Shown here: positions 1 to 64,000 of the stretch, piece by piece
How the letters are laid out: the number at the start of each line of letters is the position of its first letter
How positions within the stretch are numbered: position 1 is the stretch's first letter
Source of the DNA: Patescibacteria group bacterium
GTDB lineage: Bacteria; Patescibacteriota; Patescibacteriia; Magasanikbacterales; GWA2-37-8
Assembly (NCBI GenBank): GCA_041661385.1
Contig: JBAZUP010000001.1
Location: 640,907-704,906 of the forward strand
DNA length: 64,000 bases
Reading direction: 5' to 3'
Made by a program: the position numbers and the translations under genes
The notes under the pieces: generated by a model
The model's input: only the letters and a program-made list of their open reading frames with translations
The model's database searches: none
What the model was told of the DNA's origin: nothing

Positions 1-102
1 GCCCTAAATAATTTTGATGGAGCAATTATTTTAGTCAGCCATGCCTACGATTTTATTGAAGAAATAAAAATTGATCAAACCTTAGACTTGGGAGCGCTAT
101 AA
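1..102 (+). CDS. ABC-type ATPase, C-terminal fragment (5' end outside window)
   Basis: ORF runs in from window edge to TAA at 100-102; ALNNFDGAIILVSHAYDFIEE resembles the C-terminal region of ABC-F-type ATPases. Confidence 0.3.
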   Translation, partial: ALNNFDGAIILVSHAYDFIEEIKIDQTLDLGAL

Positions 103-134
103 TTTCTAGCGAGCCAACAAACGAAAATTTATTT

Positions 135-434
135 TCACTTGTGGCGAGCGACGTAATTATATACCCGGTGCGAAGCAGCGGGTATATAAAAATTTTTTAT
201 CAAAATTAACTTTTCCGTCCGGGAAAGTTTTTTTATTTTTATTTCTCTTTTCAGAGCAGCGGAAAGAGTTTTGTATTTTTCAAAATATACTAAATTTACC
301 GGCCTACGGCCGCGGGTATACTTTGCACCGGCTTTACCACCATTGTGGTCACTCAATCGTTTTTCAATGTTGTTCGTGTAGCCGGTATAAAGCGAACCAT
401 CAGAACACCTAAGAATGTATACAGTATACTGCAC
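135..434 (-). CDS. GIY-YIG nuclease family protein
   Basis: 99 aa; YILRCSDGSLYTGYTNNIEKRLSDHN is a canonical GIY-YIG motif. Confidence 0.8.
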   Translation of the reverse strand: MQYTVYILRCSDGSLYTGYTNNIEKRLSDHNGGKAGAKYTRGRRPVNLVYFEKYKTLSAALKREIKIKKLSRTEKLILIKNFYIPAASHRVYNYVARHK

Positions 435-1087
435 ATTTTTAAATTAAAAATACTCACTTTTGCCCTTATTTTACACGATTTTCTCGTTTGCAGCAATTTA
501 AATTAGTTGCGCACCACTTATCCACCGACTGTGCACTTTTTATCAATATAATCCTTGCCAATTATCTCATTGGGTATTTAATAACGAGATAGTGTGTGAT
601 TTTAATCCACGATTCAACTTCAGCAAAACAAACAAACTGATTGTGGCAGTTTCTGCCGAAAAATCAACAAGCTACTAAGCGAACCCCTAAGTTAATCTTT
701 ACAATTAACTTAGGAGCTCATCTTTCCGACTTAACCGAATATTTATCGCTAAGGTTAATAAAGGAAAATATGAAGCAATGGGCAAATAAAACAAGGAATG
801 TTATCAGATGTTTATATTTGAGAATGTTTCGAACACGCATTAATCCGTCAATGCGGGTATTATTTGTTAATTTTTTTGGATTAATATTTTTAAAAAGACA
901 AATTTAGTTTGTCTTTTTTTATTATTATTCAAAAAAATTTAATTATTAACTCGGTTAAACAAAGAGGGTGTCACTTCCACCAAACCAAAAGGTCGAATGG
1001 TATGAGGTGATTATTAAAAAAATTTAACCGGCAACCTAGCTGATTTTTATAATAAATAGGAAAAACCAGCGGGATAATAAATATCAT

Positions 1088-1966
1088 ATGAATAAAAAAA
1101 TATTTTTAAGCTTCGCGATGATTGCAGCGGTCGCAGCGATTGGCATTGGCGCTACTACTGCTTTTTTCGCGGATACTGAAACATCAACTGGCAACACTTT
1201 CACAGCCGGTGCGATTGATTTAACTGTTGATAGCACGGCGCACTACGACGGGCTTATTTGCGTGGCAAATATTGATGCGCCCGGCTACCATTGGGCACTC
1301 GAAAATGCGCAAGTACCTTCAACTCGGCCTGATTTGATTGATAAGGCCTGCGGTGGCAGTTGGCTACTTACCAATCTTGGCCCGACCAATCAATTCTTCA
1401 ACATCAGCGACCTCAAACCGGGCGACCAGGGTGAAAATACTATCTCGCTTCACGTCGATAACAACGATGCGTATGCGTGTGCAGATGTAAGAATCACCTC
1501 CAACGCAGAAAACAGTGTTCTTCAACCGGAAATTGCTGTCGGCGACAGCACTACCACTGTTGGAAACTTTGACGGCGAACTAGCACAGAATGTTAATTTC
1601 TTTGCCTGGGCCGATAATGGCGTTACTAGTACTGACGGCCAAATTGGAAAAGGTGACAATGTTTGGCAAGTTGGTGAACCGGCTCTCTTCACAAACGGTG
1701 TTGGCCCTGCGAGTGATGTGCTTGGCGGCAAAAGCTATATGTTAGCTGGCCCCGGTAATGCACTTCCTAGCGGAAGCACCAGTTATATCGGTCTAGCCTG
1801 GTGTGCGGGCAGCATGACTGCCGTTAACGGTGTCATAACTTGTAACGGAGCTGCGATGGGAAATATTACTCAAACTGACTCCATGACTGCAGATGTTACC
1901 TTTCGAGTCGAGCAGGCCAGAAACAACCCAAACTTCACCTGCGTTCTTCCACAACTTGTTGAATAA
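1088..1966 (+). CDS. camelysin/TasA-family (peptidase M73-like) secreted protein with SipW-cognate signal peptide
   Basis: N-terminus MNKKIFLSFAMIAAVAAIGIGATTAFFADTETSTGNTFTAGAIDL matches the SipW-cognate signal class plus TasA/camelysin N-terminal core (NLKPGD-like motif present); lies upstream of sipW. Confidence 0.8.
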   Translation: MNKKIFLSFAMIAAVAAIGIGATTAFFADTETSTGNTFTAGAIDLTVDSTAHYDGLICVANIDAPGYHWALENAQVPSTRPDLIDKACGGSWLLTNLGPTNQFFNISDLKPGDQGENTISLHVDNNDAYACADVRITSNAENSVLQPEIAVGDSTTTVGNFDGELAQNVNFFAWADNGVTSTDGQIGKGDNVWQVGEPALFTNGVGPASDVLGGKSYMLAGPGNALPSGSTSYIGLAWCAGSMTAVNGVITCNGAAMGNITQTDSMTADVTFRVEQARNNPNFTCVLPQLVE

Positions 1967-1987
1967 TTTATCCTAAGCTTAATTTAG

Positions 1988-2013
1988 CCTACCCTGATTT
2001 AACTCAGGGTAGG
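1988..2013 (+). terminator. intergenic stem-loop between tandem camelysin-like genes (partial terminator/attenuator candidate)
   Basis: cctaccctga-tttaac-tcagggtagg perfect 10-bp stem; no strong U-tract. Confidence 0.3.
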
Positions 2014-2027
2014 TATACAAGGCGAAT

Positions 2028-3434
2028 ATGAAAAAAATAATAATAAGCCTTGGGATAATCCTGAGTATCGTGGCTGTAATCGGAATAACCGGAACAAGGG
2101 CCTTTCTTTCTGACTCAGAAAAGTCAGTTGGCAACACTTTCACAGCCGGAGCCATTGATCTGAAAGTTGATAATGAAAGCTATTACAACGGCGCTATTTC
2201 GCAAGCGACCACTTTTGGTCCGAGCGACCTAATCGACGGAAAATTGCTTATCAACTTTAGAGATTTGAAACCGGACGACGAAGGTGAAGACACCATTTCT
2301 TTGCATGTGAATAATAATGACGCTTGGCTCTGTATGGATATGTCACTCACCACCAATGACGACATTTCCTCTAATGAGCCAGAGCTCGGAACCGGCGACG
2401 CCCCAGAAGATATCAATAATACCTGGGACGGAGAGCTGGCCGACAATGTGCGAATGATCTGGTGGGCCGATGATGGCGATAATGTGCTTGAAGTCGGAGA
2501 ACCGCTGTTAAATGGCGGGGTCAAAACGGTCAAGGATTTCTTTGGCCCGAACCTGACTTCCTCAATAGATCTCGTTGATGCCACGACCAATGTCTGGAAT
2601 CCAAACCAGTTGGGACCAGCGGTAGGCGGCCAAGATTATTACATCGGCAAAGCCTGGTGTTTTGGCACAATGGCTGAAGCTCGCGTCGCACAAGACGGAC
2701 AAGGCAAATTGCCTGATAGTACCAATGGCCCATTAGTTCGGGGAACCGGCACAACCTGTAATGGCGCCGCTCTCGGCAACCAGACACAGACCGATGGCGT
2801 AACCATGAATATTGCATTCCGAGCAATGCAGGCAAGGCACAACACGGGCTATACCTGTGATACAGAGCAACGCCTGGCAACGATTACTGTCACCAAACAA
2901 ATCATCAATGACAACGGCGGCAACAATGTTGTCGGCGATTACCAGTTGTTTGTCAGTGATGGCGCAAACACCATTCCTCTCACTTCCGGAGTTCCAACTG
3001 TAGTGCCAGTAGGCAACTACATCGTTACGGAGACTGGGGTGCAGGGATATGTCGGTTCCTTCGCGGGACCAGATTGCAACTCAGTAGGCCAAATTACTTT
3101 ACTTGAAGGAGATAGTAAAGCTTGCACGGTCGTAAATAACGACCTGCCGCCGAATATCACTTTGATAAAGAATGTGCTTAGTGGAACAGCCAACCCCTCA
3201 ACCTTTGGGTTGAAGGTCGATGGCGCCTTAGTACAAAATGGCTCATCGGTCGCGGTGACATCCAACGCACCTCATGCGATTACCGAAGACGGCTTACCTG
3301 GTTATACGTTTGTCGGACCAATTACCGGCACCTCTAACTACGGTCAATCCTGCCCGACTACTTTGGGTGGATCCATAACACTAGCCGAAGGCGAAGCGAT
3401 TGTTTGCACTATTAATAACGCTCTAACGCCATAA
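2028..3434 (+). CDS. camelysin/TasA-family secreted protein with two C-terminal beta-sandwich (prealbumin/Cna-B-like) repeats
   Basis: N-terminus GITGTRAFLSDSEKSVGNTFTAGAIDLKVDN parallels preceding gene; C-terminal ~90-aa duplicated module (NYIVTETGVQGY... / GYTFVGPITGTSNYGQSCP...). Confidence 0.8.
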   Translation: MKKIIISLGIILSIVAVIGITGTRAFLSDSEKSVGNTFTAGAIDLKVDNESYYNGAISQATTFGPSDLIDGKLLINFRDLKPDDEGEDTISLHVNNNDAWLCMDMSLTTNDDISSNEPELGTGDAPEDINNTWDGELADNVRMIWWADDGDNVLEVGEPLLNGGVKTVKDFFGPNLTSSIDLVDATTNVWNPNQLGPAVGGQDYYIGKAWCFGTMAEARVAQDGQGKLPDSTNGPLVRGTGTTCNGAALGNQTQTDGVTMNIAFRAMQARHNTGYTCDTEQRLATITVTKQIINDNGGNNVVGDYQLFVSDGANTIPLTSGVPTVVPVGNYIVTETGVQGYVGSFAGPDCNSVGQITLLEGDSKACTVVNNDLPPNITLIKNVLSGTANPSTFGLKVDGALVQNGSSVAVTSNAPHAITEDGLPGYTFVGPITGTSNYGQSCPTTLGGSITLAEGEAIVCTINNALTP

Positions 3435-3549
3435 TAATCTCAAAAAATCCTAAAGGCTAAAAAAGAATACGAATTCTTTGAGGCTGCCCCATCGGACCAA
3501 GGCCGAAAGGGACAGCCGATTGAGGATTTGAAAAACTAACTATAATTAA

Positions 3550-4086
3550 ATGAAAATATTCAATATCATCTATTATTTGTTCTTTGGCTGTATCTGCACG
3601 ATTGCAACTCTTTTACTCGTTTCAATTTTTCCGATTACTGGAAATATCAAAATTATGTCCGTACTTTCCGGTTCAATGGAACCGGCAATCAAGACCGGCA
3701 GTATTGTAATTGTTAAACCGGCCGCAGATTATAAAGTCGGCGACATTATCACCTTCGGTAAGATCAGCAGAACGCAAACCCCAATCACACACCGCATCAA
3801 CGAAATCAAAGGCCTGGGCGCAACACGGATATTTATTACCAAAGGCGACGCTAACAATGCGCCTGATAGCAAAGAAGTAAGGCTGGGTGAAATTGTCGGC
3901 AAAGAAATACTAACCGTTCCATATGTTGGTTACGCTATCAACACCGCCAAAAAACCTTGGGGCTTCGCGCTAATAATTATGATCCCCGCTTTGCTTATAG
4001 TCTTTGATGAAGGGAAAAAAATATGGGATGAAATAATAAAAATAAAAAATAATAAAAAAAATGAAATCCAAAATCAAGAAAATTAA
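3550..4086 (+). CDS. sipW: signal peptidase I, SipW/archaeal-ER type (S26B)
   Basis: 178 aa; N-terminal TM, SGSMEP catalytic-Ser box, ITHRI and GDANN boxes; closely parallels Bacillus SipW. Confidence 0.85.
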   Translation: MKIFNIIYYLFFGCICTIATLLLVSIFPITGNIKIMSVLSGSMEPAIKTGSIVIVKPAADYKVGDIITFGKISRTQTPITHRINEIKGLGATRIFITKGDANNAPDSKEVRLGEIVGKEILTVPYVGYAINTAKKPWGFALIIMIPALLIVFDEGKKIWDEIIKIKNNKKNEIQNQEN

Positions 4087-6547
4087 AAAAGCTTTAAACA
4101 AAGCCCGCGCAAAAAAACACTCGGTATTTTTAGTGAAACCTGTTGCGTTTGGTTTTTCCCACCGACCACTGATGCGCGTGTGTGCCACAATTTTACTTTT
4201 CACCATGTGCGCGCTGCAATTGCGCGGCGTAAGTGGCACCCGTGCTTTTCTTTCCAATTTAGAAACATCCACCGACAATACTTTTACTGCCGGCACTTTG
4301 GATTTCAGCCTATCTTCGCAAGTCTCAACCACTTCCACCTGCGCCGCTTTTGGTAAACCTATCAAAAAAACTATTAGCATCACCAATCTTGGCAACTCAT
4401 TCCGATATCAGGCGAAAGCCGGCGAATTAGCCGGCGCGGTTTGCGATTATGTCTGGCTAGAAGCCAGTCTCAGCTCCGAATTAAAATATTCTGGACTCGC
4501 CAAAGATTTTGATTATGGCCTGACTGAATTCACTGACCCAAATGCCTGGGGTTTTTCACTATATTTTTCATCTACCACGCCAGCGAACCTGCAAGGACAA
4601 ACTTGTGAATTTAATTTCGATTTTCTGGGTCAGCAAACTCGGAACAATCTGGTATTTCCAACCGGTTTTTCTGATCGAGAAATTTCTACAACAACCTTGC
4701 AAGCGCCATATTGCGAGGATTTTGAAGTTCGTTCCGTGGGATATTGGAGAACCCATTCATCCATTTATCTTCCACTTTTGCCAGTGTTTCTTGGCGCTAC
4801 TACCACCCTACCAAACGGACAACCGACCAGCACCAACGAAATGATCAATACCCAAACCAAGGTAAATAATATCTTCAATGCCTCCAACAGCATAATGCTC
4901 AACAAACTAAAAAAACAATTGCTTGCAATGAAATTTAATATATTTAATTTCCATATTGATGCCTATGTGCCGCCAGAAAGTTCTGATGATATGGATACGA
5001 TTGTGGCACAGGCCGACGCGCTGCTCCGTCGTATCCCAGCAGCTCCCGATACCGAACTGGAGGTAATGAAAAATCTTTTGGAAAGTATTAATATCGCGAT
5101 TTCATTACGGATTTGCACGTGTGAACCACCCCCGCCACCAAACAGTTGCGCGCTGCGCATTACCAAAACATCTAACAAAACAGAAGTTGCGCCGGGCGAT
5201 ATTATAACCTATCATTTAACGCTAGATAACTATGGCACCAAAGTTTGTACTGGTGGCGGCGTACGTATTGATGATAACTACCCCTCTACGCTTGAATATA
5301 TCGGCTATACCGTTAACCGCACTCTCAGCTACGATAATATATCAACAGGAGTTATTGAGTGGAATTTTGGCAATGTCTATCCCAACGATCCGCTGATTGA
5401 AATAGATCTTAAATTGAAAGTTGCTAACAATGCTGATTATACCAAGGCGGCTTGTGGTTCGATTATAACCAACTCGGCCAAATACTGGTCCAACCAAACC
5501 GATTGGGGCACGCCGGTAACCGCTGAAAGCAAGGTTGTCTGCTCGGCGCCGGGAACACCAACGGTCGTCCTCAATGAATTTTTACCAAACCCCATCGGTG
5601 CGGATAACGCGAATAAACCCGGCGGCGAATGGATAGAACTTTACAACCTAAGCACCAGTTCTGTTGATGTGAACGGCTGGGCGCTTTACGACGAATCCGA
5701 TTTACATAAACTCCTCATCACGCCGGCAATTACTAACACCGGATTAACCGTGATTCCTGGAGGCGGGTTCTTGGTAGTTTATCGCAACGGTAGTTCAAGT
5801 TTTGCTCTGGATAATGTTGGCGGGGATTCAGTCCGACTATTTGATGGTCAAATTTCGAATGGCGCAAATTTAATTGATTCATTTGTTTACTCGGAAGACG
5901 CGCCCGCAGGCAAATCTTTCGCCCGCATTCCTGATGGTTCCAGCAATTGGGTTGATCCAACCCCGACTCCTGGTGAAGAAAACTCTTTACTCGACGCCTT
6001 TGCTTTCTTCGGCCCGGCTGTACCAGAAGAAGGTGAAGACGATTATATTGCACTCATACCAGAACAAATTACTACCGATTCGTTAGCAACAAAAACAAGC
6101 AGTGTCATCATTGAACCAACAACTACTTTAGAAATAGTAACTAGTAGTGAGATCATTGCACCGGTGACCACCTCAACTGAGCCAGTAACAGAAATTTTAA
6201 TAAATAATTCCCCGGACCAAGGTGCGACATCTTCGCCGATGACTACTTCGTCCACGGTAAGTTTACCAACCGCAGAGCCGACTGTGCCGCTTGATGAAAT
6301 AGCAACTCCGCCAATCCAAGAACCGGTAGTTGCGCCTATTATTGAAACAACAATCATACCGGAACCAACTGAACAATCGACAGCTCCAACTACCGAAACA
6401 ATCGAGCCGGTTACTACCCCGGAAACACCGGTGATTCCAGAAAATACAAGCGACACAATTCAAGTCGAAAGCCCGATTGCTACAATGCCACCAGAAGCAA
6501 TAATACCAACGGCACCAACGGTAACCGATAACGGCTCCGGTGCATAA
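4061..6547 (+). CDS. large secreted/cell-surface protein: SipW-cognate signal, camelysin-like core, DUF11-like domain, lamin-tail-like domain, Pro/Thr/Glu-rich tail
   Basis: GVSGTRAFLSNLETSTDNTFTAGTLDF signal; PGDIITYHLTLDNYGTKV... resembles DUF11; LNEFLPNP...GEWIELYNLS...VNGWALYD resembles lamin-tail domain; start may be the in-frame ATG at 4172 rather than 4061 (overlaps sipW). Confidence 0.7.
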   Translation: MKSKIKKIKKALNKARAKKHSVFLVKPVAFGFSHRPLMRVCATILLFTMCALQLRGVSGTRAFLSNLETSTDNTFTAGTLDFSLSSQVSTTSTCAAFGKPIKKTISITNLGNSFRYQAKAGELAGAVCDYVWLEASLSSELKYSGLAKDFDYGLTEFTDPNAWGFSLYFSSTTPANLQGQTCEFNFDFLGQQTRNNLVFPTGFSDREISTTTLQAPYCEDFEVRSVGYWRTHSSIYLPLLPVFLGATTTLPNGQPTSTNEMINTQTKVNNIFNASNSIMLNKLKKQLLAMKFNIFNFHIDAYVPPESSDDMDTIVAQADALLRRIPAAPDTELEVMKNLLESINIAISLRICTCEPPPPPNSCALRITKTSNKTEVAPGDIITYHLTLDNYGTKVCTGGGVRIDDNYPSTLEYIGYTVNRTLSYDNISTGVIEWNFGNVYPNDPLIEIDLKLKVANNADYTKAACGSIITNSAKYWSNQTDWGTPVTAESKVVCSAPGTPTVVLNEFLPNPIGADNANKPGGEWIELYNLSTSSVDVNGWALYDESDLHKLLITPAITNTGLTVIPGGGFLVVYRNGSSSFALDNVGGDSVRLFDGQISNGANLIDSFVYSEDAPAGKSFARIPDGSSNWVDPTPTPGEENSLLDAFAFFGPAVPEEGEDDYIALIPEQITTDSLATKTSSVIIEPTTTLEIVTSSEIIAPVTTSTEPVTEILINNSPDQGATSSPMTTSSTVSLPTAEPTVPLDEIATPPIQEPVVAPIIETTIIPEPTEQSTAPTTETIEPVTTPETPVIPENTSDTIQVESPIATMPPEAIIPTAPTVTDNGSGA

Positions 6548-6558
6548 AAAATAATAAA

Positions 6559-7695
6559 ATGAAAACATCCGAACTAAAATTCCAACTCCTAAAATTATCC
6601 GCGCTTGTTGTCGCGTGGTTATTTGTATTCAATCCATTACCCGCAAAAGCTGGCAACATCGCTGATATATATTTTGAACAGTCACCGCTGTTTGGGTCAA
6701 CAGATATTGTACCAGGTGATACCGTTGCGAAGTGGGTAAGGGTAATAAATAAAGTGAATGATAATCTAATCGTGACGACTGCGGCTTCTAGTGTAATTAA
6801 TGATGATCATTTAGGTGATCGGCTAAATTTAATAATTAAAAAAAATGGCGTTCTAATTTATTCCGGAACAATGTCAGAATTTTTCACAGCCTCTGAAACG
6901 ATACTCGGCACCATAGCTCCTTACCAAACCGGTCAATATTATTTTACCGTGTCATTCGATAATGCTGCGGGAAATAATTTTCAAGAAAAAACCTTATCTT
7001 TTGATATTGCCGTTTCCGCCCAAGTTTCAGAATCAATTGGCGGCGAAACCCAGGCACCTCAAGGTGGTAGCTCCGGCAACAGTGAATATATTATCAGCGA
7101 TTTAAATTTAACAAATATCAGCGCAAACCTTGTATCAAATCTTTCCACTTCTTCTATCACTATTACTTGGCTTACCAATAAGGCGGCTACATCACGGGTT
7201 GTATATGATACTGTGCCGCACCCCGATCTATCTATGGCTCTGCCACCAAATTACGGATATGCTTCTTCCACCATGCTTGATACAAATAAAGTTACGAGCC
7301 ATTCCGTCACAATTTCCGGATTACTCCTCGGGCAAGCATATTATCTAAGGCCGATTTCTGCAGCATCGCCGGAAAAATTTGGAGCCGAGTTGGCAGTCAT
7401 ACCAAGTGGCGCGGAGCAAATAAATAATACCCAAACTTATAAAAATAACAGCGCAACATATGTTCCAGCTGAATCGCCGGAGAATGAAATCAAAAATATA
7501 AAAATTGCACAAACTGTCCCGATTGCTTCGCCAAGGAGTGAAATCAAAGGCATAAAAATTTCCCGTACTTCCGGCGCCAATAACTTAACCGAATCTGGAA
7601 TCGGCCCTCTGGAGATTGTCTTTTCGGGAGTAAGCATCCTGATTTTGTTTTCTCTCAGAATATTATTAAAGAAAAATAGCGTAGTTACAGATTGA
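6559..7695 (+). CDS. secreted protein with camelysin-like N-domain, FN3-like domain and C-terminal TM anchor
   Basis: 378 aa; signal peptide; IVPGDTVAKWVRVINKVNDNL resembles TasA core; ITITWLTNKAATSRVVYDT FN3-like; hydrophobic C-terminus. Confidence 0.55.
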   Translation: MKTSELKFQLLKLSALVVAWLFVFNPLPAKAGNIADIYFEQSPLFGSTDIVPGDTVAKWVRVINKVNDNLIVTTAASSVINDDHLGDRLNLIIKKNGVLIYSGTMSEFFTASETILGTIAPYQTGQYYFTVSFDNAAGNNFQEKTLSFDIAVSAQVSESIGGETQAPQGGSSGNSEYIISDLNLTNISANLVSNLSTSSITITWLTNKAATSRVVYDTVPHPDLSMALPPNYGYASSTMLDTNKVTSHSVTISGLLLGQAYYLRPISAASPEKFGAELAVIPSGAEQINNTQTYKNNSATYVPAESPENEIKNIKIAQTVPIASPRSEIKGIKISRTSGANNLTESGIGPLEIVFSGVSILILFSLRILLKKNSVVTD

Positions 7696-7719
7696 GATTT
7701 TTTCTGTTTAAAAATAATA

Positions 7720-7748
7720 GGCCCTAGGTGCAATTCGCACCTAGGGCC
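7720..7748. terminator. GC-rich perfect hairpin between convergent genes (bidirectional terminator candidate)
   Basis: ggccctaggtg-caattcg-cacctagggcc, 11-bp perfect arms. Confidence 0.5.
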
Positions 7749-7766
7749 GGTCTCCCGATTTGGGAG

Positions 7767-8975
7767 TTACTTCTTCTCCCCCGTTGTGGTGAGCCTCGCG
7801 TCTTCGGCCACCTTTACGCGGTCGAATACATAAACGCACTTCTCACCTTCGGCAGCGCCGCAGGGGTTGTCTTTCCTCTCCTTCACTTTCACCCAGTGAC
7901 CAGTGTCCTTGAGGACGCTGATCTTGGGCACATCGAGCCGGATCTTTTCTTCCACCTTCGGTTCAGGCTTCACTTCAACCTTCACCTCGGGCTTCTTGCT
8001 TGCAAGCTCGATGTCTGCAACCTTCAACGCGGAATTCACGTCGTACACGCAGTCAACAGCGACCACGCCAACGACACCGAGTGAAGAGTTGTTTGAAAGG
8101 CCGAGCCCTACACCAAGCGCCTTGTCGGCGGCATAGTTTGCAGCTCCGCTCGAGCTACCCCCTTGGCCATCTTGGCCGACCGTGAGGTAGACCTGATGAC
8201 CGTAGACGGTGACAATCTTGCGATTGAACGGAGCCGGGATGAGAACCTCATCCACCAGGAACGGCTTTTCATTGTCGAAACCATCGAGCATGCCGTGCAT
8301 CGTCTGCACGCGAACACCCGTCTGCCACAGACCAAAGATCTGTGGAACATGAGCATTGCGCTCGAATGGGCGAACCATGACCCTACGGCCGCAGTCGCCC
8401 ATCTTCTCGAGACGAACACCGCCCATGGCGATGGTGGTCGGAAGCGACGGCGGCTGCACCGGGAAGAAAGTGAGCTCCCGGCTGTTGTCGACATTGGTCG
8501 TGGTCTGATTGACCACCGCACCTCCGCCATTGCCGGAGTTTTCCACCTTCGCCTTGCCGCCCTCAGCGTTTCCGCCAGTTGCATTTCCGCCGGCAGCATT
8601 GCCACCCGCGCCACCAGCACCTCCTTGCGAGGTGGAAGAAGACGAGGCGTCGCCTGTCCTCACATCTCCGGTATGAACCGAAGTGTTCTGGTCACCAGTG
8701 GTGGAGGTCGAGGTAGAACCCGACTGTGCGTTGCCGCCAGTTGCCGTCGAAGCAGAGTTCGACGCCGAGTTGGCATTCGCGGTGACCTGTTGATTCTGGT
8801 CTTGAGACTGATGTTGGTTCTGATCCTGCTTCTGGTTCTGAGTCTGGGTCTGATTCAGGTTGCACGGCTTTCCCTTGGGGTGGCCGTGCTTTTCATCATC
8901 GCAGGCGAAAGCCGACGAAACGAAAAGGAATTGAACGAAAACCGCGAACACTGCCGCAAGCATCTTTTTTGACAT
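7767..8975 (-). CDS. GC-rich secreted protein of unknown function, Gln/Asn/Gly/Ser-rich low-complexity N-half (compositional island A)
   Basis: ATG at 8975 preceded by GGAGG (8983-8987 complement); MSKKMLAAVFAVFVQFLFVSSAFA signal peptide; strong GC3 codon bias unlike flanks; ORF-track start 9047 is an upstream in-frame alternative. Confidence 0.55.
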   Translation of the reverse strand: MSKKMLAAVFAVFVQFLFVSSAFACDDEKHGHPKGKPCNLNQTQTQNQKQDQNQHQSQDQNQQVTANANSASNSASTATGGNAQSGSTSTSTTGDQNTSVHTGDVRTGDASSSSTSQGGAGGAGGNAAGGNATGGNAEGGKAKVENSGNGGGAVVNQTTTNVDNSRELTFFPVQPPSLPTTIAMGGVRLEKMGDCGRRVMVRPFERNAHVPQIFGLWQTGVRVQTMHGMLDGFDNEKPFLVDEVLIPAPFNRKIVTVYGHQVYLTVGQDGQGGSSSGAANYAADKALGVGLGLSNNSSLGVVGVVAVDCVYDVNSALKVADIELASKKPEVKVEVKPEPKVEEKIRLDVPKISVLKDTGHWVKVKERKDNPCGAAEGEKCVYVFDRVKVAEDARLTTTGEKK

Positions 8976-9255
8976 CGAACTGCCTCCGTGGGTGAAAATC
9001 GATTGACCATCAACTTTCTTCATTGCGCAATTGTTGCTTTTGCACAACTGAAGATTCTATCATTTTTTTACCATATTGTCAATGATATATCGATATATTT
9101 AACTGAGCTCCAATCGTATTATCAACCGTAGAATTACCCCAAATCACTTAAAAACCGCCCTTACTTGGTTTATGCACCCTGTTCTACCCTTGATTTTTCA
9201 AAATATTTATGCTATTCTAGTCAAACAAAAATTGATGTTTTTACGCTAATAAAGC

Positions 9256-9341
9256 GGAGAGGTGGCCGAGCGGTTTAAGGCAACAGTCTTGAAAACTGTC
9301 GTGCCTAATAAGCACCGTGAGTTCGAATCTCACCCTCTCCG
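9256..9341 (+). tRNA. tRNA-Ser (anticodon TGA)
   Basis: GGAGAGG...CCTCTCC acceptor, long variable arm, anticodon loop CTTGAAA, T-arm GAGTTCGAATCTC. Confidence 0.9.
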
Positions 9342-9358
9342 CTTTGTTAGTAATAAAC

Positions 9359-9484
9359 GGAGATGAGATTCGAATGGGAAAGGGAGAAAACGGGAGTTTT
9401 TTCTTGATGAGGAAAGCCCACGAAAACCCGAACGGTTTTCGTGAGAGCGAAGCGAGTTCGAATCTCCGATCGCCGCTTTGTTAG
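9359..9484 (+). repeat. tRNA-3'-associated structured element, copy 1
   Basis: begins ggagatgagattcgaa (inverted copy of the tRNA-Ser T-arm and 3' strand). It contains hairpin agaaaacgggagtttttct, core TGATGAGGAAAG, and hairpin GAAAACCCGAACGGTTTTC (9422-9440). It ends gagttcgaatctccgatcgccgctttgttag, a direct copy of the tRNA 3' end and trailer. Confidence 0.6.
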
Positions 9485-9497
9485 TTAAAAATGTAAT

Positions 9498-9584
9498 GGA
9501 GAGGTGGCCGAGCGGTTGAAGGCGTTGGTCTCGAACACCAATAAAGTCGAAAGACTTTCGTGAGTTCGAATCTCACCCTCTCCG
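9498..9584 (+). tRNA. tRNA-Ser (anticodon CGA)
   Basis: same acceptor/T-arm as upstream tRNA-Ser; anticodon loop CTCGAAC; long variable arm aaagtc-gaa-agacttt. Confidence 0.9.
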
Positions 9585-9626
9585 CTAAATTAAATACCAT
9601 CCAATAGGGGTGGTATTTAATTTATT

Positions 9627-9763
9627 GTGAATGATGAGATTCGAACTAAAGATGGAAAGAAACGAAGTTTCTTTCGTGCTGAGGAAAGTTCACGAAAACC
9701 CGAACGGTTTTCGTGAAGCGAATGAAATGAACGTGTTCGAATAGCGAAGTGCTCACCCTCTCC
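9627..9763 (+). repeat. tRNA-3'-associated structured element, copy 2
   Basis: gatgagattcgaac (inverted T-arm) ... gaaagaaacgaagtttctttc hairpin ... TGCTGAGGAAAG ... GAAAACCCGAACGGTTTTC (9694-9712) ... gtgttcgaata...ctcaccctctcc (direct 3' acceptor copy). Confidence 0.6.
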
Positions 9764-9770
9764 ACCAAAA

Positions 9771-9806
9771 CAACGACTCTCTTGTGTGGGTCGTTGTTTT
9801 TGTTTT
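9771..9806 (+). terminator. rho-independent terminator
   Basis: caacgac-tctcttgtgtggg-tcgttg followed by tttttgtttt. Confidence 0.6.
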
Positions 9807-9846
9807 ATAATAACTATATAAATTAAATAAAAATTTTTAGAAATAT

Positions 9847-9954
9847 ATGCGCGTAATATTTATTGTCGGCTTTATAGTGTTGATCATTGCAGTAACCGGT
9901 TTTTATGAATACTTTTCCCCCGACAAACCAAAGTCAAAAGACATTCCTAAATAA
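9847..9954 (+). CDS. possible small membrane peptide (35 aa)
   Basis: ATG...TAA, MRVIFIVGFIVLIIAVTGFYEYFSPDKPKSKDIPK; hydrophobic; below ORF-track cutoff; unverified. Confidence 0.2.
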   Translation: MRVIFIVGFIVLIIAVTGFYEYFSPDKPKSKDIPK

Positions 9955-10003
9955 TATTTAGAAATAAAAAAACACCTCATATGTTTATAAGGTGTTTTTT
10001 TTA

Positions 10004-10636
10004 TTAAACGATATGAAAAAATTTTTCTTTTGGCAGTCGAACTTTTGCGAGTTTTAGATAATCATCACTTTCATCTCTAAAACCCACTGCCGCAATTACT
10101 ACCGTTTTCAAACCCTTCTCCTCGAGCCCTAAGATCTTATCAAACTCCGCCGGATTGAATCCCTCCATCGGCGAAGCGTCTATTCTTCCTTCTGCCGCCG
10201 CTGTCAAAAGCACACCCAGCGCAAGATAAGCTTGCCTGGCCGCCCACTCCTGTCGCTGTTCGTTAGTTCGTGAAGAGATTGTGTTTTTTATCATTGATTC
10301 AAAATCTTTTAAAGCCGCGACTGGCACGCCACGGGTCTTAGAAATCTCCTCCATATATTCATCAACATGTTTTTCGCCCAGATCTTTTTCAATTGCAAAT
10401 ACTAACAGGTGAGAAGCGTCTGTAATCTGAGGCTGTCCAAAAGCGGCGATTTTCAATTTTTCACGTATTTCCGGTTTAGTAATTACTAAAACCTTAAACG
10501 ATTGCAAGCCAAAAGATGACGGTGAAAGGCGAATTGCTTCCATAAGACCTTCAAGCTGTTCCGATGACAATTTTTTCTCTGTATTATATTTTTTTGTAGC
10601 ATAACGCCACAATAACGAGTTAATCGCTGTTTTCAT
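10004..10636 (-). CDS. nitroreductase family protein
   Basis: 210 aa; nitroreductase-fold signature residues (RYATKKY..., SPSSFGLQSFKVLVI, C-terminal GF..ESDDY). Confidence 0.8.
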   Translation of the reverse strand: MKTAINSLLWRYATKKYNTEKKLSSEQLEGLMEAIRLSPSSFGLQSFKVLVITKPEIREKLKIAAFGQPQITDASHLLVFAIEKDLGEKHVDEYMEEISKTRGVPVAALKDFESMIKNTISSRTNEQRQEWAARQAYLALGVLLTAAAEGRIDASPMEGFNPAEFDKILGLEEKGLKTVVIAAVGFRDESDDYLKLAKVRLPKEKFFHIV

Positions 10637-10761
10637 ATATTTTACTACATTATGTCACGTCAAATCCTTAAAGACGCGGCAATTAATTTAATTAATGGAG
10701 GATTTTACATTGTATCCCCTATAGTCTATACTGTCAAAATAAGGGGGTTGGTCAATTATTT

Positions 10762-11181
10762 ATGTTCAAAAAAAGTGGATTAATTTTAGTCGGAATTTTG
10801 ATAATTGTAGCAATGATTTTTTGGGTTAAATTTTTTAGCGCCGAAGATTCTTCTCCCACCGCTCCACTCGATCAAAAACCGCTAGTTTTGCCGCCCCTAA
10901 ACGCCCCCAAACAACTTTCCATCTCCGGTCTTTATGTTTGTTTACCGAGTAAAAATACTAGTCCTCAAACCATGGAGTGCGCTCTCGGACTTATGGCAGA
11001 TGATAATAATTATTATGCGCTCGATACTCAAAAATTAAGTTCATTTATAATTTACCCTACTGGTACTCGCCTTCATATTTCTGGCTTGTTCACACCAATT
11101 GAAATGATCAGCGCCGATACCTGGCGAAAATATAATATTAAAGGAATAATTAGCGTCGAAAAAGTAAATGAAATTGAATAA
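10762..11181 (+). CDS. hypothetical exported/membrane protein
   Basis: 139 aa; N-terminal TM helix; no recognisable domain. Confidence 0.4.
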   Translation: MFKKSGLILVGILIIVAMIFWVKFFSAEDSSPTAPLDQKPLVLPPLNAPKQLSISGLYVCLPSKNTSPQTMECALGLMADDNNYYALDTQKLSSFIIYPTGTRLHISGLFTPIEMISADTWRKYNIKGIISVEKVNEIE

Positions 11182-11206
11182 AATAAATTAAAAGATATTT
11201 ATTAAT

Positions 11207-12271
11207 ATGACAAAAAAAATAAATGTCGCGATTTTATTTGGCGGCAAGTCAGCCGAACATGAAGTGTCGCTTCGTTCGGCAAAAAATGTTATCGAGGCGC
11301 TCGATAAAAGTAAATTTAATCCGATTCTGATTGGTATTGATATAACCGGACACTGGCTTTTAAATGAAAATTCTCGTGAGCTTCTCGAGCACAACATCCC
11401 CCAGGAAATAGCTTTGTTGCCGGAACACCAGGGAGAAATGATAAATTTTTCAGATCTTAATAAAAAACAAAAAATTGATGTTGTTTTTCCAATTTTGCAC
11501 GGACCGTTTGGCGAAGACGGTACCGTCCAGGGGCTCTTAAAATTGGCGGATGTGCCGTTTGTTGGCGCTGGAGTGCTTGGTTCCGCGATCGGCATGGATA
11601 AGGATGTTATGAAAAGATTACTTCGTGATGCCGGACTCCCGGTTGGCAAATTTATAACTTTTAAAGATTTTGAAGTTCCAACCTATAAAAAACTTACCGA
11701 CGAACTCGGTTCGCCATTCTTTATTAAACCGGCCAATCTTGGTTCTTCAGTTGGCGTTCATAAAATAAAAAACAAAATCGGATATGAAAAAGCGCTTGCC
11801 GATGCTTTTCAATACGATCGCAAAATTATTGCCGAAGAATTTATTGAAGGCAGAGAAATTGAGTGTGCGGTTCTTGGCAACGAAGAACCGATTGCCTCAA
11901 CGCCTGGCGAGATTATCGTCAACAGCGAATTTTATTCTTATGAAGCGAAATATCTAGACGACAAGGGCGCAACTCTGCAAATTCCAGCGAAACTTTCCAA
12001 CGAACTCAGCGCGGAAATTCAATATCTTGCCGTTCAAACTTTTAAGACTCTTTGCTGTGAAGGTTTGGGTCGGGTAGATTTTTTTCTGAAAAAAAACGGG
12101 AAGGTGCTCATTAACGAAATCAACACCATCCCGGGTTTTACTTCTATTTCAATGTATCCCAAACTCTGGGAAGAAAGCGGTTTAAAATATTCTGAATTAA
12201 TTACCCGTCTTCTTGAACTAGCTATTGAACGCTACCAGAAAGAATCTAAACTTAAAACTGCCCGCTCTTAA
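11207..12271 (+). CDS. ddl: D-alanine--D-alanine ligase
   Basis: KINVAILFGGKSAEHEVSLRSAKNV N-terminus, ATP-grasp motifs, C-terminal EINTIPGFT. Confidence 0.9.
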   Translation: MTKKINVAILFGGKSAEHEVSLRSAKNVIEALDKSKFNPILIGIDITGHWLLNENSRELLEHNIPQEIALLPEHQGEMINFSDLNKKQKIDVVFPILHGPFGEDGTVQGLLKLADVPFVGAGVLGSAIGMDKDVMKRLLRDAGLPVGKFITFKDFEVPTYKKLTDELGSPFFIKPANLGSSVGVHKIKNKIGYEKALADAFQYDRKIIAEEFIEGREIECAVLGNEEPIASTPGEIIVNSEFYSYEAKYLDDKGATLQIPAKLSNELSAEIQYLAVQTFKTLCCEGLGRVDFFLKKNGKVLINEINTIPGFTSISMYPKLWEESGLKYSELITRLLELAIERYQKESKLKTARS

Positions 12272-13266
12272 ATTTTTGCCACAAACAAATCAAGAAGCAA
12301 TGCCTGGCCTCCTCGGCCAGTCTTTGTTTTTATATCGGTTTCCAAAAGTTGTTCGTATATTGATTCTAAACGCGCCAATGAATATTGGCGTACAATCGCC
12401 AGATTTTTTTTTGCGACAAACGGGTGAACTCCCAACTTTTTTGCAATTTGGTCGCTAGTTAACCCACCCTCTCTTTCAAGCAAGTCGCTCATCTCAATAA
12501 GAATTCTAAATTGCCACAAAATTGTTCCGAATAATTTTCCATCCTCTTCGCCCAGCTCGCGTTGTTCTTCGAGGAGAGTCAGGGCTTTTTTATGGTTTCC
12601 GGAAACCACGGCATCAGTAAAATTAAAAATATTATCATCCAGTTTTGTTTCAGTAAATTTATTAACATCCTCAACCGTGATTGTTCGGCCAGATGAAAAT
12701 GCGAGCAATTGATTTATTATAGCCGCCAGCGTCCAGCTGTCGGCACCTGATTCTGCCATTCGGAAAGCGGCTGGTTTTTCAATTGTCCCGCCCTTTTCTT
12801 TTATTTTTTCTTCAATCCAAACAACCAACTTTGCGCCGCTTAAAAGTTCATGATTTTTACTATATTTTTCTTTAGCCAAAAGTTCATGAAGCTCTTTTGC
12901 TTCTTTTACTTTACTAAGGTTTTCACCTTGCCAAAAAATTAAAACCGTACTTTCCAATACACCCGCTTTAACTTTTTCAATAACCTCTGCCAGTAATTCT
13001 TTATCCGGAGACGTTAATAAATTTTCCACTACGACTAATTTTTTTTCACCAAGAAACGGTACGGTGTTAACTTCCGCAAAGATTTTACTGGCAGCCACTT
13101 TTTTCCCATCTAAAATAACTACATTATACCCTTGCGGATCGCGCTGTTTTTTGAATTTTAAAATCGATTCGCGCAAATATTCACGACTGCCAAAAGTATC
13201 TTGTCCGTAAATATATATAATCATATTATTTTGTTTCCCCCCAACTTTGTCCGGCTCCCACTTCAA
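12268..13266 (-). CDS. holA: DNA polymerase III delta subunit
   Basis: 332 aa; IYIYGQDTFGSREYL N-terminus and overall HolA-like length/organisation; adjacent to polA. Confidence 0.6.
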   Translation of the reverse strand: MKWEPDKVGGKQNNMIIYIYGQDTFGSREYLRESILKFKKQRDPQGYNVVILDGKKVAASKIFAEVNTVPFLGEKKLVVVENLLTSPDKELLAEVIEKVKAGVLESTVLIFWQGENLSKVKEAKELHELLAKEKYSKNHELLSGAKLVVWIEEKIKEKGGTIEKPAAFRMAESGADSWTLAAIINQLLAFSSGRTITVEDVNKFTETKLDDNIFNFTDAVVSGNHKKALTLLEEQRELGEEDGKLFGTILWQFRILIEMSDLLEREGGLTSDQIAKKLGVHPFVAKKNLAIVRQYSLARLESIYEQLLETDIKTKTGRGGQALLLDLFVAKI

Positions 13267-15928
13267 CTTTAACCGGCACTCGAAGTTTTACGACATTTTC
13301 CATTATTTCTTTTAATTTATTACTGATTTCTGCAACTAGTTTTTCTTTTACTTCCAAAACCAATTCATCATGCACTTGCATAATTAACTTGGCATCTTCG
13401 TTTTTAAAATTTTCTTTCAAATATTTATAAACCTCAATCATCGCCATCTTCATAAGGTCGGCTGCAGTGCCCTGCACCGGATGATTTACTGCCATGCGTT
13501 CGGCAGCACTGCGCGCCTGATAATTTGAAGAATTAAGCTCGGGTAAATATCGACGGCGTCCAAATAACGTTTCGCAGTAGCCTTCTTTTTTGGTAAAAAT
13601 TAAAGTCGAATCAATATACTTTTTTACGCCGCTGAATTTTTCAAAATACTTTTGAATAAATTGTTTTGCTTCCCAATGAGTAATATCGGCGCGCCAACTG
13701 AGACCATAAACTCCCATGCCATAAAGCACGCCGAAATTTATTTCTTTAGCAGCGTAACGCATTTCTTTGGTGACTTTATCAAGTGGCACTTCGTGAATCG
13801 CGGCGGCGGTCGCTTGGTGAATATCTTCGCCCTTTTCAAAAATTTCAATCATTTTTTTATCTTCGGCAAGTGAAGCTACTACCCTTAGTTCAATTTGTGA
13901 ATAGTCGGCGCTAATTAATTTATAGCCTTTTTCAGCGACAAATGCGTTGCGGACTTCCTGCCCAAGCTTGGTGCGAACCGGAATATTTTGTAGGTTTGGA
14001 TCAGAACTTGAAAGGCGGCCGGTCGCAGTGATTGCCTGATTAAACGAAGAATGAATGCGTTTTGTTGTAGAGTTAATAAGTACGGGCAAGGTATCAATAT
14101 AAGTATTTTGAAGTTTGGTTAGTTCACGATAAATACTTATTTCATCAACAATCGGATGCAGACCTTTTAATTTATCTAGTTCTTCGGCAGAAGTAGATAA
14201 ACCCGTTTTGCCTTTTTTTATGCCCTCAGTTGAAATATCCAATTTTTCAAACAGCACCTCACGAAGCTGAAGCGGCGAAGAAATATTAAACTCCATTCCG
14301 GCGTGCGAATATATTTTATCAGTAATAATTTTTATTTCTTTTGCGACTCGCGTCGATAAGTCTTTTAAAATTTTAGTATCAACCGCAACACCATTTGCTT
14401 CCATATCGGCGAGAACCGGCACAAGCGGCATTTCAAGTTTTTCAAGCAATCCTAAATTATCTATTTTTTCCAAATCATTTTTTAATTGACCCGAAATTTG
14501 TGAAACTAAATATAACTCATATGTCGCCTGGCGCTTATCAATTCCAAACAAACTTTCTTGTCCGCTGCCTGCCGCCAGTTCTTTACCAAGAATTTTAAAG
14601 ACCAGTCCGGCAATATCATGAGCCCGACTTCCCGGATTAAGAATATATGACGCGATCATTACATCAAATAGCTTATTTTTTATAAAAATGTTTTCGTGAA
14701 TTTCCAAATATTTTACCAGCGGTTTTAAGTCGTGTCCTATTAATTCAAGATCTTTTTCCAAAAAAATTGTCTTGAACTTATCGAACATTTCGGCAGGAAT
14801 AAAATATGATTCACCTCCAACAGCAAGCGCGACGCCATTTAATTTGTTTTTAAATATATCTGTTCCTTCAATTACCAACCGCGCCGCATATTTTTTGGTC
14901 TTTTTTATTTTTTCCACCAGTTCGTCAACCGCTGCTTTTTTGCTTATTTCTGTATATTTATAATCAATTTTTACTGCCGTTTTTTTACCGTTCTTTTTTT
15001 CTCCTCCTCCGGCCTCCGGCGCATCCTTAAACTCAGGAATACGTTTTAACAAAGAAATAAATTCATATTTTTGAAACATTTCAACAAGCTTCTCCCGCTC
15101 AAATGGCTTGACGCGACAATCTTCCAAATTAAAATTTAAATTAGGCACTTTGGTATCTAGCGTAGCGAGCTCATAACTAAGCCTGGCAATTTTTTCATTT
15201 TCCTGCAGTTTTTTTATAAGTGAATCTGTGAAGCCGGCTTTTTTTAAATTTTTAATATTTTTATATATTTGATCTAGTGAACCAATTTTTTTTATTAACT
15301 CTGTTGCGCCTTTTTCTCCGATACCGGGCACGCCAGGAATATTATCCGACGCATCACCGCGAATTGATTTATAATCAATCACTCGATCCGGTCCGAAACC
15401 GTACCGCTCATTTACTCCTTTCGGATCATAAACAACCACATCATTTATTCCTTTTCTTAAAGTATAAACCTTTACTTTTTCTGAAACTAGTTGCAGCGTG
15501 TCCATATCGCCGGTAACAATAAAAACTTCCAACGGTTCTTGCTCGGTCATTTTTACAATTGTTCCAATCACATCGTCTGCCTCATAGCCGGACTTAGAAA
15601 AAATTTGAAAATTAAACGCGCCTAGCACTTCCCTAGTAAGAGGTATTTGATCGTACAGTGCTTGTTCGGCTTTCACCCGAGTCGCTTTATATTTATCAAA
15701 TTTAACATGCCTAAATGTCGGACCGGCTTCATCAAAAGTAACCGCAACATATTCGGGTTTAATTTCATTCAAAACTTTCAAAAGCATCGAAACAAAACCA
15801 TACACTGCATTTACCACGACGCCGCTTCTTGTTGTAAGCGGTGGAATCGCGTGATATGCCCGGTGCACAATAGCATTCCCGTCAATTATCATTAACTTTT
15901 TCATAATCGAATTGAACGAGGAAATCAA
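13226..15928 (-). CDS. polA: DNA polymerase I
   Basis: 900 aa; 5'-3' exonuclease domain N-terminus, C-terminal polymerase motifs (RRAAKEINFGVLYG, VHDELVLEV). Confidence 0.9.
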   Translation of the reverse strand: MISSFNSIMKKLMIIDGNAIVHRAYHAIPPLTTRSGVVVNAVYGFVSMLLKVLNEIKPEYVAVTFDEAGPTFRHVKFDKYKATRVKAEQALYDQIPLTREVLGAFNFQIFSKSGYEADDVIGTIVKMTEQEPLEVFIVTGDMDTLQLVSEKVKVYTLRKGINDVVVYDPKGVNERYGFGPDRVIDYKSIRGDASDNIPGVPGIGEKGATELIKKIGSLDQIYKNIKNLKKAGFTDSLIKKLQENEKIARLSYELATLDTKVPNLNFNLEDCRVKPFEREKLVEMFQKYEFISLLKRIPEFKDAPEAGGGEKKNGKKTAVKIDYKYTEISKKAAVDELVEKIKKTKKYAARLVIEGTDIFKNKLNGVALAVGGESYFIPAEMFDKFKTIFLEKDLELIGHDLKPLVKYLEIHENIFIKNKLFDVMIASYILNPGSRAHDIAGLVFKILGKELAAGSGQESLFGIDKRQATYELYLVSQISGQLKNDLEKIDNLGLLEKLEMPLVPVLADMEANGVAVDTKILKDLSTRVAKEIKIITDKIYSHAGMEFNISSPLQLREVLFEKLDISTEGIKKGKTGLSTSAEELDKLKGLHPIVDEISIYRELTKLQNTYIDTLPVLINSTTKRIHSSFNQAITATGRLSSSDPNLQNIPVRTKLGQEVRNAFVAEKGYKLISADYSQIELRVVASLAEDKKMIEIFEKGEDIHQATAAAIHEVPLDKVTKEMRYAAKEINFGVLYGMGVYGLSWRADITHWEAKQFIQKYFEKFSGVKKYIDSTLIFTKKEGYCETLFGRRRYLPELNSSNYQARSAAERMAVNHPVQGTAADLMKMAMIEVYKYLKENFKNEDAKLIMQVHDELVLEVKEKLVAEISNKLKEIMENVVKLRVPVKVEVGAGQSWGETK

Positions 15929-16110
15929 ATTTATTTGAATTTCCGAGTGATTGAGTTTATATCGAAGATATAAGATATTTTCCCTTATTATACACTAAAT
16001 TAACACAAAATCAACCTATATAAATGATAAGGGCGGCCCAGTTTATGGGCTCGCCCTGTGTGAGGTTTTGCCTGCCCTCAGCAGGCCGCACGGATGCGGA
16101 AATTGGGTAT

Positions 16111-16464
16111 CTACCCGACCACCCCGACAGCTTCGGGGTAAAGAGTCTCGGGGTCGGGCCAGAGGGCCTCATTCACGTCGGCAAGCAAATCACCGAACGA
16201 AATTTCCCTCTCGGGATAGATGCGGTCCGGCTCGAGCCGCACGTAGCCAAGCCGATTGGCCAAAATGACCACATAACGGTGCTTGCCGCTCTTGTTGTAG
16301 ACCGCGAAGGTGAGTCCATCCTTGGTCCCGAAGGTCCCGCCAACCCCGAACTTCCCGGGGATCTTGGCCTTCACTGCCGCAGCGAGTCCGTCCGTTCCGA
16401 AGAACGAAAGCCAGCAAAAGTTTTCGCCAGCCTCAGCAACAGCCACTCTGATGTTAGTCTTCAC
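16111..16464 (-). CDS. GC-rich hypothetical protein (island B)
   Basis: 117 aa; extreme GC3 bias versus flanks; GC-rich hairpins 16031-16056 and 16070-16086 just downstream. Confidence 0.45.
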   Translation of the reverse strand: MKTNIRVAVAEAGENFCWLSFFGTDGLAAAVKAKIPGKFGVGGTFGTKDGLTFAVYNKSGKHRYVVILANRLGYVRLEPDRIYPEREISFGDLLADVNEALWPDPETLYPEAVGVVG

Positions 16465-16864
16465 GTTTTGACTCCTTGTTACTGGGTTTACCCGCCTAGA
16501 AAAGAACGATTTTTAATATTCCAGACCTTTTTATGTGTCTGGAGTGTGGTTTGTTTTGCAAAACACACCTCAAAACATAAAAATGCATAAAAAATCACCC
16601 TTTTTTGAAGGGTGATTATAGTTTTATCGATAAGCGCTACTTCTTAGGCATTTTCAAAAACATAATCACCCCTCTTATAAAAGAAGGCCCAGAAGCTAAA
16701 ATACTGTTGTGATTGATTATGTTTCATAGATTGAATTAAATTTACCCTAAACTTTAGGGGGCGTCAAGTGTGGATAAAATGCCGATAAACTTCAAACTAA
16801 TTTGGAGCTTAATAGGTTGGCAGAGATTAAGCCCTCTGCCATGGCTCCGTCGAAACGGAATGAG

Positions 16865-17185
16865 CTACTTCATAGGGCTCTTGCTGAAGAACCCCTCGCA
16901 GGTTAGGCTGAACAAATAGGCAGCCTCGCTGACCTTGAGATTCGTTCCAGCCTTGAACGAAAGAAGGTTGCCGCCGGAAAACCGGCCCCTCATTCGCGCC
17001 TCGCGCAATTTCTCGATCGTCCCCTCGTCATCGGGCTTCAGTGCACCCGACGCGCACAGCTGCCCCAGCTTGTTGAGCGCTGTCGCTTCATCAGGATCGA
17101 GCACCTGATGAAACACCCCGTAGAAAGATTCGTTCCTGAGCATCGAATCGATCATGAACTTCTGAATCACCGCCGCGTCAATCAT
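16865..17185 (-). CDS. GC-rich hypothetical protein (island B)
   Basis: 106 aa; same compositional class; hairpin ggcagag-attaagccc-tctgcc 16819-16840 downstream. Confidence 0.45.
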   Translation of the reverse strand: MIDAAVIQKFMIDSMLRNESFYGVFHQVLDPDEATALNKLGQLCASGALKPDDEGTIEKLREARMRGRFSGGNLLSFKAGTNLKVSEAAYLFSLTCEGFFSKSPMK

Positions 17186-17224
17186 CGAACTTCTCCTTGT
17201 GAGAGTAAATACAGTTGCTGTGAA

Positions 17225-17590
17225 CTACTTCTTGCTCGCTCGGGAGCTGATCCGCTCGAGGCCGGGCCACACGTTCTTCATGAAGAGTTCCGGCTTGAAG
17301 AACTTGACCGGACGCAGCACGATGGTACGCGCCGCCTCCCTCTCGACCTCCGAGGAGTTTCTGGGGCTATACCAATAACCCCGCTGGATCGCCTTGTGAA
17401 CCATGTCGAGGTCCTCGTCGCTCACGATGATCCGTGACCGATTGGACATGTCGACGAATTCGTCGAGAGACTTCACGACGTTCTCGTCAATCTTCGGCTT
17501 GAAGATGATGAGAAGCCGCTTGGTCACCCGAAGGGAATTCTGCAGCTCAGTGAGAGCCATGTCTTCTGTCTGGAACTGTCCATTTCCCAT
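17225..17590 (-). CDS. GC-rich hypothetical protein (island B)
   Basis: 121 aa; 40-bp gap to next island gene; no recognisable domain. Confidence 0.45.
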   Translation of the reverse strand: MGNGQFQTEDMALTELQNSLRVTKRLLIIFKPKIDENVVKSLDEFVDMSNRSRIIVSDEDLDMVHKAIQRGYWYSPRNSSEVEREAARTIVLRPVKFFKPELFMKNVWPGLERISSRASKK

Positions 17591-17675
17591 TTATTTTACC
17601 CCTTTTTGATGTCTGCCGAGATATTCAGCGGACTAAGAATTCTATCAAAAAAATGGGTTTTTGTCAATGGAAGCC

Positions 17676-17797
17676 GAGGGGAATCGCACTGCTCGGCCTT
17701 CGGCCTGCGCTTTGAGAAACCGTTCGGGTTTCTCAATACTCATCCTCAGCAAGTAAGAGGGCTCGCTGCCCTCTTACCATCTCCCCGTGCGATTCCC
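17676..17797 (-). repeat. tRNA-3'-associated structured element, copy 3 (downstream of tRNA-Cys)
   Basis: read on minus strand: gggaatcgcac (inverted tRNA-Cys T-arm) ... gtaagagggcagcgagccctcttac hairpin ... TGCTGAGGATGAG ... GAGAAACCCGAACGGTTTCTC (17714-17734) ... gagcagtgcgattcccctc (direct copy of the tRNA-Cys 3' end). Confidence 0.6.
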
Positions 17798-17807
17798 AGA
17801 CACAAAT

Positions 17808-17838
17808 AAAAAGATACCTTTTATAAAGGTATCTTTTT
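17808..17838. terminator. perfect palindromic hairpin, bidirectional terminator
   Basis: aaaaagataccttt-tat-aaaggtatcttttt, 14-bp perfect arms flanked by A/T runs; sits between tRNA-Cys 3' end and element copy 3. Confidence 0.6.
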
Positions 17839-17843
17839 ATTTG

Positions 17844-17915
17844 AGGCCCGAGTGGGAATCGCACCCACGCATAGGGGTTTTGCAGACCCCTGCCTTACTG
17901 CTTGGCTATCGGGCC
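17844..17915 (-). tRNA. tRNA-Cys (anticodon GCA)
   Basis: GGCCCGA...TCGGGCC acceptor with discriminator U, anticodon loop CTGCAAA, T-arm GTGGGTGCGATTCCCAC. Confidence 0.9.
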
Positions 17916-17970
17916 AATTTTTTTAACTTTAAACAAGACTATCACAAAAACATCTTTTTTTCAAGCCTTA

Positions 17971-19290
17971 CTACCTGGTATATTTAAGCGGGTTAGCTCT
18001 TGCGCCATTAATAATAATTTCAAAGTGTGAATGAATACCAGTAACACCCCTAACTTTGCCGGTATTTCCCATAAGCGCGATCGTCTGTCCAGCATCAACC
18101 AAGTCACCCGGCGAAACCAAAAGCTTTGAATTGTGGCCATACAAAGATTTTACACCATCACCATGATCAATAATAATGTAACATCCGTAACCGCTATTCC
18201 AACCACATTGCGAAGTTAGAACTACACCGGACTTCGTAGCATAAATTGGTGATTGCCAAGGACCGCCGATATCAATGGCGTGGTGGGTGAAACCATAATA
18301 TTGCGTTATGGTGTGAGCAGAGCTTGGCCAAATAAATCCAGACAAAGACGGTGCAGATCTTGAGCTTGGCGGTGTTGGCACACGTGACGCTGATTGAGTT
18401 ACTCTTCGCACTACCGCAACCTGAGTTACCTGCGCTTTAACTCCGTTTGGCACCGCGATTCGCTCGCCAACCTTCATGTCGCTGCCGTCCGGCTTAAGAT
18501 TATTAAATTCCACAATTTCTTCAGCCTTACCGCCATATAATTTAGCAATTTTCCCCAGCGTATCTCCTTTTTTTACTGTATGCATTACTCCATCAGTTGG
18601 AGGAATATTCAAAACATCCCCCGGTCTTAACACAGAACGAAGCACCAAACCATTGTTCCACATGATAGTAGAAACACTGAGCCCAAAATCATAAGCAATA
18701 CTGCTCAACGAATCTCCTTGTTGAATGGTGTATTTTTCTTCCGTCTGACGTTTCGCGGTTGAAACCCCTCCCGAAATTAAGCCTGGCCGACTAATAGCGG
18801 AACCGCCAGCAATTGGCGCGCCTAAATAATAAATTTCATCCGTTGTCTGTCCGGCCGGCGCTAACTCAGAAATAGATATCGCGCCAGTCTTCCATGAATA
18901 ACTACTTACCGCGCTCTGGTTAGTCGGAGCAAATTCTTCTTCTAATTGAATTTCGTCGGATTCTCCGACCAGAGCATAAGCAAGCGTTTTTTGACCAACA
19001 TATGAAAGATCTTTTTTCCCGGAAATTTTTGTTTGTCCAATAGTAGTCAAAAACAGGGCAACAAAAATTATTACTTGGATAAAATCTCGCTTCCACACCC
19101 ATTCATTGCTTTGAGCAACACCAATTTTTTTAAGAAAAAAACCTATTCTAAGGCGAAGATGAATAATGTTTTGGGTAATTATTCCGGTTACAAAGCCAAT
19201 AACAAAATAAAGGCCGGATCCAACCCGCCAAAAAAATCTCTTTACATAGACCAAAAACTGCAAAAATTTTAACAGTACCCGGTATTTCAT
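17971..19290 (-). CDS. LysM-domain M23 family metallopeptidase
   Basis: two LysM repeats (DSLSSIAYDFGLSVSTIMWNN; DTLGKIAKLYGGKAEEIVEFN) and C-terminal M23 motifs (HHAIDIG, HGDGVKSLYGH, GNTGKVRGVTGIHSHFE). Confidence 0.8.
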   Translation of the reverse strand: MKYRVLLKFLQFLVYVKRFFWRVGSGLYFVIGFVTGIITQNIIHLRLRIGFFLKKIGVAQSNEWVWKRDFIQVIIFVALFLTTIGQTKISGKKDLSYVGQKTLAYALVGESDEIQLEEEFAPTNQSAVSSYSWKTGAISISELAPAGQTTDEIYYLGAPIAGGSAISRPGLISGGVSTAKRQTEEKYTIQQGDSLSSIAYDFGLSVSTIMWNNGLVLRSVLRPGDVLNIPPTDGVMHTVKKGDTLGKIAKLYGGKAEEIVEFNNLKPDGSDMKVGERIAVPNGVKAQVTQVAVVRRVTQSASRVPTPPSSRSAPSLSGFIWPSSAHTITQYYGFTHHAIDIGGPWQSPIYATKSGVVLTSQCGWNSGYGCYIIIDHGDGVKSLYGHNSKLLVSPGDLVDAGQTIALMGNTGKVRGVTGIHSHFEIIINGARANPLKYTR

Positions 19291-19370
19291 ATCTTGACTG
19301 AAACCTTATCTTAGCATAATATAGTGTTCAAATCAACCCTATTTATTTAATTATTTTAACCAGTATAAGT

Positions 19371-21356
19371 ATGGACATTGTGGTTTACACCGCTATTGTA
19401 CCTGCCCTACTCGCGATTTTGTATGGCGGTATTTTAATTCGTTGGATTCTTCGTCTTCCAACCGGAGACGAGCGCATGCAAGCTATATCGCGCGCTATTC
19501 AAGAGGGCGCCCAAGCTTTTTTGAAACGCCAATATACGACTATAGGCATCGTTGCTGCGATACTTTTTCCAATTATCGGACTTTGGGTTGATTGGATTAC
19601 CGCTTTTGGTTTCTTAACCGGAGCAGTCTTTTCCGGAGCAGCTGGTATTATTGGTATGAATGTTTCTGTTCGAGCCAATGTTCGTACTACCGAAGCGGCC
19701 AAAAAAGGTTTCAAAGAAGCCCTTCAAGTAGCAGTGCGCGGCGGTTCCATCACCGGAATGCTTGTCGCCGGACTTGGTCTTTTGTCAGTTGCCGGTTTTT
19801 ATTTAATTACTAAAGATGTTTCCGCCCTAATTGGTCTTGGCTTCGGCGGAAGTTTAATTTCGGTTTTTGCCCGTATTGGCGGTGGTATTTATACCAAAGC
19901 CGCTGACGTCGGCGCTGATCTAGTTGGTAAAGTTGAAAAAGGTATTCCTGAAGACGACCCACGCAACCCCGCCGTTATTGCCGACAATGTCGGAGATAAT
20001 GTTGGAGATTGCGCTGGTATGGCCGCGGATCTTTTTGAGACCTATGCCATCACTATGATTGCCGCGATGGTTCTTGCAAATTTATTATTTCCTGCCAACA
20101 CAAAAATTCTTATCTATCCTTTAGTTCTCGGTGGAGCTTCACTCATCGCTTCGATTGCTGGAACTTTTGCGATTCGCCTTGGTAAAGATAAAAATGTCAT
20201 GGGCGCTCTTTATAAGGGCCTCCTTGCCGCCGGTGTTTTATCACTAATTGCTTTCTACCCAATTACCAACTGGCTCGCCTCGAGCACAACACTAAACCCA
20301 ACCAAATTATTTGGAACTGCTGTGGTTGGTTTGGTTTTGACCGCTATTATGGTTTGGCTAACTGAATATTACACCGCCACCAAATATGCTCCAGTTCGAC
20401 ATATCGCCAAAGCCAGCGTCACCGGTCATGGTACAAATGTTATCGCCGGTTTAGCTGTTTCAATGAAATCAACTGCCCTTCCAGTTATTGCGATTGTTGC
20501 TTCAATTTTAACTTCCTATTCTCTTGCTGGTATTTACGGCATTGCGGTCGCTGCGGTTTCCATGCTTTCTCTCGCGGGTATTATTATTACAATTGATGCC
20601 TATGGACCAATCACTGACAACGCGGGCGGCATCGCCGAAATGGCCGAGCTTCCAGAATCCGTGCGCGATATTACTGATCCGCTTGATGCGGTTGGTAACA
20701 CCACCAAAGCCGTTACTAAAGGTTATGCGATCGCGAGCGCCGGTCTTGCCTCACTCGTCTTGTTCGCGGATTTCACTCACAAAATTCCTTCCACAATAGT
20801 TTTCTCAATCAACGATCCAAAAGTTCTCTCCGGTTTATTTATTGGCGGTCTTCTCCCCTATTTGTTTGGCGCCATGCTAATGGAATCCGTCGGAAAGGTA
20901 GCTCAAAAAGTTGTCGAGGAAGTTCGCAGACAATTCAAAGAAATTCCGGGTATTATGGAAGGCAGCGCGAAACCAGATTACAGCAAAGCCTCAGATATCG
21001 TTACCCGTGACGCACTTCGCCAAATGATCGTTCCGTCTTTACTTCCAATCGTGGTGCCAATTTTAGTTGGCGCATTCCTTGGTATCGAAGCTCTTGGCGG
21101 ATTACTCGTTGGTACTATCGTTACCGGTCTTTTCGTCGCTATTTCCATGACCACCGGTGGTGGCGCTTGGGACAATGCTAAGAAATATATCGAACAAGGC
21201 AATCACGGTGGCAAGGGTTCTTTTGCCCACCAGGCTGCTGTTACCGGTGACACGGTAGGTGATCCATACAAGGACACTGCTGGCCCCTCCATTAACCCAA
21301 TGATTAAGGTTGCAAACATTGTCGCTTTGCTTATCGTTGGATTACTGTTAAAATAA
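19371..21356 (+). CDS. hppA: membrane-bound H+/Na+-translocating pyrophosphatase
   Basis: 661 aa polytopic; [57 protein letters not shown] signature motifs. Confidence 0.9.
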
Positions 21357-21464
21357 ACGGTATACTGCCGTTTGAAATTACGTCGCTCTCCCCAAATAAA
21401 AACACACTTTTACTTGCGGGTTCGCTAGCAATTATAAACTGGTTACTAAACTAATCTAAATCGT

Positions 21465-22028
21465 ATGTCACCAGAACGACCCGGCTTTCGCCCCCCGGAA
21501 ATGAATGACAACCCCAAACCGACGACGGAAGAAATTAAGAACGATGGTTGGCTTGGAAAAATCAGAAAAACTATGGGAGAAAAAATTGCTTTAGCTGGCC
21601 TAGTTGGAACGCTTGCCGGCTCCCCAGAGTCTGCAGAAGCCCAGCCTCAAAAAAATAAAGCTGAACACTCTCATAGACTCAAGGCTTATGATGGTCCGGT
21701 TCTCATAAATGTAAACGCTGAAAAAGAGTACGCCGCGAGACATAAAAAATATCAACAACTCTCAAATCCTGATCAGGCCGAATTGGAAGATCGAATCCAA
21801 ACGGAAAAATCAAATACGCGCGAGCTCGAGCATTTTATTAAAGAAATAAAGAAATCCCATCCTGGAAAAGAAGGCCAAGCAATAATCAACGAACTTCTTA
21901 ATATTACCGGATCAACTGTCGATGGTTCAGGCACAGTTACAAGTACTGTAATGGATGCTTTTGAAGCCCAATACTTAATCAGAAACCACTCGAAGTTTTA
22001 TAAAGTTACCCTGGAATCAGCCAAATAA
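21465..22028 (+). CDS. hypothetical protein
   Basis: 187 aa, charged/low complexity; no recognisable domain. Confidence 0.35.
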   Translation: MSPERPGFRPPEMNDNPKPTTEEIKNDGWLGKIRKTMGEKIALAGLVGTLAGSPESAEAQPQKNKAEHSHRLKAYDGPVLINVNAEKEYAARHKKYQQLSNPDQAELEDRIQTEKSNTRELEHFIKEIKKSHPGKEGQAIINELLNITGSTVDGSGTVTSTVMDAFEAQYLIRNHSKFYKVTLESAK

Positions 22029-22119
22029 ATTATATAATTCGAAATCAAAGTCAGCCCGCTCGGGTTGACTTTTTGTTTTACTTACGCTAAACTCCGTTCA
22101 TAATTTTATTATTCTATTT

Positions 22120-23403
22120 ATGTCTTACGAAGTAAAAAAACTCGACAAATCACAGCTTGAACTTACTTTCACCGTTACCCCAGCTGAATATCAAAAAGAT
22201 ATTGAGGGGGCCGCCGTACGCCTGTCCGAACGCGCTGCCATCAAAGGCTTTCGACCTGGCAAAGCACCATATGAAATAGTTAAACAACAGGTCGGTGAGC
22301 TTAAAATACTTGAGGAAGCAGCTGAGAAAATAGTTCAACGCCTTTATTTTGAAGCAATCAAAACCGAAAAGGCCGCCGCTATCGGCATGCCACAAATTCA
22401 TGTGGAAAAACTTGCACCTGGTAATGATTTTGTGTTTACCGCAACCGTTGCGCTTTTACCGAACGTAAAGCTGCCGGATTTAAAAACCATCTCTGTTAAA
22501 TCTGAACTAAAGGTCGCCGGCGATAAAGATGTAGACGAGGCCCTTGGTCATATTCAAAAAATGCAGCCTAAAGAGGAGCCAAAAGACGGCCCAGCGACTA
22601 AAGACGATAAAATGACGATTGATATGCAGATGTTCCTTGACCGAGTGCCGGTTGAAGGCGGACAGGCAAAAAACCACCAAGTTTACCTTTCGGAGGCCCA
22701 CTATATCCCGGGTCTTGCTGAACAGCTGGTTGGCCTCAAAAAAGCCGATACCAAAGAATTTAGCCTTCCTTTCCCAAAAGAACACTATCAAAAACACTTA
22801 GCCGGAAAAGTAATTGATTTTAAAATTTCGGTTAATGATGTTTACTCTCTTACATACGCGACGCTTGACGATGAATTTGCAAAAACTCTCGGCCAAGAAA
22901 GTCTTGCCAAACTAAAAGAGTTACTGCTTGCAAATATTTCGCGTGAAAATGAAGAACGCGAAAAGCGCCGTTTTGAAGAAGCGTTACTCGAACAGATTAT
23001 TGAAAAGAGCAAGTTTGACGAATTACCAACCTTACTTGTTGATTCAGAAAAGAAAAAAATGTTTTTTGAATTGAAACATGATTTACAACGACGCGGTATT
23101 GAAATGGACAAATATCTTTCTGATATAAAAAAATCTGAGGAACAAATTTATAAAGATTTTGCGGAAGGTGCCGACAAGCGTGCCCGCGCCGCACTGGTCT
23201 CTAGACAGGTCGCTGTAGAAAACAATATTTCTGTTTCAAAAGAAGAACTGGAAAAAGAAATTGCTGAAATTAAACTTGCTTACCCTGGCGACGTTAATGT
23301 CGAAGAAAATTTAAAACGACCGGAAGTTTTAGAAACCGTCGCTTCAACTGTTCAAAACCGTAAAGTGGTGGACTTTCTGCGAGCTGCAGTATCAAAAAAA
23401 TAG
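22120..23403 (+). CDS. tig: trigger factor
   Basis: 427 aa; N-terminal ribosome-binding region with GFRPGKAP motif, overall trigger-factor architecture. Confidence 0.85.
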   Translation: MSYEVKKLDKSQLELTFTVTPAEYQKDIEGAAVRLSERAAIKGFRPGKAPYEIVKQQVGELKILEEAAEKIVQRLYFEAIKTEKAAAIGMPQIHVEKLAPGNDFVFTATVALLPNVKLPDLKTISVKSELKVAGDKDVDEALGHIQKMQPKEEPKDGPATKDDKMTIDMQMFLDRVPVEGGQAKNHQVYLSEAHYIPGLAEQLVGLKKADTKEFSLPFPKEHYQKHLAGKVIDFKISVNDVYSLTYATLDDEFAKTLGQESLAKLKELLLANISRENEEREKRRFEEALLEQIIEKSKFDELPTLLVDSEKKKMFFELKHDLQRRGIEMDKYLSDIKKSEEQIYKDFAEGADKRARAALVSRQVAVENNISVSKEELEKEIAEIKLAYPGDVNVEENLKRPEVLETVASTVQNRKVVDFLRAAVSKK

Positions 23404-23407
23404 TTTA

Positions 23408-23441
23408 CAAAGACACCCCTAAGCCGGGTGTCTTTTTTTTT
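23408..23441 (+). terminator. rho-independent terminator after tig
   Basis: gacaccc-ctaagcc-gggtgtc then ttttttttt. Confidence 0.65.
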
Positions 23442-23475
23442 GCCTTGTTGTATACTATATCAATAGTATTACCCT

Positions 23476-24318
23476 ATGCTTTTTGGTGCTCATGTATCCA
23501 TTGCCGGCGGCATTTTCAACGCCCCGTTAAACGCCGCACAAATTGGTGCGGAAGTTTTTCAAATTTTCTCGCGCTCGCCTCACGGTGGTAAACCCTCCCC
23601 GCTTACACCTTCTGTTTTAAGCTTGTTTAAGCAAAATCTTGCCCTCACCGGTATTCCAGAGTTTTATATTCATACCCCCTACTTTATTAACTTTTCCTCG
23701 AACACAAAACGTATTCAATATGGGTCGATCTCCGTAGTACGCGGCGAACTTGAGCGCGCGACCCTGCTTGGAGCAAAATATGTCATGACCCACCTTGGCA
23801 GCTATAAAGACTTAGGTAAAACGACCGGACTAAAACAAACAATTGAGGGGTTTGAAAAAGTTTTAAAAGGATATCAAGGTACTGCTGAACTGCTCATTGA
23901 AAATTCGGCCGGCGCCGGTGATGTTGCTGGTGATACTTTTGAAGAAATTGCTGAAATTATTTTTGATAAAAAACTTGCTAAATATAAAATTGGCGTTTGT
24001 TACGACACACAGCATGCTTTTGCTAGCGGCTACGACGAGCGTACCGGTGAAGCGGTTAAAAATACTTTTAATAAGTTTGATAAAGAAATTGGTTTGAATA
24101 AAATAAAATTATTTCACTGCAATGATTCTCTGGTTGAGTTCGGTCACAAAACTGATCGCCACGAACATATCGGTAAAGGAAAAATTGGCGCGGCTGGTTT
24201 TGAAGAAATATTTAAATTTTTTAAAAAGAACAAAGTGAATTATATTTTAGAAACAAAACCGGATTTTATTGGTGAGGATTTATCGCTTGTGAAAAGTTTA
24301 CGTGCAAAACTTTTATGA
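23476..24318 (+). CDS. nfo: deoxyribonuclease IV (endonuclease IV)
   Basis: MLFGAHVSIAGG start, xylose-isomerase-like TIM barrel with conserved His/Asp/Glu metal ligands (HCNDS, ETKPD). Confidence 0.85.
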   Translation: MLFGAHVSIAGGIFNAPLNAAQIGAEVFQIFSRSPHGGKPSPLTPSVLSLFKQNLALTGIPEFYIHTPYFINFSSNTKRIQYGSISVVRGELERATLLGAKYVMTHLGSYKDLGKTTGLKQTIEGFEKVLKGYQGTAELLIENSAGAGDVAGDTFEEIAEIIFDKKLAKYKIGVCYDTQHAFASGYDERTGEAVKNTFNKFDKEIGLNKIKLFHCNDSLVEFGHKTDRHEHIGKGKIGAAGFEEIFKFFKKNKVNYILETKPDFIGEDLSLVKSLRAKLL

Positions 24319-24536
24319 TTTTAACTGTAAAAATTTCTCCTCGTTCTTCTCGAAATGAAATTAAAAAAAACTTGGACGGCTCACTTAAGATTTACTTAAC
24401 CTCCGCACCCGTCGACAATAAGGCGAACGAGGCTTTAATAAAAATGCTCGCCGAATATTTTGAGGTTGGAAAAACTAAAATAAAAATTGTCCGGGGCCGG
24501 ACAAGTAAAAACAAAACTATTGAGATCCTTATTTAA
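24315..24536 (+). CDS. DUF167/YggU-family protein
   Basis: 73 aa; LKIYLTSAPVDNKANEALIKMLAEYF typical of UPF0235/DUF167. Confidence 0.7.
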   Translation: MILTVKISPRSSRNEIKKNLDGSLKIYLTSAPVDNKANEALIKMLAEYFEVGKTKIKIVRGRTSKNKTIEILI

Positions 24537-24804
24537 CCGGATCGTCTCCCCCTTTGTTCCACGGATTACATCGTAAAATTCTCCAAGCTGTTAATGGCAG
24601 GCCAACAATAAGGCCTTTTTTTAATATTGTTTGATACCCATATTCACTACAAGTTGGATTAAACCGGCACATTCCATATGGAAAAGCCGCTTTTAACAGC
24701 CCGTGATCGGGTGAAATGGTTTTTTGATATATTTTTATCAGAATCAGTACCGGCATCCTCGGTAAAAATATGATTTTATTAATTACTTGCTTAATTTTAG
24801 TCAT
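24529..24804 (-). CDS. yidD: membrane protein insertion efficiency factor YidD
   Basis: KTISPDHGLL...CRFNPTCSEYGYQTILKKG conserved YidD motifs; in rpmH-rnpA-yidD context. Confidence 0.8.
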   Translation of the reverse strand: MTKIKQVINKIIFLPRMPVLILIKIYQKTISPDHGLLKAAFPYGMCRFNPTCSEYGYQTILKKGLIVGLPLTAWRILRCNPWNKGGDDPVK

Positions 24805-25213
24805 TTATTAATTTTGATTTAATAAATAATAATTTTATTTCTTTGCTAATCTCAGCGAAAGGAATTATATGTTTTATATTTTTAATGGCTGTTTTTGGTA
24901 AATTCGGAACAATCAATATATAACCACCCTCTTCAATCAGTTTTTTTGTGATAAGGGGCTGAACAGCCTCGAAGATCTGTCGGCGTAGTTTATTTCGCTC
25001 AACTGCCTTTTTTGAATATTTTATACCCACCGAAACCGCTATTTTTAGCTGTTTATTAACTTTATCAAGATCTTTTTTTAAAATAATAATCTTGTTTATT
25101 TCGCTAAGCTTCAATAGTTTTAATGATAACTGTTCAGCTTTAAACCATCGTCCATGTTTTAAGACGATTTCGAAGTCGCGTTTTTTTGTCATTCTTAAAT
25201 TTTTTGGCAGCAT
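24797..25213 (-). CDS. rnpA: ribonuclease P protein component
   Basis: 138 aa basic protein directly downstream of rpmH; KKRDFEIV...GRWFKAEQLSL matches RnpA RNR-motif region. Confidence 0.75.
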   Translation of the reverse strand: MLPKNLRMTKKRDFEIVLKHGRWFKAEQLSLKLLKLSEINKIIILKKDLDKVNKQLKIAVSVGIKYSKKAVERNKLRRQIFEAVQPLITKKLIEEGGYILIVPNLPKTAIKNIKHIIPFAEISKEIKLLFIKSKLIND

Positions 25214-25279
25214 GTCATTATTATACCTTGATTTCTCATAATTAAAAAACCCTCACTTGAGATGAGGGTTTTAGAAAGA

Positions 25280-25459
25280 TTAACTTCGGAAGCGGCGGAG
25301 TTTTCCGCGATTTTCATCTGAAACTGTAAGTTTCTTGCGACCCTTGGCGCGGCGACGAGCTAAAACAGTGCGGCCGTTTTTGGTTGCCATTCTCGACATG
25401 AAACCGTGTGCTCTTGCACGCTTGCGTTTCTTTGGCTGATAAGTTCGCTTTGTTGACAT
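25280..25459 (-). CDS. rpmH: 50S ribosomal protein L34
   Basis: Not in ORF track (59 aa). Manual translation [59 protein letters not shown]; classic rpmH upstream of rnpA. Confidence 0.85.
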
Positions 25460-25559
25460 ATAACACTATTCAAATTAAAGTGTGTATATTCTACCTGAAG
25501 ACTTATGAAAAGTCAAGGGTGCCGATCATTCACACCTTTCTTTATAAAGCAAATAAAAG

Positions 25560-25599
25560 TTATCCACATTTTTGCTTTTTTATCCACATTTTATCCACC
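25560..25599 (+). promoter_or_regulatory. three direct DnaA boxes (oriC/dnaA-promoter region between rpmH and dnaA)
   Basis: TTATCCACA at 25560-25568 and 25580-25588, TTATCCACC at 25591-25599; AT-rich tract follows. Confidence 0.7.
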
Positions 25600-25686
25600 G
25601 ATAACTCATTTTTTTGTTTATTCTTAGCCAAAAAAATGTTATAATTTTTTCACTTTGTATATATTTGGCTAATTTTACGCAATATT

Positions 25687-27102
25687 ATGACAAACATTGA
25701 AGTCTGGCAGGCTGTTTTGGCCGAATTAGAGCTTTCTATCTCTAAAGCAAACTTTATTACTTGGTTTAAAAATACAGGAATTATCGCAAACCAGCAGGGT
25801 CAGGTGCTACTTTGTGTACCAAACGCCTTTACTAAGGCCTGGCTTGAAAAGAAATATCACGCCCAAATCGTGAAATCACTAGAACGAATTACCGGTAAAC
25901 CAATAAAAAAGGTAGAATACAAGATTGAAAATATCAAAAACGTTGCTGAACAAACGGAAAACGAACCGGTTTCTGACCTCAACCAAGCCACCCAGCAAAA
26001 AAGTGAAGCTTTTTCTCAAACTCCTTCATCTCCTAGTGAACCACTTACGCGCCCCCTTCCAGTCAATGGTGGTTTTTCAATCAATCCAAAATACACTTTT
26101 GAGAGTTTTGTTGTTGGTAAAGGCAGCGAACTTGCTTACGCGGCTGCCCAAGCAGTTACCTCAAGGCCTGGCGAGTCCTACAATCCATTATTTATATATG
26201 GCGGAGTTGGTCTTGGAAAAACTCACCTTATTCAAGCGGTAGGCAATGCGTTACTTAAGAAAAATCCTCGGATGAACATTATGTATGTTAGCGCGGAGAA
26301 ATTTTCTAATGATTTTATTTCTTCTATTAAAGAAGGTGCCGCCCGCGACTTTCAGAATCGTTATCGTCATATTGATTTGCTTCTTATTGACGATATTCAA
26401 TTTATCGCCGGTAAAGACCGAACTCAAGAATCTTTTTTCCACACCTTTAATGAACTCCACCAACAAAATAAACAGGTTATAATAACCTCCGATCGTCCAC
26501 CCAAAGCAATTCCAGCACTTGAGGATCGCCTTAAGTCGCGTTTTGAGTGGGGAATGATTGCCGATGTTTCAGCTCCTGATTTTGAAACCCGCACCGCGAT
26601 TTTAGAAAAAAAATGCACCGAAAAGAACTTTCCTTTACCAATTAAGATTTTGGAATTAATAGCGGTTACTATTCAAAGCAATATTCGTGAATTAGAGGGC
26701 GCTTTGAATAAAATTATCGTTTTTCACCAACTCAAGAACATTCCTCCTTCTCTAGAATCTGTTAAAGTCTTGTTGTCTAGCGCAACGTCTAATTCCGGTC
26801 GTCGTTCGCTTTCTCCAACTCAATTAATTGATGTGGTAGCAGACTTTTTTTCGCTAAGTAAAGAGGAATTAACCGGTAAAAAGCGAGAAAAAAAGATCTC
26901 TACACCAAGACAAATTATCATGTACTTGATGAGAGAAGAGTTAAAAATGTCTTACCCAGCAATAGGGGAGGAGCTTGGGGGGCGAGACCACACCACCGCG
27001 ATGCATGCACATGAGAAAATTAAAGACGATTTAGAGAAGTTTCCACAGGTTGGAAAAGACTTAAGTGAAATTAGACAGCGCTTGTTTGTTAATAACGTTT
27101 AA
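25687..27102 (+). CDS. dnaA: chromosomal replication initiator DnaA
   Basis: 471 aa; Walker A GGVGLGKTHL, sensor/box VII, C-terminal DNA-binding domain (KKISTPRQIIMYLMRE...TTAMHAHEK). Confidence 0.95.
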   Translation: MTNIEVWQAVLAELELSISKANFITWFKNTGIIANQQGQVLLCVPNAFTKAWLEKKYHAQIVKSLERITGKPIKKVEYKIENIKNVAEQTENEPVSDLNQATQQKSEAFSQTPSSPSEPLTRPLPVNGGFSINPKYTFESFVVGKGSELAYAAAQAVTSRPGESYNPLFIYGGVGLGKTHLIQAVGNALLKKNPRMNIMYVSAEKFSNDFISSIKEGAARDFQNRYRHIDLLLIDDIQFIAGKDRTQESFFHTFNELHQQNKQVIITSDRPPKAIPALEDRLKSRFEWGMIADVSAPDFETRTAILEKKCTEKNFPLPIKILELIAVTIQSNIRELEGALNKIIVFHQLKNIPPSLESVKVLLSSATSNSGRRSLSPTQLIDVVADFFSLSKEELTGKKREKKISTPRQIIMYLMREELKMSYPAIGEELGGRDHTTAMHAHEKIKDDLEKFPQVGKDLSEIRQRLFVNNV

Positions 27103-27118
27103 AATTTGTTAATAACAC

Positions 27119-27378
27119 TGTTGATAAAGATGTTGATAAACTCTTAATAAGGCCAAATAATAATCCACAGTAGAAATTTTTTAAGACTTACTTATCCACA
27201 CTAAAAATATTTAATCTAACTTATCAACACTTAGACGATAAACTACTAACAAAAAATATTTTTTTTACCCACACGGTTTTCCGCTCTGATTAAAGTAAAT
27301 TTCGACTTATCCCACCTTTCCACACCCCTTATTATTATTAATTCAATATATATATAAATAATTAGTATACTATTAATA
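27119..27378 (+). promoter_or_regulatory. oriC candidate: DnaA-box cluster plus AT-rich unwinding element between dnaA and dnaN
   Basis: TGTTGATAA x2 (27119, 27131), TTATCCACA (27192), TTATCAACA (27221), TTATCCCAC (27307); aattcaatatatatataaataatt AT-rich DUE 27331-27378. Confidence 0.7.
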
Positions 27379-27388
27379 GACGTGTTGT

Positions 27389-28513
27389 ATGAAAATTTCT
27401 TGCACCAAAGAAAATCTAACACAGGCTCTTACATTGGTAAGTGGGGCGACTGGTAAAAATATTAACTTGCCAATTTTAAATAACATCCTAATTAAAGTTT
27501 CTGAAAACAAAACTGAATTTATAACAACAAATTTAGAACTTGCTGTAATAGTAGTGGTAAGAGCAAAAATAGAAGAAATTGGATCTTTTACTGTTCCTGC
27601 TAGAACCTTAACAGATATAGTTAATCTGTTACCAAATGAAAATATTCAATTTTCTGTTAAAGATAATGAATTAATAGTTACTTGTGGAAAATCATCAACA
27701 AAAATAAAAGGCACCCTAGCAGATGATTTCCCGATAATTCCATCTCTACCAACCGGAAAAGGGTATTTATTGAATGCGGTTTCTCTAAAACAGGGGCTTT
27801 CTGATGTTTTATCATCAGCGGCGAAAAATGATATTAGGCCTGAATTATCGGGTATTTTCTGTTATTTTGATACAAATGAAAAAAGAGTTGTTTTGGCCGC
27901 GACAGATAGTTATCGATTAGCTGAGAAAAAAATTAAATTAGAACAAGGAGATGAAGAATTAAAAATTATCATCCCCGCAAAAAGCGCCCAAGAAATTAAT
28001 CATTTACTTAATACAACCAGCGAAGAAGGAGAAAAAGAAAAAAACGCCAAAATTTTAGTAGGGGACAATCAAATTGTTGTTTCTTTTAATAATGCTCAAA
28101 TTATTTCGAGGCTAGTTGAGGGTCAATATCCGGATTATACACAAATCATCCCCAAAGACTTTAATATTATAATAACAGCTGATACAGAAAAATTTATTAA
28201 GGAAATGAAGGCGGCTGGTCTTTTTACTACAACCGGTGTAAATTCAATTGCATTAAATATAAAAGCAAAAACTGGTGTTGTGGAAATTTCATCAGTATCA
28301 AGCCAAACCGGTGAATATAAATCAGAATTGCAAACTGAAATAAAGGGCGGAGATGGAACGATTATGTTGAATAATAGATATGTACTTGATGGTTTAAATA
28401 ATTTTAACAGCGCCGAGTTACAGTTGAAAATAATAAATGCTGATAGTGCTTGTGTGATAACTCCAAAAGGAGATGAAAGTTATTTGTATATTGTAATGCC
28501 GATCCGACAATAA
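27389..28513 (+). CDS. dnaN: DNA polymerase III beta sliding clamp
   Basis: 374 aa immediately after dnaA; three-domain clamp architecture. Confidence 0.9.
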   Translation: MKISCTKENLTQALTLVSGATGKNINLPILNNILIKVSENKTEFITTNLELAVIVVVRAKIEEIGSFTVPARTLTDIVNLLPNENIQFSVKDNELIVTCGKSSTKIKGTLADDFPIIPSLPTGKGYLLNAVSLKQGLSDVLSSAAKNDIRPELSGIFCYFDTNEKRVVLAATDSYRLAEKKIKLEQGDEELKIIIPAKSAQEINHLLNTTSEEGEKEKNAKILVGDNQIVVSFNNAQIISRLVEGQYPDYTQIIPKDFNIIITADTEKFIKEMKAAGLFTTTGVNSIALNIKAKTGVVEISSVSSQTGEYKSELQTEIKGGDGTIMLNNRYVLDGLNNFNSAELQLKIINADSACVITPKGDESYLYIVMPIRQ

Positions 28514-28519
28514 TTTATA

Positions 28520-28547
28520 AAAAAAACCGCCACGTGGCGGTTTTTTG
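28520..28547. terminator. bidirectional rho-independent terminator
   Basis: aaaaaaccgccac-gtggcggtttttt palindrome between convergent dnaN and nrdB. Confidence 0.7.
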
Positions 28548-28558
28548 TTTTATATTGT

Positions 28559-29593
28559 TTACCAGTCTAATGTACCACCGACTTTGTATTCTGTAACTCT
28601 AGTCTCGAAGAAGTTCTTTTCTTTATTTAAATCAATCGCTTCCGACATCCAGGGGAATGGATTTGGGGTATTATACTGAAGTGGAAGATTAACGCGCGCC
28701 AGTCGTCGGTCGGCAATATATTCGATATATTTTTGAAAACCTTCCGCATTCATACCAAAGATACCTTTTGGAAACACCTCAACCGCGAATTTTACTTCTA
28801 AATCAACTGCTTGTTTTACGAGTTTTATTACTCTTTCTTCAAACTCTTTAGTCCATAGCTCCGGCTGTTCTTCTCTAATGCCGTTAATAATATTAATGCC
28901 AAAATTAAGGTGTTGAGATTCGTCGCGCATTATATATTGGATCTGTTCAGCTGCGCCAATCATTTTATTTTGTCTTTGGAATCCGAACATTACCGCAAAA
29001 GAACTGTAAAAAAAGATTCCTTCTAGAATTAATGAAAAAACAACCATGTTTTCTAGAAACTTCTGATCACTTTCAAAAGTGCCGGTCTTAAAATTCGAAT
29101 CAAAAATTCCTTCATTAAAACTTAAGATGAAAGCATCCTTATTATAAATTGCATCAACCTCACGGTACATGTTAAATATTTCACTTCCATCTAAGCCGAG
29201 GCTTTCTACGATATATTGGTAAGAGTGGGTATGAATCGCTTCTTCGTAGGCTTGGCGAAGTAGATACATTCGACACTCTGGCGAAGTGATATGTCGATAC
29301 ATCGCAAGCACGACATTGTTCGCGGCAATCGAGTCGGCAGTCGTGAAGAACCCTAGAACTGTTTTAAAGGCCTTGCGCTCGTCTTCGGTGAGCGCTGTGG
29401 GTGATTTCCACTGTTCGATATCTTTTTGCATGCTAACCTCGGTAGGGAGCCAGTGGTTGGCATTGCCGGTGTTGTATGCCTCCCATGCAAAGGTGTGTCG
29501 CATTGGGTATAGCTGAATTACATCGGCATTCACGCCATTAATAATTCGGCGTTGGTTGATATCTACTTTTTCTGTGGTTTTTGTAATAGGCAT
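28559..29593 (-). CDS. nrdB: ribonucleoside-diphosphate reductase beta subunit (class I R2)
   Basis: diiron ligand motifs (EAIHTHSY, EGIFF, DESQHL) and C-terminal tail. Confidence 0.9.
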   Translation of the reverse strand: MPITKTTEKVDINQRRIINGVNADVIQLYPMRHTFAWEAYNTGNANHWLPTEVSMQKDIEQWKSPTALTEDERKAFKTVLGFFTTADSIAANNVVLAMYRHITSPECRMYLLRQAYEEAIHTHSYQYIVESLGLDGSEIFNMYREVDAIYNKDAFILSFNEGIFDSNFKTGTFESDQKFLENMVVFSLILEGIFFYSSFAVMFGFQRQNKMIGAAEQIQYIMRDESQHLNFGINIINGIREEQPELWTKEFEERVIKLVKQAVDLEVKFAVEVFPKGIFGMNAEGFQKYIEYIADRRLARVNLPLQYNTPNPFPWMSEAIDLNKEKNFFETRVTEYKVGGTLDW

Positions 29594-29598
29594 ATATA

Positions 29599-32448
29599 TT
29601 ATGATTGACAGGATTCACAAGTTGGATCGTCGATGGCGCAGGCTTTGCCAACAACTATTGCGGGAGCGGTGTTTTCAGGAATGGTCATGGTCGGGGCGGT
29701 AGTCGGAAATGAAGAGTTTTGAATTGGTTGTGATACAGGAGTGACAAAAGAAGGGCTAGATTTGCGATTATGAGTCGAACCAAAGTCGGTAGTATTTACA
29801 GTAGACTTCTCGACTTGGGACATGGCCAAAGTCCGAAGATAATAGGTTGTTTTAAGACCCATTTCCCAGGCATAAACATAAATCTCGCTTAGATCTTTTC
29901 CAGAAGTGCCGTTAAAATAAATATTCAGAGATTGGCTTTGGTCAACCCATTTGCCGCGGTAAGCGGCTGACTTGATTAACCAGCGCGGATTTATTTCAAA
30001 AGTTTCTTTGTATTTACGACGGATAGTTTCCGGAATTTCATTTATTTCCGCGACACTGCCGCCGTGGTATTTAATTTTTCCAAGCATTTCAAAATCCCAA
30101 AGATTAAGTTTTTTTAGATCTTCGACCAAATAAGGATTGATGACGATGAAATCTCCGGCCTGGTTGGCTTTGACATAAAGATTTTTATACATTGGTTCAA
30201 TAGTTGGAATACAGCCGACAATGTTCGCGGTTGTAGCGGTCGGGGCAATCGCGAGACAGTTTGAATTTCTCATGCCGTGTTCGCGGACCGACGCTTTTAC
30301 GATGTCCCAGTTTAATTTTCCGCCTCTTTGCACATCAATTTTTTGTCCGCGCTCTTGTTCTAGTAAATCAAGCGTATCGACCGGAAATATTCCCCGGTCC
30401 CACTTTGATCCGCGAAAGGTTTCGTAAGCCCCGCGCTCCGCGGCAAGTTGAGACGAACCGAGAATTGCATAGTATGAAACAACCTCCATGCTGTAATCGG
30501 CAAACTCTACGCACTCATCAGAATCAAAATTTATATTAAGTCCGTACAGGGCATCTTGAAACCCGCGAATGCCGAGACCGACCGGTCGATGGCGCAAGTT
30601 GGAATTTTTGGCGTCTGTTGTCGGGTAATAATTAATATCAATAATATTATCAAGCATTCTCATCGCAGTTGTTACAACTTCTTTTACAAGCGGTTCATTA
30701 AATTTGTTATTACTGACAAATTTTGCAAAATTTAGCGAGCCAAGATTGCAAACGGCGGTTTCGGTTTCGGAGGTGTTGAGGGTTATTTCAGTACAAAGGT
30801 TGGAGTTATGAACAACACCGACATGATCCTGGGGGGAGCGGATATTGGAAGGATCTTTAAATGTAATCCAAGGGTGGCCGGTTTCAAACAACATGGCGAG
30901 CATTTTTTTCCAAAGATCGCGCGCTTGTATTTTTTTGAATAAAGTTATTTTGCCTTCATCAACCATTTTCTCGTAGCGAGCATATCTTTCTTCAAAACGC
31001 TTGCCATAAATATGGTGCAAATCCGGAGTTTCTTCCGGAGAAAACAAAGTCCACGGACCGTCTTCTTTAACGCGTTTCATAAACAAATCCGGAATCCAAT
31101 TCGCTGTATCCATATCATGAGTACGGCGCCTTTCGTCACCGGTATTTTTTCGTAACTCTAAAAAGGCTTCAACATCATAATGCCAGGCCTCTAAATAGAC
31201 GCAGGCGGCGCCGCGGCGGCGGCCGCTGCGATTGATTGCGACTGTTACATCATTCGCAATTTTAAGAAAGGGAATTACTCCTTGTGATTCTACCCCGGTA
31301 CCCTCAATAAATGCGCCAGTACCGCGGATGTTGGTCCAATCGGTGCCAATACCGCCAGACCATTTGGAAAGCTGGGCGTTGTCAGAATAGGTTTTAAAAA
31401 TATTATCAAGCGAGTCAGAAGCTGTGTTTAGGTAGCAAGAAGACAGCTGTGGCTTAAGAGTGCCGGCATGGAAAAGAGTCGGAGTAGACGGAGTGTAATA
31501 AAGCTTAGACATTATTTCGTAAAATTTTATGGTGTGTTCAAGTTTGTTTTTTTCGTTTACCGCCGCACCCATGGCAATACGCATCCAAAATGCCTGAGGA
31601 GTTTCAAGGGTTTGTTTGGTTTCATGGTCGGCGACAAAATATCGATCGGTAAGAGTTTGCAGGCCCATGTAAATAAACAGATCGTCGCGATCGATTACTA
31701 AAGCCCGGCTTAGCGCTTCAAGATCAAAGGCAAGGAGACGTGGATCAAGCCGGCCAATTTCAACGCCCTTTTTGAGGTTGTTAATAAAAGCGCTGCGGTA
31801 TTGTTTGTCGAGTTGATTAAAATCAATATTGTCTGCTCCGATTACTTCTTTATAGTTGGTAAACAATAAAAGACGAGCGGCGATGGTTGCATAGGCCGGA
31901 TCTTGTTCGATCATTGCGCGCACGGTCATAATTAAAGCGCGCTCAACATCCTTGGTTGTTATTCCTTCGTAAAGCTCAGAGCGACACTGGTTAATAATAT
32001 TTCCAGCGTCAACAATCGACTCAAACCCTTTGATCGCAAAACCAAGCGAGCGGCGAAGTTTAGCGTCAGAAAACACTTCGGTTTTTCCGGAACGCTTGGT
32101 GACAGTAAGAGTATGTTTTTCTATTTTTTCAAGAAGAATTTTTTTATTTTCTTCGCGCTCTTTGGCGTGTTCATAACGATAAAGAATGTAAGCTTTCGCG
32201 ACGTCGTAAAATCCTAATTCCATAAGCTCACGTTCTACTAAGTCTTGAACATTTTCCACTGTCGGATTGCCGGAATGAAAAAGTGTTTCGATTTGCGCGA
32301 CCACGCGTTCGGTCAAAGCTTCGAGCTTGTTTTGTTCGTAGCTGCCGCGAACTGCGGTGAAAGCTTTTTGAACGGCCAGAATAATTTTTGCCGAATCAAA
32401 CGCCACGATTGAGCCGTTGCGTTTTTTTATTTTTATTTGTTGGGACAT
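29599..32448 (-). CDS. nrdA: ribonucleoside-diphosphate reductase alpha subunit (class I), ATP-cone, long low-complexity C-terminal tail ending in CxxC
   Basis: 949 aa; N-terminal ATP-cone (VIKRNGSIVAFD), catalytic NLCTEI, PTATTANI, C-terminal CESCQS. Confidence 0.9.
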   Translation of the reverse strand: MSQQIKIKKRNGSIVAFDSAKIILAVQKAFTAVRGSYEQNKLEALTERVVAQIETLFHSGNPTVENVQDLVERELMELGFYDVAKAYILYRYEHAKEREENKKILLEKIEKHTLTVTKRSGKTEVFSDAKLRRSLGFAIKGFESIVDAGNIINQCRSELYEGITTKDVERALIMTVRAMIEQDPAYATIAARLLLFTNYKEVIGADNIDFNQLDKQYRSAFINNLKKGVEIGRLDPRLLAFDLEALSRALVIDRDDLFIYMGLQTLTDRYFVADHETKQTLETPQAFWMRIAMGAAVNEKNKLEHTIKFYEIMSKLYYTPSTPTLFHAGTLKPQLSSCYLNTASDSLDNIFKTYSDNAQLSKWSGGIGTDWTNIRGTGAFIEGTGVESQGVIPFLKIANDVTVAINRSGRRRGAACVYLEAWHYDVEAFLELRKNTGDERRRTHDMDTANWIPDLFMKRVKEDGPWTLFSPEETPDLHHIYGKRFEERYARYEKMVDEGKITLFKKIQARDLWKKMLAMLFETGHPWITFKDPSNIRSPQDHVGVVHNSNLCTEITLNTSETETAVCNLGSLNFAKFVSNNKFNEPLVKEVVTTAMRMLDNIIDINYYPTTDAKNSNLRHRPVGLGIRGFQDALYGLNINFDSDECVEFADYSMEVVSYYAILGSSQLAAERGAYETFRGSKWDRGIFPVDTLDLLEQERGQKIDVQRGGKLNWDIVKASVREHGMRNSNCLAIAPTATTANIVGCIPTIEPMYKNLYVKANQAGDFIVINPYLVEDLKKLNLWDFEMLGKIKYHGGSVAEINEIPETIRRKYKETFEINPRWLIKSAAYRGKWVDQSQSLNIYFNGTSGKDLSEIYVYAWEMGLKTTYYLRTLAMSQVEKSTVNTTDFGSTHNRKSSPSFVTPVSQPIQNSSFPTTAPTMTIPENTAPAIVVGKACAIDDPTCESCQS

Positions 32449-32598
32449 AGTATTAAATTATTTTTTAGAGATTATAATACTATATCACAGTTTGAATACT
32501 AGCAGTAGTGTTATACCTGTGGATAAACCACTAAATATTATTTATTTTGGCTAAGAATAAGGTGGTAAATAAAAAAACGGCGGTTTGCCGTTTTAATA

Positions 32599-32735
32599 TT
32601 GTGGACCATGTGGAAGCGAACTCGTACTGCTTTGGCAGTACTCTTTGGAAAACCTTCGGGTTTTCCAATACCTTTCCTCGGCAAGTAGGAAAATTCTTTT
32701 CCTACCACCTTTGGTTCGCTTCCGATTGTTAATTG
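32599..32735 (-). repeat. tRNA-3'-associated structured element, copy 4 (downstream of tRNA-Ala-TGC)
   Basis: read on minus: cggaagcgaacc (inverted) ... gtaggaaaagaattttcctac hairpin ... TGCCGAGGAAAGG ... GGAAAACCCGAAGGTTTTCC (32647-32666) ... gagttcgcttccacatggtccacaa (direct copy of tRNA-Ala 3' end ggttcgattccgacatggtccacaa). Confidence 0.6.
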
Positions 32736-32809
32736 TGGACCATGTCGGAATCGAACCGACGGCCTCCGCGTTGCAAACGCGGCGCTCTAGCCAGCTGAGC
32801 TAATGGCCC
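32736..32809 (-). tRNA. tRNA-Ala (anticodon TGC)
   Basis: GGGCCAT...ATGGTCC acceptor with G3:U70, anticodon loop TTTGCAA. Confidence 0.9.
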
Positions 32810-32849
32810 ATATAGGCGATAAATATACTATTTATTCACAAAACAGTCA

Positions 32850-33320
32850 ATGCATGATATAATTCACCTCGATATTAACCATATATTTATGGAACAATCT
32901 GTTTTAACTCAGTTAATTTTCAGCGGCCAAATTCTCCTTTCAATTGGACTTGGTGCGATTCTTGGTTGGCAAAGGGCGCGTTGGGGAAAGTCAGCCGGAC
33001 CACGTACTTATGCCTTAGTAACGGCCGGATCAACGCTTTTTACGCTGCTTTCGAGGTTTGGCTATGATGCTACCATGACCAGTTCCGCAAATATAGCCGG
33101 TCAAATTGTCACCGGTATTGGCTTTCTTGGGGTCGGTCTTATTTTTCACCGCGAGAATCATGTGGATGGTTTAACGACCGCCGCGGGTCTCTGGGCATCG
33201 GCAGCGATTGGTATGTCGGTAGGTCTTTCGTTTTATATTCTCGCAATATTAACGACGACGATATTTTTCTTTGTACTCATGATGGATGAAAAAAAATTAA
33301 GCATTATAAAATCGGAGTAA
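32850..33320 (+). CDS. MgtC/SapB-family membrane protein
   Basis: 156 aa, four TM helices, GQIVTGIGFLGVGLIF...GLTTAAGLWASAAIGM pattern typical of MgtC family. Confidence 0.65.
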   Translation: MHDIIHLDINHIFMEQSVLTQLIFSGQILLSIGLGAILGWQRARWGKSAGPRTYALVTAGSTLFTLLSRFGYDATMTSSANIAGQIVTGIGFLGVGLIFHRENHVDGLTTAAGLWASAAIGMSVGLSFYILAILTTTIFFFVLMMDEKKLSIIKSE

Positions 33321-33414
33321 AGAAATAATTTTAAAAGCAAATATAAAACCGACTACTTCAAAGGGTCGGTTTTATAATGACTGTAATTTGAATATTATGA
33401 AAGATCCAAAGAGT

Positions 33415-33912
33415 TTATTTTAAATATATGTTGCCAAGAAAAAAAAGTAAGCCAGCATAAAGAAAATGAAGATGCAGACGCTTCAAAAGATTAAGGCAAT
33501 AAATAATGAACACAAACGGATAGCAAAGCAAAGCGAGCGGATTATGTCGAAGCTTTCTTGAGGCGATAGACGCGAGGGTGCTAGCGTCGCCGTTTGAAGG
33601 AATGGAATGAAGCGCCGAAACAAAACCCAGCCAGGCTAAAATAAAATTTTGCCAAATATAATATGGCGAAGCAATCCTCGCAAACAAAATTAAACTGGCA
33701 AATGAATTAAAAGTTAACGGACCAAAAGATATTAAAACACTTTGAACAAGACTGGACGGCTCGGCATGTTCAACAAAGCCGGCAGTTTTTTTAAAACTAA
33801 AAAGTTTCACCCGAAACACTTTTACACCGGATACCAGGCAAAAAAATAAATGTCCAAGTTCATGAAGAATAACTCCAGGAGCGCCAAGTAGCTTTAAAAT
33901 ATTTTGTCTCAT
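33415..33912 (-). CDS. small polytopic membrane protein with HExxH motif (putative metalloprotease-like, DUF3267-like)
   Basis: 165 aa; HELGHLFF near N-terminus within TM context. Confidence 0.4.
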   Translation of the reverse strand: MRQNILKLLGAPGVILHELGHLFFCLVSGVKVFRVKLFSFKKTAGFVEHAEPSSLVQSVLISFGPLTFNSFASLILFARIASPYYIWQNFILAWLGFVSALHSIPSNGDASTLASIASRKLRHNPLALLCYPFVFIIYCLNLLKRLHLHFLYAGLLFFLGNIYLK

Positions 33913-35150
33913 GCTGCTTCTTTAACTTTAATAATGTAAGCAGTTAAAATCCAAAACATCATCGCAAGATCGTTTTTAAAATATGGAACATCGACCAAGC
34001 CGTGTACAATAATTACGGTAATAATCCCAAGGCAGGCCGCGGCCGCAACCAGTTGTTTTTTTTGCAAAATATATTGAGAAAAAGCAAGTAAATTAGCCAT
34101 AATAGCAGCGAAACCCAAAAGACCAATAAAGCCGATTTCAGTCCAAAAATTAAGAAAAATATTATGCGGATAAATCAAGCGTTCCATTTTTTCTGAATTA
34201 TAATAAGGCTTTTGAATCTTGCGAAAAAATTGCCTAAGCCCGGTGCCAAAAATATAATTTTTAGGAGAAGCGGTCAGGTAATCAAAGGAATAAGTCCAAA
34301 GAGTAATTCGGTTTTGAAAGGATTGAAATTTTTGATTGGAGACATTAACCATTCGATAAGAAATGATAGAGCTTAAGACCAGGGCAACAACAATTGCCGC
34401 GGCAAAATTTCGTTTGCCTATTATTATAAACATCACAACCAGCGCGAAGATAAGTCCGATTACAGTGCCAAGAGAGCGCGTAAAAACAACCGCCAAGGCG
34501 GAAGCCGTGATTAACCAGAACTCAGGAATTTTGACCAAGAATAAATAATTGTTTAAAAATTTATCTTTTTTATCATAAAGTTGCTTAGTAAGCAAAACCA
34601 TAAGTGGCGCCAAATATAAACCGACCGCATTAGGAGAGGTGAAAAAAGACACCGCCCGACCGCTGTCGTCTAAGCCAAAATCAAATAGTTTTTGAATAAT
34701 TGCGTAAAGGGCAACGCTCGCCGAAGACCAGCAAAGAGCGCGAAGCAAATCGTGGTAAGAAAGGTTATCATCTCGACCGATGAAAATAAAAAATAATATT
34801 ATGGGTTCTAAAAAGTAAGCTCGCCACTGACCAAATGAATACCACCACATGTCGCTGATAAAGATGCTAATAAGAGAAGAGACAAAAAACAACGCCAGTG
34901 AATAGGAAAAAATACGATGTTTTACAAGAAACATCCTAATATTTTTATAATCCGTTAAGGCATAACGAATTAACCAAACAAGCGTCAAAAAACCAAATGC
35001 GACCTCAAGCGCGGTAGAAGGCAGGGGCCCAATATTAATACGAATCAGATAGGTCGGAAGCAAGCAAATAAATATTTGTGCAGCCAGACGAAAGTTTTTA
35101 TAAGCGACAAACCCAAAAACCAAACCCAAAAATATTATTAAAAGTGACAT
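33909..35150 (-). CDS. O-antigen ligase/polymerase-like polytopic membrane protein
   Basis: 413 aa, ~10 TM helices with a larger loop in the C-terminal half, typical of Wzy_C/O-antigen ligase family; low sequence-level certainty. Confidence 0.45.
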   Translation of the reverse strand: MSLLIIFLGLVFGFVAYKNFRLAAQIFICLLPTYLIRINIGPLPSTALEVAFGFLTLVWLIRYALTDYKNIRMFLVKHRIFSYSLALFFVSSLISIFISDMWWYSFGQWRAYFLEPIILFFIFIGRDDNLSYHDLLRALCWSSASVALYAIIQKLFDFGLDDSGRAVSFFTSPNAVGLYLAPLMVLLTKQLYDKKDKFLNNYLFLVKIPEFWLITASALAVVFTRSLGTVIGLIFALVVMFIIIGKRNFAAAIVVALVLSSIISYRMVNVSNQKFQSFQNRITLWTYSFDYLTASPKNYIFGTGLRQFFRKIQKPYYNSEKMERLIYPHNIFLNFWTEIGFIGLLGFAAIMANLLAFSQYILQKKQLVAAAACLGIITVIIVHGLVDVPYFKNDLAMMFWILTAYIIKVKEAA

Positions 35151-35151
35151 A

Positions 35152-35754
35152 TTATTTTATGTTTGATTTTTTTGATAAAACGTAATAACCGGCAAGTATA
35201 ATGACTATTGCCGCTAAAGAAATTTTTTCATAACGCACAAACAGCTCAAGATAAAACCTCCAGCGGTGACTGACAAAGACGCCAATTGCTACATAAAAAA
35301 TCGCTGAAGCAACATTGCTAAAAATATCAATCGGAATAAAAACGCGCCGACGCATTTTTAATAAACCCGCGGCGAAGGGAAGTAGTGGTCGAAGCGGGCC
35401 GATAAAGCGATGAGCGACGACTCCGGCGACACCATATTTTTTAAAAAAAATTTCGGCACTTTTAAGACGATCCGGCTTTAAATATTTTTCAATAATCTTT
35501 AAAATTCTTTTTCCACCTCTGCCCAGATAAAAACTTAAGACATCTCCAGCAATGCCGCCGAGCGATAGAGTGAGTACGGAGAGCGCAAAGTTTAGTTGGC
35601 CACGTGAAACTAAATATCCAACGAAAACCATTAAAGTTGTGCCGGGAAATGCTAGGCCCACAACAACGAGTGATTCAATGAAGGCAAATAAAACAACCAC
35701 CGCGTAAACAATGGCTGATCCGTGAAGTGATTGAATGATAGCAAGTATATTCAT
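35152..35754 (-). CDS. DedA/VTT-domain membrane protein
   Basis: 200 aa; GLAFPGTTLMVFVGYLVSRG and later G-x-x-x-R-F-x-G region typical of DedA family. Confidence 0.7.
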   Translation of the reverse strand: MNILAIIQSLHGSAIVYAVVVLFAFIESLVVVGLAFPGTTLMVFVGYLVSRGQLNFALSVLTLSLGGIAGDVLSFYLGRGGKRILKIIEKYLKPDRLKSAEIFFKKYGVAGVVAHRFIGPLRPLLPFAAGLLKMRRRVFIPIDIFSNVASAIFYVAIGVFVSHRWRFYLELFVRYEKISLAAIVIILAGYYVLSKKSNIK

Positions 35755-35906
35755 AATAAATTTGGCTAACCTTAGCCAAAAAACAGTTCAATAAAACTTT
35801 TTATGCTTTCGCTATTATAATATAAAAATCATAAATATTCAATCTGAATATAATACTTTGATAAAAATTGAAGATGTGGTAAAGTAAACTTGTTATCATT
35901 TATACT

Positions 35907-36296
35907 ATGAAACAAACTAGCTTAAAAAAAGTTTTAATTATCGAGGATGATGTATCGCTTTTGAAAGTTCTTTCATCCGGTTTATCTAATCAGGAATTTG
36001 AAGTAATAACCGCGGTAGACGGTGAAGAAGGGCTTGCAGTAGCGCTTAGAGAAAAACCCAATTTAATCTTGCTTGATCTTTTCATGCCAAAAATGGATGG
36101 GATCACAATGTTAAAAAAATTACGCGAGGATGAGTGGGGAAAGAAAGTTAAAGTTATTATTTTAACTAACATTGAAGATCGGGAAAAACTTGCCGCTGCG
36201 GTGGAAAATCGGGTGTACGATTATATGATTAAAACAAATTGGAATATAAGCGATGTCTTAAAGAAAATCAGGATTGAACTTAAATATACAGAATAA
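35907..36296 (+). CDS. response regulator receiver-domain protein (stand-alone CheY-like)
   Basis: 129 aa; KVLIIEDD, conserved phospho-acceptor Asp (LILLDLFMP), T and K positions. Confidence 0.75.
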   Translation: MKQTSLKKVLIIEDDVSLLKVLSSGLSNQEFEVITAVDGEEGLAVALREKPNLILLDLFMPKMDGITMLKKLREDEWGKKVKVIILTNIEDREKLAAAVENRVYDYMIKTNWNISDVLKKIRIELKYTE

Positions 36297-36310
36297 ATAA
36301 ATTTAAATTA

Positions 36311-36343
36311 AAAAACCAGCCGACAGTTGTGGCTGGTTTTTTT
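36311..36343. terminator. bidirectional rho-independent terminator
   Basis: aaaaaccagcc-gacagttgt-ggctggttttttt. Confidence 0.7.
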
Positions 36344-36354
36344 GTAAAACAGAA

Positions 36355-36612
36355 TTATTTAGAAAGTTTCTTTACTTTGGCCATAAGACGGGAAAGCCGG
36401 CGGCTGGCGGTATTTTTCTTAATTACTCCGACCTTGGCGGCTTTATCAAGAGCCTTTTGAGCGGCGATAATTAATTTCTTAGCTTCCTCAGCAGATTTGG
36501 CCTTAATAACGTTTTTTACTGCAGCTTTGTAGGCATCGCGGCGGGCAGCATTTTGTATGGCGTGGGTTTTTGTTTGGCGCAGTGCTTTTTGCGCGCTGTG
36601 TTTATTTGGCAT
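36355..36612 (-). CDS. rpsT: 30S ribosomal protein S20
   Basis: MPNKHSAQKALRQTKTHAIQNAARR matches S20 N-terminus; 85 aa basic. Confidence 0.85.
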   Translation of the reverse strand: MPNKHSAQKALRQTKTHAIQNAARRDAYKAAVKNVIKAKSAEEAKKLIIAAQKALDKAAKVGVIKKNTASRRLSRLMAKVKKLSK

Positions 36613-36725
36613 AATTTGAAAATTTGTTAAAGGTTAGCCGTTTGCAAACGTTAGAGAGCATGTCTGCAATATACTTAAATTTAAATCTTGGCTTATTCTA
36701 TACTAAAAATTGATTTATGTCAAGA

Positions 36726-37040
36726 TTACTGAATATACTTTCGGCCACAAAAGGTTGTTTGTAGGGCAAGTATTAACGACTCAATTTCATTAAGATCGGT
36801 TGTTTTGTTATAACCACTCTCGATTTCGAGCTTTATTTTGTTAAGTTCAGATAAGCCGTTGTTTATTTTTTTACGTAGTTCTTGGTTTGAAGAAAAATGT
36901 TTCCAATCGTATTTATCTAGTAAATGACGCAGTTCTACAAGATTATTTTTATCGAAAACCCCATCAAACAGGCGATCGGCAAACTCTTTGCTTGGTCTGA
37001 TCTTTAGTTCGGGCTGAAATCCTTTTTCAACGTTATTCAT
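36726..37040 (-). CDS. hypothetical protein
   Basis: ORF-track ORF 36726-37103 overlaps rmuC 3' end; internal Met (MNNVEKG) at 37040 avoids overlap. Confidence 0.35.
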   Translation of the reverse strand: MNNVEKGFQPELKIRPSKEFADRLFDGVFDKNNLVELRHLLDKYDWKHFSSNQELRKKINNGLSELNKIKLEIESGYNKTTDLNEIESLILALQTTFCGRKYIQ

Positions 37041-37044
37041 ATAA

Positions 37045-38127
37045 TTATTCAATATCAATAACCGGACGATCGATTTGAAGGGTTTCAACCGATTTTTCGC
37101 CACCGGTAATTTTTACAACATCTTTGTCAATTTTAACAAACTCCTTGTAAGAGTCGTTAAAAGCATTAACAGTGGTATCAAGGTTTTTACCCATCTTTTT
37201 CATGTAAATTTCGTATGCTAGCAAGTGTTTGCCGAGTTGCTCCACGCCTTTTCTAATCTCCTGGGCGGTTTCCTCGATACGTAAAGCCTTAAGTCCTTGC
37301 AAAACCGTCTGTAAGTAAGCTAAAAACGAGGTTGGGGAAACAATAATAACGTGGTATTTGCCGGCAGCTCTTTGAATTAAGCTTTCCGTGTCGTCTTTTA
37401 AAGCGCCGATTTTATTTATAATAAGATCGTAGTATATTGCCTCGTGCGGAATAAACATAAAGGCAAAATCCATAGTATTTTGGTTGGGCTGGATATATTT
37501 TGATGTCTCAGTAATTCGTTGCTTTAAATCGTTCACAAATATTTTCTCTAGTTTTTCCTTTTCAACAGGATTTCTTTCCTCAATTATGCGATTATAGTTT
37601 TCAAGCGAAAACTTAGAATCTATTGGAATAATTTTATCTTTTACAAAAACCACAGCATCAACGATGGTTCCATCTGCCATTGGGTACTGCATTTGAAAGC
37701 TTCCCGGCGGAAGTACGTTTTTCAATAAAGTTTCTAAATAGTATTCGCCAAGTATGCCGCGTTGCTTAGGGTTTTTTAAAATATCTTGTAATGATTGAAG
37801 CTGGTCGGCAAAGGACATTACTTGCTTGTTCGTTTCATCAAGTTTGGTTAGACGTTCGGTCACATCGGTTATTACTTTCATGCTTTGACCAAATTGTGTT
37901 TGGACGGTTTTGTTTAAATTATTTTGAGTTTCACTCATTGCCTTGTGGGTGTCGGTCATTTTCTGGTCAACAAGCCGGGATAACTCTTGAATTTGCTGCT
38001 GCATAAGGACAAACAAATTACTGTCATTTTTTGGCTCAGCTCCGCCAAACTTACGCATAACAAAAAAAAGTATACCAACTATCGCGAGAAGAAGAAACAG
38101 GGTTATGATTGCAAGTAAATTTTCCAT
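37045..38127 (-). CDS. rmuC: DNA recombination protein RmuC
   Basis: N-terminal TM, long coiled coil, C-terminal RmuC nuclease-like domain (FAFMFIPHEAIYYDL...HVIIVSPTSFLAYLQTV). Confidence 0.75.
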   Translation of the reverse strand: MENLLAIITLFLLLAIVGILFFVMRKFGGAEPKNDSNLFVLMQQQIQELSRLVDQKMTDTHKAMSETQNNLNKTVQTQFGQSMKVITDVTERLTKLDETNKQVMSFADQLQSLQDILKNPKQRGILGEYYLETLLKNVLPPGSFQMQYPMADGTIVDAVVFVKDKIIPIDSKFSLENYNRIIEERNPVEKEKLEKIFVNDLKQRITETSKYIQPNQNTMDFAFMFIPHEAIYYDLIINKIGALKDDTESLIQRAAGKYHVIIVSPTSFLAYLQTVLQGLKALRIEETAQEIRKGVEQLGKHLLAYEIYMKKMGKNLDTTVNAFNDSYKEFVKIDKDVVKITGGEKSVETLQIDRPVIDIE

Positions 38128-38260
38128 AAGATAATAGTTTTAGTAAACGCATTGTAACACAGTGTAATGAAAATTTAAAGTATAATTTTTAACAATATTT
38201 CACCAAGCAACAGGGCTTGCCAAAGTGTGTTTATTTGAGTAAAATGTGCAGGCGTGACAT

Positions 38261-38332
38261 GCCCTCGTAGTTCAATGGATAGAACATTCCCGTCCTAAGG
38301 GACAGATGTGCGTTCGATTCGTGCCGGGGGCA
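38261..38332 (+). tRNA. tRNA-Arg (anticodon CCT)
   Basis: GCCCTCG...CGGGGGC acceptor, anticodon loop GTCCTAA, T-loop TTCGATT. Confidence 0.8.
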
Positions 38333-38482
38333 CTAAGTCTCAGTTACGTCCTATATTACTAAATATAGCGCGTCGCTCGCAAAATAGAAACAGGTTTCAT
38401 TTTATTACTCACTAGGGTTATATCGCCAAGATATAGACCCGTCGCTCGGATAAAATGAATAAATTCATTTTGATCCTCACAA

Positions 38483-38553
38483 GGGCCTATAGTACAGCGG
38501 TAGTACGGGGCATTCGCATTGCTCAGACTCGAGTTCGATTCTCGATAGGTCCA
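38483..38553 (+). tRNA. tRNA-Ala (anticodon CGC)
   Basis: GGGCCTA...TAGGTCC acceptor with G3:U70, anticodon loop TTCGCAT. Confidence 0.85.
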
Positions 38554-38562
38554 CAAATAGAT

Positions 38563-38587
38563 CAGCCGGTTCAACGGCTGGTTTTTT
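38563..38587 (+). terminator. rho-independent terminator after tRNA pair
   Basis: cagccg-gttcaa-cggctgg followed by tttttt. Confidence 0.7.
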
Positions 38588-38589
38588 AT

Positions 38590-39205
38590 TATTGCTATTC
38601 TTCACAACTTCTTTTACCAATTTTGTTCGCGCAAAACATCCATCTCGTTGTCGCCCGCCTGCAACGCTATGCGTAGCATTGCGGGCAGGCTCAATCAATT
38701 ATTCATTTACCTTAATTTATATTTCCTTAGCCCTCGCCGGGCTGGCGATACTTTCATAACTGAAAGTATCCAAAGGTTTTGGGGAGATCGTCGATATAAC
38801 CACTCATTCGCGAGAACTCGGGATATCGACTTCCCCAAACCCCCATTGGTTGGCCAGTTACCAACTGGCTTCCGAGCCTTTGTGTAACGAGAGCGAAATG
38901 GCCGGCGAAATTAGATTTTTTCAATGTGATTATGCGCTTTTGAAAAAATCGTTTTGATTTCACCGTGACATTTGCCGAGTGGAACAACTGCGAGGCAATT
39001 TTGGGGGCACACCTTTTGTTGCCAAAAGGGGTGCAAAAGAGTTTTGATTGAGTGATAGCTAGGTTGAAATAAATAAAAAATCGACCGCCTGTGGCGGTCG
39101 AACTGGGGATAACTCTGTGTATAAGATGACACTATTGTGGATGTTTGTATACGTTATCCTATACAAATATTTTTTAAAATTTATGAATTTAAAATGTTTC
39201 ACATG
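38590..39205. other. ~600-bp hairpin-rich non-coding tract (candidate structured ncRNA; identity unknown)
   Basis: Successive stem-loops include gatactttca-taact-gaaagtatc (38738-38765), an imperfect long hairpin ggggagatcgtcgatat...atatcgacttcccc, gccagtt-acc-aactggc, and tcgaccgcc-tgt-ggcggtcga (39085-39107). Only short overlapping ORFs without RBS. Confidence 0.3.
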
Positions 39206-39208
39206 AAA

Positions 39209-39847
39209 CTATCCTTTAATCATGGTAGAAATACTGCTCGCTATATCACTATTTTGTACAACTGTTATATGCGGTGTCGTAGAAATAGGTATGATTGCTA
39301 TTTTATCCAACCATAAAATGAAGTAACAGTTGATAGAGCGCCTTGGGTGAATAAAAACCCTAGTTAATTTATCGTCTGTGTTTTTAATATTATCAAAAAA
39401 GACTTTGATCATCTCTGGGTCCCCTGGCTTAGATCCATAAAAAGTTAGGTTGTCTGTATTCAATAACTTTGTTAGCAGCTCAGAGATGCTTGCCTCTGTA
39501 CTATAAAATGTAACCTGAGGCTTTAAGGAGCCTCGATTGTAGACGGCTTCAAGTTCCGGCATTACTGCTTTTGCTATTCTTGACTTTGATTCGATATAAT
39601 CATCAATTGCAAACAGCTCAGTTGCTGCAAAGGCAACCTTATTACCAAGAACTTGCTTACTAATGAGTCCTTTTTGAAGAAGCTGCCTTATTACATAGTA
39701 ACAATTTGATCTAGCAATTTTTGTTCCATGTGAAACATTTATTACCGTAGATATACCATTTCTGAGTAAATACAGATAAACCACAACCTCTGATTTGTGA
39801 AGTCCAAGTTCTCGTAAGGAAGAATTGAGGGACATATGTAATGTCAA
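39209..39847 (-). CDS. TrmB-family-like HTH transcriptional regulator
   Basis: N-terminus LRELGLHKSEVVVYLYLLRNGISTVINVSHGTKIARSNCYYVIRQLLQKGLI resembles TrmB winged-helix; C-terminal sensor-like domain. Confidence 0.5.
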   Translation of the reverse strand: MTLHMSLNSSLRELGLHKSEVVVYLYLLRNGISTVINVSHGTKIARSNCYYVIRQLLQKGLISKQVLGNKVAFAATELFAIDDYIESKSRIAKAVMPELEAVYNRGSLKPQVTFYSTEASISELLTKLLNTDNLTFYGSKPGDPEMIKVFFDNIKNTDDKLTRVFIHPRRSINCYFILWLDKIAIIPISTTPHITVVQNSDIASSISTMIKG

Positions 39848-39928
39848 AAATATTTATACTTAATTATATACTATAATAAGCAAAAAATAATGTCAAATGC
39901 ATGTAAATGTCTAAAATTTCTATATAAA

Positions 39929-39984
39929 ATATACAAAATTTGTATACAATAGTCTATACAAGTTATCCACAATGACTATAGTCA
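39929..39984. promoter_or_regulatory. cluster of palindromes in divergent promoter region (operator candidates)
   Basis: atacaaa-a-tttgtat (39931-39945), tgtataca (39941-39948), tatacaagttatcc, tgactatagtca (39973-39984); related TTTGTATA-cgttatcc-TATACAAA at 39144-39167 on the other side of the regulator gene. Confidence 0.35.
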
Positions 39985-39998
39985 CGATGTAGTAAAAC

Positions 39999-42900
39999 AT
40001 GTATAATTTAAACGTTAATGTTCTTATGGTGCTTGTCGAGAACATCGCTAAAAAATCCAAGAGACTTGGCAACTGTTTATATAGCCGAGGAGTTTTAATT
40101 TTAACATTGTCGCTATTTGCGGCAATTTTTATTTTTTCCATTAAAACTACCGCCGCAACACCGCCTCCATTCATTACTTATCAAGGACGGCTTTATGTTG
40201 GCACTGCTCCGGCGACCACTACTTTGAATATAAGTTTTACAATGTTTGATGCGCCGACTGCCGGTACGGCAATTTATACCGCATCAGGAACGGTGGGGGT
40301 TCCTGCGGCAGTAAGTACCACACCAGTAAACGGATTATTTACCGTGTATCTAGGTGACACCGGAACAAACGCTCTTGATCCAACTTTGTTTCAGAACAAC
40401 AGCAGTGTTTATTTGGAAGTAGTCGTAAATGGTGAAACATTATTGCCTCGTAAAAGAATTATTTCAACTCCGTTTGCATTTAACGCAAAATATTTAGATG
40501 GTATTGGCGCGACGAGCGCCGCTTCAACTTCTGCCTACATTCCAGTTTCAGATTCAAGCGGAAATTTTAATTTAAATAAAGTTACTTCAACTGGTTTAAA
40601 TGTAACCGGTCAGTCTTCGTTTGCCACCTCAACATTTACCTCAACGACAGTCGCAAACGGAAATATCACAAATTTAATTGCGGGTTCAATTACAACAACA
40701 AATTTTAACACAGTATCTTTTGGCAGTACCAACGCAACTTTTACAAATGTTACTTCAACTAATATTTCTGGTACAAATGCTAACTTAGTTAGTTTGACTT
40801 CGACAAACCAGTTTGCAATTGGCTTAGCCGCGACAAACTTTAATAGTGTCAACGCCACTTCGACTAATAGTTATTCTTCAAATTTTGGTGCGTTAAATTT
40901 GGTCGCTACAAATGTAACCTCAACCAATATTTTTTCTTCGGGCCTGTCATTTACAAACTTAAGCGGCACATCGGCAAATGTAACCAACGTAACAACAACA
41001 AACTTTTTTTCCTCTTCACTAGTTGTAACAAATGGAACAATTACAGATTTTAATTCGACAAACGCTTCTACTACAAATCTATATGTTTCGGGGCTTGTGA
41101 ACTTGCCCGCGAATTCAGTGACAGATGCCATGATTTTTTCGGCAACAACTTGGAACGCAAAACTCGGCCCCAGTTATCCAGCCCTCGCCACCTCATCATT
41201 CTTATATATCGGTTATCAAGCGCTTGCTTCTTCGACTTATTTAACAAACTCCTATTCTGCGCTTGCAACTTCATCGTTCCTCGGTGTTAGTTATCCAGCC
41301 CTTGCTACATCGACATTTTTAACAATTGCCAATTCTACCTCTCTTGCTTATCTTGGACAAAATTATCCGTCGCTTGCTAGCTCAACATTTTTAAATCAAA
41401 ACTATACCGCAATAGCGACTACGACTTTTGTTTCTTATGCTGGAGCAAATAGTAATGTTGATCTTGGCAGTCATGGCATTACTTTTTTAAATGCAACGGG
41501 TACCTCACTTACCTCAACAAATATTTCCGGCACTAATGGTATTTTCGCGAACCTTACTTCAACCAATTCATACATTAGCAATCTTTCAGTTGGGAATTGT
41601 GTCGGCTGTTCTGGTGGTGGGGGCGGAGGCGCGGTGAATACTTCTACTGGGAACTATTTTTCTTATTATTTAAATAGTACCTCCGTTACGGGTACGCCAT
41701 TTATGGTTTTAAGCGGGAGCACAATTGCCATATCCGGCGGTTTAGATGTTACAGGTATTTCTTCTCTTGCTACGACCACCATCACGTCATCAACTATTTC
41801 ATATTTAAACGCAACCAACGTTACTTCGACGTATGCAACTATTACAAATGCCACGTTAACAAATTTAGCTTCTCTAAATCTTTCAGCTACAAATATCGCG
41901 GCAACAAATATTCAATCTACGAATGCAACATCCACCAATCTTGGTATATTGGGGTTGTTTAGTTATGCAAATGCTAGCGGTGTGTCGCTTACCTCGACAA
42001 ATTTATACACTCCAGGACTCTCTTTTACAAACGCAACCGGTACTAATCTATATTTATCAGGACCTGGCAACTCTTTAAATATAGCGAACAATGCAAACAT
42101 TAACGGAACTCTTAGCGTCGGCACAGTTTCTTCTACTAATTATATTGGCAATGCTCAAAATTTATCATTAGCACGTATTGGACAATCAACCTACTCAACA
42201 ATTCAACATTTACAAGATATATTTCATTCTTCCGGTTGGGTAGCCGGCGGCGTAATTGCTGATATTGGAGCCGGTAATGTTAGTGTAGCGGGTGGAACCG
42301 GTTTAATAAGAGGGCAAAATCAAGCAACAACAACTCTGTATTATTTCGATTGGACAGCTTCTTCTAGTATTACAATCGCTGTAAATACAATTCGATATTT
42401 GGGTGTTGAATATAATGGCGGTTCACCGCAAGTGGCACTAAGAACAACTGGAAATTGGAATTATAAAACAGATTTTCCACTTGGTAGAGTTGTAAATGAA
42501 AATGGCACGCTATATATTTCAAATGATGTTCAGGGGGTCGGAGATCATGCCGCCAATATGATTTTAAGAGAGTATGAAACTATGCCGCTCGCGCGTGACG
42601 AAAGAAATGGCGGTCTAATGTTGGGTGAAACCGGAACAAGAAATATTACAATGACAGCGGGTGCTCTTTGGGATCGCTTAAATCGATATCCAATTTCAGC
42701 AATTAATACTGGTGTTAGTGGAAATTTTGATATTTATGTCGGAGCAACGCTAAGCTCTTCCACGCAAACACAATGGCCAAATGCTTATTTTGATAATGCA
42801 GGCGTGCGCACAGTAATGACGAATAATCGTTATGCAAACTTATGGTTTTTCGTTGAGATGGACGGACGGTTGGTAATGGTATATGGAACAAATCAATATT

Positions 42901-45900
42901 CATCAGCAGCCGCTGCGCAGGCTGAAACCATGCCAGTCACTCTTCCGGACCGATTAATTTCCGACGGAAAATTAATTGGTAGAATAGTGTTTTTAAAAAA
43001 TGCCGCTACCGCAACGACAGTTGACTCTGCATTTGATATGGCGTTATCTGTTTCGCAGGCAACGAACCACGCCAATTTGTCGAATCTAGACTATGCTTCA
43101 TCGAATCATACTGGTTTTCAGGCCGCGATTACTACCGGTAACACTGCTCAATATTTCCGCGGTGATTTATCTTTAGCAACTTTAAATCAGGCAGCTATCG
43201 CTGGACTTACAATAACCGACAGTCCGACATTTTTTGGAGTTAGTACTACAAACGCAACAACAACAAACTTTCTGACCACCAATGCAACCTCCACCAATCT
43301 TAATATATTAGGATTGTTTAGTTATGCAAATGCGAATGGTACTTCACTTACCTCGACCAATTTATACACTCCAGGACTTTCTTTTGTGAATGCAAACGGC
43401 ACCTCACTTACCTCGACCAATATATTTACGAGTTTATTTAATGCAACAAACGGAAACTTTACAAATGTTACTACCACTAATCTCTCAGTCGCAACTAGGC
43501 TTTCTTTTGTAAACGCAACTGGTACGAATATTACTTCAACTAATATTTATAATAGTAACCGTTTCGTTTCAATGGGCGATGTAATGATCGGAACTACAAC
43601 ACCGGGCCGGTCACTCGTAGTTTCTAAAGATCAGGCGAACCCTACCGGAATTAATATTTCAAATAAAACTAATGGCGCGGCGTCTAATGCCGGATTATTT
43701 CTTTCAAATGACACTGGTAATGATGACGGTCAATTATTTAAATACGCATCTGGCAATATTGGTTATAAAACTTTAGCTGGTAGCGATCTAGGTTTTTATA
43801 ATGCCGTCGGAGGTAATATTTCGATCTTGAATGATTATGCTTCGGGAAATATAAATTTTGCCGCCGGAGCTGTATCATCGCCACAGCTTATTATTTTACC
43901 AACGGGATTGGTTGGTATTGGTACTGCGGCACCTTCCTCAACACTTCATGTTGTTGGTAATGGTATATTTAGCGGAATATTAACTTCAACAAGTTTTGTT
44001 GCAACCAGGGCGACTACTACCAATCTTGCTGTTACTACCGGGCTTTCATTACCAAACACCAGTGTTACCGATGCCATGATTTCTTCGGCAGCTACCTGGA
44101 ACGCCAAACTCGACTCAAGCTATTCGGCGCTTGCAACTTCTACGTTTCTTAATCAAAGCTATACCGCACTCGCTACCTCAACTTTTCTTTCACTCACCGG
44201 TGGCACGCTGACGGGTGGTTTAAACTTTACTAATGCGACCGGTACCAATCTCAATCTCACCGGCCTATTTAATTTCGTTAATGCAACTGGCACTTCTATC
44301 ACTTCCACCAACGCCACCTTCTCAAGTTCGATTAAGCTTTCATATATAGCAAGCTGTAATGCAAGCAATCAGGCGCTCCAAACTGCTGCTGATGGTTCGG
44401 TATCTTGTGGCACGCTGACTGTTGGCGGTGGGGGTGGCGGAGGAGTAAACACTTCCACGGCCGGATATTTTACTTATTATTCAGGTGCAACTTCGGTCAC
44501 GGGTACTCCATATATGAGTAACGTTGGAAATACTATTGCTTTCACTACTAATACTTCTTTCACCACTTCATCATTTTCTGGTTCGATTGGTGTCGGCACT
44601 ACTAATCCGACATCCAAACTCCATGTATATGATGGAACTTTGTCAGTAGATAATCCGGTTCATCCGAGATTAATTACAACGTATTCCGAAGGGACAATTA
44701 GTGACGCTACTCATCTTATTGTGTCTGGAAAATATGCCTATATAACCGATTATAATAATAATTCACTAACTATAATGGATATTTCTAATCCTGCTTCAAT
44801 GCAGCTAGTTGGCAGAACAGCGAGCGCGTCAAAATTATTAAACGCGAATTATGTTTATGTGGCAGGAAAATATGCTTATGTCGTAGCCTATGGTGTAAAT
44901 GGTCTTGCTGTCGTTGATGTCTCAGATCCGGGCGCACCTACAACCTCAGGTTTTGTAAGCGACCCTACATTACTAAGTCAGCCAGATAAAGTTTATGTTT
45001 CAGGAAGATATGCTTATGTGTCTTCTAACGGCAATAATGGATTAACGATAGTTGATATTTCAAATCCAAAAAAACCGACTATTGCTGGATCGATATCAGA
45101 TGCAACAAATTTGGGGGGAATATCTGGTGTTTATGTGGTTGGTCATTATGCCTATGTGACTTTTGGTTGGGCACCTGGAGGCATGTCCATTATTGATGTT
45201 GCAAATCCGGCTAGTCCGGTAGTGGTCGGTCATACTGAACATCCATACTATTTCAAAGGGCCGTTTTCTATTTATGTTTCGGGCAAGTATGCGTATGTTA
45301 CAACTAAAGACAGTAACGGTCTTGCAGTAGTTAATATTTCTAGTTCGACCGCTCCAACTACGACCGGATTTACTTCATCGACTTATTTAAAGGCTGCGGT
45401 AGATGTCCAGGTTTCTGGAAATTATGCTTATGTTGGAAGTTATGGGGTAGTGGGTGGGGGTATTGCTGTCGTTGATGTCTCCAATCCGGCTGCACCGACC
45501 ACGACCGGAGGGTATACGAGTGCTAGTGTTGGAAATTTGAATTCAATATCTGTTTCGGGTAAGTATGCTTATGTTGTAGCTAGGTGGAGTAATTGGATTT
45601 CATCTTTTGATCTAGAGGGTGCAAATATTTCTACCGCCAATATTGGCAATGTTGCGGCAAGTGATTTGACGGTTTGGGAAAACGCAGAAATCGGAAATAA
45701 TTTGTATGTCGGAAGTGGGTTGAATGTGGGTCTGAACGGAATTAGTACGATGGGACAATTAAACGTGTTTTCTACTACCACCCTACTCGGACAAGTAAAA
45801 ATTGGCACCACGACCGCGCTTTCTACTGCGATGCTTCATGTTGATGCTGGTACCTCCACCGCCTATGGTCTTGCGATAAATGGTTTTGCTCGCGCAACGG

Positions 45901-46883
45901 GTGGATTTTTCGCAAGCACTTCCCTTGATCTTGCGGAACGCTACCCGGTTGATCCGAACTGCGAAGCAAATGGCAATTGCCCGACTGCGGGGGATGTTAT
46001 TTGTCAGGTGGAAAACACTTCTTCATTATATATAGAAAAATGTTCAGTAACATCGAGCCCAATGGCGCTCGGTATAGTTTCAACCGATCCTGGGTTCGTT
46101 CTCGAAGGAGGATTTGCCGAAAGCAACTCGCGCAAAATTGCTCTCGCTGGTCGTGTGCCGGTTAGGGTTTCTACTGCTAATGGGAATATTAAACCCGGAG
46201 ACTTGCTCGCGCCATCGGGTATTTCCGGTATCGCAATAAAAGCTACTGAACCGGGAGTTACTGTCGGTAGAGCACTTGAAAACTATAATCAAAGCACCGT
46301 AAACGGATTTATAATTGCCTATGTTCAGTTGGGTTGGAATCATGTTGAAAACAAAACTATAAATAACTCAGCTTCATCTACTAGCACAATTTCTTCTTCA
46401 CTTTTCGAAAGTATTATTGATGCCTTCAGACAATTTGGAATAATTATTGAGCAGGGAATATTGCGAGTAACTAATTTCTTTGCAAATAAAGTTACCACCG
46501 ACGAATTATGTGTTGGCAACACTTGTGTTAATGAAACGCAATTGATTGAGTTGTTAAACAAGAACAACATGACACCAACTGCACCGGCACCGGCAGTTAC
46601 CCCAGTAGTTGACACAAGTACGCCAGCAGAAACCACCAGTTCAACCGCGCCGGTTATTGATACAACAACCGTAATTAATTCATCGACCACTACCCAACCG
46701 ACAGATACAGCGACAGATACAGGAACAACGCAGCCTGTTGACCCAGTGGTAACACCGCCAGCAGAAACCGTTTCTCCACCATCAACGGAAACAACTCCAG
46801 TCGTTCCGATTGAAACAGCGCCGACTCCAGTCATCGATGTTGCTCCAGCTCCATCAAGTGAACCCGCACCGGCCGCCCTGTAA
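39999..46883 (+). CDS. giant cell-surface fibre/adhesin-like protein (2294 aa): N-terminal TM, tail-fibre-like Ser/Thr/Asn repeats, eight LVIVD beta-propeller repeats, Pro/Thr-rich C-terminus
   Basis: N-terminal hydrophobic anchor, then a conserved beta-domain (ITYQGRLY...LPRKRIISTPFAFNAKYLDG). Long TSTN-type pseudo-repeats with an internal ~110-nt near-identical duplication (~41930 vs ~43290). Repeated GKYAYV..GL.VVDVS.P units (LVIVD repeats) 44650-45600. Start could be Met at 40026. Confidence 0.75.
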   Translation: MYNLNVNVLMVLVENIAKKSKRLGNCLYSRGVLILTLSLFAAIFIFSIKTTAATPPPFITYQGRLYVGTAPATTTLNISFTMFDAPTAGTAIYTASGTVGVPAAVSTTPVNGLFTVYLGDTGTNALDPTLFQNNSSVYLEVVVNGETLLPRKRIISTPFAFNAKYLDGIGATSAASTSAYIPVSDSSGNFNLNKVTSTGLNVTGQSSFATSTFTSTTVANGNITNLIAGSITTTNFNTVSFGSTNATFTNVTSTNISGTNANLVSLTSTNQFAIGLAATNFNSVNATSTNSYSSNFGALNLVATNVTSTNIFSSGLSFTNLSGTSANVTNVTTTNFFSSSLVVTNGTITDFNSTNASTTNLYVSGLVNLPANSVTDAMIFSATTWNAKLGPSYPALATSSFLYIGYQALASSTYLTNSYSALATSSFLGVSYPALATSTFLTIANSTSLAYLGQNYPSLASSTFLNQNYTAIATTTFVSYAGANSNVDLGSHGITFLNATGTSLTSTNISGTNGIFANLTSTNSYISNLSVGNCVGCSGGGGGGAVNTSTGNYFSYYLNSTSVTGTPFMVLSGSTIAISGGLDVTGISSLATTTITSSTISYLNATNVTSTYATITNATLTNLASLNLSATNIAATNIQSTNATSTNLGILGLFSYANASGVSLTSTNLYTPGLSFTNATGTNLYLSGPGNSLNIANNANINGTLSVGTVSSTNYIGNAQNLSLARIGQSTYSTIQHLQDIFHSSGWVAGGVIADIGAGNVSVAGGTGLIRGQNQATTTLYYFDWTASSSITIAVNTIRYLGVEYNGGSPQVALRTTGNWNYKTDFPLGRVVNENGTLYISNDVQGVGDHAANMILREYETMPLARDERNGGLMLGETGTRNITMTAGALWDRLNRYPISAINTGVSGNFDIYVGATLSSSTQTQWPNAYFDNAGVRTVMTNNRYANLWFFVEMDGRLVMVYGTNQYSSAAAAQAETMPVTLPDRLISDGKLIGRIVFLKNAATATTVDSAFDMALSVSQATNHANLSNLDYASSNHTGFQAAITTGNTAQYFRGDLSLATLNQAAIAGLTITDSPTFFGVSTTNATTTNFLTTNATSTNLNILGLFSYANANGTSLTSTNLYTPGLSFVNANGTSLTSTNIFTSLFNATNGNFTNVTTTNLSVATRLSFVNATGTNITSTNIYNSNRFVSMGDVMIGTTTPGRSLVVSKDQANPTGINISNKTNGAASNAGLFLSNDTGNDDGQLFKYASGNIGYKTLAGSDLGFYNAVGGNISILNDYASGNINFAAGAVSSPQLIILPTGLVGIGTAAPSSTLHVVGNGIFSGILTSTSFVATRATTTNLAVTTGLSLPNTSVTDAMISSAATWNAKLDSSYSALATSTFLNQSYTALATSTFLSLTGGTLTGGLNFTNATGTNLNLTGLFNFVNATGTSITSTNATFSSSIKLSYIASCNASNQALQTAADGSVSCGTLTVGGGGGGGVNTSTAGYFTYYSGATSVTGTPYMSNVGNTIAFTTNTSFTTSSFSGSIGVGTTNPTSKLHVYDGTLSVDNPVHPRLITTYSEGTISDATHLIVSGKYAYITDYNNNSLTIMDISNPASMQLVGRTASASKLLNANYVYVAGKYAYVVAYGVNGLAVVDVSDPGAPTTSGFVSDPTLLSQPDKVYVSGRYAYVSSNGNNGLTIVDISNPKKPTIAGSISDATNLGGISGVYVVGHYAYVTFGWAPGGMSIIDVANPASPVVVGHTEHPYYFKGPFSIYVSGKYAYVTTKDSNGLAVVNISSSTAPTTTGFTSSTYLKAAVDVQVSGNYAYVGSYGVVGGGIAVVDVSNPAAPTTTGGYTSASVGNLNSISVSGKYAYVVARWSNWISSFDLEGANISTANIGNVAASDLTVWENAEIGNNLYVGSGLNVGLNGISTMGQLNVFSTTTLLGQVKIGTTTALSTAMLHVDAGTSTAYGLAINGFARATGGFFASTSLDLAERYPVDPNCEANGNCPTAGDVICQVENTSSLYIEKCSVTSSPMALGIVSTDPGFVLEGGFAESNSRKIALAGRVPVRVSTANGNIKPGDLLAPSGISGIAIKATEPGVTVGRALENYNQSTVNGFIIAYVQLGWNHVENKTINNSASSTSTISSSLFESIIDAFRQFGIIIEQGILRVTNFFANKVTTDELCVGNTCVNETQLIELLNKNNMTPTAPAPAVTPVVDTSTPAETTSSTAPVIDTTTVINSSTTTQPTDTATDTGTTQPVDPVVTPPAETVSPPSTETTPVVPIETAPTPVIDVAPAPSSEPAPAAL

Positions 46884-46912
46884 ACTCACGAAGAAGTTGA
46901 ATAATTGATGTT

Positions 46913-47539
46913 ATGATTAAAAAAATAATAATTTTATCTTCGTTTTTAACACTGTTTATTCCACAGTTGGTTTTTGGTGTCATGACCTCAACAAATTATA
47001 GTATTATTTTCGATTCAGTTGGGCTTGCGGGCGGCGACAATCTTACTTCAACCTCATATTCACTTAGTGAAACAATCGGCGAAACACCAGTGCTTACTAG
47101 CTCAAGCACTACTTATCAGATTCAGGGTGGTTATCAGGCTTCAATTTTTGGCTCCTTAGGCATTTCACTCAATACCAATTCTTTAAATCTTGGGACGCTT
47201 TCAGACACTGCTGTAAATAGCGCTACGGCGATTGCGACAGTAACAAGTGAATCTGCCGGTTATTTACTTACTGTTAATAGTGCGACCGGCGTAATGCCGG
47301 CCGCGGTTGTTGGCGGCACAGTGACTGCCGGTACCGAAGGATACGGCTTTAGCGCAAGTGGTCCGAATAGCGCGATAGTTGGAGATGTGCCGGTCGTGGG
47401 TGGAACAATCATCGCCTCAACCACGGCTCAAGTAATTAACGATCAAAACACTTTGACATTTAAGGCAGCCGCGAGCAGCACTAGTGTTGCCGGTACTTAT
47501 AGTCAATCTGTTGATTTAGTCGTATCTCCAAATTATTAA
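46913..47539 (+). CDS. secreted hypothetical protein
   Basis: 208 aa, signal peptide MIKKIIILSSFLTLFIPQLVFG; Ser/Thr/Gly-rich. Confidence 0.5.
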   Translation: MIKKIIILSSFLTLFIPQLVFGVMTSTNYSIIFDSVGLAGGDNLTSTSYSLSETIGETPVLTSSSTTYQIQGGYQASIFGSLGISLNTNSLNLGTLSDTAVNSATAIATVTSESAGYLLTVNSATGVMPAAVVGGTVTAGTEGYGFSASGPNSAIVGDVPVVGGTIIASTTAQVINDQNTLTFKAAASSTSVAGTYSQSVDLVVSPNY

Positions 47540-47540
47540 T

Positions 47541-48404
47541 ATGAAAAAATTATACACGATAATATTTTCTACGTTGCTTGCCCTACTCGTTGTGACTGGG
47601 GTGGCTGCTTTTTCAGTTAGTCCAATTGGTTTTAAAACTACCATTGAGCCGGGCGGTAAGCAAAACTTTAGTATTCAAGTAAATAATAATGAAAAAGGAA
47701 AACATAAATATAGTGTAAATATTAATTCAATTCGAAACACTGAAGAAGGAAAAAGATATTATGAATCAGGAGCTGATCCCGCAGAATTTTGGGCGAAAGC
47801 CGAACCACAAAAATTTAGCTTGTCATCGGGCGAGAGTCAAACGGTAATCATTACTTTTAATATACCAGCTGGTACCGCGCCGGGTTCGCACCATTTGGCA
47901 ATAATGGTTGCTTCGGAAAGTTTGTCGCGAGGAGAAATCGGCCTCACCGCGCGCAGTGCGATTCCAATAAGTTTGACGGTGGCGGGCAACGTGACTGAAA
48001 AACTGGTTTTAAAAAAATTCGAGCCGGTTGATAAATATACCGGTAAAATAATTTGGCCATTTAATATCGAGATATATAACGAAGGAACGATGGAGGTTCA
48101 GTCTGCTGGTTGGATGCAAATAAAAAACATGTTTGGCAAAGAAATATTAAGTCAGCCGGTTGTGCTTGGTAATGCAATTTATCCTCAAAGCTTAAGACGA
48201 CTGCAGCAAAATATTGAAATGCCGCCCGGGATGTGGCCCGGCAAATATACTGCAAAACTTGCAGTGCAGTTTGGCGCCTCTAAAACATCCATTGCGGCAG
48301 AAACTGTAATATGGTTTTTTCCGGTTTGGCTATGCGGAGTAGGATTTGTCTTGGTAACTATTTTAATTATTTGGTTGTGGAAAAGAAGAAGCATTTCTTC
48401 CTGA
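47541..48404 (+). CDS. cell-surface protein with N-terminal signal peptide and C-terminal TM anchor (DUF916-like)
   Basis: 287 aa; FSVSPIGFKTTIEPGGKQNFSIQVNNNEK resembles DUF916 N-terminus; C-terminal FFPVWLCGVGFVLVTILIIWLWKRR. Confidence 0.45.
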   Translation: MKKLYTIIFSTLLALLVVTGVAAFSVSPIGFKTTIEPGGKQNFSIQVNNNEKGKHKYSVNINSIRNTEEGKRYYESGADPAEFWAKAEPQKFSLSSGESQTVIITFNIPAGTAPGSHHLAIMVASESLSRGEIGLTARSAIPISLTVAGNVTEKLVLKKFEPVDKYTGKIIWPFNIEIYNEGTMEVQSAGWMQIKNMFGKEILSQPVVLGNAIYPQSLRRLQQNIEMPPGMWPGKYTAKLAVQFGASKTSIAAETVIWFFPVWLCGVGFVLVTILIIWLWKRRSISS

Positions 48405-51400
48405 TGCGGCCCGGTGGAAAAGCCGCAATTTTTACTGGTGTTTTACTTTGCGCCATATTTTTGGTTACTGCTACTTATGCGCAGTCAGATACTTTAAATG
48501 TTGGTCTCACAATTCCAACCTTTAATCCGCCACCACCTCCGCCACCTCCGCCACCGCCTGTAGATAACCCTCCGGTAATTACCTCCGTTACCTCTACGGT
48601 TTCTCTAACGAGCGCTACAATTAGTTGGACAGCGACCGATGATAAGGGTCTTGGAAACTCAACCATTGTTTATGGTCAGACTACCGGCTATGGCTCAAGC
48701 GGCACGGTAACCGGTTCATATACCACATCTCTTGCTAGTCTTGTTTCTGGTACGACTTATTATTTTCAAATTAATGTTACGGATACGGGAGGAAATAACG
48801 TAGTTTACACTGGAACATTTAACACTCTCGCGGCGGATATTACCGCACCGAATATTTCTTCGATAGTTGTCACGACTTCATCTAATAGCGCCAATATTTC
48901 CTGGAATACCAATGAAGCGGCCGACGCTCAGCTACAATATGGAACCAGTGTTGCCTATGGTTTTTCAGTTTCCAATACCGCCTTTCTTTTAAATCATTCA
49001 GTCGTAATTAATTCGCTTGCTCCAGTAACCCAATATCACTATCGAATAATTGCTACAGATTCAGTCGGGAATGCTACTTCGACACCAGATCGTACTTTTA
49101 CAACCGCACCAGATGTGACTCCTCCGGTTGATGTAAGCAATCTAAATTTAAGTGCTACGACCAGCACTATTTCATTGACTTGGATAAACCCGAGTGACGC
49201 GGATTTTTTAAATGTTCGAGTCATACGAAAAGCCGGCAGCCAGCCAACAACACCCGCCGACGGCACCCTGCTTTATAATGGCGCAAATACTTTTTTGAAT
49301 GATTCAACCGCAGTCGCCAATGTTCAGTACTTTTATATGGTGTATTCGTATGACACCTCTGGCAATCGTAGTGGCGGCACATTTGTAAATGGAATACTCG
49401 CAACTCCGCCAAATGAAATATGTAATAATAATATTGATGATAATTTTAACGGTTTAATCGACTGCGCCGATTCCGTATGTACCAATTCGCCGGTTTGCGC
49501 TCCGCCTCAAAACGAAATATGCAATAACGGCATTGATGATAATCAAAATGGTTTTACAGATTGCGCTGATTCCGCTTGTTCAAATACGGCAAGCTGCGTA
49601 CCGACACTAATAGAAATTTGTGGAAACGGCATTGATGATAATAACAATAATCTTATTGACTGTGCTGATTCGGCTTGTGTAAATAATCAAGCTTGTAAAT
49701 CACCGGGCGGCGGCGGATCAATAACTCCACCGGAAATGTGCAGCAATGGTTTTGATGATGATAATAATGGAAAAGTTGATTGCGCGGATTCCGCTTGTAT
49801 TGGCTATCCGGGTTGTATATTTATTCCTGCGACCACCACCACGCCCGGCACCACCACAACTGTTCCAGTTGTTCCGGAAGGCAATGTTCCATCAAGTGCA
49901 AAACTATCTGCAAATGATTTCCAATTTTTTACCGGCAATCGGCGTATCGAAGCTAAACAGTACAATGGAACTATTACTAGTTTAGCAGGAACAAATTTCA
50001 CAATTGGCATCGCGGTTGAAAAATTATCATCTAAGCCGGAATCAATTCATATTACTTTTGATGAAACTAACCACGCTTTTGGTCTTGATTCATCGGAAAA
50101 AAATTATTATGCAGACTTTGCCTTCCCACAAATTGGCAGCCATGAGGCGATAATCGAAATTATATATAGCGAAGGGAAGCAAGATGTTATAAAGATAAAT
50201 CTTCAAAGCCTTCCGCTAGGTCAGGTTTTAGCTGGTAAAACACCGCTGGTTGATTCTACCGTAACATTATTTGATTTGACGTCGAACAAAGAATTTGAAG
50301 CCGGATCATATGGTCTTCATAACCCCACTCAAAGCTCAGTAAACGGTACCTTTGGTTGGGTGGTGCCAAATGGCAAATACTATATAACTGCGGTAAAAGA
50401 TGGCTATTATACTCGAAAAACACCAGTATTTACGGTTACAAACAACGTTGTAAATTCTCAAATCATTCTTATCCACTTTCCTCCTAAACTTGATCTAAAT
50501 CCGGCAAATATTGCGAAAATAGTTGAAATCGGGGCCCAAATCGGCATTCAAAAAATTACCGATACATTGGTTGGGGTTATGGATATTGCTGCCAATCCAC
50601 AGGTGCAAGAAACTATGACAACTGTGGTTGCTCCGTCGGTAGTAGGCGTGGTCGCGGTTGGAACTGTCGCTGTCGTGTCTTGGGCAAACATTATTCCCCT
50701 GCTTCAATTACTGTTCCTGCAACCTTTGGTATTTTTCGGCAATCGGCGCAAACGAGAGGCTTGGGGTCAGATTTACAATTCATTAAATAAACTGCCGGTT
50801 GATCTCGCCACTGTTCGCCTTATTAATAATGAAAGCGGAAGAGTAATTCAATCAAAAGTAACTGATAATCAAGGGCGCTATGCTTTTGTAATAAATCCTG
50901 GTACCTATCGGATTCAAGTATTAAAAAATAATTTTATCTTTCCGTCGGAATTATTAAAAGATGCGCAAAATGATGGAAAGAAAATTGATATTTATCATGG
51001 TGAAGCTATTTCGGTTTCAGAAAAAGAAGCAATCATCACCGCCAACATTCCTCTTGATCCGGTGGGTGAGCATATGACTCCGACCCGCATCCGTTTACAA
51101 AGGGCCGTTCATAACGGGCAAATGATTATTTGGTGGGTGGGTTTATTTATTAACGCAGCGGCAATTTATTTTTCGCCGCGCTGGTATTTATGGATACTGT
51201 TAGCTCTGCAGTTTGTTTTCTATGCACTACTAAGATATATGGCAGCACCGGCGAAAATTAAAAGCTGGGGAATTGTTTATGATATTACCAACAAGCAGCC
51301 GGTTGAAAGAGCGATTGCGCGCCTGTTTAGTTTGCAGTTTAATAAACTGGTCGCTTCACAAATTACCGATAGTAAGGGCAGGTACTATTTCTTGGCGGGT

Positions 51401-51577
51401 GATAACGAATATTTTATAACTTACGAACATCCGAGGTTTAATCCTCAAAAAACTGCCACCATCGATCTTAAGGGGCGGCCGACGGAGGCTATCAATGTGG
51501 ATATTGGTCTTCATCCACAGGTTGAGAAGGAAGTAGAGCACGATATTGAAGTTCAACCGCCACAATCGTTAAAATAG
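48404..51577 (+). CDS. large surface protein: poly-Pro, three FN3-like domains, five tandem Cys-rich Ca-binding-like repeats, prealbumin-like domains, two membrane segments
   Basis: ATG at 48404 overlaps upstream stop (ATGA). PPPPPPPPPPPPVDNPP, FN3-like SATISWTATDD.../ANISWNTNEAADAQLQYG.../ISLTWINPSDADF..., 5x C-N-N-x-I-D-D-N-x-N-G-x-x-D-C-A-D-S-x-C repeats. ORF-track start 48311 overlaps preceding gene. Confidence 0.7.
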   Translation: MRPGGKAAIFTGVLLCAIFLVTATYAQSDTLNVGLTIPTFNPPPPPPPPPPPVDNPPVITSVTSTVSLTSATISWTATDDKGLGNSTIVYGQTTGYGSSGTVTGSYTTSLASLVSGTTYYFQINVTDTGGNNVVYTGTFNTLAADITAPNISSIVVTTSSNSANISWNTNEAADAQLQYGTSVAYGFSVSNTAFLLNHSVVINSLAPVTQYHYRIIATDSVGNATSTPDRTFTTAPDVTPPVDVSNLNLSATTSTISLTWINPSDADFLNVRVIRKAGSQPTTPADGTLLYNGANTFLNDSTAVANVQYFYMVYSYDTSGNRSGGTFVNGILATPPNEICNNNIDDNFNGLIDCADSVCTNSPVCAPPQNEICNNGIDDNQNGFTDCADSACSNTASCVPTLIEICGNGIDDNNNNLIDCADSACVNNQACKSPGGGGSITPPEMCSNGFDDDNNGKVDCADSACIGYPGCIFIPATTTTPGTTTTVPVVPEGNVPSSAKLSANDFQFFTGNRRIEAKQYNGTITSLAGTNFTIGIAVEKLSSKPESIHITFDETNHAFGLDSSEKNYYADFAFPQIGSHEAIIEIIYSEGKQDVIKINLQSLPLGQVLAGKTPLVDSTVTLFDLTSNKEFEAGSYGLHNPTQSSVNGTFGWVVPNGKYYITAVKDGYYTRKTPVFTVTNNVVNSQIILIHFPPKLDLNPANIAKIVEIGAQIGIQKITDTLVGVMDIAANPQVQETMTTVVAPSVVGVVAVGTVAVVSWANIIPLLQLLFLQPLVFFGNRRKREAWGQIYNSLNKLPVDLATVRLINNESGRVIQSKVTDNQGRYAFVINPGTYRIQVLKNNFIFPSELLKDAQNDGKKIDIYHGEAISVSEKEAIITANIPLDPVGEHMTPTRIRLQRAVHNGQMIIWWVGLFINAAAIYFSPRWYLWILLALQFVFYALLRYMAAPAKIKSWGIVYDITNKQPVERAIARLFSLQFNKLVASQITDSKGRYYFLAGDNEYFITYEHPRFNPQKTATIDLKGRPTEAINVDIGLHPQVEKEVEHDIEVQPPQSLK

Positions 51578-51632
51578 CAAAAATTATCCTTCAAAAAAAT
51601 TCAATTTTGCTAATTTTAGCCAAATTTACCTA

Positions 51633-51661
51633 TTGACTTTTTGGCTAAAATATGCTATAAT
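51633..51661 (+). promoter_or_regulatory. sigma70-type promoter (TTGACT-17-TATAAT)
   Basis: ttgact 51633-51638, 17-nt spacer, tataat 51656-51661; falls inside the 5' end of ORF-track ORF 51641 (TTG start), so the real CDS must start downstream. Confidence 0.6.
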
Positions 51662-51784
51662 ATCACTGTTAAGCTTAACAATTTACATACCTCACAGCCC
51701 CTAGTTTTAACTAGGGAGGGTGGTGGGCGAAAAACGTCTAAAAAACACATTTTTGGAGTTATTCGCAAGTTTCTTCTTCACCAT

Positions 51785-52537
51785 ATGTCAATTGTCGTTA
51801 AGCATTGCGACGCATTACTTGCGAAGCATCATACTCGGGTTTCACCCATTGTTTTGTCGGTTGCTTCCTTGTTAGTTTTCGGCTTAATCAGTCCTACACT
51901 GTTATATGCCGCAGAAGTAACATCGAGCGCTTCAAATTTATCGCCCGCACCATTGGAATTTCGGCCGGAGCGACCAAGAATACTTTTTGGTTCTTCCACG
52001 CCAGCCTCAATGTTAGCTTCGTCCACCGTCCCATTTAGGGAAGGAGCGGAGCGAGAAAAAGGTTTTTCAAGTTCGTCTACAGCGCGAGTTATACAATTCA
52101 AAACCGCGCGTATTCAACTTATGAAAGAGGCGCTCGCCAAAATCGAGCAGCAAGCCAGGGATTTAAGAATCCAATTGGAAAATCTTCAATATGCGAGCAC
52201 ATCTTCAACCGAAGCGTTGAATGTGGGACAATTTAATCAAAAAATTAATGCTTTAATCCTAGTTTTTAGGAAAGTTAATTTCAACTATGAATTAACAAGA
52301 CTTAAGACTGATTTAAAGAGTGAGTTTAATAAACGCGATCTGCAACTAAAAAAAGAATTGCAGAAAGAACAAGCGGAAGCCGCTCGCGAACTATACAAAA
52401 AACAAACGGAGCTCAATAGGGAAACCTTAAAAAAAGAGCAAGAATTATTGAAGGAGCAGAGGGAACATAATTTACCCGGAGCAGCCAGTACTTCTCCGGA
52501 GCAAGCCTCAGCATCTTCGACCACTTCTAGTCCGTAA
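51785..52537 (+). CDS. hypothetical membrane-anchored coiled-coil protein
   Basis: start moved to ATG 51785 because promoter overlaps 51641; TM helix then coiled-coil/low-complexity (KELQKEQAEAARELYKKQTELNRETLKKEQELLKEQ). Confidence 0.45.
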   Translation: MSIVVKHCDALLAKHHTRVSPIVLSVASLLVFGLISPTLLYAAEVTSSASNLSPAPLEFRPERPRILFGSSTPASMLASSTVPFREGAEREKGFSSSSTARVIQFKTARIQLMKEALAKIEQQARDLRIQLENLQYASTSSTEALNVGQFNQKINALILVFRKVNFNYELTRLKTDLKSEFNKRDLQLKKELQKEQAEAARELYKKQTELNRETLKKEQELLKEQREHNLPGAASTSPEQASASSTTSSP

Positions 52538-52574
52538 GTAAAAAATTCTTTAACAATTAATTATGAAAAAATAA

Positions 52575-52640
52575 ACCGCCCCAGAAGGGCGGTTTTGTAT
52601 TTTAAAATAGAAAGTCCCGGACGCACATACTTGCGTCCGG
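52575..52640. terminator. paired hairpins between convergent genes
   Basis: ccgcccc-agaa-gggcgg then gtcccggacgca-catact-tgcgtccgggac (GC-rich 12-bp stem). Confidence 0.55.
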
Positions 52641-52818
52641 GACTTAGTTTCAAACCCCATTAGGGGCTACTCCTATTTTTTTTCGATAATCTTTTTTGCG
52701 ACCTGAATCGCCCTGTCCCGATATTTGGCCGGGATTTTTTGCAAGGCTGAAGCCAGTTCGCGTAGTCCAACCGACAGGGTGGTTGCTTCCGCGATAGGTT
52801 CTGCGCCCAATTTCAGCA

Positions 52819-53922
52819 TTACCATGGCAACCTGGAATATCTGATTTTCGTCGGCATGCGCCAGCGTGCCATGCAGAACGGGCGAAATAGTGACCGCCGT
52901 TCCCGATGTTTGGGTTGTGGGCGTGGTAGCGCCGTTCTTAAAGCGGTAAGACCGCTTAACACCGACCTGAATTTTTCCAGGTGGTGTCTGTCCACCAGTT
53001 GCCGCAGGCTTTGTCCGACGGACCGGAGTGATGCCGGGCCGGAATAAACCTCGTCGTCACACAGCAGTTTGAAAACTTCTCGGGTCGTGACGGATTTGGT
53101 TTTGCCGCCGAGTTTCTCGACACAATCCAGAATAATTTTATCAGGAATGACACTCATGGTTGTCTCCGGGTTGGTTTGTTGTTTGGATTCCTCAAGCTCA
53201 GCTTGAAAGAAAGACCCGCTTTCAACTTTTTTAGAACGAATGCCGAAATGCGTTTTTTTGCTTTGCTTATTTGCAAGGTTTGCTTGCCAGTTTTTTATAC
53301 CTTTACGCAGGGTATTTATTGCCTTTGCTTCTATTAGGCGGATTCCTTCGCGCGAAATTATATCTCCGCTGCGGCCAAGAATTGATTCGCCCACGGATTG
53401 AAGCGAAGGAATTTCTTCTCCGGAAAAATAACGAAGTTTTATTACTTCGCGCTGTTTTCCATGAAGTAAGGCAATAACCGCTTGTTGAAGAAGTTGAACA
53501 TCACCCTCGGTGTTTAATCCAAGTAAATTTTCCGGTCCGGAAAATTTATCTGGAATCTCGTCTTTTAGAGTGGTGTCAGAATCCTCATAGAGAGGCGCAT
53601 CAAGTGATATTTCCACCGGATGCTTTTTTAAATAACGCCTCATGAAAGCGAGAATCCACCATTGCGCGTAGGTTGCGAACCGGTTCTTATAAACCGGATC
53701 ATATTTTTCAACTGCTTGAATGAGTCCAAGGAAACCTTCTTGCGTTAGTTCTTCACCAAGATGCTTGTTTGCTCGGCTTAGTTTAAAAGCAAGACTCCGA
53801 ACAAATCCAGTACAGGACAAAATAAGTCTGTCCCGGGCTTTTAGGTCGCAGGAGGTTTTCCAGCGTCTTGAAAGCTCTCTTTCTTCACCCGGAAGCAATA
53901 CAGCTAAAGGAAGTTGGGGCAT
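52819..53922 (-). CDS. sigma-70 family RNA polymerase sigma factor (regions 2 and 4) with ~110-aa C-terminal extension that is GC-rich (possible fusion or separate gene from 53157)
   Basis: region 2 LGLIQAVEKYDPVYKNRFATYAQWWILAFMRRYL; region 4 REVIKLRYFSGEEIPSLQSVGESILGRSGDIISREGIRLIEAKAINTLRK; in-frame ATG at 53157 with GGAGA 5 nt upstream; GC content rises sharply downstream of ~53050. Confidence 0.6.
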   Translation of the reverse strand: MPQLPLAVLLPGEERELSRRWKTSCDLKARDRLILSCTGFVRSLAFKLSRANKHLGEELTQEGFLGLIQAVEKYDPVYKNRFATYAQWWILAFMRRYLKKHPVEISLDAPLYEDSDTTLKDEIPDKFSGPENLLGLNTEGDVQLLQQAVIALLHGKQREVIKLRYFSGEEIPSLQSVGESILGRSGDIISREGIRLIEAKAINTLRKGIKNWQANLANKQSKKTHFGIRSKKVESGSFFQAELEESKQQTNPETTMSVIPDKIILDCVEKLGGKTKSVTTREVFKLLCDDEVYSGPASLRSVGQSLRQLVDRHHLEKFRSVLSGLTALRTALPRPQPKHRERRSLFRPFCMARWRMPTKIRYSRLPW

Positions 53923-54010
53923 GGCATTCTCCCTGATTATGCGTTGGAAAAGAGCAAATTTGTGTAGTCACCCTATCATAAGGTGGTTTTAAGTCAACAA
54001 TCGCCCATAA

Positions 54011-54039
54011 TTGACAATTCAAGCGTTTATATATATAAT
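54011..54039 (+). promoter_or_regulatory. sigma70-type promoter (TTGACA-17-TATAAT) for tRNA-Ala
   Basis: ttgaca 54011-54016, 17-nt spacer, tataat 54034-54039, tRNA begins 54054. Confidence 0.65.
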
Positions 54040-54053
54040 GTGAACACAATTTT

Positions 54054-54127
<74 letters not shown>

Positions 54128-54354
54128 CAAATGAACAGAGATTTTAATCTCTGTTTTATTTTGTTTTTAATATTGACAAAAGCGTAATTTTGTGATATTA
54201 TGTTATGTTGCTTTTTACTCTATTTTTAGCAAAAAAAGCGATAAATGCTCATTAAAATGCAGTTTCAGCTGTGCAAATAGCCCATGTTTCGTGGTTTGTT
54301 TGCACGGGTGAACTGCAGTCAACTAGTTCGCGCTATAGGGGCGCAGGAGGAAAC

Positions 54355-54930
54355 ATGACCGTGTTTCGGATTCTTGGCAGGTGGCTGTTCGGCGTCATCA
54401 GTACTCTCGCATTCTTCGGCATCGTGTACGGTGTCGTTTGGTACTTCTTCGGAGTTACCGTAGTCACGTCGAAGTGCGAAAACCAGGACGTGATTTCGAA
54501 GGTGTACATCAACAACGAATACCGGGGCGAAACGCCCCTCAGTGTCCGTCTGGGTATGGGAAATCACATCGTGAAGATCGAGCCTCCCGAAGGTTATCGG
54601 GGTCAGCATCTTTACATGGAGTTCTGGAGTATGGGTCGCGGTATAAATTTCGCCGAGACTCTTACCAAGCTTGACTACCAGGTCACGCTTCACAGTCCTG
54701 CCAGTCAGCCTGGCAACTTCATGGTGATGGACGGAGCCGGAAAACCCATTGGAGCCTGTGGCGGCGTTGTATGTTCAATCCCTCTTCCGGGTCCAGGAAC
54801 CTACCGCGCCAAGCTGGAGCAAATTTGCTGGTCCAGTAACGGGACCCGATGGTGCACCGGCGGCGACGAAAAAGCGATGGACTTTGCTGTCCATCCTGAT
54901 CAGCCGACGGCTGAGATGACGTGGAACTAA
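54355..54930 (+). CDS. GC-rich PEGA-domain membrane protein (island C)
   Basis: AGGAGG 54345-54350 then ATG 54355; N-terminal TM; VYINNEYRGETPLSVRLGMGNHIVKIEPPEGY matches PEGA domain; strong GC3 bias; ORF-track start 54271 is upstream alternative. Confidence 0.6.
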   Translation: MTVFRILGRWLFGVISTLAFFGIVYGVVWYFFGVTVVTSKCENQDVISKVYINNEYRGETPLSVRLGMGNHIVKIEPPEGYRGQHLYMEFWSMGRGINFAETLTKLDYQVTLHSPASQPGNFMVMDGAGKPIGACGGVVCSIPLPGPGTYRAKLEQICWSSNGTRWCTGGDEKAMDFAVHPDQPTAEMTWN

Positions 54931-55180
54931 AGTAATAGCCGATTCCTGAACGGCTTTAAACATCTGTATCTGAAAACGCGTGAGCGTTGGCAGGTCGGTC
55001 AGGAAGACTCGTCTATGACGAGTCGCCGATTTCAATTGCGAATTTCGTAGTTGGTGAGGCGAGTTATATTCTAAAAACACTTCTACGAATAAAGTGTTTT
55101 TTTACTCAACCATTTAATAAAATTAATAAACAATCGGAATAGTTGATTAATTGGCGAAAGTTTAGTATAGTTGTGCAACT

Positions 55181-56251
55181 ATGTCATTCTCAATCGGAAT
55201 TGTCGGTCTTCCAAACGTGGGTAAATCCACTTTGTTTAACGCGCTCACTCGCAGTAAACAGGCTAATGCCGCCAACTATCCATTTTGTACGATTGACCCA
55301 AATGTTGGCGTGGTTGAGGTACCCGATGAGCGACTCGCCAAACTTTCAGAAGTTTCACATTCCAAAAAAATTATTCCGACCACAATTGAATTTGTTGATA
55401 TTGCCGGCTTGGTAAAAGGCGCTTCGGAAGGTGAGGGGCTCGGAAATAAATTTTTATCTCACATTCGCGAGGTAGATGCTATTGCGCAAGTGGTAAGGGC
55501 TTTTTCTGATGATAATGTTATTCACGTTCATAATCGGGTTGATCCAAAAGACGATGCCGCGATTATAAATACCGAGCTTGCTATTGCCGATTTACAAACG
55601 GTAGAAAAGCGCCTCGAGACAACCAAGCGAAATGCCAAAGGTGCTGGGGCTAAAGAGTTTGGTTGGCAAGTGGATGTTTTCCAAAAAGTTTACGATCAAT
55701 TACAAGATAGCAAACCGGCGAGAGATTTAGTTTTCAATGAAGAAGAATTACGAATCGTAAATGAATTACACCTTCTTACAATGAAGCCAATGTTGTATGT
55801 GGTAAATACCGACGAGGGAGCGAAACAGGTTGAACGGATTAGTGAAAGTGCGGAGCAAATTAATGTCAGCGCGAAACTTGAGGCCGAACTTGCCGAACTC
55901 TCCGAGTCTGAAGCCAGGCAGTATTTAAATGAGCTTGGAATAACAGAAACCGGTCTTGATAAGCTTGTTACTGCCGGTTATAAAATGTTAAACTTAATTA
56001 CTTTTTTGACTTCCGGCGAACCGGAAACTAGAGCTTGGACAGTAAAAGCCGGCGCCAAAGCCCCGGAAGCAGCAGGGGTAATTCATACCGATTTTATTAA
56101 GGGGTTTGTGAAGGCCGATGTTGTTGATTGGCGCGATTTTGTGGCTGCCGGAGGCTGGCACAAAATAAAAGAAACGGGTAAGGCCCGTCTCGAAGGTAAA
56201 GATTATATTGTAAAAGATGGTGATGTGGTTTATTTCCACGTGAGCGCCTAA
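55181..56251 (+). CDS. ychF: redox-regulated ribosome-binding ATPase YchF
   Basis: MSFSIGIVGLPNVGKSTLFNALT G1 motif, C-terminal TGS domain. Confidence 0.9.
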   Translation: MSFSIGIVGLPNVGKSTLFNALTRSKQANAANYPFCTIDPNVGVVEVPDERLAKLSEVSHSKKIIPTTIEFVDIAGLVKGASEGEGLGNKFLSHIREVDAIAQVVRAFSDDNVIHVHNRVDPKDDAAIINTELAIADLQTVEKRLETTKRNAKGAGAKEFGWQVDVFQKVYDQLQDSKPARDLVFNEEELRIVNELHLLTMKPMLYVVNTDEGAKQVERISESAEQINVSAKLEAELAELSESEARQYLNELGITETGLDKLVTAGYKMLNLITFLTSGEPETRAWTVKAGAKAPEAAGVIHTDFIKGFVKADVVDWRDFVAAGGWHKIKETGKARLEGKDYIVKDGDVVYFHVSA

Positions 56252-57454
56252 TTATTTTAGTTTGAATTTCCAGATCTCACGGCCGACTAGCTGGTCGCTA
56301 CGGCGATATAAAACGAAAGGTGAAAGTGAAACTTCTTTTGGAAGAAGCGGTTCAACCGTAAATCCAAATTTTTGAACAATTGGAATAAGTTTATCGGATA
56401 TAACAACCGGCTGAACTTTGGTAAAAAACTCCGGAATAACAAATACAACGCGTCCACCCGGGCGCAGTATTTTTTTAAATTGCTCAAAGGCCGCAGAGTA
56501 GAGCGAAAGCAATTCGCCGGCCTGAGTTTTAATTTCCATTTCCGATTCGTTTCCGCGAAGCGGTTTGCCCAGGTAAGGCTCAGTCACAATCGCATCAATT
56601 GAGTCAGGTTTGATTTTGCTGCTGATATTTTTTACATCTTGAAAATATATTTGTACGGTTGCCTTAGAAATTTCTGGATTCTTGTTGGTCAGCCACTCAA
56701 TATTAGTTTTGCTGTCTGTAATGGCTTTTTCCGATAAATCCGTGCCGATGATATTTGTATGTCCCTGAAGCAAAGCTTCGGAAATAATTGTGCCGGATCC
56801 GCAAAACGGATCTAATAAAACCTCGCTTGGCTTAATTTGAGCAAGATTAGACAGCATCAGGGCGAGCTTGGGTGGCAACATGCCGCTTTCACTATCTCTT
56901 CCAGGCCGGCCAAAATCACGGGCGCCAAAACTTTCAAACGGCTGAACAGCCGAAGTGATAGCAATACTGTATTTATCTTTGTATTGCAGGATCATGAATT
57001 CACGACCGCCCTCGGCCAGTTTATTTTTTTCAACCGTTACCGAAGAAAGAGTCGCTTCATTATTAAATACATACCGCACCGAATGTCCGCCGGCTTTTAA
57101 TTCCTTTTTTAAATTTTTACCCCATGTTTCAACTTGTTTAGGTGTCGTGTTTTTTCCATAAAGACTGATGCCAAAGGTAATTTTGCCGTCAATCACTTCG
57201 AGTTCATTCTTCATGGCATCAAAGAGCTCTTGGCCAGAAAGATTTTCACCAAGCTCTACGCCGGTTTTTATTGTTCCGCCAAGCCGGTTGATAAAATCTT
57301 TATTAATTTCGCCCTGATAAAATAAAAACGGCGGACTGAATTCAAATGAAGAGTCGCTATTAATTTTTAACAAAGAAAAAAGTTCCGCTGCGGATAACAG
57401 CGGCTCTCTTCCTAATAAAAACCAAATTTTATTGTTGGCTGGTTGTGGAGACAT
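56252..57454 (-). CDS. class I SAM-dependent RNA methyltransferase (Trm11/RlmL-like)
   Basis: GMLPPKLALMLSNLAQIKPSEVLLDPFCGSGTIISEALL = methyltransferase motif I/post-I of the Trm11/UPF0020 group; start taken at internal Met (MSPQPANN) rather than ORF-track 57616. Confidence 0.55.
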   Translation of the reverse strand: MSPQPANNKIWFLLGREPLLSAAELFSLLKINSDSSFEFSPPFLFYQGEINKDFINRLGGTIKTGVELGENLSGQELFDAMKNELEVIDGKITFGISLYGKNTTPKQVETWGKNLKKELKAGGHSVRYVFNNEATLSSVTVEKNKLAEGGREFMILQYKDKYSIAITSAVQPFESFGARDFGRPGRDSESGMLPPKLALMLSNLAQIKPSEVLLDPFCGSGTIISEALLQGHTNIIGTDLSEKAITDSKTNIEWLTNKNPEISKATVQIYFQDVKNISSKIKPDSIDAIVTEPYLGKPLRGNESEMEIKTQAGELLSLYSAAFEQFKKILRPGGRVVFVIPEFFTKVQPVVISDKLIPIVQKFGFTVEPLLPKEVSLSPFVLYRRSDQLVGREIWKFKLK

Positions 57455-57830
57455 ATCCGGAGACAGGTGAAGTGGTGGTAATTGGGGAAGCTGGAACGAC
57501 CGCAGGAGAAGAAGTGTTGAAGACAAAAATATTTCGCAAATTGCGGTCAATCTCGGAGCGAGTACTTTTAAGTTTGATTGCGTCAACCGCTCGTTTGTAC
57601 ATATCAAGATTAACATTATTTACAACCGTGTCTGTGTTTAAAAGCACAATCGTGTGAGCGTCTTCTAAAGTGCGGAAAGTATAATTATAAATTATAATCG
57701 AACTAAGCAAAAGACTGCCAATCATTAGGCCAAACATAAGATAGGTGATGATGCTCCACCACTGAAACTGATTCTTCATTGAAATTTTTACTTTTTGGCT
57801 AAGGAATGACATAGAGATTAAAATCAACAT
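57429..57830 (-). CDS. hypothetical membrane protein at distal end of pilus operon
   Basis: 133 aa, one TM helix; Pro/Thr/Ser-rich C-terminus. Confidence 0.4.
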   Translation of the reverse strand: MLILISMSFLSQKVKISMKNQFQWWSIITYLMFGLMIGSLLLSSIIIYNYTFRTLEDAHTIVLLNTDTVVNNVNLDMYKRAVDAIKLKSTRSEIDRNLRNIFVFNTSSPAVVPASPITTTSPVSGYVSTTSQQ

Positions 57831-58344
57831 TCATGATGACGCCGTCTGTAATAGTTGGATCTTTTTTGTCGTAGAATGGGGTAAGTGAAACGTGTGTGAC
57901 ATTTATAAAATACGGAAGGTGTTCAAGTTCATCTAAATAAGTGAGAGCTTTGTGGTAGGAGCCGGAAACAGAAATGGAAACCTGAATTCGTTGATTGGTA
58001 ATGTTGTCTAATGAAGAATTTGTGATTCTTTGGCTCACACCAGTTCTGGTTGCGAGCGACTCAAGGGTGGTGATAAGTCTAAGTTCGTCACCATTATTAA
58101 ACAGATAGTCGTTAAAAGGAGGCATTTCTTTTCTTAAACGATCGAGTTGTTTAACCGCCAAACGATAGCCGGTTGCTTGTTCATTTTTTCGTTCAAGAGT
58201 GACGCGTAGTTGATAGGTGTCTTTGTCGAGCTCGCGGATCTGCAAAACCGTGGGCATAATAATGGCGCCAATGATAAGACCGGCAATACCGACAAAGATG
58301 GCAATGGTAATTAAAATTCTTTTTTCAAGAATAGAATGAAGCAT
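57799..58344 (-). CDS. pilO: type IV pilus assembly protein PilO-like
   Basis: 181 aa, N-terminal TM then coiled-coil and ferredoxin-like C-domain; position after pilN. Confidence 0.5.
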   Translation of the reverse strand: MLHSILEKRILITIAIFVGIAGLIIGAIIMPTVLQIRELDKDTYQLRVTLERKNEQATGYRLAVKQLDRLRKEMPPFNDYLFNNGDELRLITTLESLATRTGVSQRITNSSLDNITNQRIQVSISVSGSYHKALTYLDELEHLPYFINVTHVSLTPFYDKKDPTITDGVIMNVDFNLYVIP

Positions 58345-58350
58345 AAAAGC

Positions 58351-58902
58351 CTAGTTTTTTTTCAATGCCGGCAACCCGCCTAGGGTGCCACGAATTTCAA
58401 AATTAATATTTTCTTTTTGGAAAAGCTGTGAATTGGGAGCAGTGACGCCTTGAATCCAGGTTATTTCAGTGACAATTCTTTGAAAATTTAGAAGCGCATC
58501 ACGAGTCGAAGCAGTGCCCGAAATAACTACCTTATTATTTTTGCGATCAAGATCAATGCCGGCAATTTTGATGTCGCCAGGCAGGGCAGTCGCGAATTCA
58601 ACAATTTTAGTTGTTAATTGGGCAAAATCTTGACTCGAAAGATAAACATTTCTCGTTTTGTTATTCATTTCGGCGATATCGCGGTTAATCGGCGGTGCTT
58701 CCCGATTAATAAGTAAGGCGCTTGAAACCACGTCGCTCATTGCCTGTGTAATGACCCACCAGGCAAATAAATACATCATGGCGAGAATGGAAACCGTAAA
58801 AATAACAAATTCCATCATTTCTTTAATGAACAAAAATCGCATGACAACACCAAAGTTCTTCTTTTTATCCGGGGATAATAAATTTAAGCGAAGGGACATC
58901 AT
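58351..58902 (-). CDS. pilN: type IV pilus assembly protein PilN-like
   Basis: 183 aa; N-terminal LNLLSPDKKK (INLLP-type motif), single TM; overlaps pilM stop by 4 nt. Confidence 0.55.
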   Translation of the reverse strand: MMSLRLNLLSPDKKKNFGVVMRFLFIKEMMEFVIFTVSILAMMYLFAWWVITQAMSDVVSSALLINREAPPINRDIAEMNNKTRNVYLSSQDFAQLTTKIVEFATALPGDIKIAGIDLDRKNNKVVISGTASTRDALLNFQRIVTEITWIQGVTAPNSQLFQKENINFEIRGTLGGLPALKKN

Positions 58903-60011
58903 AAGGAAGAGTTCATTAGTGGATTTTGAACAGCGCGCAGTCCGAGACCGATCGCAGTAGCGTAAGATAAGCCGCGGCGTTTTTCTTCGTCGGTTATTTC
59001 ATCGGTTACTTCTTTGGGAGCAAGGTTCTTCCAGACATTTCCGGGCCGAGTGGAAATCTTAATTTTTTGGGAAAGTACGGTATCGAGATCAATAAGGTTT
59101 GAGGATCCACCGCACATGGTAATATGAGTGACCGGGTTCGCATCGCTAAAATGCTCATCGTAAAATCTCAGCGTGCCTTTTATTTCTTCCACTAGTTTTC
59201 CGAGCATCGTATCAACAATTGTGACGTAGTTCGCGTGTTCCTTGTTATATTTTACACCAGTCGCGAGTTTAAGTTTTTCAGCTTCTTCTCGTTCAATTTT
59301 TAACCCCTGGGCAATTGCAGTGGTGAACATTTCACCGGTGAAATTAAGGGTTTTACTGAACTGAATGCTTTCATGATCATAAATAATAATACAGGAACGA
59401 GCGCCGCCGATGTCGATCATTGCCCTAGCCATGCCGGTGTAGTCTTTGGTGGAAGTAATAAGCGCCCGCGCTACCGCTACCGCCTCTGCTTCGAGGGCGA
59501 GTGGTGAAAGTTCGGCAGCTTCGAGTAAGTAGGTATATGAATCGGCAATAACTTTGGGTACCGCGGCGATAAGCACATGTGAAGTGGCGTCTTCGGAATT
59601 TGGATTCAGGGTTTGCCAATCTAGGTAAGTATCTGCTAATTCGAAAGGTAAATGCTTACTCGCATGAAAACTAATTTCGTCGTACATCAAATCTTTGGAA
59701 GGGGTTGGAATGTCGATAAGTTTAAGAAAGGTTTGTGGTTCAGGAAGATTTGCTACAACCCAAGGAGTTCCAATTTTGGGGTAAGCCCCGTCTTTACCGA
59801 GTAAGTGTAAAATTTTCTTGCGTACGATTTCCGGTTGTTGAATTTCACCATTGATAATAACTCCGGTTGGTAAAGATACGCTACGCAAAGTATCCGGAAA
59901 ATAATATGCCGGCCGATTTAATGAATGGCGTTTGCGCAGTTGGACCAACTTTACGGAAGTATCTCCGATGTCTAGACCAAATGCTCCTGGAAAAGGGTTG
60001 GTAAGAAACAT
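58899..60011 (-). CDS. pilM: type IV pilus assembly ATPase-like protein PilM
   Basis: actin-like fold, GLDIGDTSVKLVQL N-terminal motif; start set at internal Met 60011 to avoid overlap with pilC. Confidence 0.75.
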   Translation of the reverse strand: MFLTNPFPGAFGLDIGDTSVKLVQLRKRHSLNRPAYYFPDTLRSVSLPTGVIINGEIQQPEIVRKKILHLLGKDGAYPKIGTPWVVANLPEPQTFLKLIDIPTPSKDLMYDEISFHASKHLPFELADTYLDWQTLNPNSEDATSHVLIAAVPKVIADSYTYLLEAAELSPLALEAEAVAVARALITSTKDYTGMARAMIDIGGARSCIIIYDHESIQFSKTLNFTGEMFTTAIAQGLKIEREEAEKLKLATGVKYNKEHANYVTIVDTMLGKLVEEIKGTLRFYDEHFSDANPVTHITMCGGSSNLIDLDTVLSQKIKISTRPGNVWKNLAPKEVTDEITDEEKRRGLSYATAIGLGLRAVQNPLMNSSL

Positions 60012-60015
60012 AAAT

Positions 60016-61122
60016 CTACATGCTTGAAGAAAGAGAATAAATCGGCATGATAACTGATACGGCAATGCCGGCGACACCGACACCAAGTATTAAGATAAGA
60101 ACTGGTTCGATAATAGTGGAGAAATTTCTCATTGTATTATCGACTTCTTCAGAATAATAATTTGCAAGTTCTTTAAGCATGGCTTCCACTTCACCAGATT
60201 GTTCTCCGACCATAATCATCTGTACAACCATAGGAGGAAAACGGCTTGGCGATCGTCCAAGCGCTTCACTTAATGGTTCACCTTTTTTTAACGCTTCAGA
60301 AACTGCAATAAGGTCGTCGCGATATTTTACATTGCCTTCTACTGCTGAGGTAATTTTTACCGCTTCAATAATCGGAATCGCACTTTGAAGTAAAGAGGAA
60401 AGAGTAAGGGTAAAGCGGGCGATGTTAACTTTTTTAATAACCGGTCCAAAAATCGGCAGTTTAAGCATGAGGTTATGGACGACGTCTTTTACTTTAGGTT
60501 TTTTCATGAGCCAAACACCGAGAACTATGAGCGCGATAAACCCAATCAGCATAAAGATGCCGTAGTTTTGAAATGCATTGACCACAAAAATAAGCATGCG
60601 GGTGGTAAGCGGAAGTTCGACATCCATTTCTGTAAACATGCCTAAAATTTTTGGAAGCACGAAAGTGACCATGCCGATACCGACGCCGGCCATCGCGACT
60701 AAAACTACTGCCGGATAAATAAGCGCTCCTTTAATATGAGAAGTCAGTTCGTAAGATTTTTTCATTTGACTGCTCACTTGGGTAAGTGATTCTTCCATTT
60801 TACCAGCCGCTTCACCGGCGCCAATCATGCTAACATAAATTGCCGGAAAGACCTGTGGGTAGTCGGCAAGCGCTTCACTGAGTTGGCGGCCTTTTTCAAC
60901 TTGGGCTTTTACCAAAGAAATAACTTTTTTTAATCTTTTATTTTCAACTTGTTCAGCCAAGATGCGCAAACCATCCACAATTGAAAGACCGGCTTTGACC
61001 ATAATCGAAAGATTGTGGACAAAAAGAATCTTTTGCATGATTGGAATGCGAGTAAGGTGGTCGGTGAGCCAGATTTCTAACGCACTTTGCTCTTTTGGTT
61101 TTTTCTCTCCTTTTGGTGCCAT
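60016..61122 (-). CDS. pilC: type IV pilus inner-membrane platform protein PilC (GspF family)
   Basis: 368 aa polytopic; GspF-family repeats (IYPAVVLVAMAGVGIGMVTFVLPK...). Confidence 0.8.
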   Translation of the reverse strand: MAPKGEKKPKEQSALEIWLTDHLTRIPIMQKILFVHNLSIMVKAGLSIVDGLRILAEQVENKRLKKVISLVKAQVEKGRQLSEALADYPQVFPAIYVSMIGAGEAAGKMEESLTQVSSQMKKSYELTSHIKGALIYPAVVLVAMAGVGIGMVTFVLPKILGMFTEMDVELPLTTRMLIFVVNAFQNYGIFMLIGFIALIVLGVWLMKKPKVKDVVHNLMLKLPIFGPVIKKVNIARFTLTLSSLLQSAIPIIEAVKITSAVEGNVKYRDDLIAVSEALKKGEPLSEALGRSPSRFPPMVVQMIMVGEQSGEVEAMLKELANYYSEEVDNTMRNFSTIIEPVLILILGVGVAGIAVSVIMPIYSLSSSM

Positions 61123-61125
61123 ATA

Positions 61126-62853
61126 TTACTCCTTAGTGACACGTAAGACTTCACTGATTGTAGTCACGCCCATTTTGGCTTTAATAAGTCCGTCTTCAAG
61201 CATGGAAAGCATGCCTTGTTTGCGAGCCGCATCGTAGATGTCGGCGGCGGTGGCGCGTTGATTAATAAGTTTAATAATTTCCGGAGTATTTTCCAAAACT
61301 TCATAAATACCCTGGCGGCCTTTGTAGCCGGTTTCTCCACAACGACGACAACCTTCGCCCTGATAAAATACTGAGGTATCTGAAGAATTGATTTTTGCTT
61401 CAGGCGGAATGTTATTTTTAAAAAGTGTTGAAAGTTTTTCGTTGGTAAATATTTTACCAAGTTCAAGCGAGGCGGCGGTATCAAGTTTAAATTCTTTTTT
61501 GCAAAAGGTGCAAATGCGGCGCACCAGACGTTGAGCAACGATAATGTTCGCAGTATAAGCAATAAGGAAAGGCGGCACGCCCATATCGGTTAGACGAGGC
61601 AGGGTAGTCGCAGCATCATTGGTATGCAGAGTGGAAAGTACCAAGTGTCCGGTCATAGCGGCGTTAATAGCAATTTCCGCCGTCTCTTGGTCACGAATTT
61701 CACCGACCATAATAATATTTGGATCTTGACGAAGCAGGGCGCGTAAACCAAGCGCGAAAGTAAAACCAACTTTTACATTTACCTGGCTTTGGTTTACACC
61801 CGCCATACGGTATTCAATTGGATCTTCAACGGTAGAAATATTTACATTTGGCTGGTTTAGCATGCCGAGAACAGAATACAAGGTGGTAGTTTTACCGGAA
61901 CCGGTTGGGCCGGTAACCAGAATAATGCCGTGCGGTTTGAGAATATTTCTTTCCATTGCCGCGCGCGGGCCAGGCAAAAAGCCAAGACCATCGAGGGTAA
62001 GCGGTTTGGTTCCTTCATGCAGAACGCGCATAACAATTTTTTCTCCGTCGTAGACCGGTAGAAACGAAACACGAAAAGCAACTCGTTCATCCTGAATTTG
62101 AATTTTGAAACGTCCGTCTTGCGGTATCATGTGTTCGTCGAGTTTTACAACCGCCAAAATTTTGATACGAGCGACCACGCCGTTCTGTAAAGATTTCGGC
62201 AAAGTCATGATTTGTTTAAGGATGCCATCAATGCGATAACGAACTAACAATTCCTTTTCAGTTGGTTCGATGTGAATATCAGACGCGCCTTCGTAAACGG
62301 CATTTTCTAAAATACTCGAAACAACATTGATAACTGAAATAGTTTCAGCCGCTTTTTTTAAATCGCTGCCGGCGGCTTCTTCGCCGCTTTCTTGAATGAT
62401 ACGCAATTGTTCACCTTCTAGTTCAGAGTGGTAACGGCGCAATGCTTCTTTCAGGTCAGTGGGTGGAGTAATGTAAACTTTTGGTTCAAGACCGGTTTTA
62501 CGGCGTAAAAATTCGATGGTTTGAATATCGGTCGGATCGGTCATGGCCAATTTTATTTCCGACGGAGTTTTATCGAAGGCGACTACCTGATGAGTACCGG
62601 CGACTGGACCCGGGATAAGTGCTAAAACTTCTTTTTTAATTTCGCGTCCCTTTAAGCTGATGTAGGGAATATTAAGATAGTCGGATAATTTTTGATAAAG
62701 TTCTCCTTCTTCGGCAAGACCATCTGAATACAAAACCTCTTCAAAGGTCTTGTTCATTTTTATGGCTTTAGCTTCGGCCGCCCGAATTTGGGTAGGAGTA
62801 ATTTTGAGATCGTATTTTCGAAAAACTTTCTTTAGTGTTTCTACGCTAATCAT
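61126..62853 (-). CDS. pilB: type IV pilus assembly ATPase PilB (GspE family)
   Basis: 575 aa; Walker A GPTGSGKTTT, Asp box, His box, Walker B; C-terminal tetracysteine CRRCGETGYKGRQG. Confidence 0.9.
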   Translation of the reverse strand: MISVETLKKVFRKYDLKITPTQIRAAEAKAIKMNKTFEEVLYSDGLAEEGELYQKLSDYLNIPYISLKGREIKKEVLALIPGPVAGTHQVVAFDKTPSEIKLAMTDPTDIQTIEFLRRKTGLEPKVYITPPTDLKEALRRYHSELEGEQLRIIQESGEEAAGSDLKKAAETISVINVVSSILENAVYEGASDIHIEPTEKELLVRYRIDGILKQIMTLPKSLQNGVVARIKILAVVKLDEHMIPQDGRFKIQIQDERVAFRVSFLPVYDGEKIVMRVLHEGTKPLTLDGLGFLPGPRAAMERNILKPHGIILVTGPTGSGKTTTLYSVLGMLNQPNVNISTVEDPIEYRMAGVNQSQVNVKVGFTFALGLRALLRQDPNIIMVGEIRDQETAEIAINAAMTGHLVLSTLHTNDAATTLPRLTDMGVPPFLIAYTANIIVAQRLVRRICTFCKKEFKLDTAASLELGKIFTNEKLSTLFKNNIPPEAKINSSDTSVFYQGEGCRRCGETGYKGRQGIYEVLENTPEIIKLINQRATAADIYDAARKQGMLSMLEDGLIKAKMGVTTISEVLRVTKE

Positions 62854-63205
62854 ACCTTAATTTGAATATACGAATAGGTTGTCCAAAAAAATGGACGAGT
62901 AAAAAATACTATGGCGTTAGTATAGCATAAATTTTGGAGTGGTCATAGTGGAAAAACAACGGAGCAGGCAAACTTGACATTTTAGCAAAATATGTTAATA
63001 TAAGCGGGCTTTAAAAAGCAAAATAATTATTTTTTGGCGCCTGCTGCAGTCAAAAAATGTTTCTTAATTCATTACATTTCACGCCTTATTTTGACCCCTC
63101 GACCCGTATCTACCTTGTTGGTTCTCATCCAACCTGGTTTCGCCGGTGTCAAAATACCCATTTTATCGCTGTTTTAGCGGTGAAAGGCGCGGAAACATAT
63201 ATCTT

Positions 63206-63688
63206 ATGAGCAAAAAATACGAACTTTTGCTGGTTTTGCCGGGAACTTTTGACGACAAAGAAGTCGTTGGAAAGGCCGACGAAATAGTAAACATGGTAAA
63301 AGAGCTCGCAACTGATGTTGAGCTTAATTCTATGGGCAAAAATCGGTTAGCGTATCCGATCAAACAAATTCGCTATGGTTACTTCCACGCCATCACTTTT
63401 ACCGCTGAACCAGCGGCTTTAAAGGTTTTGGAAGACAAATTACGCTTACATCGTGAGGTTTTGCGCTTTTTGGTCAGTCATTTCAGCACAAATTTGACCG
63501 CCCAGCAAAAAATCGCCTATACTACCGATGCGAGCGGCATAACCCGCATGGTTGAGCGAGAAAACACTGTTTTCACCCCAGCGGTTACCCCAGGTTTAGC
63601 CCCTGAAGTAAAGGCTGAAAAGCTTAATATTGAAGAAATCAACAAGAAACTTGAAGATTTGATCGGCGGCGAAGTTGCCGGTGAATAA
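63206..63688 (+). CDS. rpsF: 30S ribosomal protein S6
   Basis: YELLLVLPGTFDDKEV...RLAYPIKQIRYGYFH typical S6; ORF-track GTG start at 63146 extended upstream; followed by ssb. Confidence 0.8.
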   Translation: MSKKYELLLVLPGTFDDKEVVGKADEIVNMVKELATDVELNSMGKNRLAYPIKQIRYGYFHAITFTAEPAALKVLEDKLRLHREVLRFLVSHFSTNLTAQQKIAYTTDASGITRMVERENTVFTPAVTPGLAPEVKAEKLNIEEINKKLEDLIGGEVAGE

Positions 63689-63709
63689 TAAATTACTTAC
63701 TTTAATCAT

Positions 63710-64000
63710 ATGGACTTAAATCGCGTAATGATTATCGGACGACTAACCCGCGACCCAGAACTTCGAAGTTTACCGAGCGGTAGAAGTGTAGCCAGTTTTT
63801 CTGTTGCTACCAACCGCCAGTGGACTGACCAAGCCGGTCAAAAACAGAAGCAGGTTGAATATCATAACATTGTGGCTTGGGCCGGTCGCGCAGAAACTGC
63901 GAGTCAATATCTTCGCAAGGGTTCACAGGTATATGTCGAAGGACATTTACAGACCCGCGACTGGACTGCGCAAGACGGCACCAAGAAAAGCCGCACCGAA
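63710..64000 (+). CDS. ssb: single-stranded DNA-binding protein (3' end outside window)
   Basis: MDLNRVMIIGRLTRDPELRSLPSGRSVASFSVATNRQWTDQAGQKQKQVEYHNIVAW OB-fold signature; runs to window edge. Confidence 0.85.
   Translation, partial: MDLNRVMIIGRLTRDPELRSLPSGRSVASFSVATNRQWTDQAGQKQKQVEYHNIVAWAGRAETASQYLRKGSQVYVEGHLQTRDWTAQDGTKKSRTE

Follow-up and report, generated by a model that had tools for sequence, protein, structure and literature searches.

A probable lineage-restricted accessory locus of GC-rich orphan genes under host-type regulatory signals in Candidatus Magasanikbacteria

Within the 64,000 nucleotides analysed here (the window), we describe a GC-rich stretch, island B, which on balance we read as an accessory locus restricted to one sub-clade of Candidatus Magasanikbacteria and lodged between the terminator of tRNA-Cys and the promoter of polA. 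Its genes would be foreign and would be expressed from a host-type scaffold in two transcription units, one of them under leader attenuation, with coding cassettes turning over between lineages. The first unit would run from a promoter through a 5'-UTR hairpin and B1 (plus B2 in the window lineage) to a terminator, and the second from a promoter through a leader ORF and B3 to a terminator. Within this conserved scaffold, coding cassettes appear to have been gained or swapped on more than one occasion.

With their tiny genomes, Patescibacteria rely on other microbes, and their gene regulation and gene acquisition are very poorly understood. The locus offers a concrete, testable case in which orphan genes of foreign composition sit under host regulatory signals and are swapped between lineages, and in which an apparently classical attenuator governs an orphan gene rather than a biosynthetic operon. 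If that attenuator works as we propose, B3 would be a starvation- or translation-stress-induced protein of an episymbiont and an entry point to how such cells sense their hosts. A literature search returned no description of the locus, its genes or its elements, and what we find overturns no current idea.

Three genes with a composition unlike the host

Island B holds three protein-coding genes, all on the minus strand, which an initial annotation of the window had placed and sized correctly:

17225-17590, minus strand: B1, 121 aa, GC3 0.80; belongs, as a divergent member of class II, to a small alpha/beta orphan family confined to the locus
16865-17185, minus strand: B2, 106 aa, GC3 0.75; a distant B1-family paralogue, co-transcribed with B1 and present in the window lineage only
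16111-16464, minus strand: B3, 117 aa, GTG start, GC3 0.73; an orphan alpha+beta protein, its homologues being confined to the corresponding position in relatives

A Shine-Dalgarno-like AAGGAG or AGGGG can be read from the sequence 6-9 nt upstream of each. The ORFs are 55-59% GC, compared with 41.5% for the window, and show strong codon-position periodicity (GC1 0.52-0.61, GC2 0.34-0.42, GC3 0.73-0.80). Against the 35 host genes in the window, whose GC3 averages 0.369 (SD 0.049, maximum 0.50), the three ORFs stand out with z scores of 8.8, 7.8 and 7.3, and their codon choice (CGG, CTC, GCG, AAG, GAG) differs from that of all 35. The composition statistics that the initial annotation called for therefore uphold its claim of extreme GC3. 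Its description of an AT-richer spacer at 16470-16860 (34-39% GC) was also accurate, as was that of GC-rich hairpins at the distal end, one of which (16030-16057) is the B3 terminator and the other of which lies at ~16071-16087.

The same annotation had placed four GC-rich islands close to tRNA genes. This is so for island A (7.7-9.0 kb, 0.2 kb from tRNA-Ser), island B and island D (54.27-54.93 kb, 0.14 kb from tRNA-Ala-GGC). It is weak for island C, whose sigma-factor gene (52819-53922) has a GC3 of only 0.42.

Could the island be an artefact, either a misassembled GC-rich contaminant or a GC-rich non-coding stretch, for instance a structured RNA, in which ORFs arise by chance? Stop codons are rare in GC-rich DNA, several overlapping ORFs are present on both strands, and hairpins lie within the GC-rich stretches. 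However, two independent read sets yielded contigs that are 100% identical over 15873-17716 and 16277-17745, and the former (L001) spans the polA-side junction; the sequence is no assembly chimera. At the DNA level the organism is represented in SRR18595301 and SRR6484324. The periodicity, a homologous locus with the same neighbours in other lineages, conservation at the protein level (dN/dS well below 1), a confident fold prediction and the lack of Rfam matches all speak against chance ORFs, and we consider the artefact effectively refuted.

The locus occupies one site in six lineages

Three host features frame the locus:

17843-17915, minus strand: tRNA-Cys (GCA), the upstream anchor, directly upstream of polA in most relatives
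17808-17838, minus strand: palindromic terminator hairpin of the tRNA-Cys transcript, found in relatives with and without the island
15987-16014, minus strand: polA promoter, TTGATT-16-TATAAT, its TGTATAATAAGGGAAAATAT block identical in lineage L083; it delimits the insertion distally

At least 13 of 26 loci from Magasanikbacteria show tRNA-Cys just ahead of polA, at a distance of 64-124 bp (or less), in the order tRNA, terminator, polA promoter, polA. The gap in the window is 1.9 kb. Comparison of synteny with relatives thus reveals the empty site expected if the stretch between tRNA-Cys and polA is an insertion, as had been proposed. In some other relatives the tRNA-Cys site is occupied by unrelated inserts.

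Five further lineages (L083/84/85, L086, L087, L088 and L089) carry B1-family genes, B3-family genes or both at the same place. The GC3 of these homologues is 0.46-0.78, compared with 0.26-0.40 for their hosts. The initial annotation had named two features that, found together, would count against a foreign island; relatives show one of them, the conserved position, and lack the other, a host-like composition.

The coding sequences at this site are strikingly diverse. B1 falls into three deeply divergent classes, with classes II and III at 20-35% identity, and B3 forms parallel classes, so that lineages show the pairings I+I, II+II and III+other. B3 of the window and its homologue P0004 are 35% identical (E 1e-14). 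A second candidate homologue, the 819-aa protein P0003, proved spurious, its match being a 27-residue, repeat-driven alignment to an FG-GAP/VCBS-like repeat protein. L083 alone has an additional gene, X (GC3 0.81), bracketed by duplicated copies of the promoter and terminator. In L089, one further locus that was recovered by a DNA-pattern scan with the leader sequence, a B1-family gene is accompanied by a non-matching gene in the B3 slot.

Unconstrained non-coding positions are near saturation (0.44-0.57 identity), so the conserved non-coding blocks reflect selection, and their place beside hyper-divergent coding sequence is no proof of recent recombination. Within class I, dN is ordinary (~0.1-0.24, comparable to 0.21 for polA), and classes II and III therefore look like replacements rather than products of drift. 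For cassettes to be exchanged, donors would have to possess the scaffold of the locus as well, and no such donor is known.

Unit 1 has a near-consensus promoter, and class I B1 is under purifying selection

The first transcription unit is delimited by three elements:

17639-17667, minus strand: B1 promoter, TTGACA-17-TAGAAT with an extended -10 TG and 11 of 12 consensus matches; kept in relatives
17611-17633, minus strand: conserved 5'-UTR hairpin before the B1 ribosome-binding site, GTCCGCTGAA...CGGCAGAC
16808-16840, minus strand: terminator of the B1-B2 unit, GGCAGAGGGC..ATCTCTGCC with the conserved tail CTATTAAG; a scaffold sequence unique to the locus and duplicated in L083

The strongest promoters of the window precede the GC-rich genes of islands A, B and D and share the form TTGACA-N14-TGATA(G/T)(A/T)AT (TTGACA-N14-TGATAGAAT). 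From its near-consensus sigma-70 promoter, B1, together with B2, would be made constitutively. B2 joins the B1 family through the L083 homologue (pairwise E 2e-7), a direct comparison of B1 with B2 being non-significant. B1 and B3 are unrelated to each other, and neither these proteins nor B2 or the leader peptide has a paralogue elsewhere in the window.

Purifying selection acts on the B1 genes of class I (dN/dS 0.11-0.20); across the B1 family, identity by codon position is ~0.8, 0.87 and 0.55. These results do not sit with the initial description of the island as one remnant block. Class I B1 is maintained by selection, and what had been taken for a single block consists of two transcription units, each with a host-consensus promoter and its own terminator.

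A candidate attenuator precedes B3

The spacer between B2 and B3 had been regarded as host-like sequence with terminator-like hairpins. It is instead a conserved regulatory module comprising a promoter, a leader ORF and an attenuator, and with the signals that flank B3 it makes up the second unit:

16739-16767, minus strand: promoter of the leader/B3 unit, TTGACG-17-TAAATT, its -35 box invariant in four lineages
16644-16727, minus strand: aromatic-rich leader ORF of 27 codons, MKHNQSQQYFSFWAFFYKRGDYVFENA, its frame kept in four lineages, including across one 3-nt indel
16593-16725, minus strand: candidate four-segment attenuator, with segment 1 at 16715-16725 (the leader ORF start), segment 2 at 16657-16671 and segment 3 at 16610-16619
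16593-16617 plus a U-run, minus strand: intrinsic terminator of the attenuator, with a 10-bp stem
16521-16542, minus strand: conserved hairpin in the B3 5' UTR, CCAGAC..GTCTGG, with arms CCAAAC..GTTTGG in L083
16030-16057, minus strand: B3 terminator hairpin, AGGGCGAGCCC..GGGCCGCCCT; its L083 counterpart is GGGCGGCC..GGCCGCCC with a T-run

Across lineages the leader ORF spans 26-27 codons, 8-9 of them aromatic (Phe, Tyr or Trp) and 4-7 of these Phe; the peptide of one lineage contains FFFFWAFFY. Three helices can form in the leader RNA. Helices 1:2 and 2:3 share segment 2, the terminator is helix 3:4, and all are mutually exclusive. Over four lineages, pairing is kept at 97% for the terminator, 100% for the antiterminator (2:3) and 95% for the anti-antiterminator (1:2), whereas sliding the 3' partners by 1-3 columns leaves only 32-58% paired. 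The R column of a GAUURUG motif changes together with both of its alternative partners in the four leader sequences, and the terminator contains one compensatory pair; with four full leader sequences, this covariation amounts to one or two events. Shuffle controls discriminated weakly (of 500 shuffles, 12-18 for the sets of the terminator and the antiterminator and 115 for helix 1:2). Taken together, the leader has the ORF, the terminator and the exclusive helices of a ribosome-mediated attenuator, an assignment to which these data lend modest support and in which translation of the ORF is putative.

We propose that the leader works as follows. Stalling of a ribosome at the aromatic codons would leave segment 1 open, segment 2 would pair with segment 3, and transcription would read through into B3. 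Where translation is absent, or proceeds unhindered to the stop codon, the terminator would form. B3 would thus be switched on when charged Phe or other aromatic tRNAs are scarce, or when translation is slowed.

This arrangement recalls the leader-peptide attenuators of amino-acid operons, such as trpL, pheL/pheA, pheM/pheST and hisL, of which Rfam describes one as Phe_leader (RF01859). Like them, the B3 leader combines a short aromatic-rich ORF with 1:2, 2:3 and 3:4 helices and an intrinsic terminator with a U-run, and its stop codon is sited such that a terminating ribosome would mask segment 2. Unlike them, it uses the start of the ORF as segment 1 rather than the regulatory codons themselves, and it falls outside the Phe_leader family by sequence score (18.5 bits for the correct strand, 21.9 for the opposite one, with a threshold of 55). 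Searches of Rfam at gathering and permissive thresholds gave no match for the leader, the trailer described below or the hairpins. The controlled gene differs as well, being a 117-aa orphan without a family match rather than a biosynthetic or aminoacyl-tRNA synthetase gene. A further difference is that the phylum largely lacks amino-acid biosynthesis. A literature search returned no report of a ribosome-mediated attenuator in Patescibacteria.

That attenuation is not known from Patescibacteria and that B3 is not an amino-acid gene are counterpoints. We also considered the leader peptide as a type I toxin and rejected it, as its hydrophobic run is only 9-10 residues long and the helices of the terminator and antiterminator interlock with the ORF.

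The tRNA-trailer element is separate from the gene island

Between the tRNA-Cys terminator and the B1 promoter lies one more element:

17668-17802, minus strand: tRNA-trailer element, ~135 nt, multi-hairpin, whose 3' arm copies the T-loop and 3' end of tRNA-Cys

The initial annotation had taken this trailer as the boundary of a remnant or cassette of an integrative element inserted 3' of tRNA-Cys. Spelled out, this view has an integrase-mediated element, now decayed, that used the tRNA 3' end as its point of entry, with the trailer as an att junction. Several observations fit. The island lies 3' of a tRNA at a site that is empty in relatives and that holds unrelated inserts in others, its composition is foreign, and the 3' region of tRNA-Cys recurs in the trailer at 16 of 17 nt, a significant copy whose score of 27 was equalled by none of 300 shuffles. 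In relative L028, a duplicated 3' half of tRNA-Cys directly follows the tRNA.

The arrangement and distribution of these parts point the other way. The copy in the trailer comes after the tRNA and before the genes, instead of past their far end, and it is the only significant tRNA copy, so that no attL/attR direct repeats enclose the island as a whole. At the polA-proximal end, local alignment over 190 bp gave a best tRNA-Cys score of 16, which 59 of 300 shuffles matched. The trailer occurs in the window and in L088, is missing from L086, L087, L083 and L089, all of which carry the genes, and occurs in L019 without them. Trailer and genes are thus present or absent independently of each other, and the trailer is a tRNA-linked element in its own right, inserted separately from the gene island.

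No integrase or recombinase domain was found in the three island proteins or in 12 other window proteins, in keeping with the initial annotation. Moreover, at least six lineages keep the locus stably at a single place, with host-consensus promoters, a conserved attenuator and purifying selection. We therefore regard an integrative remnant as rather unlikely. Foreign composition, insertion and the lack of an integrase survive from that proposal; the trailer boundary, a distal tRNA copy and a single remnant block do not. A CUGAGGA motif in the trailer raised the idea of a hammerhead ribozyme, which was dropped for want of a stem II or GAAA arrangement and of an Rfam match.

The same distinctions set island B apart from known genomic islands beside tRNA genes, which are integrase-borne at tRNA 3' ends and can be hypervariable, as in marine cyanobacteria. 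Like these, it sits immediately 3' of a tRNA, deviates in composition, consists of orphan genes, and faces empty sites or other inserts elsewhere. Unlike these, it is only ~1.8 kb long and has neither an integrase nor flanking att repeats, and several lineages inherit it stably at a single site under host-type promoters and an attenuator. Known islands are gained and lost whole, whereas island B appears to turn over gene by gene within a conserved scaffold.

Composition and distribution suggest a GC-richer source

Judging by their composition and distribution, the coding sequences probably came from an unsampled, GC-richer gene pool, because a GC3 near 0.8 with normal GC2 is the mark of a long GC-biased coding history. 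Substitutions are consistent with later decay. Among third-position singletons of class I, polarised by majority rule on four taxa, GC>AT changes outnumber AT>GC changes by 28 to 13, and by 25 to 2 in three of the four lineages; L087 shows the opposite (3 versus 11). Class I copies have a dS of ~1 and a GC3 of 0.57-0.78, which by our arithmetic fits decay from ~0.85. Older copies would thus be drifting toward the AT-richness of their hosts.

No donor came to light. Relatives of B1, B2 or B3 outside the locus were absent from 5.8 billion clusters and from 1.84 billion representatives. Scans of viral contigs, for which the queries were the two protein-family alignments (B1, B3), the leader pattern and the trailer core, likewise found nothing, as did tblastn searches of phage genomes and a scan of JGI metagenomes with the B3 alignment.

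The absence of a donor in the databases searched would also be expected if nothing here were foreign. The genes would then be old, vertically inherited members of the clade whose high GC3 was made or kept within the lineage, for example by selection for stable mRNA or for translation where expression is very strong, or by a locally GC-biased process of repair or conversion. Conservation of position and regulatory scaffold in six lineages, the window's strongest promoters before the genes of islands A, B and D, and the excess of AT>GC singletons in L087 agree with this account. The net GC>AT flux in class I, however, implies that GC3 is not at equilibrium, homologue GC3 ranges from 0.46 to 0.81, and the codon choice resembles none of the 35 host genes. 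More distant relatives also lack the genes and show the empty site instead, and an ordinary protein rate in class I makes classes II and III look like replacements. Vertical inheritance of a home-grown GC3 thus seems quite improbable to us, and acquisition from outside, which would have recurred, remains our preferred reading.

Proteins confined to the locus, with a conjectural role

Pfam, PHROGs, NCBIfam and PADLOC held nothing usable for B1, B2, B3 or their homologues in relatives, which confirms the initial impression of proteins without recognisable domains. PADLOC and Pfam gave no match at E <=1, and PHROGs gave only weak matches to families of unknown function. Structure prediction, which had been recommended, succeeded for one family and not for the other. 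The AlphaFold model of the B1 family is a confident alpha/beta fold (pLDDT 87, pTM 0.80), and the B3 model, built from two sequences, is poor (pLDDT 55). Comparison of sequence profiles with PDB chains gave nothing below E 0.2. A Foldseek search with the B1 model returned no match, its best E values being 0.19 (PDB) and 0.06 (BFVD) with TM scores of at most 0.40. The B1 family is thus a confidently folding protein without a detected structural relative.

Our best guess at a role, which we hold loosely, is a fast-turnover module for conflict or for interaction with the host, in which translational or amino-acid stress would release the second component. A rival reading of function, just as tentative, makes B1 and B3 a toxin-antidote or defence-type pair, in which constitutive B1 would neutralise or sense while B3 would be released when phage infection or starvation disturbs translation. 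From lineage to lineage the classes of B1 and B3 switch in concert, the proteins are small orphans that turn over at a hot spot beside a tRNA, and B3 is gated by a putative sensor of ribosome stalling. Against such a pair stand the lack of a PADLOC, Pfam or PHROG match and the ordinary purifying selection on class I B1. B1 and B3 also appear not to be co-transcribed, as each unit has its own predicted promoter and terminator. The pair resembles type II toxin-antitoxin systems in being two small adjacent genes that change together at a variable locus, and it departs from them in its separate units, in matching no toxin or antitoxin family, and in having no evident autoregulatory operator.

Cassette-like organisation

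A bolder extension, which we consider a long shot, treats the scaffold as a recombinase-free platform for capture and expression. The ultra-small episymbiont would time and again take up GC-rich genes from external sources, such as the bacterium that hosts it or the mobile elements of that host, and place them in one constitutive slot and one slot switched by the Phe-sensing leader when host-derived amino acids fail; islands A and D, with promoters of the same very strong kind, would be further slots.

Phage morons are self-contained promoter-gene-terminator units, and integrons exchange cassettes at conserved junctions. Island B differs from both: it lacks a phage context and has no evident attC sites, no integron integrase was found among the proteins tested, its junctions are functional host regulatory signals, and it has only two or three slots. 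It shares with them promoter-gene-terminator units whose junctions are conserved while the coding parts are unrelated or very divergent. The likeness is plainest in L083, where the repeated junctions are the promoter and the terminator and gene X forms an extra unit between their duplicated copies.

Three GC-rich genes between polA and tRNA-Cys

Island B holds three minus-strand reading frames of 121, 106 and 117 aa between polA and tRNA-Cys, exactly as the initial annotation described:

17225-17590 (-), B1, 121 aa
16865-17185 (-), B2, 106 aa
16111-16464 (-), B3, 117 aa, GTG start
17843-17915 (-), tRNA-Cys
17808-17838 (-), tRNA-Cys terminator hairpin, tRNA-side edge of island B
15987-16014 (-), polA promoter, polA-side edge

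Composition statistics upheld their extreme GC3. In a window of 41.5% GC the genes reach 55-59% (GC1 0.52-0.61, GC2 0.34-0.42, GC3 0.73-0.80), and their GC3 lies 7.3-8.8 sd above that of 35 host genes in the window (mean 0.369, sd 0.049, maximum 0.50). The B2-B3 spacer is AT-richer, as claimed (34-39% GC). Contigs from two independent read sets are 100% identical to the window over 15873-17716 and 16277-17745, so island B is not a chimera. Judged by its genes, the window is Patescibacteria chromosome; its nearest polA relatives are Ca. Magasanikbacteria. A coding-type codon-position pattern, a Shine-Dalgarno-like motif ahead of each gene and protein-level relatives for B1 and B3 show that all three are genuine genes.

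An insertion at a hot spot

In 26 Magasanikbacteria loci, collected via polA, the polA gene is preceded by an M23 peptidase gene and tRNA-Cys. The empty site to be sought in relatives is present in at least 13 of the 26, where polA follows the tRNA end by at most 124 bp (64-124 bp in eleven of those), in the order tRNA, terminator hairpin, polA promoter, polA. The gap in the window is 1.9 kb; compared with most of the family, island B is thus inserted sequence. In other relatives the same site is occupied by unrelated inserts of 0.4-2.4 kb, and in one relative (L028, 7937-8000) the 3' half of tRNA-Cys is partly duplicated (ACAAAACCTCTATGCGTGGGTGCAATTCCCACTGCGACCTC) immediately behind the tRNA, ahead of polA. 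Together these mark the site as a hot spot. Small ORFs found there, often high in GC3, are unrelated to B1, B2 and B3 (locus in parentheses):

6975-7427 (L027), 150 aa, GC3 0.84
6986-7201 (L005), 71 aa, GC3 0.81
4779-5009 (L007)
6926-7525 (L004)

The L028 duplicate resembles the kind of scar that integrase-mediated events at tRNA-Cys would leave and, with the hot-spot behaviour, makes an old integrase-mediated entry plausible for the site in general. The stronger view, that island B is itself an integrative element inserted at tRNA-Cys and bounded by the trailer (a ~135-nt multi-hairpin element 3' of the tRNA), is not supported. No tRNA-Cys copy was found at its distal end (best score 16, equalled in 59 of 300 shuffles); the sole significant copy is within the trailer (score 27, 0/300). 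The trailer is no boundary, as it varies independently of the genes: the window and L088 have both, L086, L087, L083 and L089 have genes without trailer, and L019 has a trailer without genes. A GC-rich hairpin does close the distal end, but it is the B3 terminator, conserved in L083. Island B thus resembles a tRNA-linked genomic islet in site and composition but lacks att repeats, and, as the initial annotation had noted for the window, no integrase or recombinase was found among its proteins or 12 other window proteins.

At the polA end, the mechanically called ORF begins at TTG 15928; since relatives align only from residue 9, the true start is probably ATG 15904 (MKKLMIIDG). The polA 5' UTR is ~85 nt longer in the window than in L083, downstream of an identical promoter block, TGTATAATAAGGGAAAATAT.

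A conserved locus with variable genes

The locus recurs in five more lineages (L083/84/85, L086, L087, L088, L089), of which L083/84/85 is 70% identical to the window in polA, 74% in ddl and 63% in holA. The shared core begins with tRNA-Cys, its terminator hairpin, a TTGACA-17-TAnnnT promoter, a 5'-UTR hairpin and a B1-family gene; continues with a terminator (GGCAGAGAGC..ATCTCTGCC plus CTTATTAAG), a TTGACG-17-TAtAnT promoter, a short ORF and a terminator; and ends with a hairpin, the B3-slot gene, a terminator and the polA promoter. The B1 terminator with its tail is unique to this locus. This shared order of genes and regulatory elements makes it a conserved locus, not a one-off remnant. Conservation in place with host-like composition was to have counted against foreign genes; the genes are conserved in relatives, but their GC3 is raised in every lineage (0.46-0.81 vs host 0.26-0.40).

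Within this frame the gene content varies, and three classes of B1 can be told apart:

Class I: L083, L086, L087, L088; 66-80% mutual identity
Class II: window; 30-35% identity to class I
Class III: L089; 20-26% identity by BLAST, hhalign probability 94%

The B3 slot changes in parallel, and the L089 gene in it has no detectable relationship to B3 except a C-terminal LWPE motif. Among the lineages compared, B2 occurs in the window only. Likewise confined to L083 is gene X (528-833 (+), 101 aa, unannotated, GC 0.59, GC3 0.81), which separates tRNA-Cys from the B1 homologue and is missing from the sister contig L087. Duplicates of the B1 promoter and terminator flank it (repeats 443-475/975-1005 and 871-890/1455-1474), and it looks like a cassette gained via duplication or recombination at regulatory junctions. 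Class I B1 proteins evolve at an ordinary rate (dN 0.10-0.24; polA, window vs L083, dN 0.21, dS saturated), so classes II and III look like replacements, not steady drift.

Class I third-position singletons comprise 28 GC>AT and 13 AT>GC changes (25 vs 2 in three of four lineages), and by our own arithmetic GC3 of 0.57-0.78 at dS near 1 fits simple decay from ~0.85. High GC thus appears to be an ancestral state in decay rather than one under maintenance. The genes that look freshest are those specific to one lineage; together with the decaying composition, this points to a GC-richer pool as a repeated source of genes. Searches for donor relatives returned none in 5.8 billion clusters, 1.84 billion representatives, JGI metagenome contigs, IMG/VR or phage genomes. 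Conserved non-coding blocks were at first taken as proof of recent recombination; we withdrew that argument, since non-coding positions free of constraint are themselves near saturation (0.44-0.57 identity).

A predicted attenuator ahead of B3

The B2-B3 spacer, initially read as host-like sequence with terminator-like hairpins, is more than a spacer: it holds a leader ORF and three mutually exclusive helices (pairing across four lineages), together a predicted leader-peptide attenuator.

16727 to 16644 (-), leader ORF, 27 codons, MKHNQSQQYFSFWAFFYKRGDYVFENA
16715-16725 (segment 1) with 16657-16667 (part of segment 2), helix 1:2, anti-antiterminator, GAAACAYAAUC with GAUURUGUUUU, 95% paired
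16662-16671 with 16610-16619, helix 2:3, antiterminator, GGGUGAUURU with AYAAUCACCC, 100% paired
16593-16617, helix 3:4, terminator and U-run, AAUCACCC..GGGUGAUU, 97% paired

The ORF is kept in frame as MQHNQSQQYFSFWSFFYKKGDCVFVNA (L086), MKHNLVKVYFYWTFFYKKGDCVFVSA (L083, with a 3-nt indel) and MKHNSQQFFFFWAFFYKKGDCVFVNA (L089). Each helix has one compensatory pair, and the R of segment 2 covaries with both alternative partners. Shifting the 3' partners by 1-3 columns lowers pairing to only 32-58%; shuffle controls are weak because only four sequences are available (12-18/500; helix 1:2, 115/500). A ribosome stalled at the aromatic run would open helix 1:2 and let 2:3 form, with read-through into B3; an untranslated leader, or translation to the stop codon, would leave helix 3:4 to terminate. 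This is the classical logic of trp/phe/his attenuators. The leader has every structural feature of a leader-peptide attenuator but differs in that the gene regulated, B3, is not an amino-acid gene and in lacking Rfam membership (Phe_leader model, 18.5-21.9 bits, below the threshold of 55).

Orphan proteins

The first view that the proteins have no recognisable domains held: B1, B2 and B3 gave zero matches in family, defence, phage and solved-structure databases. B3 has a single true homologue in 1.84 billion representatives (P0004, 35% identity), and a profile from B1, B2 and the L083 homologue recovered four further B1-family proteins. B2 is a distant paralogue of B1: it matches the L083, L086 and L088 homologues (E 2e-7 to 1e-4), though not B1 directly. 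Class I B1 genes have dN/dS of 0.11-0.20 and identities of ~0.8, 0.87 and 0.55 at codon positions 1, 2 and 3. An AlphaFold model of B1 (six sequences) is a confident alpha/beta fold (pLDDT 87, pTM 0.80), with no significant Foldseek match in PDB or BFVD.

We predict constitutive expression of B1/B2 from a near-consensus promoter (11/12 consensus positions plus an extended -10), and production of B3 upon ribosome stalling at aromatic codons. Paired class changes, orphan status and hot-spot turnover suggest a conflict or host-interaction module, a role we propose with low confidence; databases give it no backing, and B1/B2 and B3 are not co-transcribed. Literature searches found no earlier description of the locus. 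Nothing in it is paradigm-changing, but the predicted Patescibacteria attenuator and the apparent swap-in scaffold merit a bench test.

tRNA trailers and strong promoters

Structured elements of 120-137 nt lie just 3' of four tRNAs (Cys, Ser-TGA, Ser-CGA, Ala-TGC), on the tRNA's strand:

17668-17802 (-), 9359-9476 (+), 9630-9766 (+) and 32597-32732 (-), window copies
7588-7660 (-) of L019 and 1-70 of L088, copies in relatives

The 3' arm of the closing stem is a diverged copy of the element's own tRNA T-loop and 3' T-stem, and the 5' arm is its complement; beyond the 3' arm, the tRNA 3' acceptor strand is copied as well. Between the arms lie a hairpin whose sequence varies and two conserved features, a UUGCUGAGGAAAG stretch and the hairpin GAAAACC-CGAA-GGUUUUC. 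The elements have MFE z-scores from -2.8 to -7.6, and Rfam gave zero matches. A distant Magasanikbacterium has an independent copy behind its tRNA-Cys, picked up by a covariance model of the core (54 bits, E 1e-15). Possible identities for the trailer are a small mobile element that targets tRNAs, an att relic or an RNA cotranscribed with the tRNA; the family may be more novel than island B itself.

GC-rich genes of islands A, B and D share a very strong promoter type, TTGACA-N14-TGATA(G/T)(A/T)AT:

9054-9082 (-), island A (7767-9047)
17639-17667 (-), island B
54173-54201 (+), island D, ahead of a PEGA-domain membrane protein gene (~54356-54930)

TTGAC[AG]-N16-18-TAnnnT has just 11 sites in the entire window. 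Elsewhere, a 2294-aa ORF (39999-46883, +) with many internal direct repeats, including a 138-bp periodicity at 44.7-45.6 kb and other repeat families, probably encodes a large repetitive surface protein.

Follow-up and report, generated by a model that had tools for sequence, protein, structure and literature searches.

What occupies the 120 bases that trail the tRNA-Cys gene of a Patescibacteria genome, folded within inverted and direct copies of part of that very tRNA and pressed against a GC-rich island? The question is raised by a window, that is the whole stretch of DNA analysed, of 64,000 nucleotides within a 779-kb contig of a Patescibacteria metagenome-assembled genome, whose closest polA products are 70-75% identical, Magasanikbacteria being the label of its nearest named relatives by polA. 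The stretch at issue (window positions 17676-17797, minus strand), designated E3, proves to be one copy of a family of structured elements trailing tRNA genes.

Read on the minus strand from 17797 to 17676, the first half of E3 runs GGGAAUCGCAC-GGGGAGAUG-(GUAAGAGGGC AGCGA GCCCUCUUAC)-UUGCUGAGGAUGAGUA and the second half (UUGAGAAACC CGAAC GGUUUCUCAA)-AGCGCA-(GGCC GAA GGCC)-GAGCA-GUGCGAUUCCC-CUCGGCUUC, all inverted repeats being exact. As judged from the inverted repeats and from a matrix of arm-to-tRNA scores, the 5' arm of the closing helix P1 (GGGAAUCGCAC, 17787-17797) is an inverted copy of the T-loop and T-stem 3' strand of tRNA-Cys. It is followed by joiner J1/2 (GGGGAGAUG, 17778-17786), purine-rich in every aligned copy (GGGAARG-like), then by hairpin P2 (GTAAGAGGGC/GCCCTCTTAC, 10 bp, loop AGCGA, 17753-17777), delineated by its inverted repeat and covariation, and by joiner J2/3 (UUGCUGAGGAUGAGUA, 17737-17752), which bears the conserved YGAGGA(A/U)RG and in which GAGGA is invariant over 9-10 copies. 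As a 13-mer, the string TGCTGAGGATGAG found here in the sequence (17739-17751) is unique to E3, YGAGGA(A/U)RG being the part common to the copies. Hairpin P3 (TTGAGAAACC/GGTTTCTCAA, 17712-17736), an inverted repeat of the form RRAAACC-YGAA(N)-GGYUUYY, is the most conserved part of the element. The segment 17690-17711 comprises the joiner AAAGCGCA, a small hairpin P4 present in minimum-energy folds (GGCC-GAA-GGCC, 17695-17705) and GAGCA, and is near-identical in contig L033 and in copy L006a. The direct repeat at 17670-17689 consists of the P1 3' arm GUGCGAUUCCC (17679-17689) and then CUCGGCUUC, which together form a direct, degenerate copy of tRNA-Cys from the T-loop through the acceptor 3' strand. 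All these features lie on the minus strand, as does tRNA-Cys(GCA) itself (17843-17915; called by ARAGORN, Rfam tRNA 62.2 bits), which has an unusual T-loop, UGCGAUU, and is identical to the tRNA-Cys of contig L036, whose site is empty. The 11-mer GGGAATCGCAC occurs on the minus strand as the 5' arm (17787-17797), as its complement in the 3' arm (17679-17689) and again in the T-arm of tRNA-Cys (17854-17864); allowing at most one mismatch, it occurs five times in the window against 0.88 expected, a count reached in 0 of 100 shuffles. The folding energy of E3 is -64 kcal/mol (z = -7.4 vs. shuffles). The arms, the two hairpins, the joiner motif and the minus-strand orientation that the initial annotation had described are hence all present at 17676-17797.

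The window contains four copies in total, namely E1, E2, E3 and the newly found E4. E1 and E2 were recognised by BLAST together with reading of the sequence, and a covariance model of the element core, R1, was used for the searches. E1 (9359-9476, plus strand; 90.3 bits with R1) sits between tRNA-Ser(UGA) and tRNA-Ser(CGA), with arms matching the tRNA-Ser T-arm; E2 (9627-9766, plus strand; 92 bits) comes after tRNA-Ser(CGA) and a hairpin, is followed by a terminator (9767-9800) and has a diverged orthologue in L025, L026 and L027. E4 (32601-32725, minus strand; 63.4 bits) begins 9 nt after tRNA-Ala(UGC) (32735-32809), in a unit where a promoter-like site (32850-32822), tRNA-Ala, E4 and a terminator (32594-32574) stand in series, with no terminator between tRNA and element. 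R1 recovers 10 distinct copies at 56-92 bits (E-values of 1e-12 to 1e-21), the next match scoring 17.5 bits. Beyond the window, the covariance model finds six further distinct copies on four other Patescibacteria-type contigs, the matches in other contigs being those of L002, L006 (two copies), L025, L026 and L027 after tRNA-Ser(CGA), and L033 after tRNA-Cys. For nine of the 10 copies, a tRNA of the same strand is found 9-50 nt upstream, the partners being tRNA-Ser(UGA), tRNA-Ser(CGA) in three contigs, tRNA-Cys in two genomes, tRNA-Ala(UGC), tRNA-Gly(UCC) and one tRNA in L002; of the L006 pair, one copy follows the tRNA-Gly(UCC) and the other, L006b, has no adjacent tRNA. The sample behind the family thus described amounts to about 10 copies from about five genomes. 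A strict-pattern scan of 185,579 species genomes yielded one true match (L002) and one chance match inside a coding gene, and a metagenome scan yielded 20 loci; the real ones are L006 and L017 alone, the remainder being a coding gene and a CRISPR spacer. No element was found in IMG/VR viral contigs, scanned twice, nor any match by blastn against phage and plasmid collections.

Between tRNA-Cys and E3 lies an AT-rich perfect palindrome on the minus strand, H0 (17803-17843), which reaches the last base of the tRNA and has the shape of a bidirectional terminator. The palindrome separating tRNA and element had been reported earlier with 14-nt arms at 17808-17838; the separation stands and the true arms of this inverted repeat are 19 nt long (17803-17821 and 17825-17843) around a 3-nt loop. 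A further perfect inverted repeat of 12 nt (17787-17798 vs. 17853-17864) is centred on H0. In the intrinsic-terminator test, H0 appeared as a perfect hairpin of 19 bp with UUUUUAUUUG at the end of its 3' arm; a simple scan did not call it, because its T-run lies inside the stem and only three of its pairs are G-C. As an AT-rich perfect palindrome of the same design precedes seven of the 10 copies, among them the one without a tRNA, H0 is probably part of the inserted unit.

All copies share one plan over 100-125 nt, immediately 3' of tRNA genes and on the tRNA strand: the closing helix P1 surrounds the hairpins P2, P3 and the small P4, giving a four-way junction joined by conserved purine-rich segments (GGGAARG-like, YGAGGAAAG and AGCGAA, the joiner between P3 and P4 reading AGCG(A/C)A). 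The P1 5' arm is the reverse complement of the local tRNA T-loop and T-stem 3' strand, sometimes also of the acceptor 3' strand, and the P1 3' arm repeats that tRNA region in direct orientation and in partly decayed form. In the score matrix, both arms score best against their own tRNA, except for the shared Ser and Cys T-arms; the arm is GAGATTCGAA for Ser, GGGAATCGCAC for Cys, GGAAGCGAAC for Ala and TGGATTTGAAC for L002. The helices are kept by compensatory change. The sequence of P2 varies among copies with its pairing kept and its 5' strand always purine-rich, 6 of 8 pairs being changed on both sides; in P3, 93-94% of cells pair and 5 of 10 pairs are changed on both sides. Taken together, 89% of the P2 and P3 cells pair, 11 of 18 pairs are changed on both sides, and the covariation score reaches 0.517 vs. 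0.289 for shuffles (0 of 500 reach it) and 0.13-0.25 for slid partners. P4 ranges from 2 to 7 bp. In P1, 87% of cells pair and 6 of 11 pairs are changed on both sides, a covariation that is partly built in since both arms derive from one tRNA; only E4 offers an independent compensatory change, where the arms changed together (GGAAGCGAAC / GUUCGCUUCC), departing from the GUUCGAUUCC of the tRNA, from which it follows that arm-to-arm pairing itself is maintained. Besides, the unit of P2 and the joiner before it resembles the corresponding unit of P3, which suggests an internal tandem duplication. The tRNA-sense strand, with its G-U pairs and 60-65% purine, folds better than the antisense strand in all nine copies compared.

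Nothing in the catalogues consulted accounts for this architecture. An Rfam scan of the whole window at gathering thresholds returned tRNAs only; permissive scans of all four window copies (E <=10; E <=1 for E4) gave scattered low and unrelated matches overlapping the tRNA or the palindrome, and at these thresholds no tRNA or tmRNA match fell over the element, ARAGORN reporting in the window seven true tRNAs only. The joiners of the element measure 3-17 nt vs. 0-2 nt in tRNA, which sets it apart from tRNA-like genes, and the reading of the core as a diverged or reverse-complemented tRNA was ruled out, the tRNA likeness being limited to the arms. Nor does the element belong to Rfam families such as hammerhead, twister, twister-sister, pistol, hatchet, HEARO, Y-RNA-like or SRP. 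A conserved small ORF was also considered and rejected: an AUG follows the GGGGAG-like joiner in E2, E3, L006a and L025 but in frames that differ relative to the conserved motif, and E1, E4, L002, L006b and L033 have no AUG at that place. In the literature on tRNA-trailer elements, CPR non-coding RNAs and T-loop repeats, no description of the element was found; the group I introns of Patescibacteria tRNAs are anticodon-loop introns unrelated to it (PMC13011429). The family is real and apparently undescribed.

How the element came to lie behind these tRNAs is best approached from its flanks and from the sites that lack it. The 3' arm extends through the acceptor 3' strand, beyond which E1 and E4 show another 9-12 nt of tRNA trailer. 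A direct repeat of 20-45 nt, corresponding to the tRNA 3' end, therefore flanks the unit; its length is about 45 nt in E1, about 33 nt in E4 and 23 nt, one mismatch included, in L033. At the tRNA-Cys locus, the order H+-PPase, LysM/M23 peptidase, tRNA-Cys and polA is kept in nine related genomes. The element is present there in the window and L033; polA comes directly after the tRNA in L028 and L036, the tRNA is followed by a terminator in L029, L030 and L031, it is inverted in L037, and an island without element is found in L025 and L034. The tRNA-Cys genes of L029 and L033 are identical, and the L029 terminator aligns with the distal L033 terminator (score of 15 vs. 6 for the proximal one), from which the extra 174 nt of L033 correspond to H0, the element and the 23-nt direct repeat. 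Similarly, the two tRNA-Ser genes of L025 are separated by 19 nt and E1 is missing there; behind tRNA-Ser(CGA), a copy is found in the window and L025 but in none of L028, L034 and L036. In L002, a full copy and then the 3' half of a different subtype follow one and the same tRNA. The element with its AT-rich palindrome is therefore a presence/absence difference, flanked by direct repeats, at otherwise identical tRNA genes. Precise loss, through recombination of the direct repeats with each other, could produce such a pattern equally well. The genes neighbouring every copy are housekeeping ones, and no recombinase, transposase or reverse transcriptase was found beside any copy or among the 20 window ORFs checked.

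Regarding the GC-rich island B (16111-17590, minus strand), E3 does abut it: a promoter-like TTGACA-17-TAGAAT with extended TG (17639-17667, minus strand; 11 of 12 matches), which belongs to the island and lies outside the element, begins 9 nt after E3, and the first GC-rich ORF starts at 17590. The island consists of three GC-rich small ORFs (17590-17225, 17185-16865 and 16464-16111) and an AT-rich leader module. Its ORFs have no Pfam match and no convincing PHROG match; wA and wC have homologues in L032 (30% and 41% identity), where such GC-rich ORFs lie upstream of polA and the contig begins inside them, and a separate homologue search with wC returned wC itself only. The island ORFs of L025 are unrelated to those of the window and L032, the AT-rich leader module being common to all three. 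From the contact between E3 and the island, the initial annotation had proposed that the element marks an island junction or insertion hotspot, a proposal it would have abandoned for relatives having the island but not the element, or for an element lacking a nearby tRNA-Cys; on both counts the outcome went against the proposal. The tRNA-Cys/polA spacer is indeed a variable spot, with islands of GC-rich small ORFs in the window, L025 and L034, but the element does not serve as its marker: L025 and L034 carry an island at the same site without the element, and copies of the element are found away from tRNA-Cys, at tRNA-Ser(UGA), tRNA-Ser(CGA), tRNA-Ala(UGC), the tRNA-Gly of L006 and with no tRNA at all in the second L006 copy. 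In L033, the element at tRNA-Cys is accompanied by none of the window-island ORFs, and the stretch that follows it, of only about 390 bp, contains a single, unrelated ORF of 67 aa. At its far, polA-side end, island B has no copy of the tRNA-Cys 3' end, and exact-protein look-ups for strain variants lacking the island returned only fragments identical to the window or with the same arrangement. Since islands occupy the spacer with or without the element, since the element occurs at island-free tRNAs and since no repeat closes the far end, element and island are independent; island B is a separate, unrelated tenant of the tRNA-Cys/polA spacer, and the sole junction that the element marks is that of its own insertion. 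What did hold from the same annotation is a repeated element tied to tRNA 3' ends and endowed with covarying hairpins.

On this basis, we give an even chance to the reading of a small, non-autonomous insertion element of tRNA 3' ends, in which the tRNA-sense strand adopts the four-way junction, most likely at the RNA level. Such an element would target the T-loop/3' end of tRNA genes; its insertion would keep the tRNA intact and leave a second copy of the tRNA 3' end at the far side, and the AT-rich, terminator-like H0 would usually travel along with it. The tRNA-sense strand would then fold as an RNA, produced along with the tRNA in copies that have no intervening terminator (E1, E4) and through read-through in the others, and a trans-acting factor would recognise the fold. 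E1, between two tRNA genes, and E4 are indeed included in tRNA transcription units. With a strong terminator-like palindrome between tRNA and element in seven of the 10 copies, and with a search for promoters belonging to the element yielding no convincing one, read-through would be limited, which leaves room for a reading in terms of single-stranded DNA. As for the matching arms, they may arise by copying from the target or, speculatively, by template switching that corrects the quasi-palindrome in which H0 lies between the tRNA 3' part and the inverted arm. The need for a moving element to acquire arms matched to each new tRNA weighs against this reading. Going further, the family could represent a class of tRNA-homing mobile elements with programmable closing arms, copied from or pairing with the T-loop/3' end of the invaded tRNA, where targeting would proceed by nucleic-acid pairing through the four-way-junction RNA (or a single-stranded DNA form) with a trans-acting enzyme, or by RNA catalysis; this extension we deem quite unlikely.

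Rather than a mobile element, the copies could constitute a family of host small RNA genes, that is a stable non-coding RNA processed from tRNA precursors, vertically inherited and repeatedly lost. We find this unlikely, and the roles it might have, such as protein binding via the two purine-rich GGA-type joiners or part-tRNA mimicry towards a tRNA-handling enzyme, share that standing. The window and L025, which share 70% identity in their polA products, both keep the copy at tRNA-Ser(CGA), with compensatory changes; tRNA transcription units include E4 and E1, and the two tandem units of purine joiner plus hairpin look like a dimer binding site. Yet in E1 and E4 the direct repeat passes the tRNA end into the trailer, which denotes duplication or insertion and not convergent design, and inherited genes fit poorly with the patchy pattern among close relatives with identical tRNAs, the two subtypes stacked at one L002 tRNA, the copy without neighbouring tRNA and the lack of the element at most tRNAs and in most relatives. 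Should the fold operate instead as single-stranded DNA, in the manner of integron attC or CTX phage attP, the element would be a recombination site where P1 mimics the double-stranded T-arm region and a recombinase supplied in trans exchanges strands. Integration of a folded hairpin site, as in CTX phage and attC, is expected to leave the topology of site, spacer, inverted site, cargo and site, and this is the layout seen here. Several loops read C-GAA-G or GCGAAGC, a very stable mini-hairpin in DNA, though the GNRA-type loops (GGGA, GUGA) suit RNA equally. The terminator-like hairpins bracketing most copies argue against strong transcription, and a unit of about 175 nt is too small for movement as a double-stranded circle. 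But no integron-type or Xer-type recombinase is seen near any copy, the arm GTTCGAA is unlike the attC R' consensus GTTRRRY, and the orientation relative to the nearby dnaA/dnaN origin region is inconsistent (E3 with replication, E1, E2 and E4 against it), albeit in a tiny sample; overall, this reading appears very unlikely.

The contact of E3 with island B and the duplicated tRNA 3' end, a feature that classically signals integration into a tRNA gene, could also be taken as the scar of integrase-mediated islands, with the tRNA 3'-end copy as an attR/attL remnant and the intervening sequence as a leftover island end. A core of about 90 nt with covarying helices nonetheless recurs at six different tRNAs, where independent deletions would not leave the same remnant; there is no integrase nearby and no tRNA-Cys repeat at the far end of island B, and islands occur without element (L025, L034) as does the element without island (E1, E2, E4, L006b). 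This explanation is largely refuted and retains but a slight chance. Finally, a self-cleaving or otherwise catalytic RNA, hammerhead-like by its CUGAGGA and GAA strings, could process the tRNA precursor or the element itself. The branched junction and the conserved unpaired purines, including a CUGAnGA-like string and GCGAA, would agree with it, as would the association with a repeated, possibly mobile unit, which is shared by many small ribozymes. Against it, the models of hammerhead, twister, twister-sister, pistol, hatchet, HDV and hairpin ribozymes gave no match (E <=10; E <=1 for E4), and in a hammerhead alignment stem II would not start after A9, the P1-P2 junction measures 7-9 nt instead of 1 nt and C3 is U in E1. 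The hammerhead reading is rejected on this geometry and on the missing ribozyme matches, and catalysis is the most improbable of the readings weighed here.

Compared with known systems, the non-autonomous element that we favour comes close to tRNA-integrating islands and prophages, with their tyrosine integrase and T-loop or anticodon-loop sublocations, by its insertion in the 3' part of a tRNA gene that stays intact, its second and decaying 3'-end copy at the far side, its fixed orientation and its filled and empty sites among relatives. An att-type direct repeat of the tRNA 3' end is found for the element itself, not for island B. It differs from them in a unit of only about 110-175 nt with no integrase, other gene or conserved ORF, in the added inverted copy of part of the tRNA and in one core present at no fewer than six different tRNAs (at least six), where an integrase family normally has a single attP core. 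With bacterial MITEs folding as RNA, such as Correia/NEMIS, ERIC/IRU and RUP, it has in common a size of about 100-150 nt, the absence of coding capacity, several copies per genome, terminal inverted repeats closing a stem-loop and, putatively, the co-transcription with neighbouring genes that is frequent in MITEs. Unlike the shared terminal inverted repeats of MITEs, those of the element are not family-wide but copied from its own tRNA; its flanks are 20-45 nt of tRNA of variable extent and not a fixed target duplication of 2-10 bp, and its site is a tRNA 3' end, with an adjacent tRNA in nine of the 10 copies.

The likeness to integron attC and CTX-phage attP lies in a strand-specific fold kept by structure more than by sequence and in the same layout of sites. 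Whereas attC follows RYYYAAC ... GTTRRRY, the 3' arm of the element starts with GTTCGAA or GTGCGAT and departs from that consensus, having C or G-C from the fourth base in place of R-R-R; moreover, the element has no cassette array, no integron or Xer recombinase context among the ORFs checked, and a tRNA T-loop as its target. The small RNAs of tRNA trailers, exemplified by the 3' external transcribed spacer of glyW-cysT-leuZ in E. coli, are likewise non-coding RNAs of a tRNA-unit spacer or trailer freed by tRNA processing, as the putative RNA of the element would be; those are short, largely unstructured sponges at one locus, whereas the element is a repeated four-way junction with tRNA-derived arms and a patchy distribution. 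In the retron msr-msd RNA, terminal inverted repeats (a1/a2) also close the molecule around internal hairpins, but the repeats of the element are derived from tRNA and no reverse transcriptase gene follows any copy. What comes downstream is a tRNA for E1, terminators for E2, E4, L033 and L006, and the island ORFs without Pfam match for E3. Besides, none of the 10 copies has beside it a nuclease or recombinase gene of the kind accompanying TnpB/IscB omega RNA or IS110 bridge RNA.

The element explains assembly breaks as well as apparent duplications of tRNA 3' ends, which can be misread as att sites of islands, as had been done at this very locus, and the covariance model offers a direct means of surveying the family. 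If the reading favoured here is true, the very small genomes of Patescibacteria contain a tiny element without genes, which enters tRNA 3' ends time and again and leaves the tRNA unharmed, in the form of a conserved four-way junction whose closing helix is tailored to each target tRNA. No MITE, tRNA-integrating island or Rfam family has been described with such a combination, and the question it raises is how target-matched arms are made.

The fourth copy of the element in the window, E4 (32601-32725, minus strand), begins 9 nt past tRNA-Ala(UGC) and carries the cleanest direct repeat among the element copies, GTTCG.TTCC.ACATGGTCCACAAT, together with a compensatory change in its closing helix; a promoter-like site, the tRNA-Ala(UGC) gene, E4 and a terminator form a single unit at this locus. 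In E2, the copy following tRNA-Ser(CGA), the 3' arm (window 9740-9750) is split by 9 nt, AGCGAAGUG, which repeat the AGCGAAG joiner motif found between helices and thus hint at a fusion of two successive insertions. On contig L002, a partial second copy (5330-5400, minus strand) stands immediately past a full one and comprises the P3 hairpin and AGCGAAGCGA together with the third occurrence of the tRNA 3' end at this site, all of a sequence subtype other than that of the adjoining full element. This contig is labelled Gammaproteobacteria, but its genes seem more like those expected in a CPR bacterium with a small genome. Besides, an element copy with its palindrome but without an upstream tRNA occurs in L006 (11240-11420, minus strand), where the place of the tRNA is taken by a non-coding, GC-rich and internally repetitive stretch of about 400 nt (11420-11860, minus strand) with no match in Rfam.

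In the window genome itself, the short-read assemblies end inside the element, at or adjoining the conserved P3 hairpin, as seen for the Logan contigs L023 (window 17716-15873) and L024 (window 17745-16277), presumably a consequence of P3 recurring elsewhere in the genome. The replication origin probably lies within the window, since dnaN (27389-28513, identified by Pfam), a probable dnaA ORF (25687-27102) and the minimum of the cumulative GC skew all fall within 25687-28513; the four element copies are not consistently oriented relative to it.

U55, as pseudouridine, is near-universal in the tRNA T-loop. In tRNA-Cys of the window (17843-17915), as well as in loci L028, L029, L033 and L036, the T-loop reads UGCGAUU, with a G at this position; it is UUCAAUU in L025 and UGCAAUU in L034 and L037.

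The spacer between tRNA-Cys and polA varies within the clade, containing one to three small ORFs (window 16111-17590; L025 8809-9887; L032 9-1093; L034 1060-2111; L033 979-1182) of 55-60% GC against about 40% GC for the host genomes. The sets of ORFs differ from genome to genome and none matched in Pfam; the arrangement resembles cassettes. The other GC-rich patch of the window (58% GC; 7767-9047, minus strand) lies a short way upstream of the two tRNA-Ser genes. It resembles neither an RNA gene nor a mobile element and encodes a low-complexity secreted-type protein of 418-426 aa with abundant Gly, Ala, Ser, Asn and Gln, for which Pfam gave no significant match.

The GC-rich islands of several genomes have in common an AT-rich leader module (window 16600-16780, minus strand; L025 8570-8700 and 9190-9320; L032 about 480-620), absent from Rfam matches, with a Shine-Dalgarno site and a mini-ORF of 7-8 codons (peptides MFLKMPKK*, MFVRMPKK* and MRAKSKE*). 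Within it, ATAATCACCC has two alternative pairing partners: upstream, GGGTGATTAT, which spans the start of the mini-ORF, and downstream, the GGGTGATTTTTT terminator. The module looks like a translation-coupled attenuator preceding each GC-rich small ORF.

What the first reader, a model, noticed from the sequence alone, without database searches (positions are those of the whole stretch)
32599..32735. Copy 4 of the tRNA-trailer element downstream of tRNA-Ala(TGC), here without an adjacent GC-rich island
The direct terminal copy gagttcgcttccacatggtccacaa reproduces 20 of 25 nt of the tRNA-Ala 3' end, and the inverted copy cggaagcgaacc closes a long stem. The core GGAAAACCCGAAGGTTTTCC carries the only C-to-G loop change, which preserves the hairpin. 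The ORF-track ORF 32547-32732 lies entirely inside this element and is almost certainly spurious. This copy shows the element exists independently of the GC-rich islands.
Basis: seen in the sequence. Interest (0 to 1): 0.6.

Follow-up and report, generated by a model that had tools for sequence, protein, structure and literature searches.

The report
tRNA-matched structured trailer RNA family
The stretch after tRNA-Ala is one copy of a conserved, folded non-coding RNA, absent from Rfam and from the papers I could search, that sits behind many tRNA genes in a group of tiny "candidate phyla" bacteria and carries both an antisense and a sense copy of its own tRNA's 3' end, apparently so that it can swap itself onto the tRNA body.

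Summary
Window 32599-32726(-) is a 128-nt element 8 nt downstream of tRNA-Ala(TGC), inside what sequence scans suggest is one transcription unit: promoter-like site, tRNA, element, terminator.

A covariance model finds exactly four copies in the window, each behind a tRNA. It finds 85 more in about 80 loci, mostly from Magasanikbacteria and related CPR genomes, behind tRNAs of every amino-acid type.

The fold is a closing stem plus three hairpins. It is supported by strong compensatory covariation, with G-U pairs and GNRA loops on the tRNA strand. There is no Rfam match, no paper in the searched library and no match in viral contigs.

Two family-wide features stand out:
- The 3' tail repeats the tRNA's T-stem 3' strand, acceptor 3' strand and discriminator exactly.
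- The 5' arm is the reverse complement of the cognate tRNA's T-loop and T-stem, a better match than to the element's own 3' arm.

In 54 of 54 loci the predicted lowest-energy fold of tRNA plus element pairs the tRNA body with the distal tail and locks the tRNA's own 3' end in a long hairpin. I infer a read-through-dependent 3'-strand swap; its biological role is unknown.

Copy 4 is an atypical, partly uncoupled member. The element is missing at this tRNA in closer relatives, so it is dispensable there. A miniature integrative element is the main rival.

The parts
32822..32850 (-). Promoter-like site (TTGACT-17-TATATT) upstream of tRNA-Ala; putative start of the tRNA+element transcription unit
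   Evidence: 10 of 12 consensus matches. This is a consensus match only; no transcript data.
32735..32809 (-). tRNA-Ala(TGC), complete, with G3:U70 and no encoded CCA; the cognate tRNA of the element
   Evidence: ARAGORN; Rfam tRNA 69.9 bits.
32727..32734 (-). 8-nt spacer between tRNA and element. This copy has no intervening terminator, unlike 52 of 59 family members.
32714..32723 (-). 5' arm GGAAGCGAAC: a T-loop/T-stem antisense segment and the 5' strand of closing stem P1
   Evidence: It pairs 10/10 with the element's own 3' arm. Its 11-nt reverse complement has one mismatch (C for A) to the tRNA T-loop region.
32685..32705 (-). Hairpin P2 (GTAGGAAAA-GAA-TTTTCCTAC)
   Evidence: family covariation. 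Nearly identical to P2 of the syntenic element in L075.
32672..32679 (-). Invariant junction GAGGAAAG
   Evidence: Invariant or nearly invariant in alignments A2/A3. Part of it (GAGGA) was also in the search pattern.
32645..32668 (-). Hairpin P3 with conserved core GGAAAACC-CGAA-GGTTTTCC
   Evidence: outer pairs covary.
32624..32641 (-). Hairpin P4 (GTACTGC-CAAA-GCAGTAC), the variable hairpin of the family
   Evidence: length and sequence vary among members.
32612..32621 (-). 3' arm GTTCGCTTCC (T-loop-like), the 3' strand of P1
32599..32611 (-). 3' tail ACATGGTCCACAA: an exact copy of the tRNA's last T-stem nucleotide, acceptor 3' strand, discriminator and the next 3 nt
   Evidence: It can form all 7 acceptor pairs with the tRNA 5' strand.
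32567..32594 (-). Intrinsic terminator-like hairpin plus T-run that ends the unit
9357..9476 (+). Copy 1, after tRNA-Ser(TGA); its tail has decayed (4 of 7 acceptor pairs)
   Evidence: (96.2 bits).
9629..9765 (+). Copy 2, after tRNA-Ser(CGA) and a terminator hairpin. It has the typical swap-competent architecture.
   Evidence: 74.6 bits; not in the model seed; ddG -15.1 kcal/mol.
17668..17801 (-). Copy 3, after tRNA-Cys and a terminator hairpin; its tail is partly decayed
   Evidence: (81.8 bits).

Best explanation
Copy 4 is a member of a previously uncatalogued family of structured non-coding RNAs of about 110-130 nt. The family is encoded directly downstream of tRNA genes, on the same strand, in Magasanikbacteria-like CPR (Patescibacteria) bacteria.

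Each element has a conserved core of three hairpins joined by purine-rich junctions such as GAGGAAAG. The core is flanked by two tRNA-specific ends:
- a 5' arm that is antisense to the cognate tRNA's T-loop and T-stem 3' strand
- a 3' tail that repeats the tRNA's T-stem 3' strand, acceptor 3' strand and discriminator

The element is transcribed from the tRNA promoter. In copy 4 this happens in every transcript. In most members it requires read-through of a terminator hairpin.

Inferred mechanism: in the long transcript the 5' arm pulls the tRNA's own 3' portion into a long hairpin, with the terminator at its tip. The distal tail then takes its place in the T-stem and acceptor stem. The product is a tRNA-shaped RNA whose elbow (T-loop) is replaced by the conserved core; put another way, the core RNA is mounted on its tRNA. 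What this isoform does is not known. Candidates are a scaffolded or regulatory RNA, a sequestered tRNA, or a substrate for a dedicated protein.

Copy 4 is a partly uncoupled variant. Its two arms pair perfectly with each other, and only the acceptor part of its tail still matches the tRNA.
For: Shown:
- Four copies in the window and 85 elsewhere, almost all 9-91 nt behind a tRNA on the same strand, covering all isotypes.
- The structure is supported by covariation on 86 distinct sequences. 29 of 32 pairs have changes on both sides. The covariation score is 0.408 against 0.161 in shuffles (0 of 500 reach it), and slid controls are at most 0.12.
- Frequent G-U pairs and GNRA loops identify the tRNA strand as the RNA strand.
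- The tail equals the last 14-19 nt of the cognate tRNA in nearly all of the 61 loci where a tail could be located at up to 2 of 12 mismatches. It tracks differences between genomes, for example among the Lys(ttt) elements.
- The 5' arm pairs with tRNA positions 53-61 in 52-56 of 56 loci. All four Watson-Crick types occur at position 59. With the element's own 3' arm it pairs in only 5-6 of 36 at positions 55/56. The median is 2 mismatches to the tRNA against 5 to the own arm, and the tRNA match is better in 61 of 64.
- Predicted energy favours the swapped fold in 54 of 54 loci, median -10.5 kcal/mol. Unconstrained minimum-free-energy folds show it directly.
- Copy 4 has a promoter-like site upstream of the tRNA, a terminator after the tail and none between. 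Its tail can form 7 of 7 acceptor pairs.
- A same-subtype element sits at the syntenic tRNA-Ala(TGC)/MgtC locus of a genome with only about 50% protein identity.

Inferred: that the long transcript exists, that the swap occurs in cells, and any function.
Against: - There are no transcript or structure-probing data. All folds are predictions, and co-transcriptional folding would favour the normal tRNA first.
- In most members a strong terminator precedes the element, so the long RNA may be rare.
- Arm-tRNA complementarity could partly be a relic of how each copy arose (target-derived ends) rather than of selection.
- Copies 3 and 4 in this window have arms that pair perfectly with each other. 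Copies 1 and 3 have decayed tails.
- The element is absent at tRNA-Ala(TGC) in four closer relatives and reduced to a remnant in a fifth, so it is dispensable there.
- Only about half of the tRNAs in family loci carry the element.
- The family was collected with a pattern that fixed GAGGA and the P3 core. Invariance there is partly ascertainment, and the true family is wider (L118).
Confidence: 0.5

Rival explanations
1. Miniature non-autonomous integrative element, or the scar of one. The roughly 150-bp unit (terminator, arm and core) inserted by site-specific recombination into the tRNA T-loop region, brought its own copy of the tRNA 3' end and displaced the original copy to its far side, like attL/attR of tRNA-targeting islands. 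Recombinases encoded on larger islands would move it in trans. The conserved hairpins would then serve the element, as recombination sites folded in single-stranded DNA or as an element-encoded RNA.
For: - The direct repeat runs from the T-loop or T-stem to the tRNA end, the classic island signature (established knowledge: Williams 2002, and PMC9897764 read).
- In some loci the repeat runs 7-30 nt beyond the tRNA (L085, L091, L050).
- There are tandem and partial copies, and small islands between the tRNA and the element (L006, L019, L034, L051, L058).
- L077 has an island with a large serine recombinase between tRNA-Arg and a displaced tRNA 3' end just upstream of an element.
- Presence is patchy among close relatives.
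- Three of four window copies share the rare CGAAC loop although they sit at different tRNAs.
Against: - No recombinase lies within or consistently next to the elements.
- The unit is far too small for a double-stranded circle.
- Only 2 chance hits turned up in 2.9 million viral contigs.
- The same subtype sits at the same tRNA type in divergent genomes with conserved synteny.
- The hairpins show RNA-type covariation with strand-specific G-U pairs and GNRA loops.
- One element family occupies tRNAs of all isotypes with matching ends, which a sequence-specific integrase does not explain.
- The tail stays identical while the flanks have diverged.
Confidence: 0.25
2. Free-standing small RNA released from the tRNA trailer, as in plant tRNA-snoRNA dicistrons or the E. 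coli 3'ETS sponge. It would act in the P1-closed form. The similarity to the tRNA would be only a relic of origin by local duplication, kept because P1 needs two complementary strands, and no strand swap would occur.
For: - Copies 3 and 4 have perfect Watson-Crick P1 stems. In copy 4 the arms have changed together away from the tRNA sequence (GCGAA/TTCGC against the tRNA's TTCGA).
- RNAalifold and the model recover P1.
- RNase Z-type cleavage after the tRNA would release exactly this RNA (established knowledge on tRNA 3' processing; the tRNA-snoRNA precedent is cited in PMC12045711).
Against: - Family-wide, the 5' arm matches the tRNA T-loop and not the element's own 3' arm.
- P1 positions 10 and 11 are unpaired in 49-53 of 86 sequences.
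- A relic would not keep the single-stranded acceptor part of the tail identical to the tRNA across divergent genomes.
Confidence: 0.2
3. Chance similarity, or a small protein-coding gene (ORF 32547-32732).
For: An ORF of 61 codons overlaps the element on the plus strand.
Against: - The model E-value is about 1e-22, and there are 85 homologues with compensatory changes.
- The ORF has no Pfam match.
- Member lengths are not multiples of three.
- The ORF runs through a terminator hairpin.
Confidence: 0.01

Closest known systems
tRNA gene fragments (attR repeats) left by elements integrated into tRNA genes (Williams 2002 NAR 30:866; van der Gulik et al. 2023, PMC9897764)
   Same: A complete tRNA is followed, after inserted DNA, by a direct repeat of the tRNA's 3' part that starts in the T-loop or T-stem. 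Arrays with further islands occur at the same sites.
   Different: - The 'insert' is only about 110-170 nt and encodes no recombinase.
- It is a conserved folded RNA with covariation.
- It also carries an inverted copy of the tRNA T-loop/T-stem.
- It occurs behind tRNAs of all isotypes with the same core.
- It is conserved at syntenic tRNAs in divergent genomes.
Dicistronic tRNA-ncRNA units (plant tRNA-snoRNA genes processed by RNase Z; E. coli 3'ETS-leuZ trailer sponge)
   Same: A non-coding RNA is encoded in the 3' trailer of a tRNA and expressed from the tRNA promoter.
   Different: Those RNAs have no sequence relationship to their tRNA. Here both ends are matched to the tRNA's 3' part, and usually a terminator lies between the tRNA and the element.
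Group I intron internal guide sequence (P1/P10 pairing)
   Same: A short guide near the 5' end of the inserted RNA can pair alternately with the upstream 'exon' end (the tRNA's own 3' part) and with the downstream segment (the element's 3' arm).
   Different: The core of about 85 nt is far too small for a group I catalytic core. No Rfam intron model matches. The tRNA is already complete without splicing.
tRNA-like RNAs with large insertions (tmRNA; split and permuted tRNA genes of Archaea and red algae)
   Same: In the predicted swapped fold, an acceptor stem and T-stem are formed by distant segments around a large inserted domain.
   Different: The insertion sits in the T-loop, not at the anticodon side. 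All isotypes are involved. There is no reading frame, no BHB motif was shown, and there is no homology to tmRNA (only E > 0.6 fragments).
Bacterial MITEs / REP-type repeats
   Same: Short, multi-copy, hairpin-forming intergenic elements.
   Different: The terminal arms differ from copy to copy and match the adjacent tRNA. Orientation and position relative to tRNAs are fixed. There is no short target-site duplication.

Membership tests
tRNA-trailer RNA family defined here (covariance model R1) | Significant match to the sequence and structure model over its full length | tested here: met
   Copy 4 scores 85.9 bits, E about 1e-22, over model positions 1-113. Copy 4 was among the 33 seed sequences. 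Copy 2 was not and scores 74.6 bits.
tRNA-trailer RNA family defined here (covariance model R1) | Lies directly downstream of a tRNA gene on the same strand | tested here: met
   It starts 8 nt after tRNA-Ala(TGC). Across the family, 62 of 85 elements have a detected tRNA 9-91 nt upstream.
tRNA-trailer RNA family defined here (covariance model R1) | 3' tail repeats the cognate tRNA's T-stem 3' strand, acceptor 3' strand and discriminator | tested here: met
   The acceptor strand, discriminator and the next 3 nt are identical (13 nt). The T-stem part has diverged: 2 mismatches in the 14-mer, equivalent to a 1-nt gap. This is partial compared with the exact 14-19 nt of most members.
tRNA-trailer RNA family defined here (covariance model R1) | 5' arm complementary to the cognate tRNA T-loop/T-stem, better than to the element's own 3' arm | tested here: not met
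   In copy 4 the 14-nt comparison gives 3 mismatches to both the tRNA and the own arm. The 10-nt core pairs perfectly with the own arm and has 1 mismatch to the tRNA. Copy 4 is therefore an atypical, 'uncoupled' member. In 61 of 64 members the tRNA match is the better one (copy 4 is one of the 3 ties).
tRNA-trailer RNA family defined here (covariance model R1) | Terminator hairpin between the tRNA and the element | tested here: not met
   None in the 8-nt spacer. It is present in 52 of 59 members. This is a frequent feature rather than an obligatory one.
Any Rfam 15 family, including hammerhead, twister, pistol, hatchet, HDV-like, box C/D, tmRNA, T-box and group I/II introns | Match at the family's gathering score | tested here: not met
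   Only tRNAs reach the gathering score in the window. At E up to 10 on the element itself there are only sub-threshold chance-level hits.
attR-type tRNA fragment of an integrated mobile element | Direct repeat of the tRNA 3' part bounding DNA inserted at the tRNA | tested here: met
attR-type tRNA fragment of an integrated mobile element | Recombinase (integrase) gene within the bounded DNA, or mobility shown | tested here: not met
   There are 128 nt between the repeats and no real ORF. The element is absent from viral contigs. A recombinase was seen only in a separate island in L077.
attR-type tRNA fragment of an integrated mobile element | Presence/absence of the insert at the same tRNA in related genomes | tested here: inconclusive
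   The insert is absent in L119-L122, reduced to a remnant in L117, divergent in L118 and present in the distant L075. Losses and gains cannot be told apart.
MITE | Terminal inverted repeats conserved among copies, plus a short target-site duplication | tested here: not met
   The arms differ among copies and follow the adjacent tRNA. The flanking repeat is 14-19 nt of tRNA.
Dicistronic tRNA-ncRNA transcription unit | One promoter upstream of the tRNA, no terminator between, a terminator after the ncRNA, and a joint transcript | tested here: inconclusive
   Sequence signals fit for copy 4. The transcript itself cannot be tested with these tools.

The most novel reading that the evidence does not exclude
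These bacteria make two forms of many tRNAs from one gene. One is the ordinary tRNA. The other, made on terminator read-through, is a programmed strand-swapped form in which a conserved RNA module replaces the tRNA elbow. The module would be a functional domain (protein-recruiting, catalytic or sensing) that uses any tRNA as its chassis. That would be a new class of tRNA-embedded RNA and a new way of coupling tRNA identity to another cellular process in ultra-small symbionts.
Probability: 0.25. Interest if true: 0.9.

Novelty: categorically new. Interest (0 to 1): 0.78.

Why it matters
If the reading holds, a whole clade of CPR bacteria attaches a conserved folded RNA to a large share of its tRNA genes. 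In the loci examined here that was about half of the tRNAs, and 4 of 7 in this window. The ends of this RNA co-vary with each tRNA.

- It would add a sizeable RNA family to a group of organisms whose non-coding RNA content is almost unknown.
- It would be an unusual natural example of a designed two-state RNA, in which the distal copy displaces the proximal 3' strand.
- It would warn annotators that 'tRNA fragments' next to tRNA genes are not always integration scars.
- It is directly testable with existing metatranscriptomes and in-vitro probing.

If the rival explanation holds instead, the family is a very small tRNA-targeting mobile element with RNA-like constraints, which would also be unusual.

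Tried and rejected
- **Rfam.** A whole-window scan at gathering score found only tRNAs. E-value scans (up to 10) of the element regions gave only sub-threshold hits (isrK, lactis-plasmid, CRISPR-DR57, snR64, SNORD42), judged to be chance.
- **Box C/D guide RNA idea.** It was prompted by AUGAUGA and CUGA in copies 1 and 2. I rejected it because these motifs are not conserved in the family and the guide is not next to a D box.
- **Hammerhead-like core (CUGANGA...GAAA).** Rejected: CUGA is not conserved, there are four helices, and there is no Rfam hit.
- **tRNA on the opposite strand.** Rejected: there is no T-stem or acceptor pairing, and the G-U pairs are on the tRNA strand.
- **Protein-coding ORF.** Rejected.
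- **Phage origin.** The viral-contig scan gave 2 hits: one inspected and judged a chance match, the other not inspected because the script stopped.
- **Far-end repeats of the window's GC-rich islands.** A search for further copies of each tRNA 3' end found none.
- **Literature.** Seven searches found no description of the element. The TIGR-Tas paper was read as a lead on CPR guide RNAs, but its 36-nt arrays are unrelated in form.
- **A naive ungapped helix search for P1 extension.** It was confounded by G-U pairing with T-runs and was discarded in favour of the model-based alignment.
- **MAFFT alignment A2.** It misaligned P1 and P4, so a trimmed seed (A3) was used.
Full report
**What is at the coordinates**

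On the minus strand the window holds tRNA-Ala(TGC) at 32735-32809 (ARAGORN; Rfam tRNA 69.9 bits). After an 8-nt spacer comes a 128-nt element at 32599-32726.

RNAfold folds the element as a closing stem P1, GGAAGCGAAC/GTTCGCTTCC, 10 of 10 pairs. P1 encloses three hairpins:
- P2, 32685-32705
- P4, 32624-32641

A 13-nt single-stranded tail, ACATGGTCCACAA, follows. It is identical to the end of the tRNA gene: the last T-stem nucleotide, the acceptor 3' strand, the discriminator and the next 3 nt.

A promoter-like site lies just upstream of the tRNA at 32850-32822. A terminator-like hairpin lies just after the tail at 32594-32574. Nothing terminator-like lies between. By sequence signals, the tRNA and the element therefore form one transcription unit. 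This is inferred; there are no transcript data.

- The terminal copy is 17/25 identical to the tRNA end without gaps and 22/25 with one gap, so '20 of 25' is roughly right.
- The loop difference from copies 1-3 is one missing C, not a C-to-G change. CGAA is the usual form in the family, in 78 of 85 members.
- ORF 32547-32732 has no Pfam family. It crosses the terminator. It lies in a sequence that evolves by compensatory hairpin changes and by length changes that are not multiples of three. It is spurious.

**The window holds four copies, and they belong to a large family**

Direct-repeat search and reading the tRNA flanks showed similar elements after tRNA-Ser(TGA), tRNA-Ser(CGA) and tRNA-Cys.

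About 85 of these are clearly the same element. Most come from Candidatus Magasanikbacteria, Uhrbacteria and other Patescibacteria MAGs, several per genome. Some MAGs labelled 'uncultured Gammaproteobacteria' carry it on several contigs and are probably mislabelled.

Covariance model R1 was built from a trimmed alignment of 33 members. With filters off it finds exactly four matches in the window:

| Copy | Bits |
|---|---|
| 1 | 96.2 |
| 4 | 85.9 |
| 3 | 81.8 |
| 2 (not in the seed) | 74.6 |
| next best match | 13.9 |

It finds 85 members in the fetched loci, including some the pattern had missed.

No Rfam 15 family matches, even at E up to 10. The viral collection gave two hits: one was inspected and is a chance match, the other was not inspected. 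Seven full-text searches found no description.

The window genome is a Patescibacteria MAG: an identical MgtC is found on a 778-kb NCBI contig, and the nearest named relatives are Magasanikbacteria.

**It is a folded RNA on the tRNA strand**

On 86 distinct sequences aligned to the model:
- 86.8% of cells form standard pairs, against 72.8% in shuffles.
- 29 of 32 pairs show changes on both sides (407 cells).
- The covariation score is 0.408 against 0.161. No shuffle in 500 reaches it.
- Sliding the partners by 1-3 columns gives at most 0.12.

This alignment is fitted to the model. An independent MAFFT plus RNAalifold run already showed 12 of 17 predicted pairs with compensatory changes in P2 and P3.

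G-U pairs are common, for example 57 and 52 of 86 at the base of P2, and they would be A-C mismatches on the other strand. P2 loops are GNRA on this strand. All elements have the same orientation as their tRNA.

**The ends are tRNA-specific**

*The tail.* A tRNA was detected just upstream in 75 of the 114 pattern hits. A tail (a match to the tRNA's last 12 nt with at most 2 mismatches) was located in 61 of the 72 with the tRNA end 50-300 nt upstream of the GAGGA motif. In nearly all of these 61 the last 14-19 nt of the tRNA recur exactly at the element's 3' end: the T-stem 3' strand, acceptor 3' strand and discriminator, plus CCA where it is encoded.

The identity usually stops at the tRNA end, although the flanks, including the two terminator hairpins, have diverged. 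In a few loci it continues for 7-30 nt. The tail follows differences in the tRNA between genomes, for example among the Lys(ttt) elements.

*The 5' arm.* It is the reverse complement of the cognate tRNA's T-loop and T-stem 3' strand.
- Over 14 nt the median is 2 mismatches to the tRNA against 5 to the element's own 3' arm. The tRNA match is better in 61 of 64 and never worse.
- Position by position, the arm pairs with tRNA nucleotides 53-61 in 52-56 of 56 loci, with all four Watson-Crick combinations at variable position 59.
- It pairs with the element's own 3' arm in only 5-6 of 36 at positions 55/56.

The own 3' arm mostly carries a generic GUGAGAUU. This reads like a T-loop motif (U-G-N-R-A; from my own knowledge of that motif, not tested here). 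It would give tandem G-A mismatches in P1.

Rare T-loop variants of the tRNA are mirrored in the arm: GUCCGAUU in L093 and GUGCGAUU in window copy 3. Among the Lys(ttt) elements, most of which share one subtype, tRNA position 59 is G, A or U; the arm matches it in four of the five (L067, L103, L023, L107), and in L104 the arm aligns out of register.

**Consequence: a predicted strand swap**

Unconstrained folding of the tRNA plus element for six typical members gives the same picture each time:
- The tRNA's 5' acceptor strand and T-stem 5' strand pair with the distal tail.
- The D and anticodon arms are normal.
- The tRNA's own T-loop-to-3'-end segment pairs with the 5' arm. Together with the A-tract, terminator stem and U-tract this makes one hairpin of about 35-40 bp.

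With the acceptor pairing constrained either to the proximal or to the distal copy, the distal (swapped) fold is lower in energy in 54 of 54 loci, median -10.5 kcal/mol.

A terminator-like hairpin lies between tRNA and element in 52 of 59 loci and after the tail in 46 of 59. In most members the element would therefore be made only on read-through.

I infer that read-through transcripts adopt the swapped fold. The product would be a tRNA-shaped RNA whose elbow is replaced by the conserved three-hairpin core. This explains three things together: why the T-stem and acceptor part of the tail must equal the tRNA, why the arm follows the tRNA's T-loop, and why the tail's own T-loop-like segment is free to be a generic motif.

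None of this has been observed experimentally, and kinetic folding may differ. What the swapped RNA is for is unknown.

**Copy 4 in this light**

Copy 4 is atypical.
- It has no intervening terminator, so it is always co-transcribed if the promoter assignment is right.
- Its arms pair perfectly with each other and have one mismatch to the tRNA.
- The T-stem part of its tail has diverged, while the acceptor part is intact at 7 of 7 pairs.
- The distal-acceptor fold is predicted to be slightly favoured, at -4.1 kcal/mol, but it keeps the tRNA's own T-arm.

Elsewhere in the window, copy 2 is a typical swap-competent member at -15.1 kcal/mol. Copy 3 is not favoured at +6.9. Copy 1 has a decayed tail.

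**Evolution**

L075 is a MAG whose MgtC and neighbouring protein are only 48-54% identical to the window's. It has the same divergent MgtC/tRNA-Ala(TGC) arrangement and an element of the same subtype, with a nearly identical P2. More generally, subtypes follow tRNA type across genomes. This indicates long vertical persistence.

Six closer syntenic loci, with MgtC 63-77% identical, all keep the tRNA. Four have no element. One (L117) has only what looks like a remnant of the 5' arm. One (L118) has a divergent relative with a different P3 core that the search pattern could not have found.

In the family loci, 62 of 119 tRNAs carry an element. In the window it is 4 of 7. The element is thus widespread, old, frequently lost and not essential at a given tRNA.

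**Rivals**

*Miniature integrative element or its scar.* This is the strongest rival. A direct repeat of the tRNA 3' part is the classic signature of islands integrated in tRNA genes (Williams 2002; PMC9897764). Such islands do occur at these very sites: L077 has an island encoding a large serine recombinase between tRNA-Arg and a displaced tRNA 3' end that immediately precedes an element. L006 and others have small islands ending in a conserved ACATCGTC next to a tRNA 3' copy. Tandem and partial elements exist.

Against it:
- The elements contain no recombinase.
- They are essentially absent from viral contigs.
- They show RNA-type covariation.
- They sit at syntenic tRNAs in divergent genomes.
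- They occupy every isotype with ends that match each tRNA.

Origin by some tRNA-targeted insertion process and present-day function as an RNA are not mutually exclusive.

*Free trailer sRNA acting in the P1-closed form.* In this rival the tRNA similarity is a mere relic. It fits copies 3 and 4. It does not fit the family-wide arm-tRNA complementarity or the conserved single-stranded acceptor tail.

**Comparison with known things**

The element shares the tRNA-3'-repeat with island att sites. It shares the trailer location with plant tRNA-snoRNA dicistrons and the E. coli 3'ETS sponge. Its alternately pairing 5' guide formally resembles a group I intron's internal guide. Its distant acceptor strands resemble tmRNA and split tRNAs. 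It fails the defining tests of each (see the membership table).

I therefore treat it as a new kind of tRNA-linked structured RNA. One caveat applies: only open-access papers and Rfam 15 could be searched.

Noticed in passing
window 7767-9047, about 16000-17660, 38560-38900, 54240-54930: Stretches next to tRNA genes that are GC-rich (up to 58% in a 41% GC window). They have overlapping ORFs on both strands and no Pfam match in the main ORFs of three of the four stretches; one ORF has a weak PEGA hit. No extra copy of the neighbouring tRNA 3' end was found at their far ends. They are probably foreign islands or non-coding DNA.
   Followed up: partly
L077 (locus oriented with the element on +; island about 3.3 kb upstream of the element at 7598-7718): An island between tRNA-Arg(GCG) and a displaced tRNA 3' end encodes a large serine recombinase (Resolvase + Recombinase + Zn_ribbon_recom domains) and a 500-aa protein. 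The trailer element follows the displaced tRNA end.
   Followed up: partly
L003/L088, L006, L046, L059 (about 60-100 nt upstream of the element): Where no tRNA is detected just upstream, the sequence before the first terminator still ends in a tRNA acceptor 3' strand, preceded by a shared motif (A/G)A(C/A)ATCGTC instead of a T-loop. This looks like the conserved right end of another family of tRNA-inserted islands.
   Followed up: no
L118:1178-1303(-): A divergent relative of the element sits behind the syntenic tRNA-Ala(TGC). It has the same arms and junction layout but a different P3 core (GAGAGGGTGGAAACCCTTTC) and scores only 23 bits with R1. The family is therefore wider than the search pattern captured.
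   Followed up: partly
L015-L018, L023, L025, L028, L038, L043, L044, L046, L047, L051, L055, L057-L060, L074, L075, L077: Many MAGs titled 'uncultured Gammaproteobacteria' carry this CPR-type element on several contigs. At least one (L075) shares synteny with the Patescibacteria window. Their taxonomic labels are probably wrong.
   Followed up: no
window 9256-9765: Tandem arrangement tRNA-Ser(TGA), copy 1, tRNA-Ser(CGA), terminator, copy 2. Copy 1 sits between two tRNAs with no terminator, so it would be an internal spacer of a polycistronic tRNA transcript. Copies 1-3 share the rare CGAAC loop although they follow different tRNAs, which hints at spread or homogenisation within the genome.
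   Followed up: partly
window 32470-32560 and L117, L118, L122 upstream of the ribonucleotide reductase gene: Conserved sequence blocks (ttatccacag...tataatactactgctagtat) lie upstream of the class I ribonucleotide reductase gene in all syntenic loci. They may be NrdR-type operator boxes.
   Followed up: no
window 39999-46883: A 2294-aa ORF full of internal repeats: families of 41-nt units, 138-nt tandem units and others. It may be a large repetitive surface protein.
   Followed up: no
window 38334-38482: The spacer between tRNA-Arg(CCT) and tRNA-Ala(CGC) has no element, but it contains two similar short blocks (gcgcgtcgctcgcaaaata / cccgtcgctcggataaaat). In L024 an Arg(CCT)-Ala tRNA pair in the same order does carry an element.
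   Followed up: no
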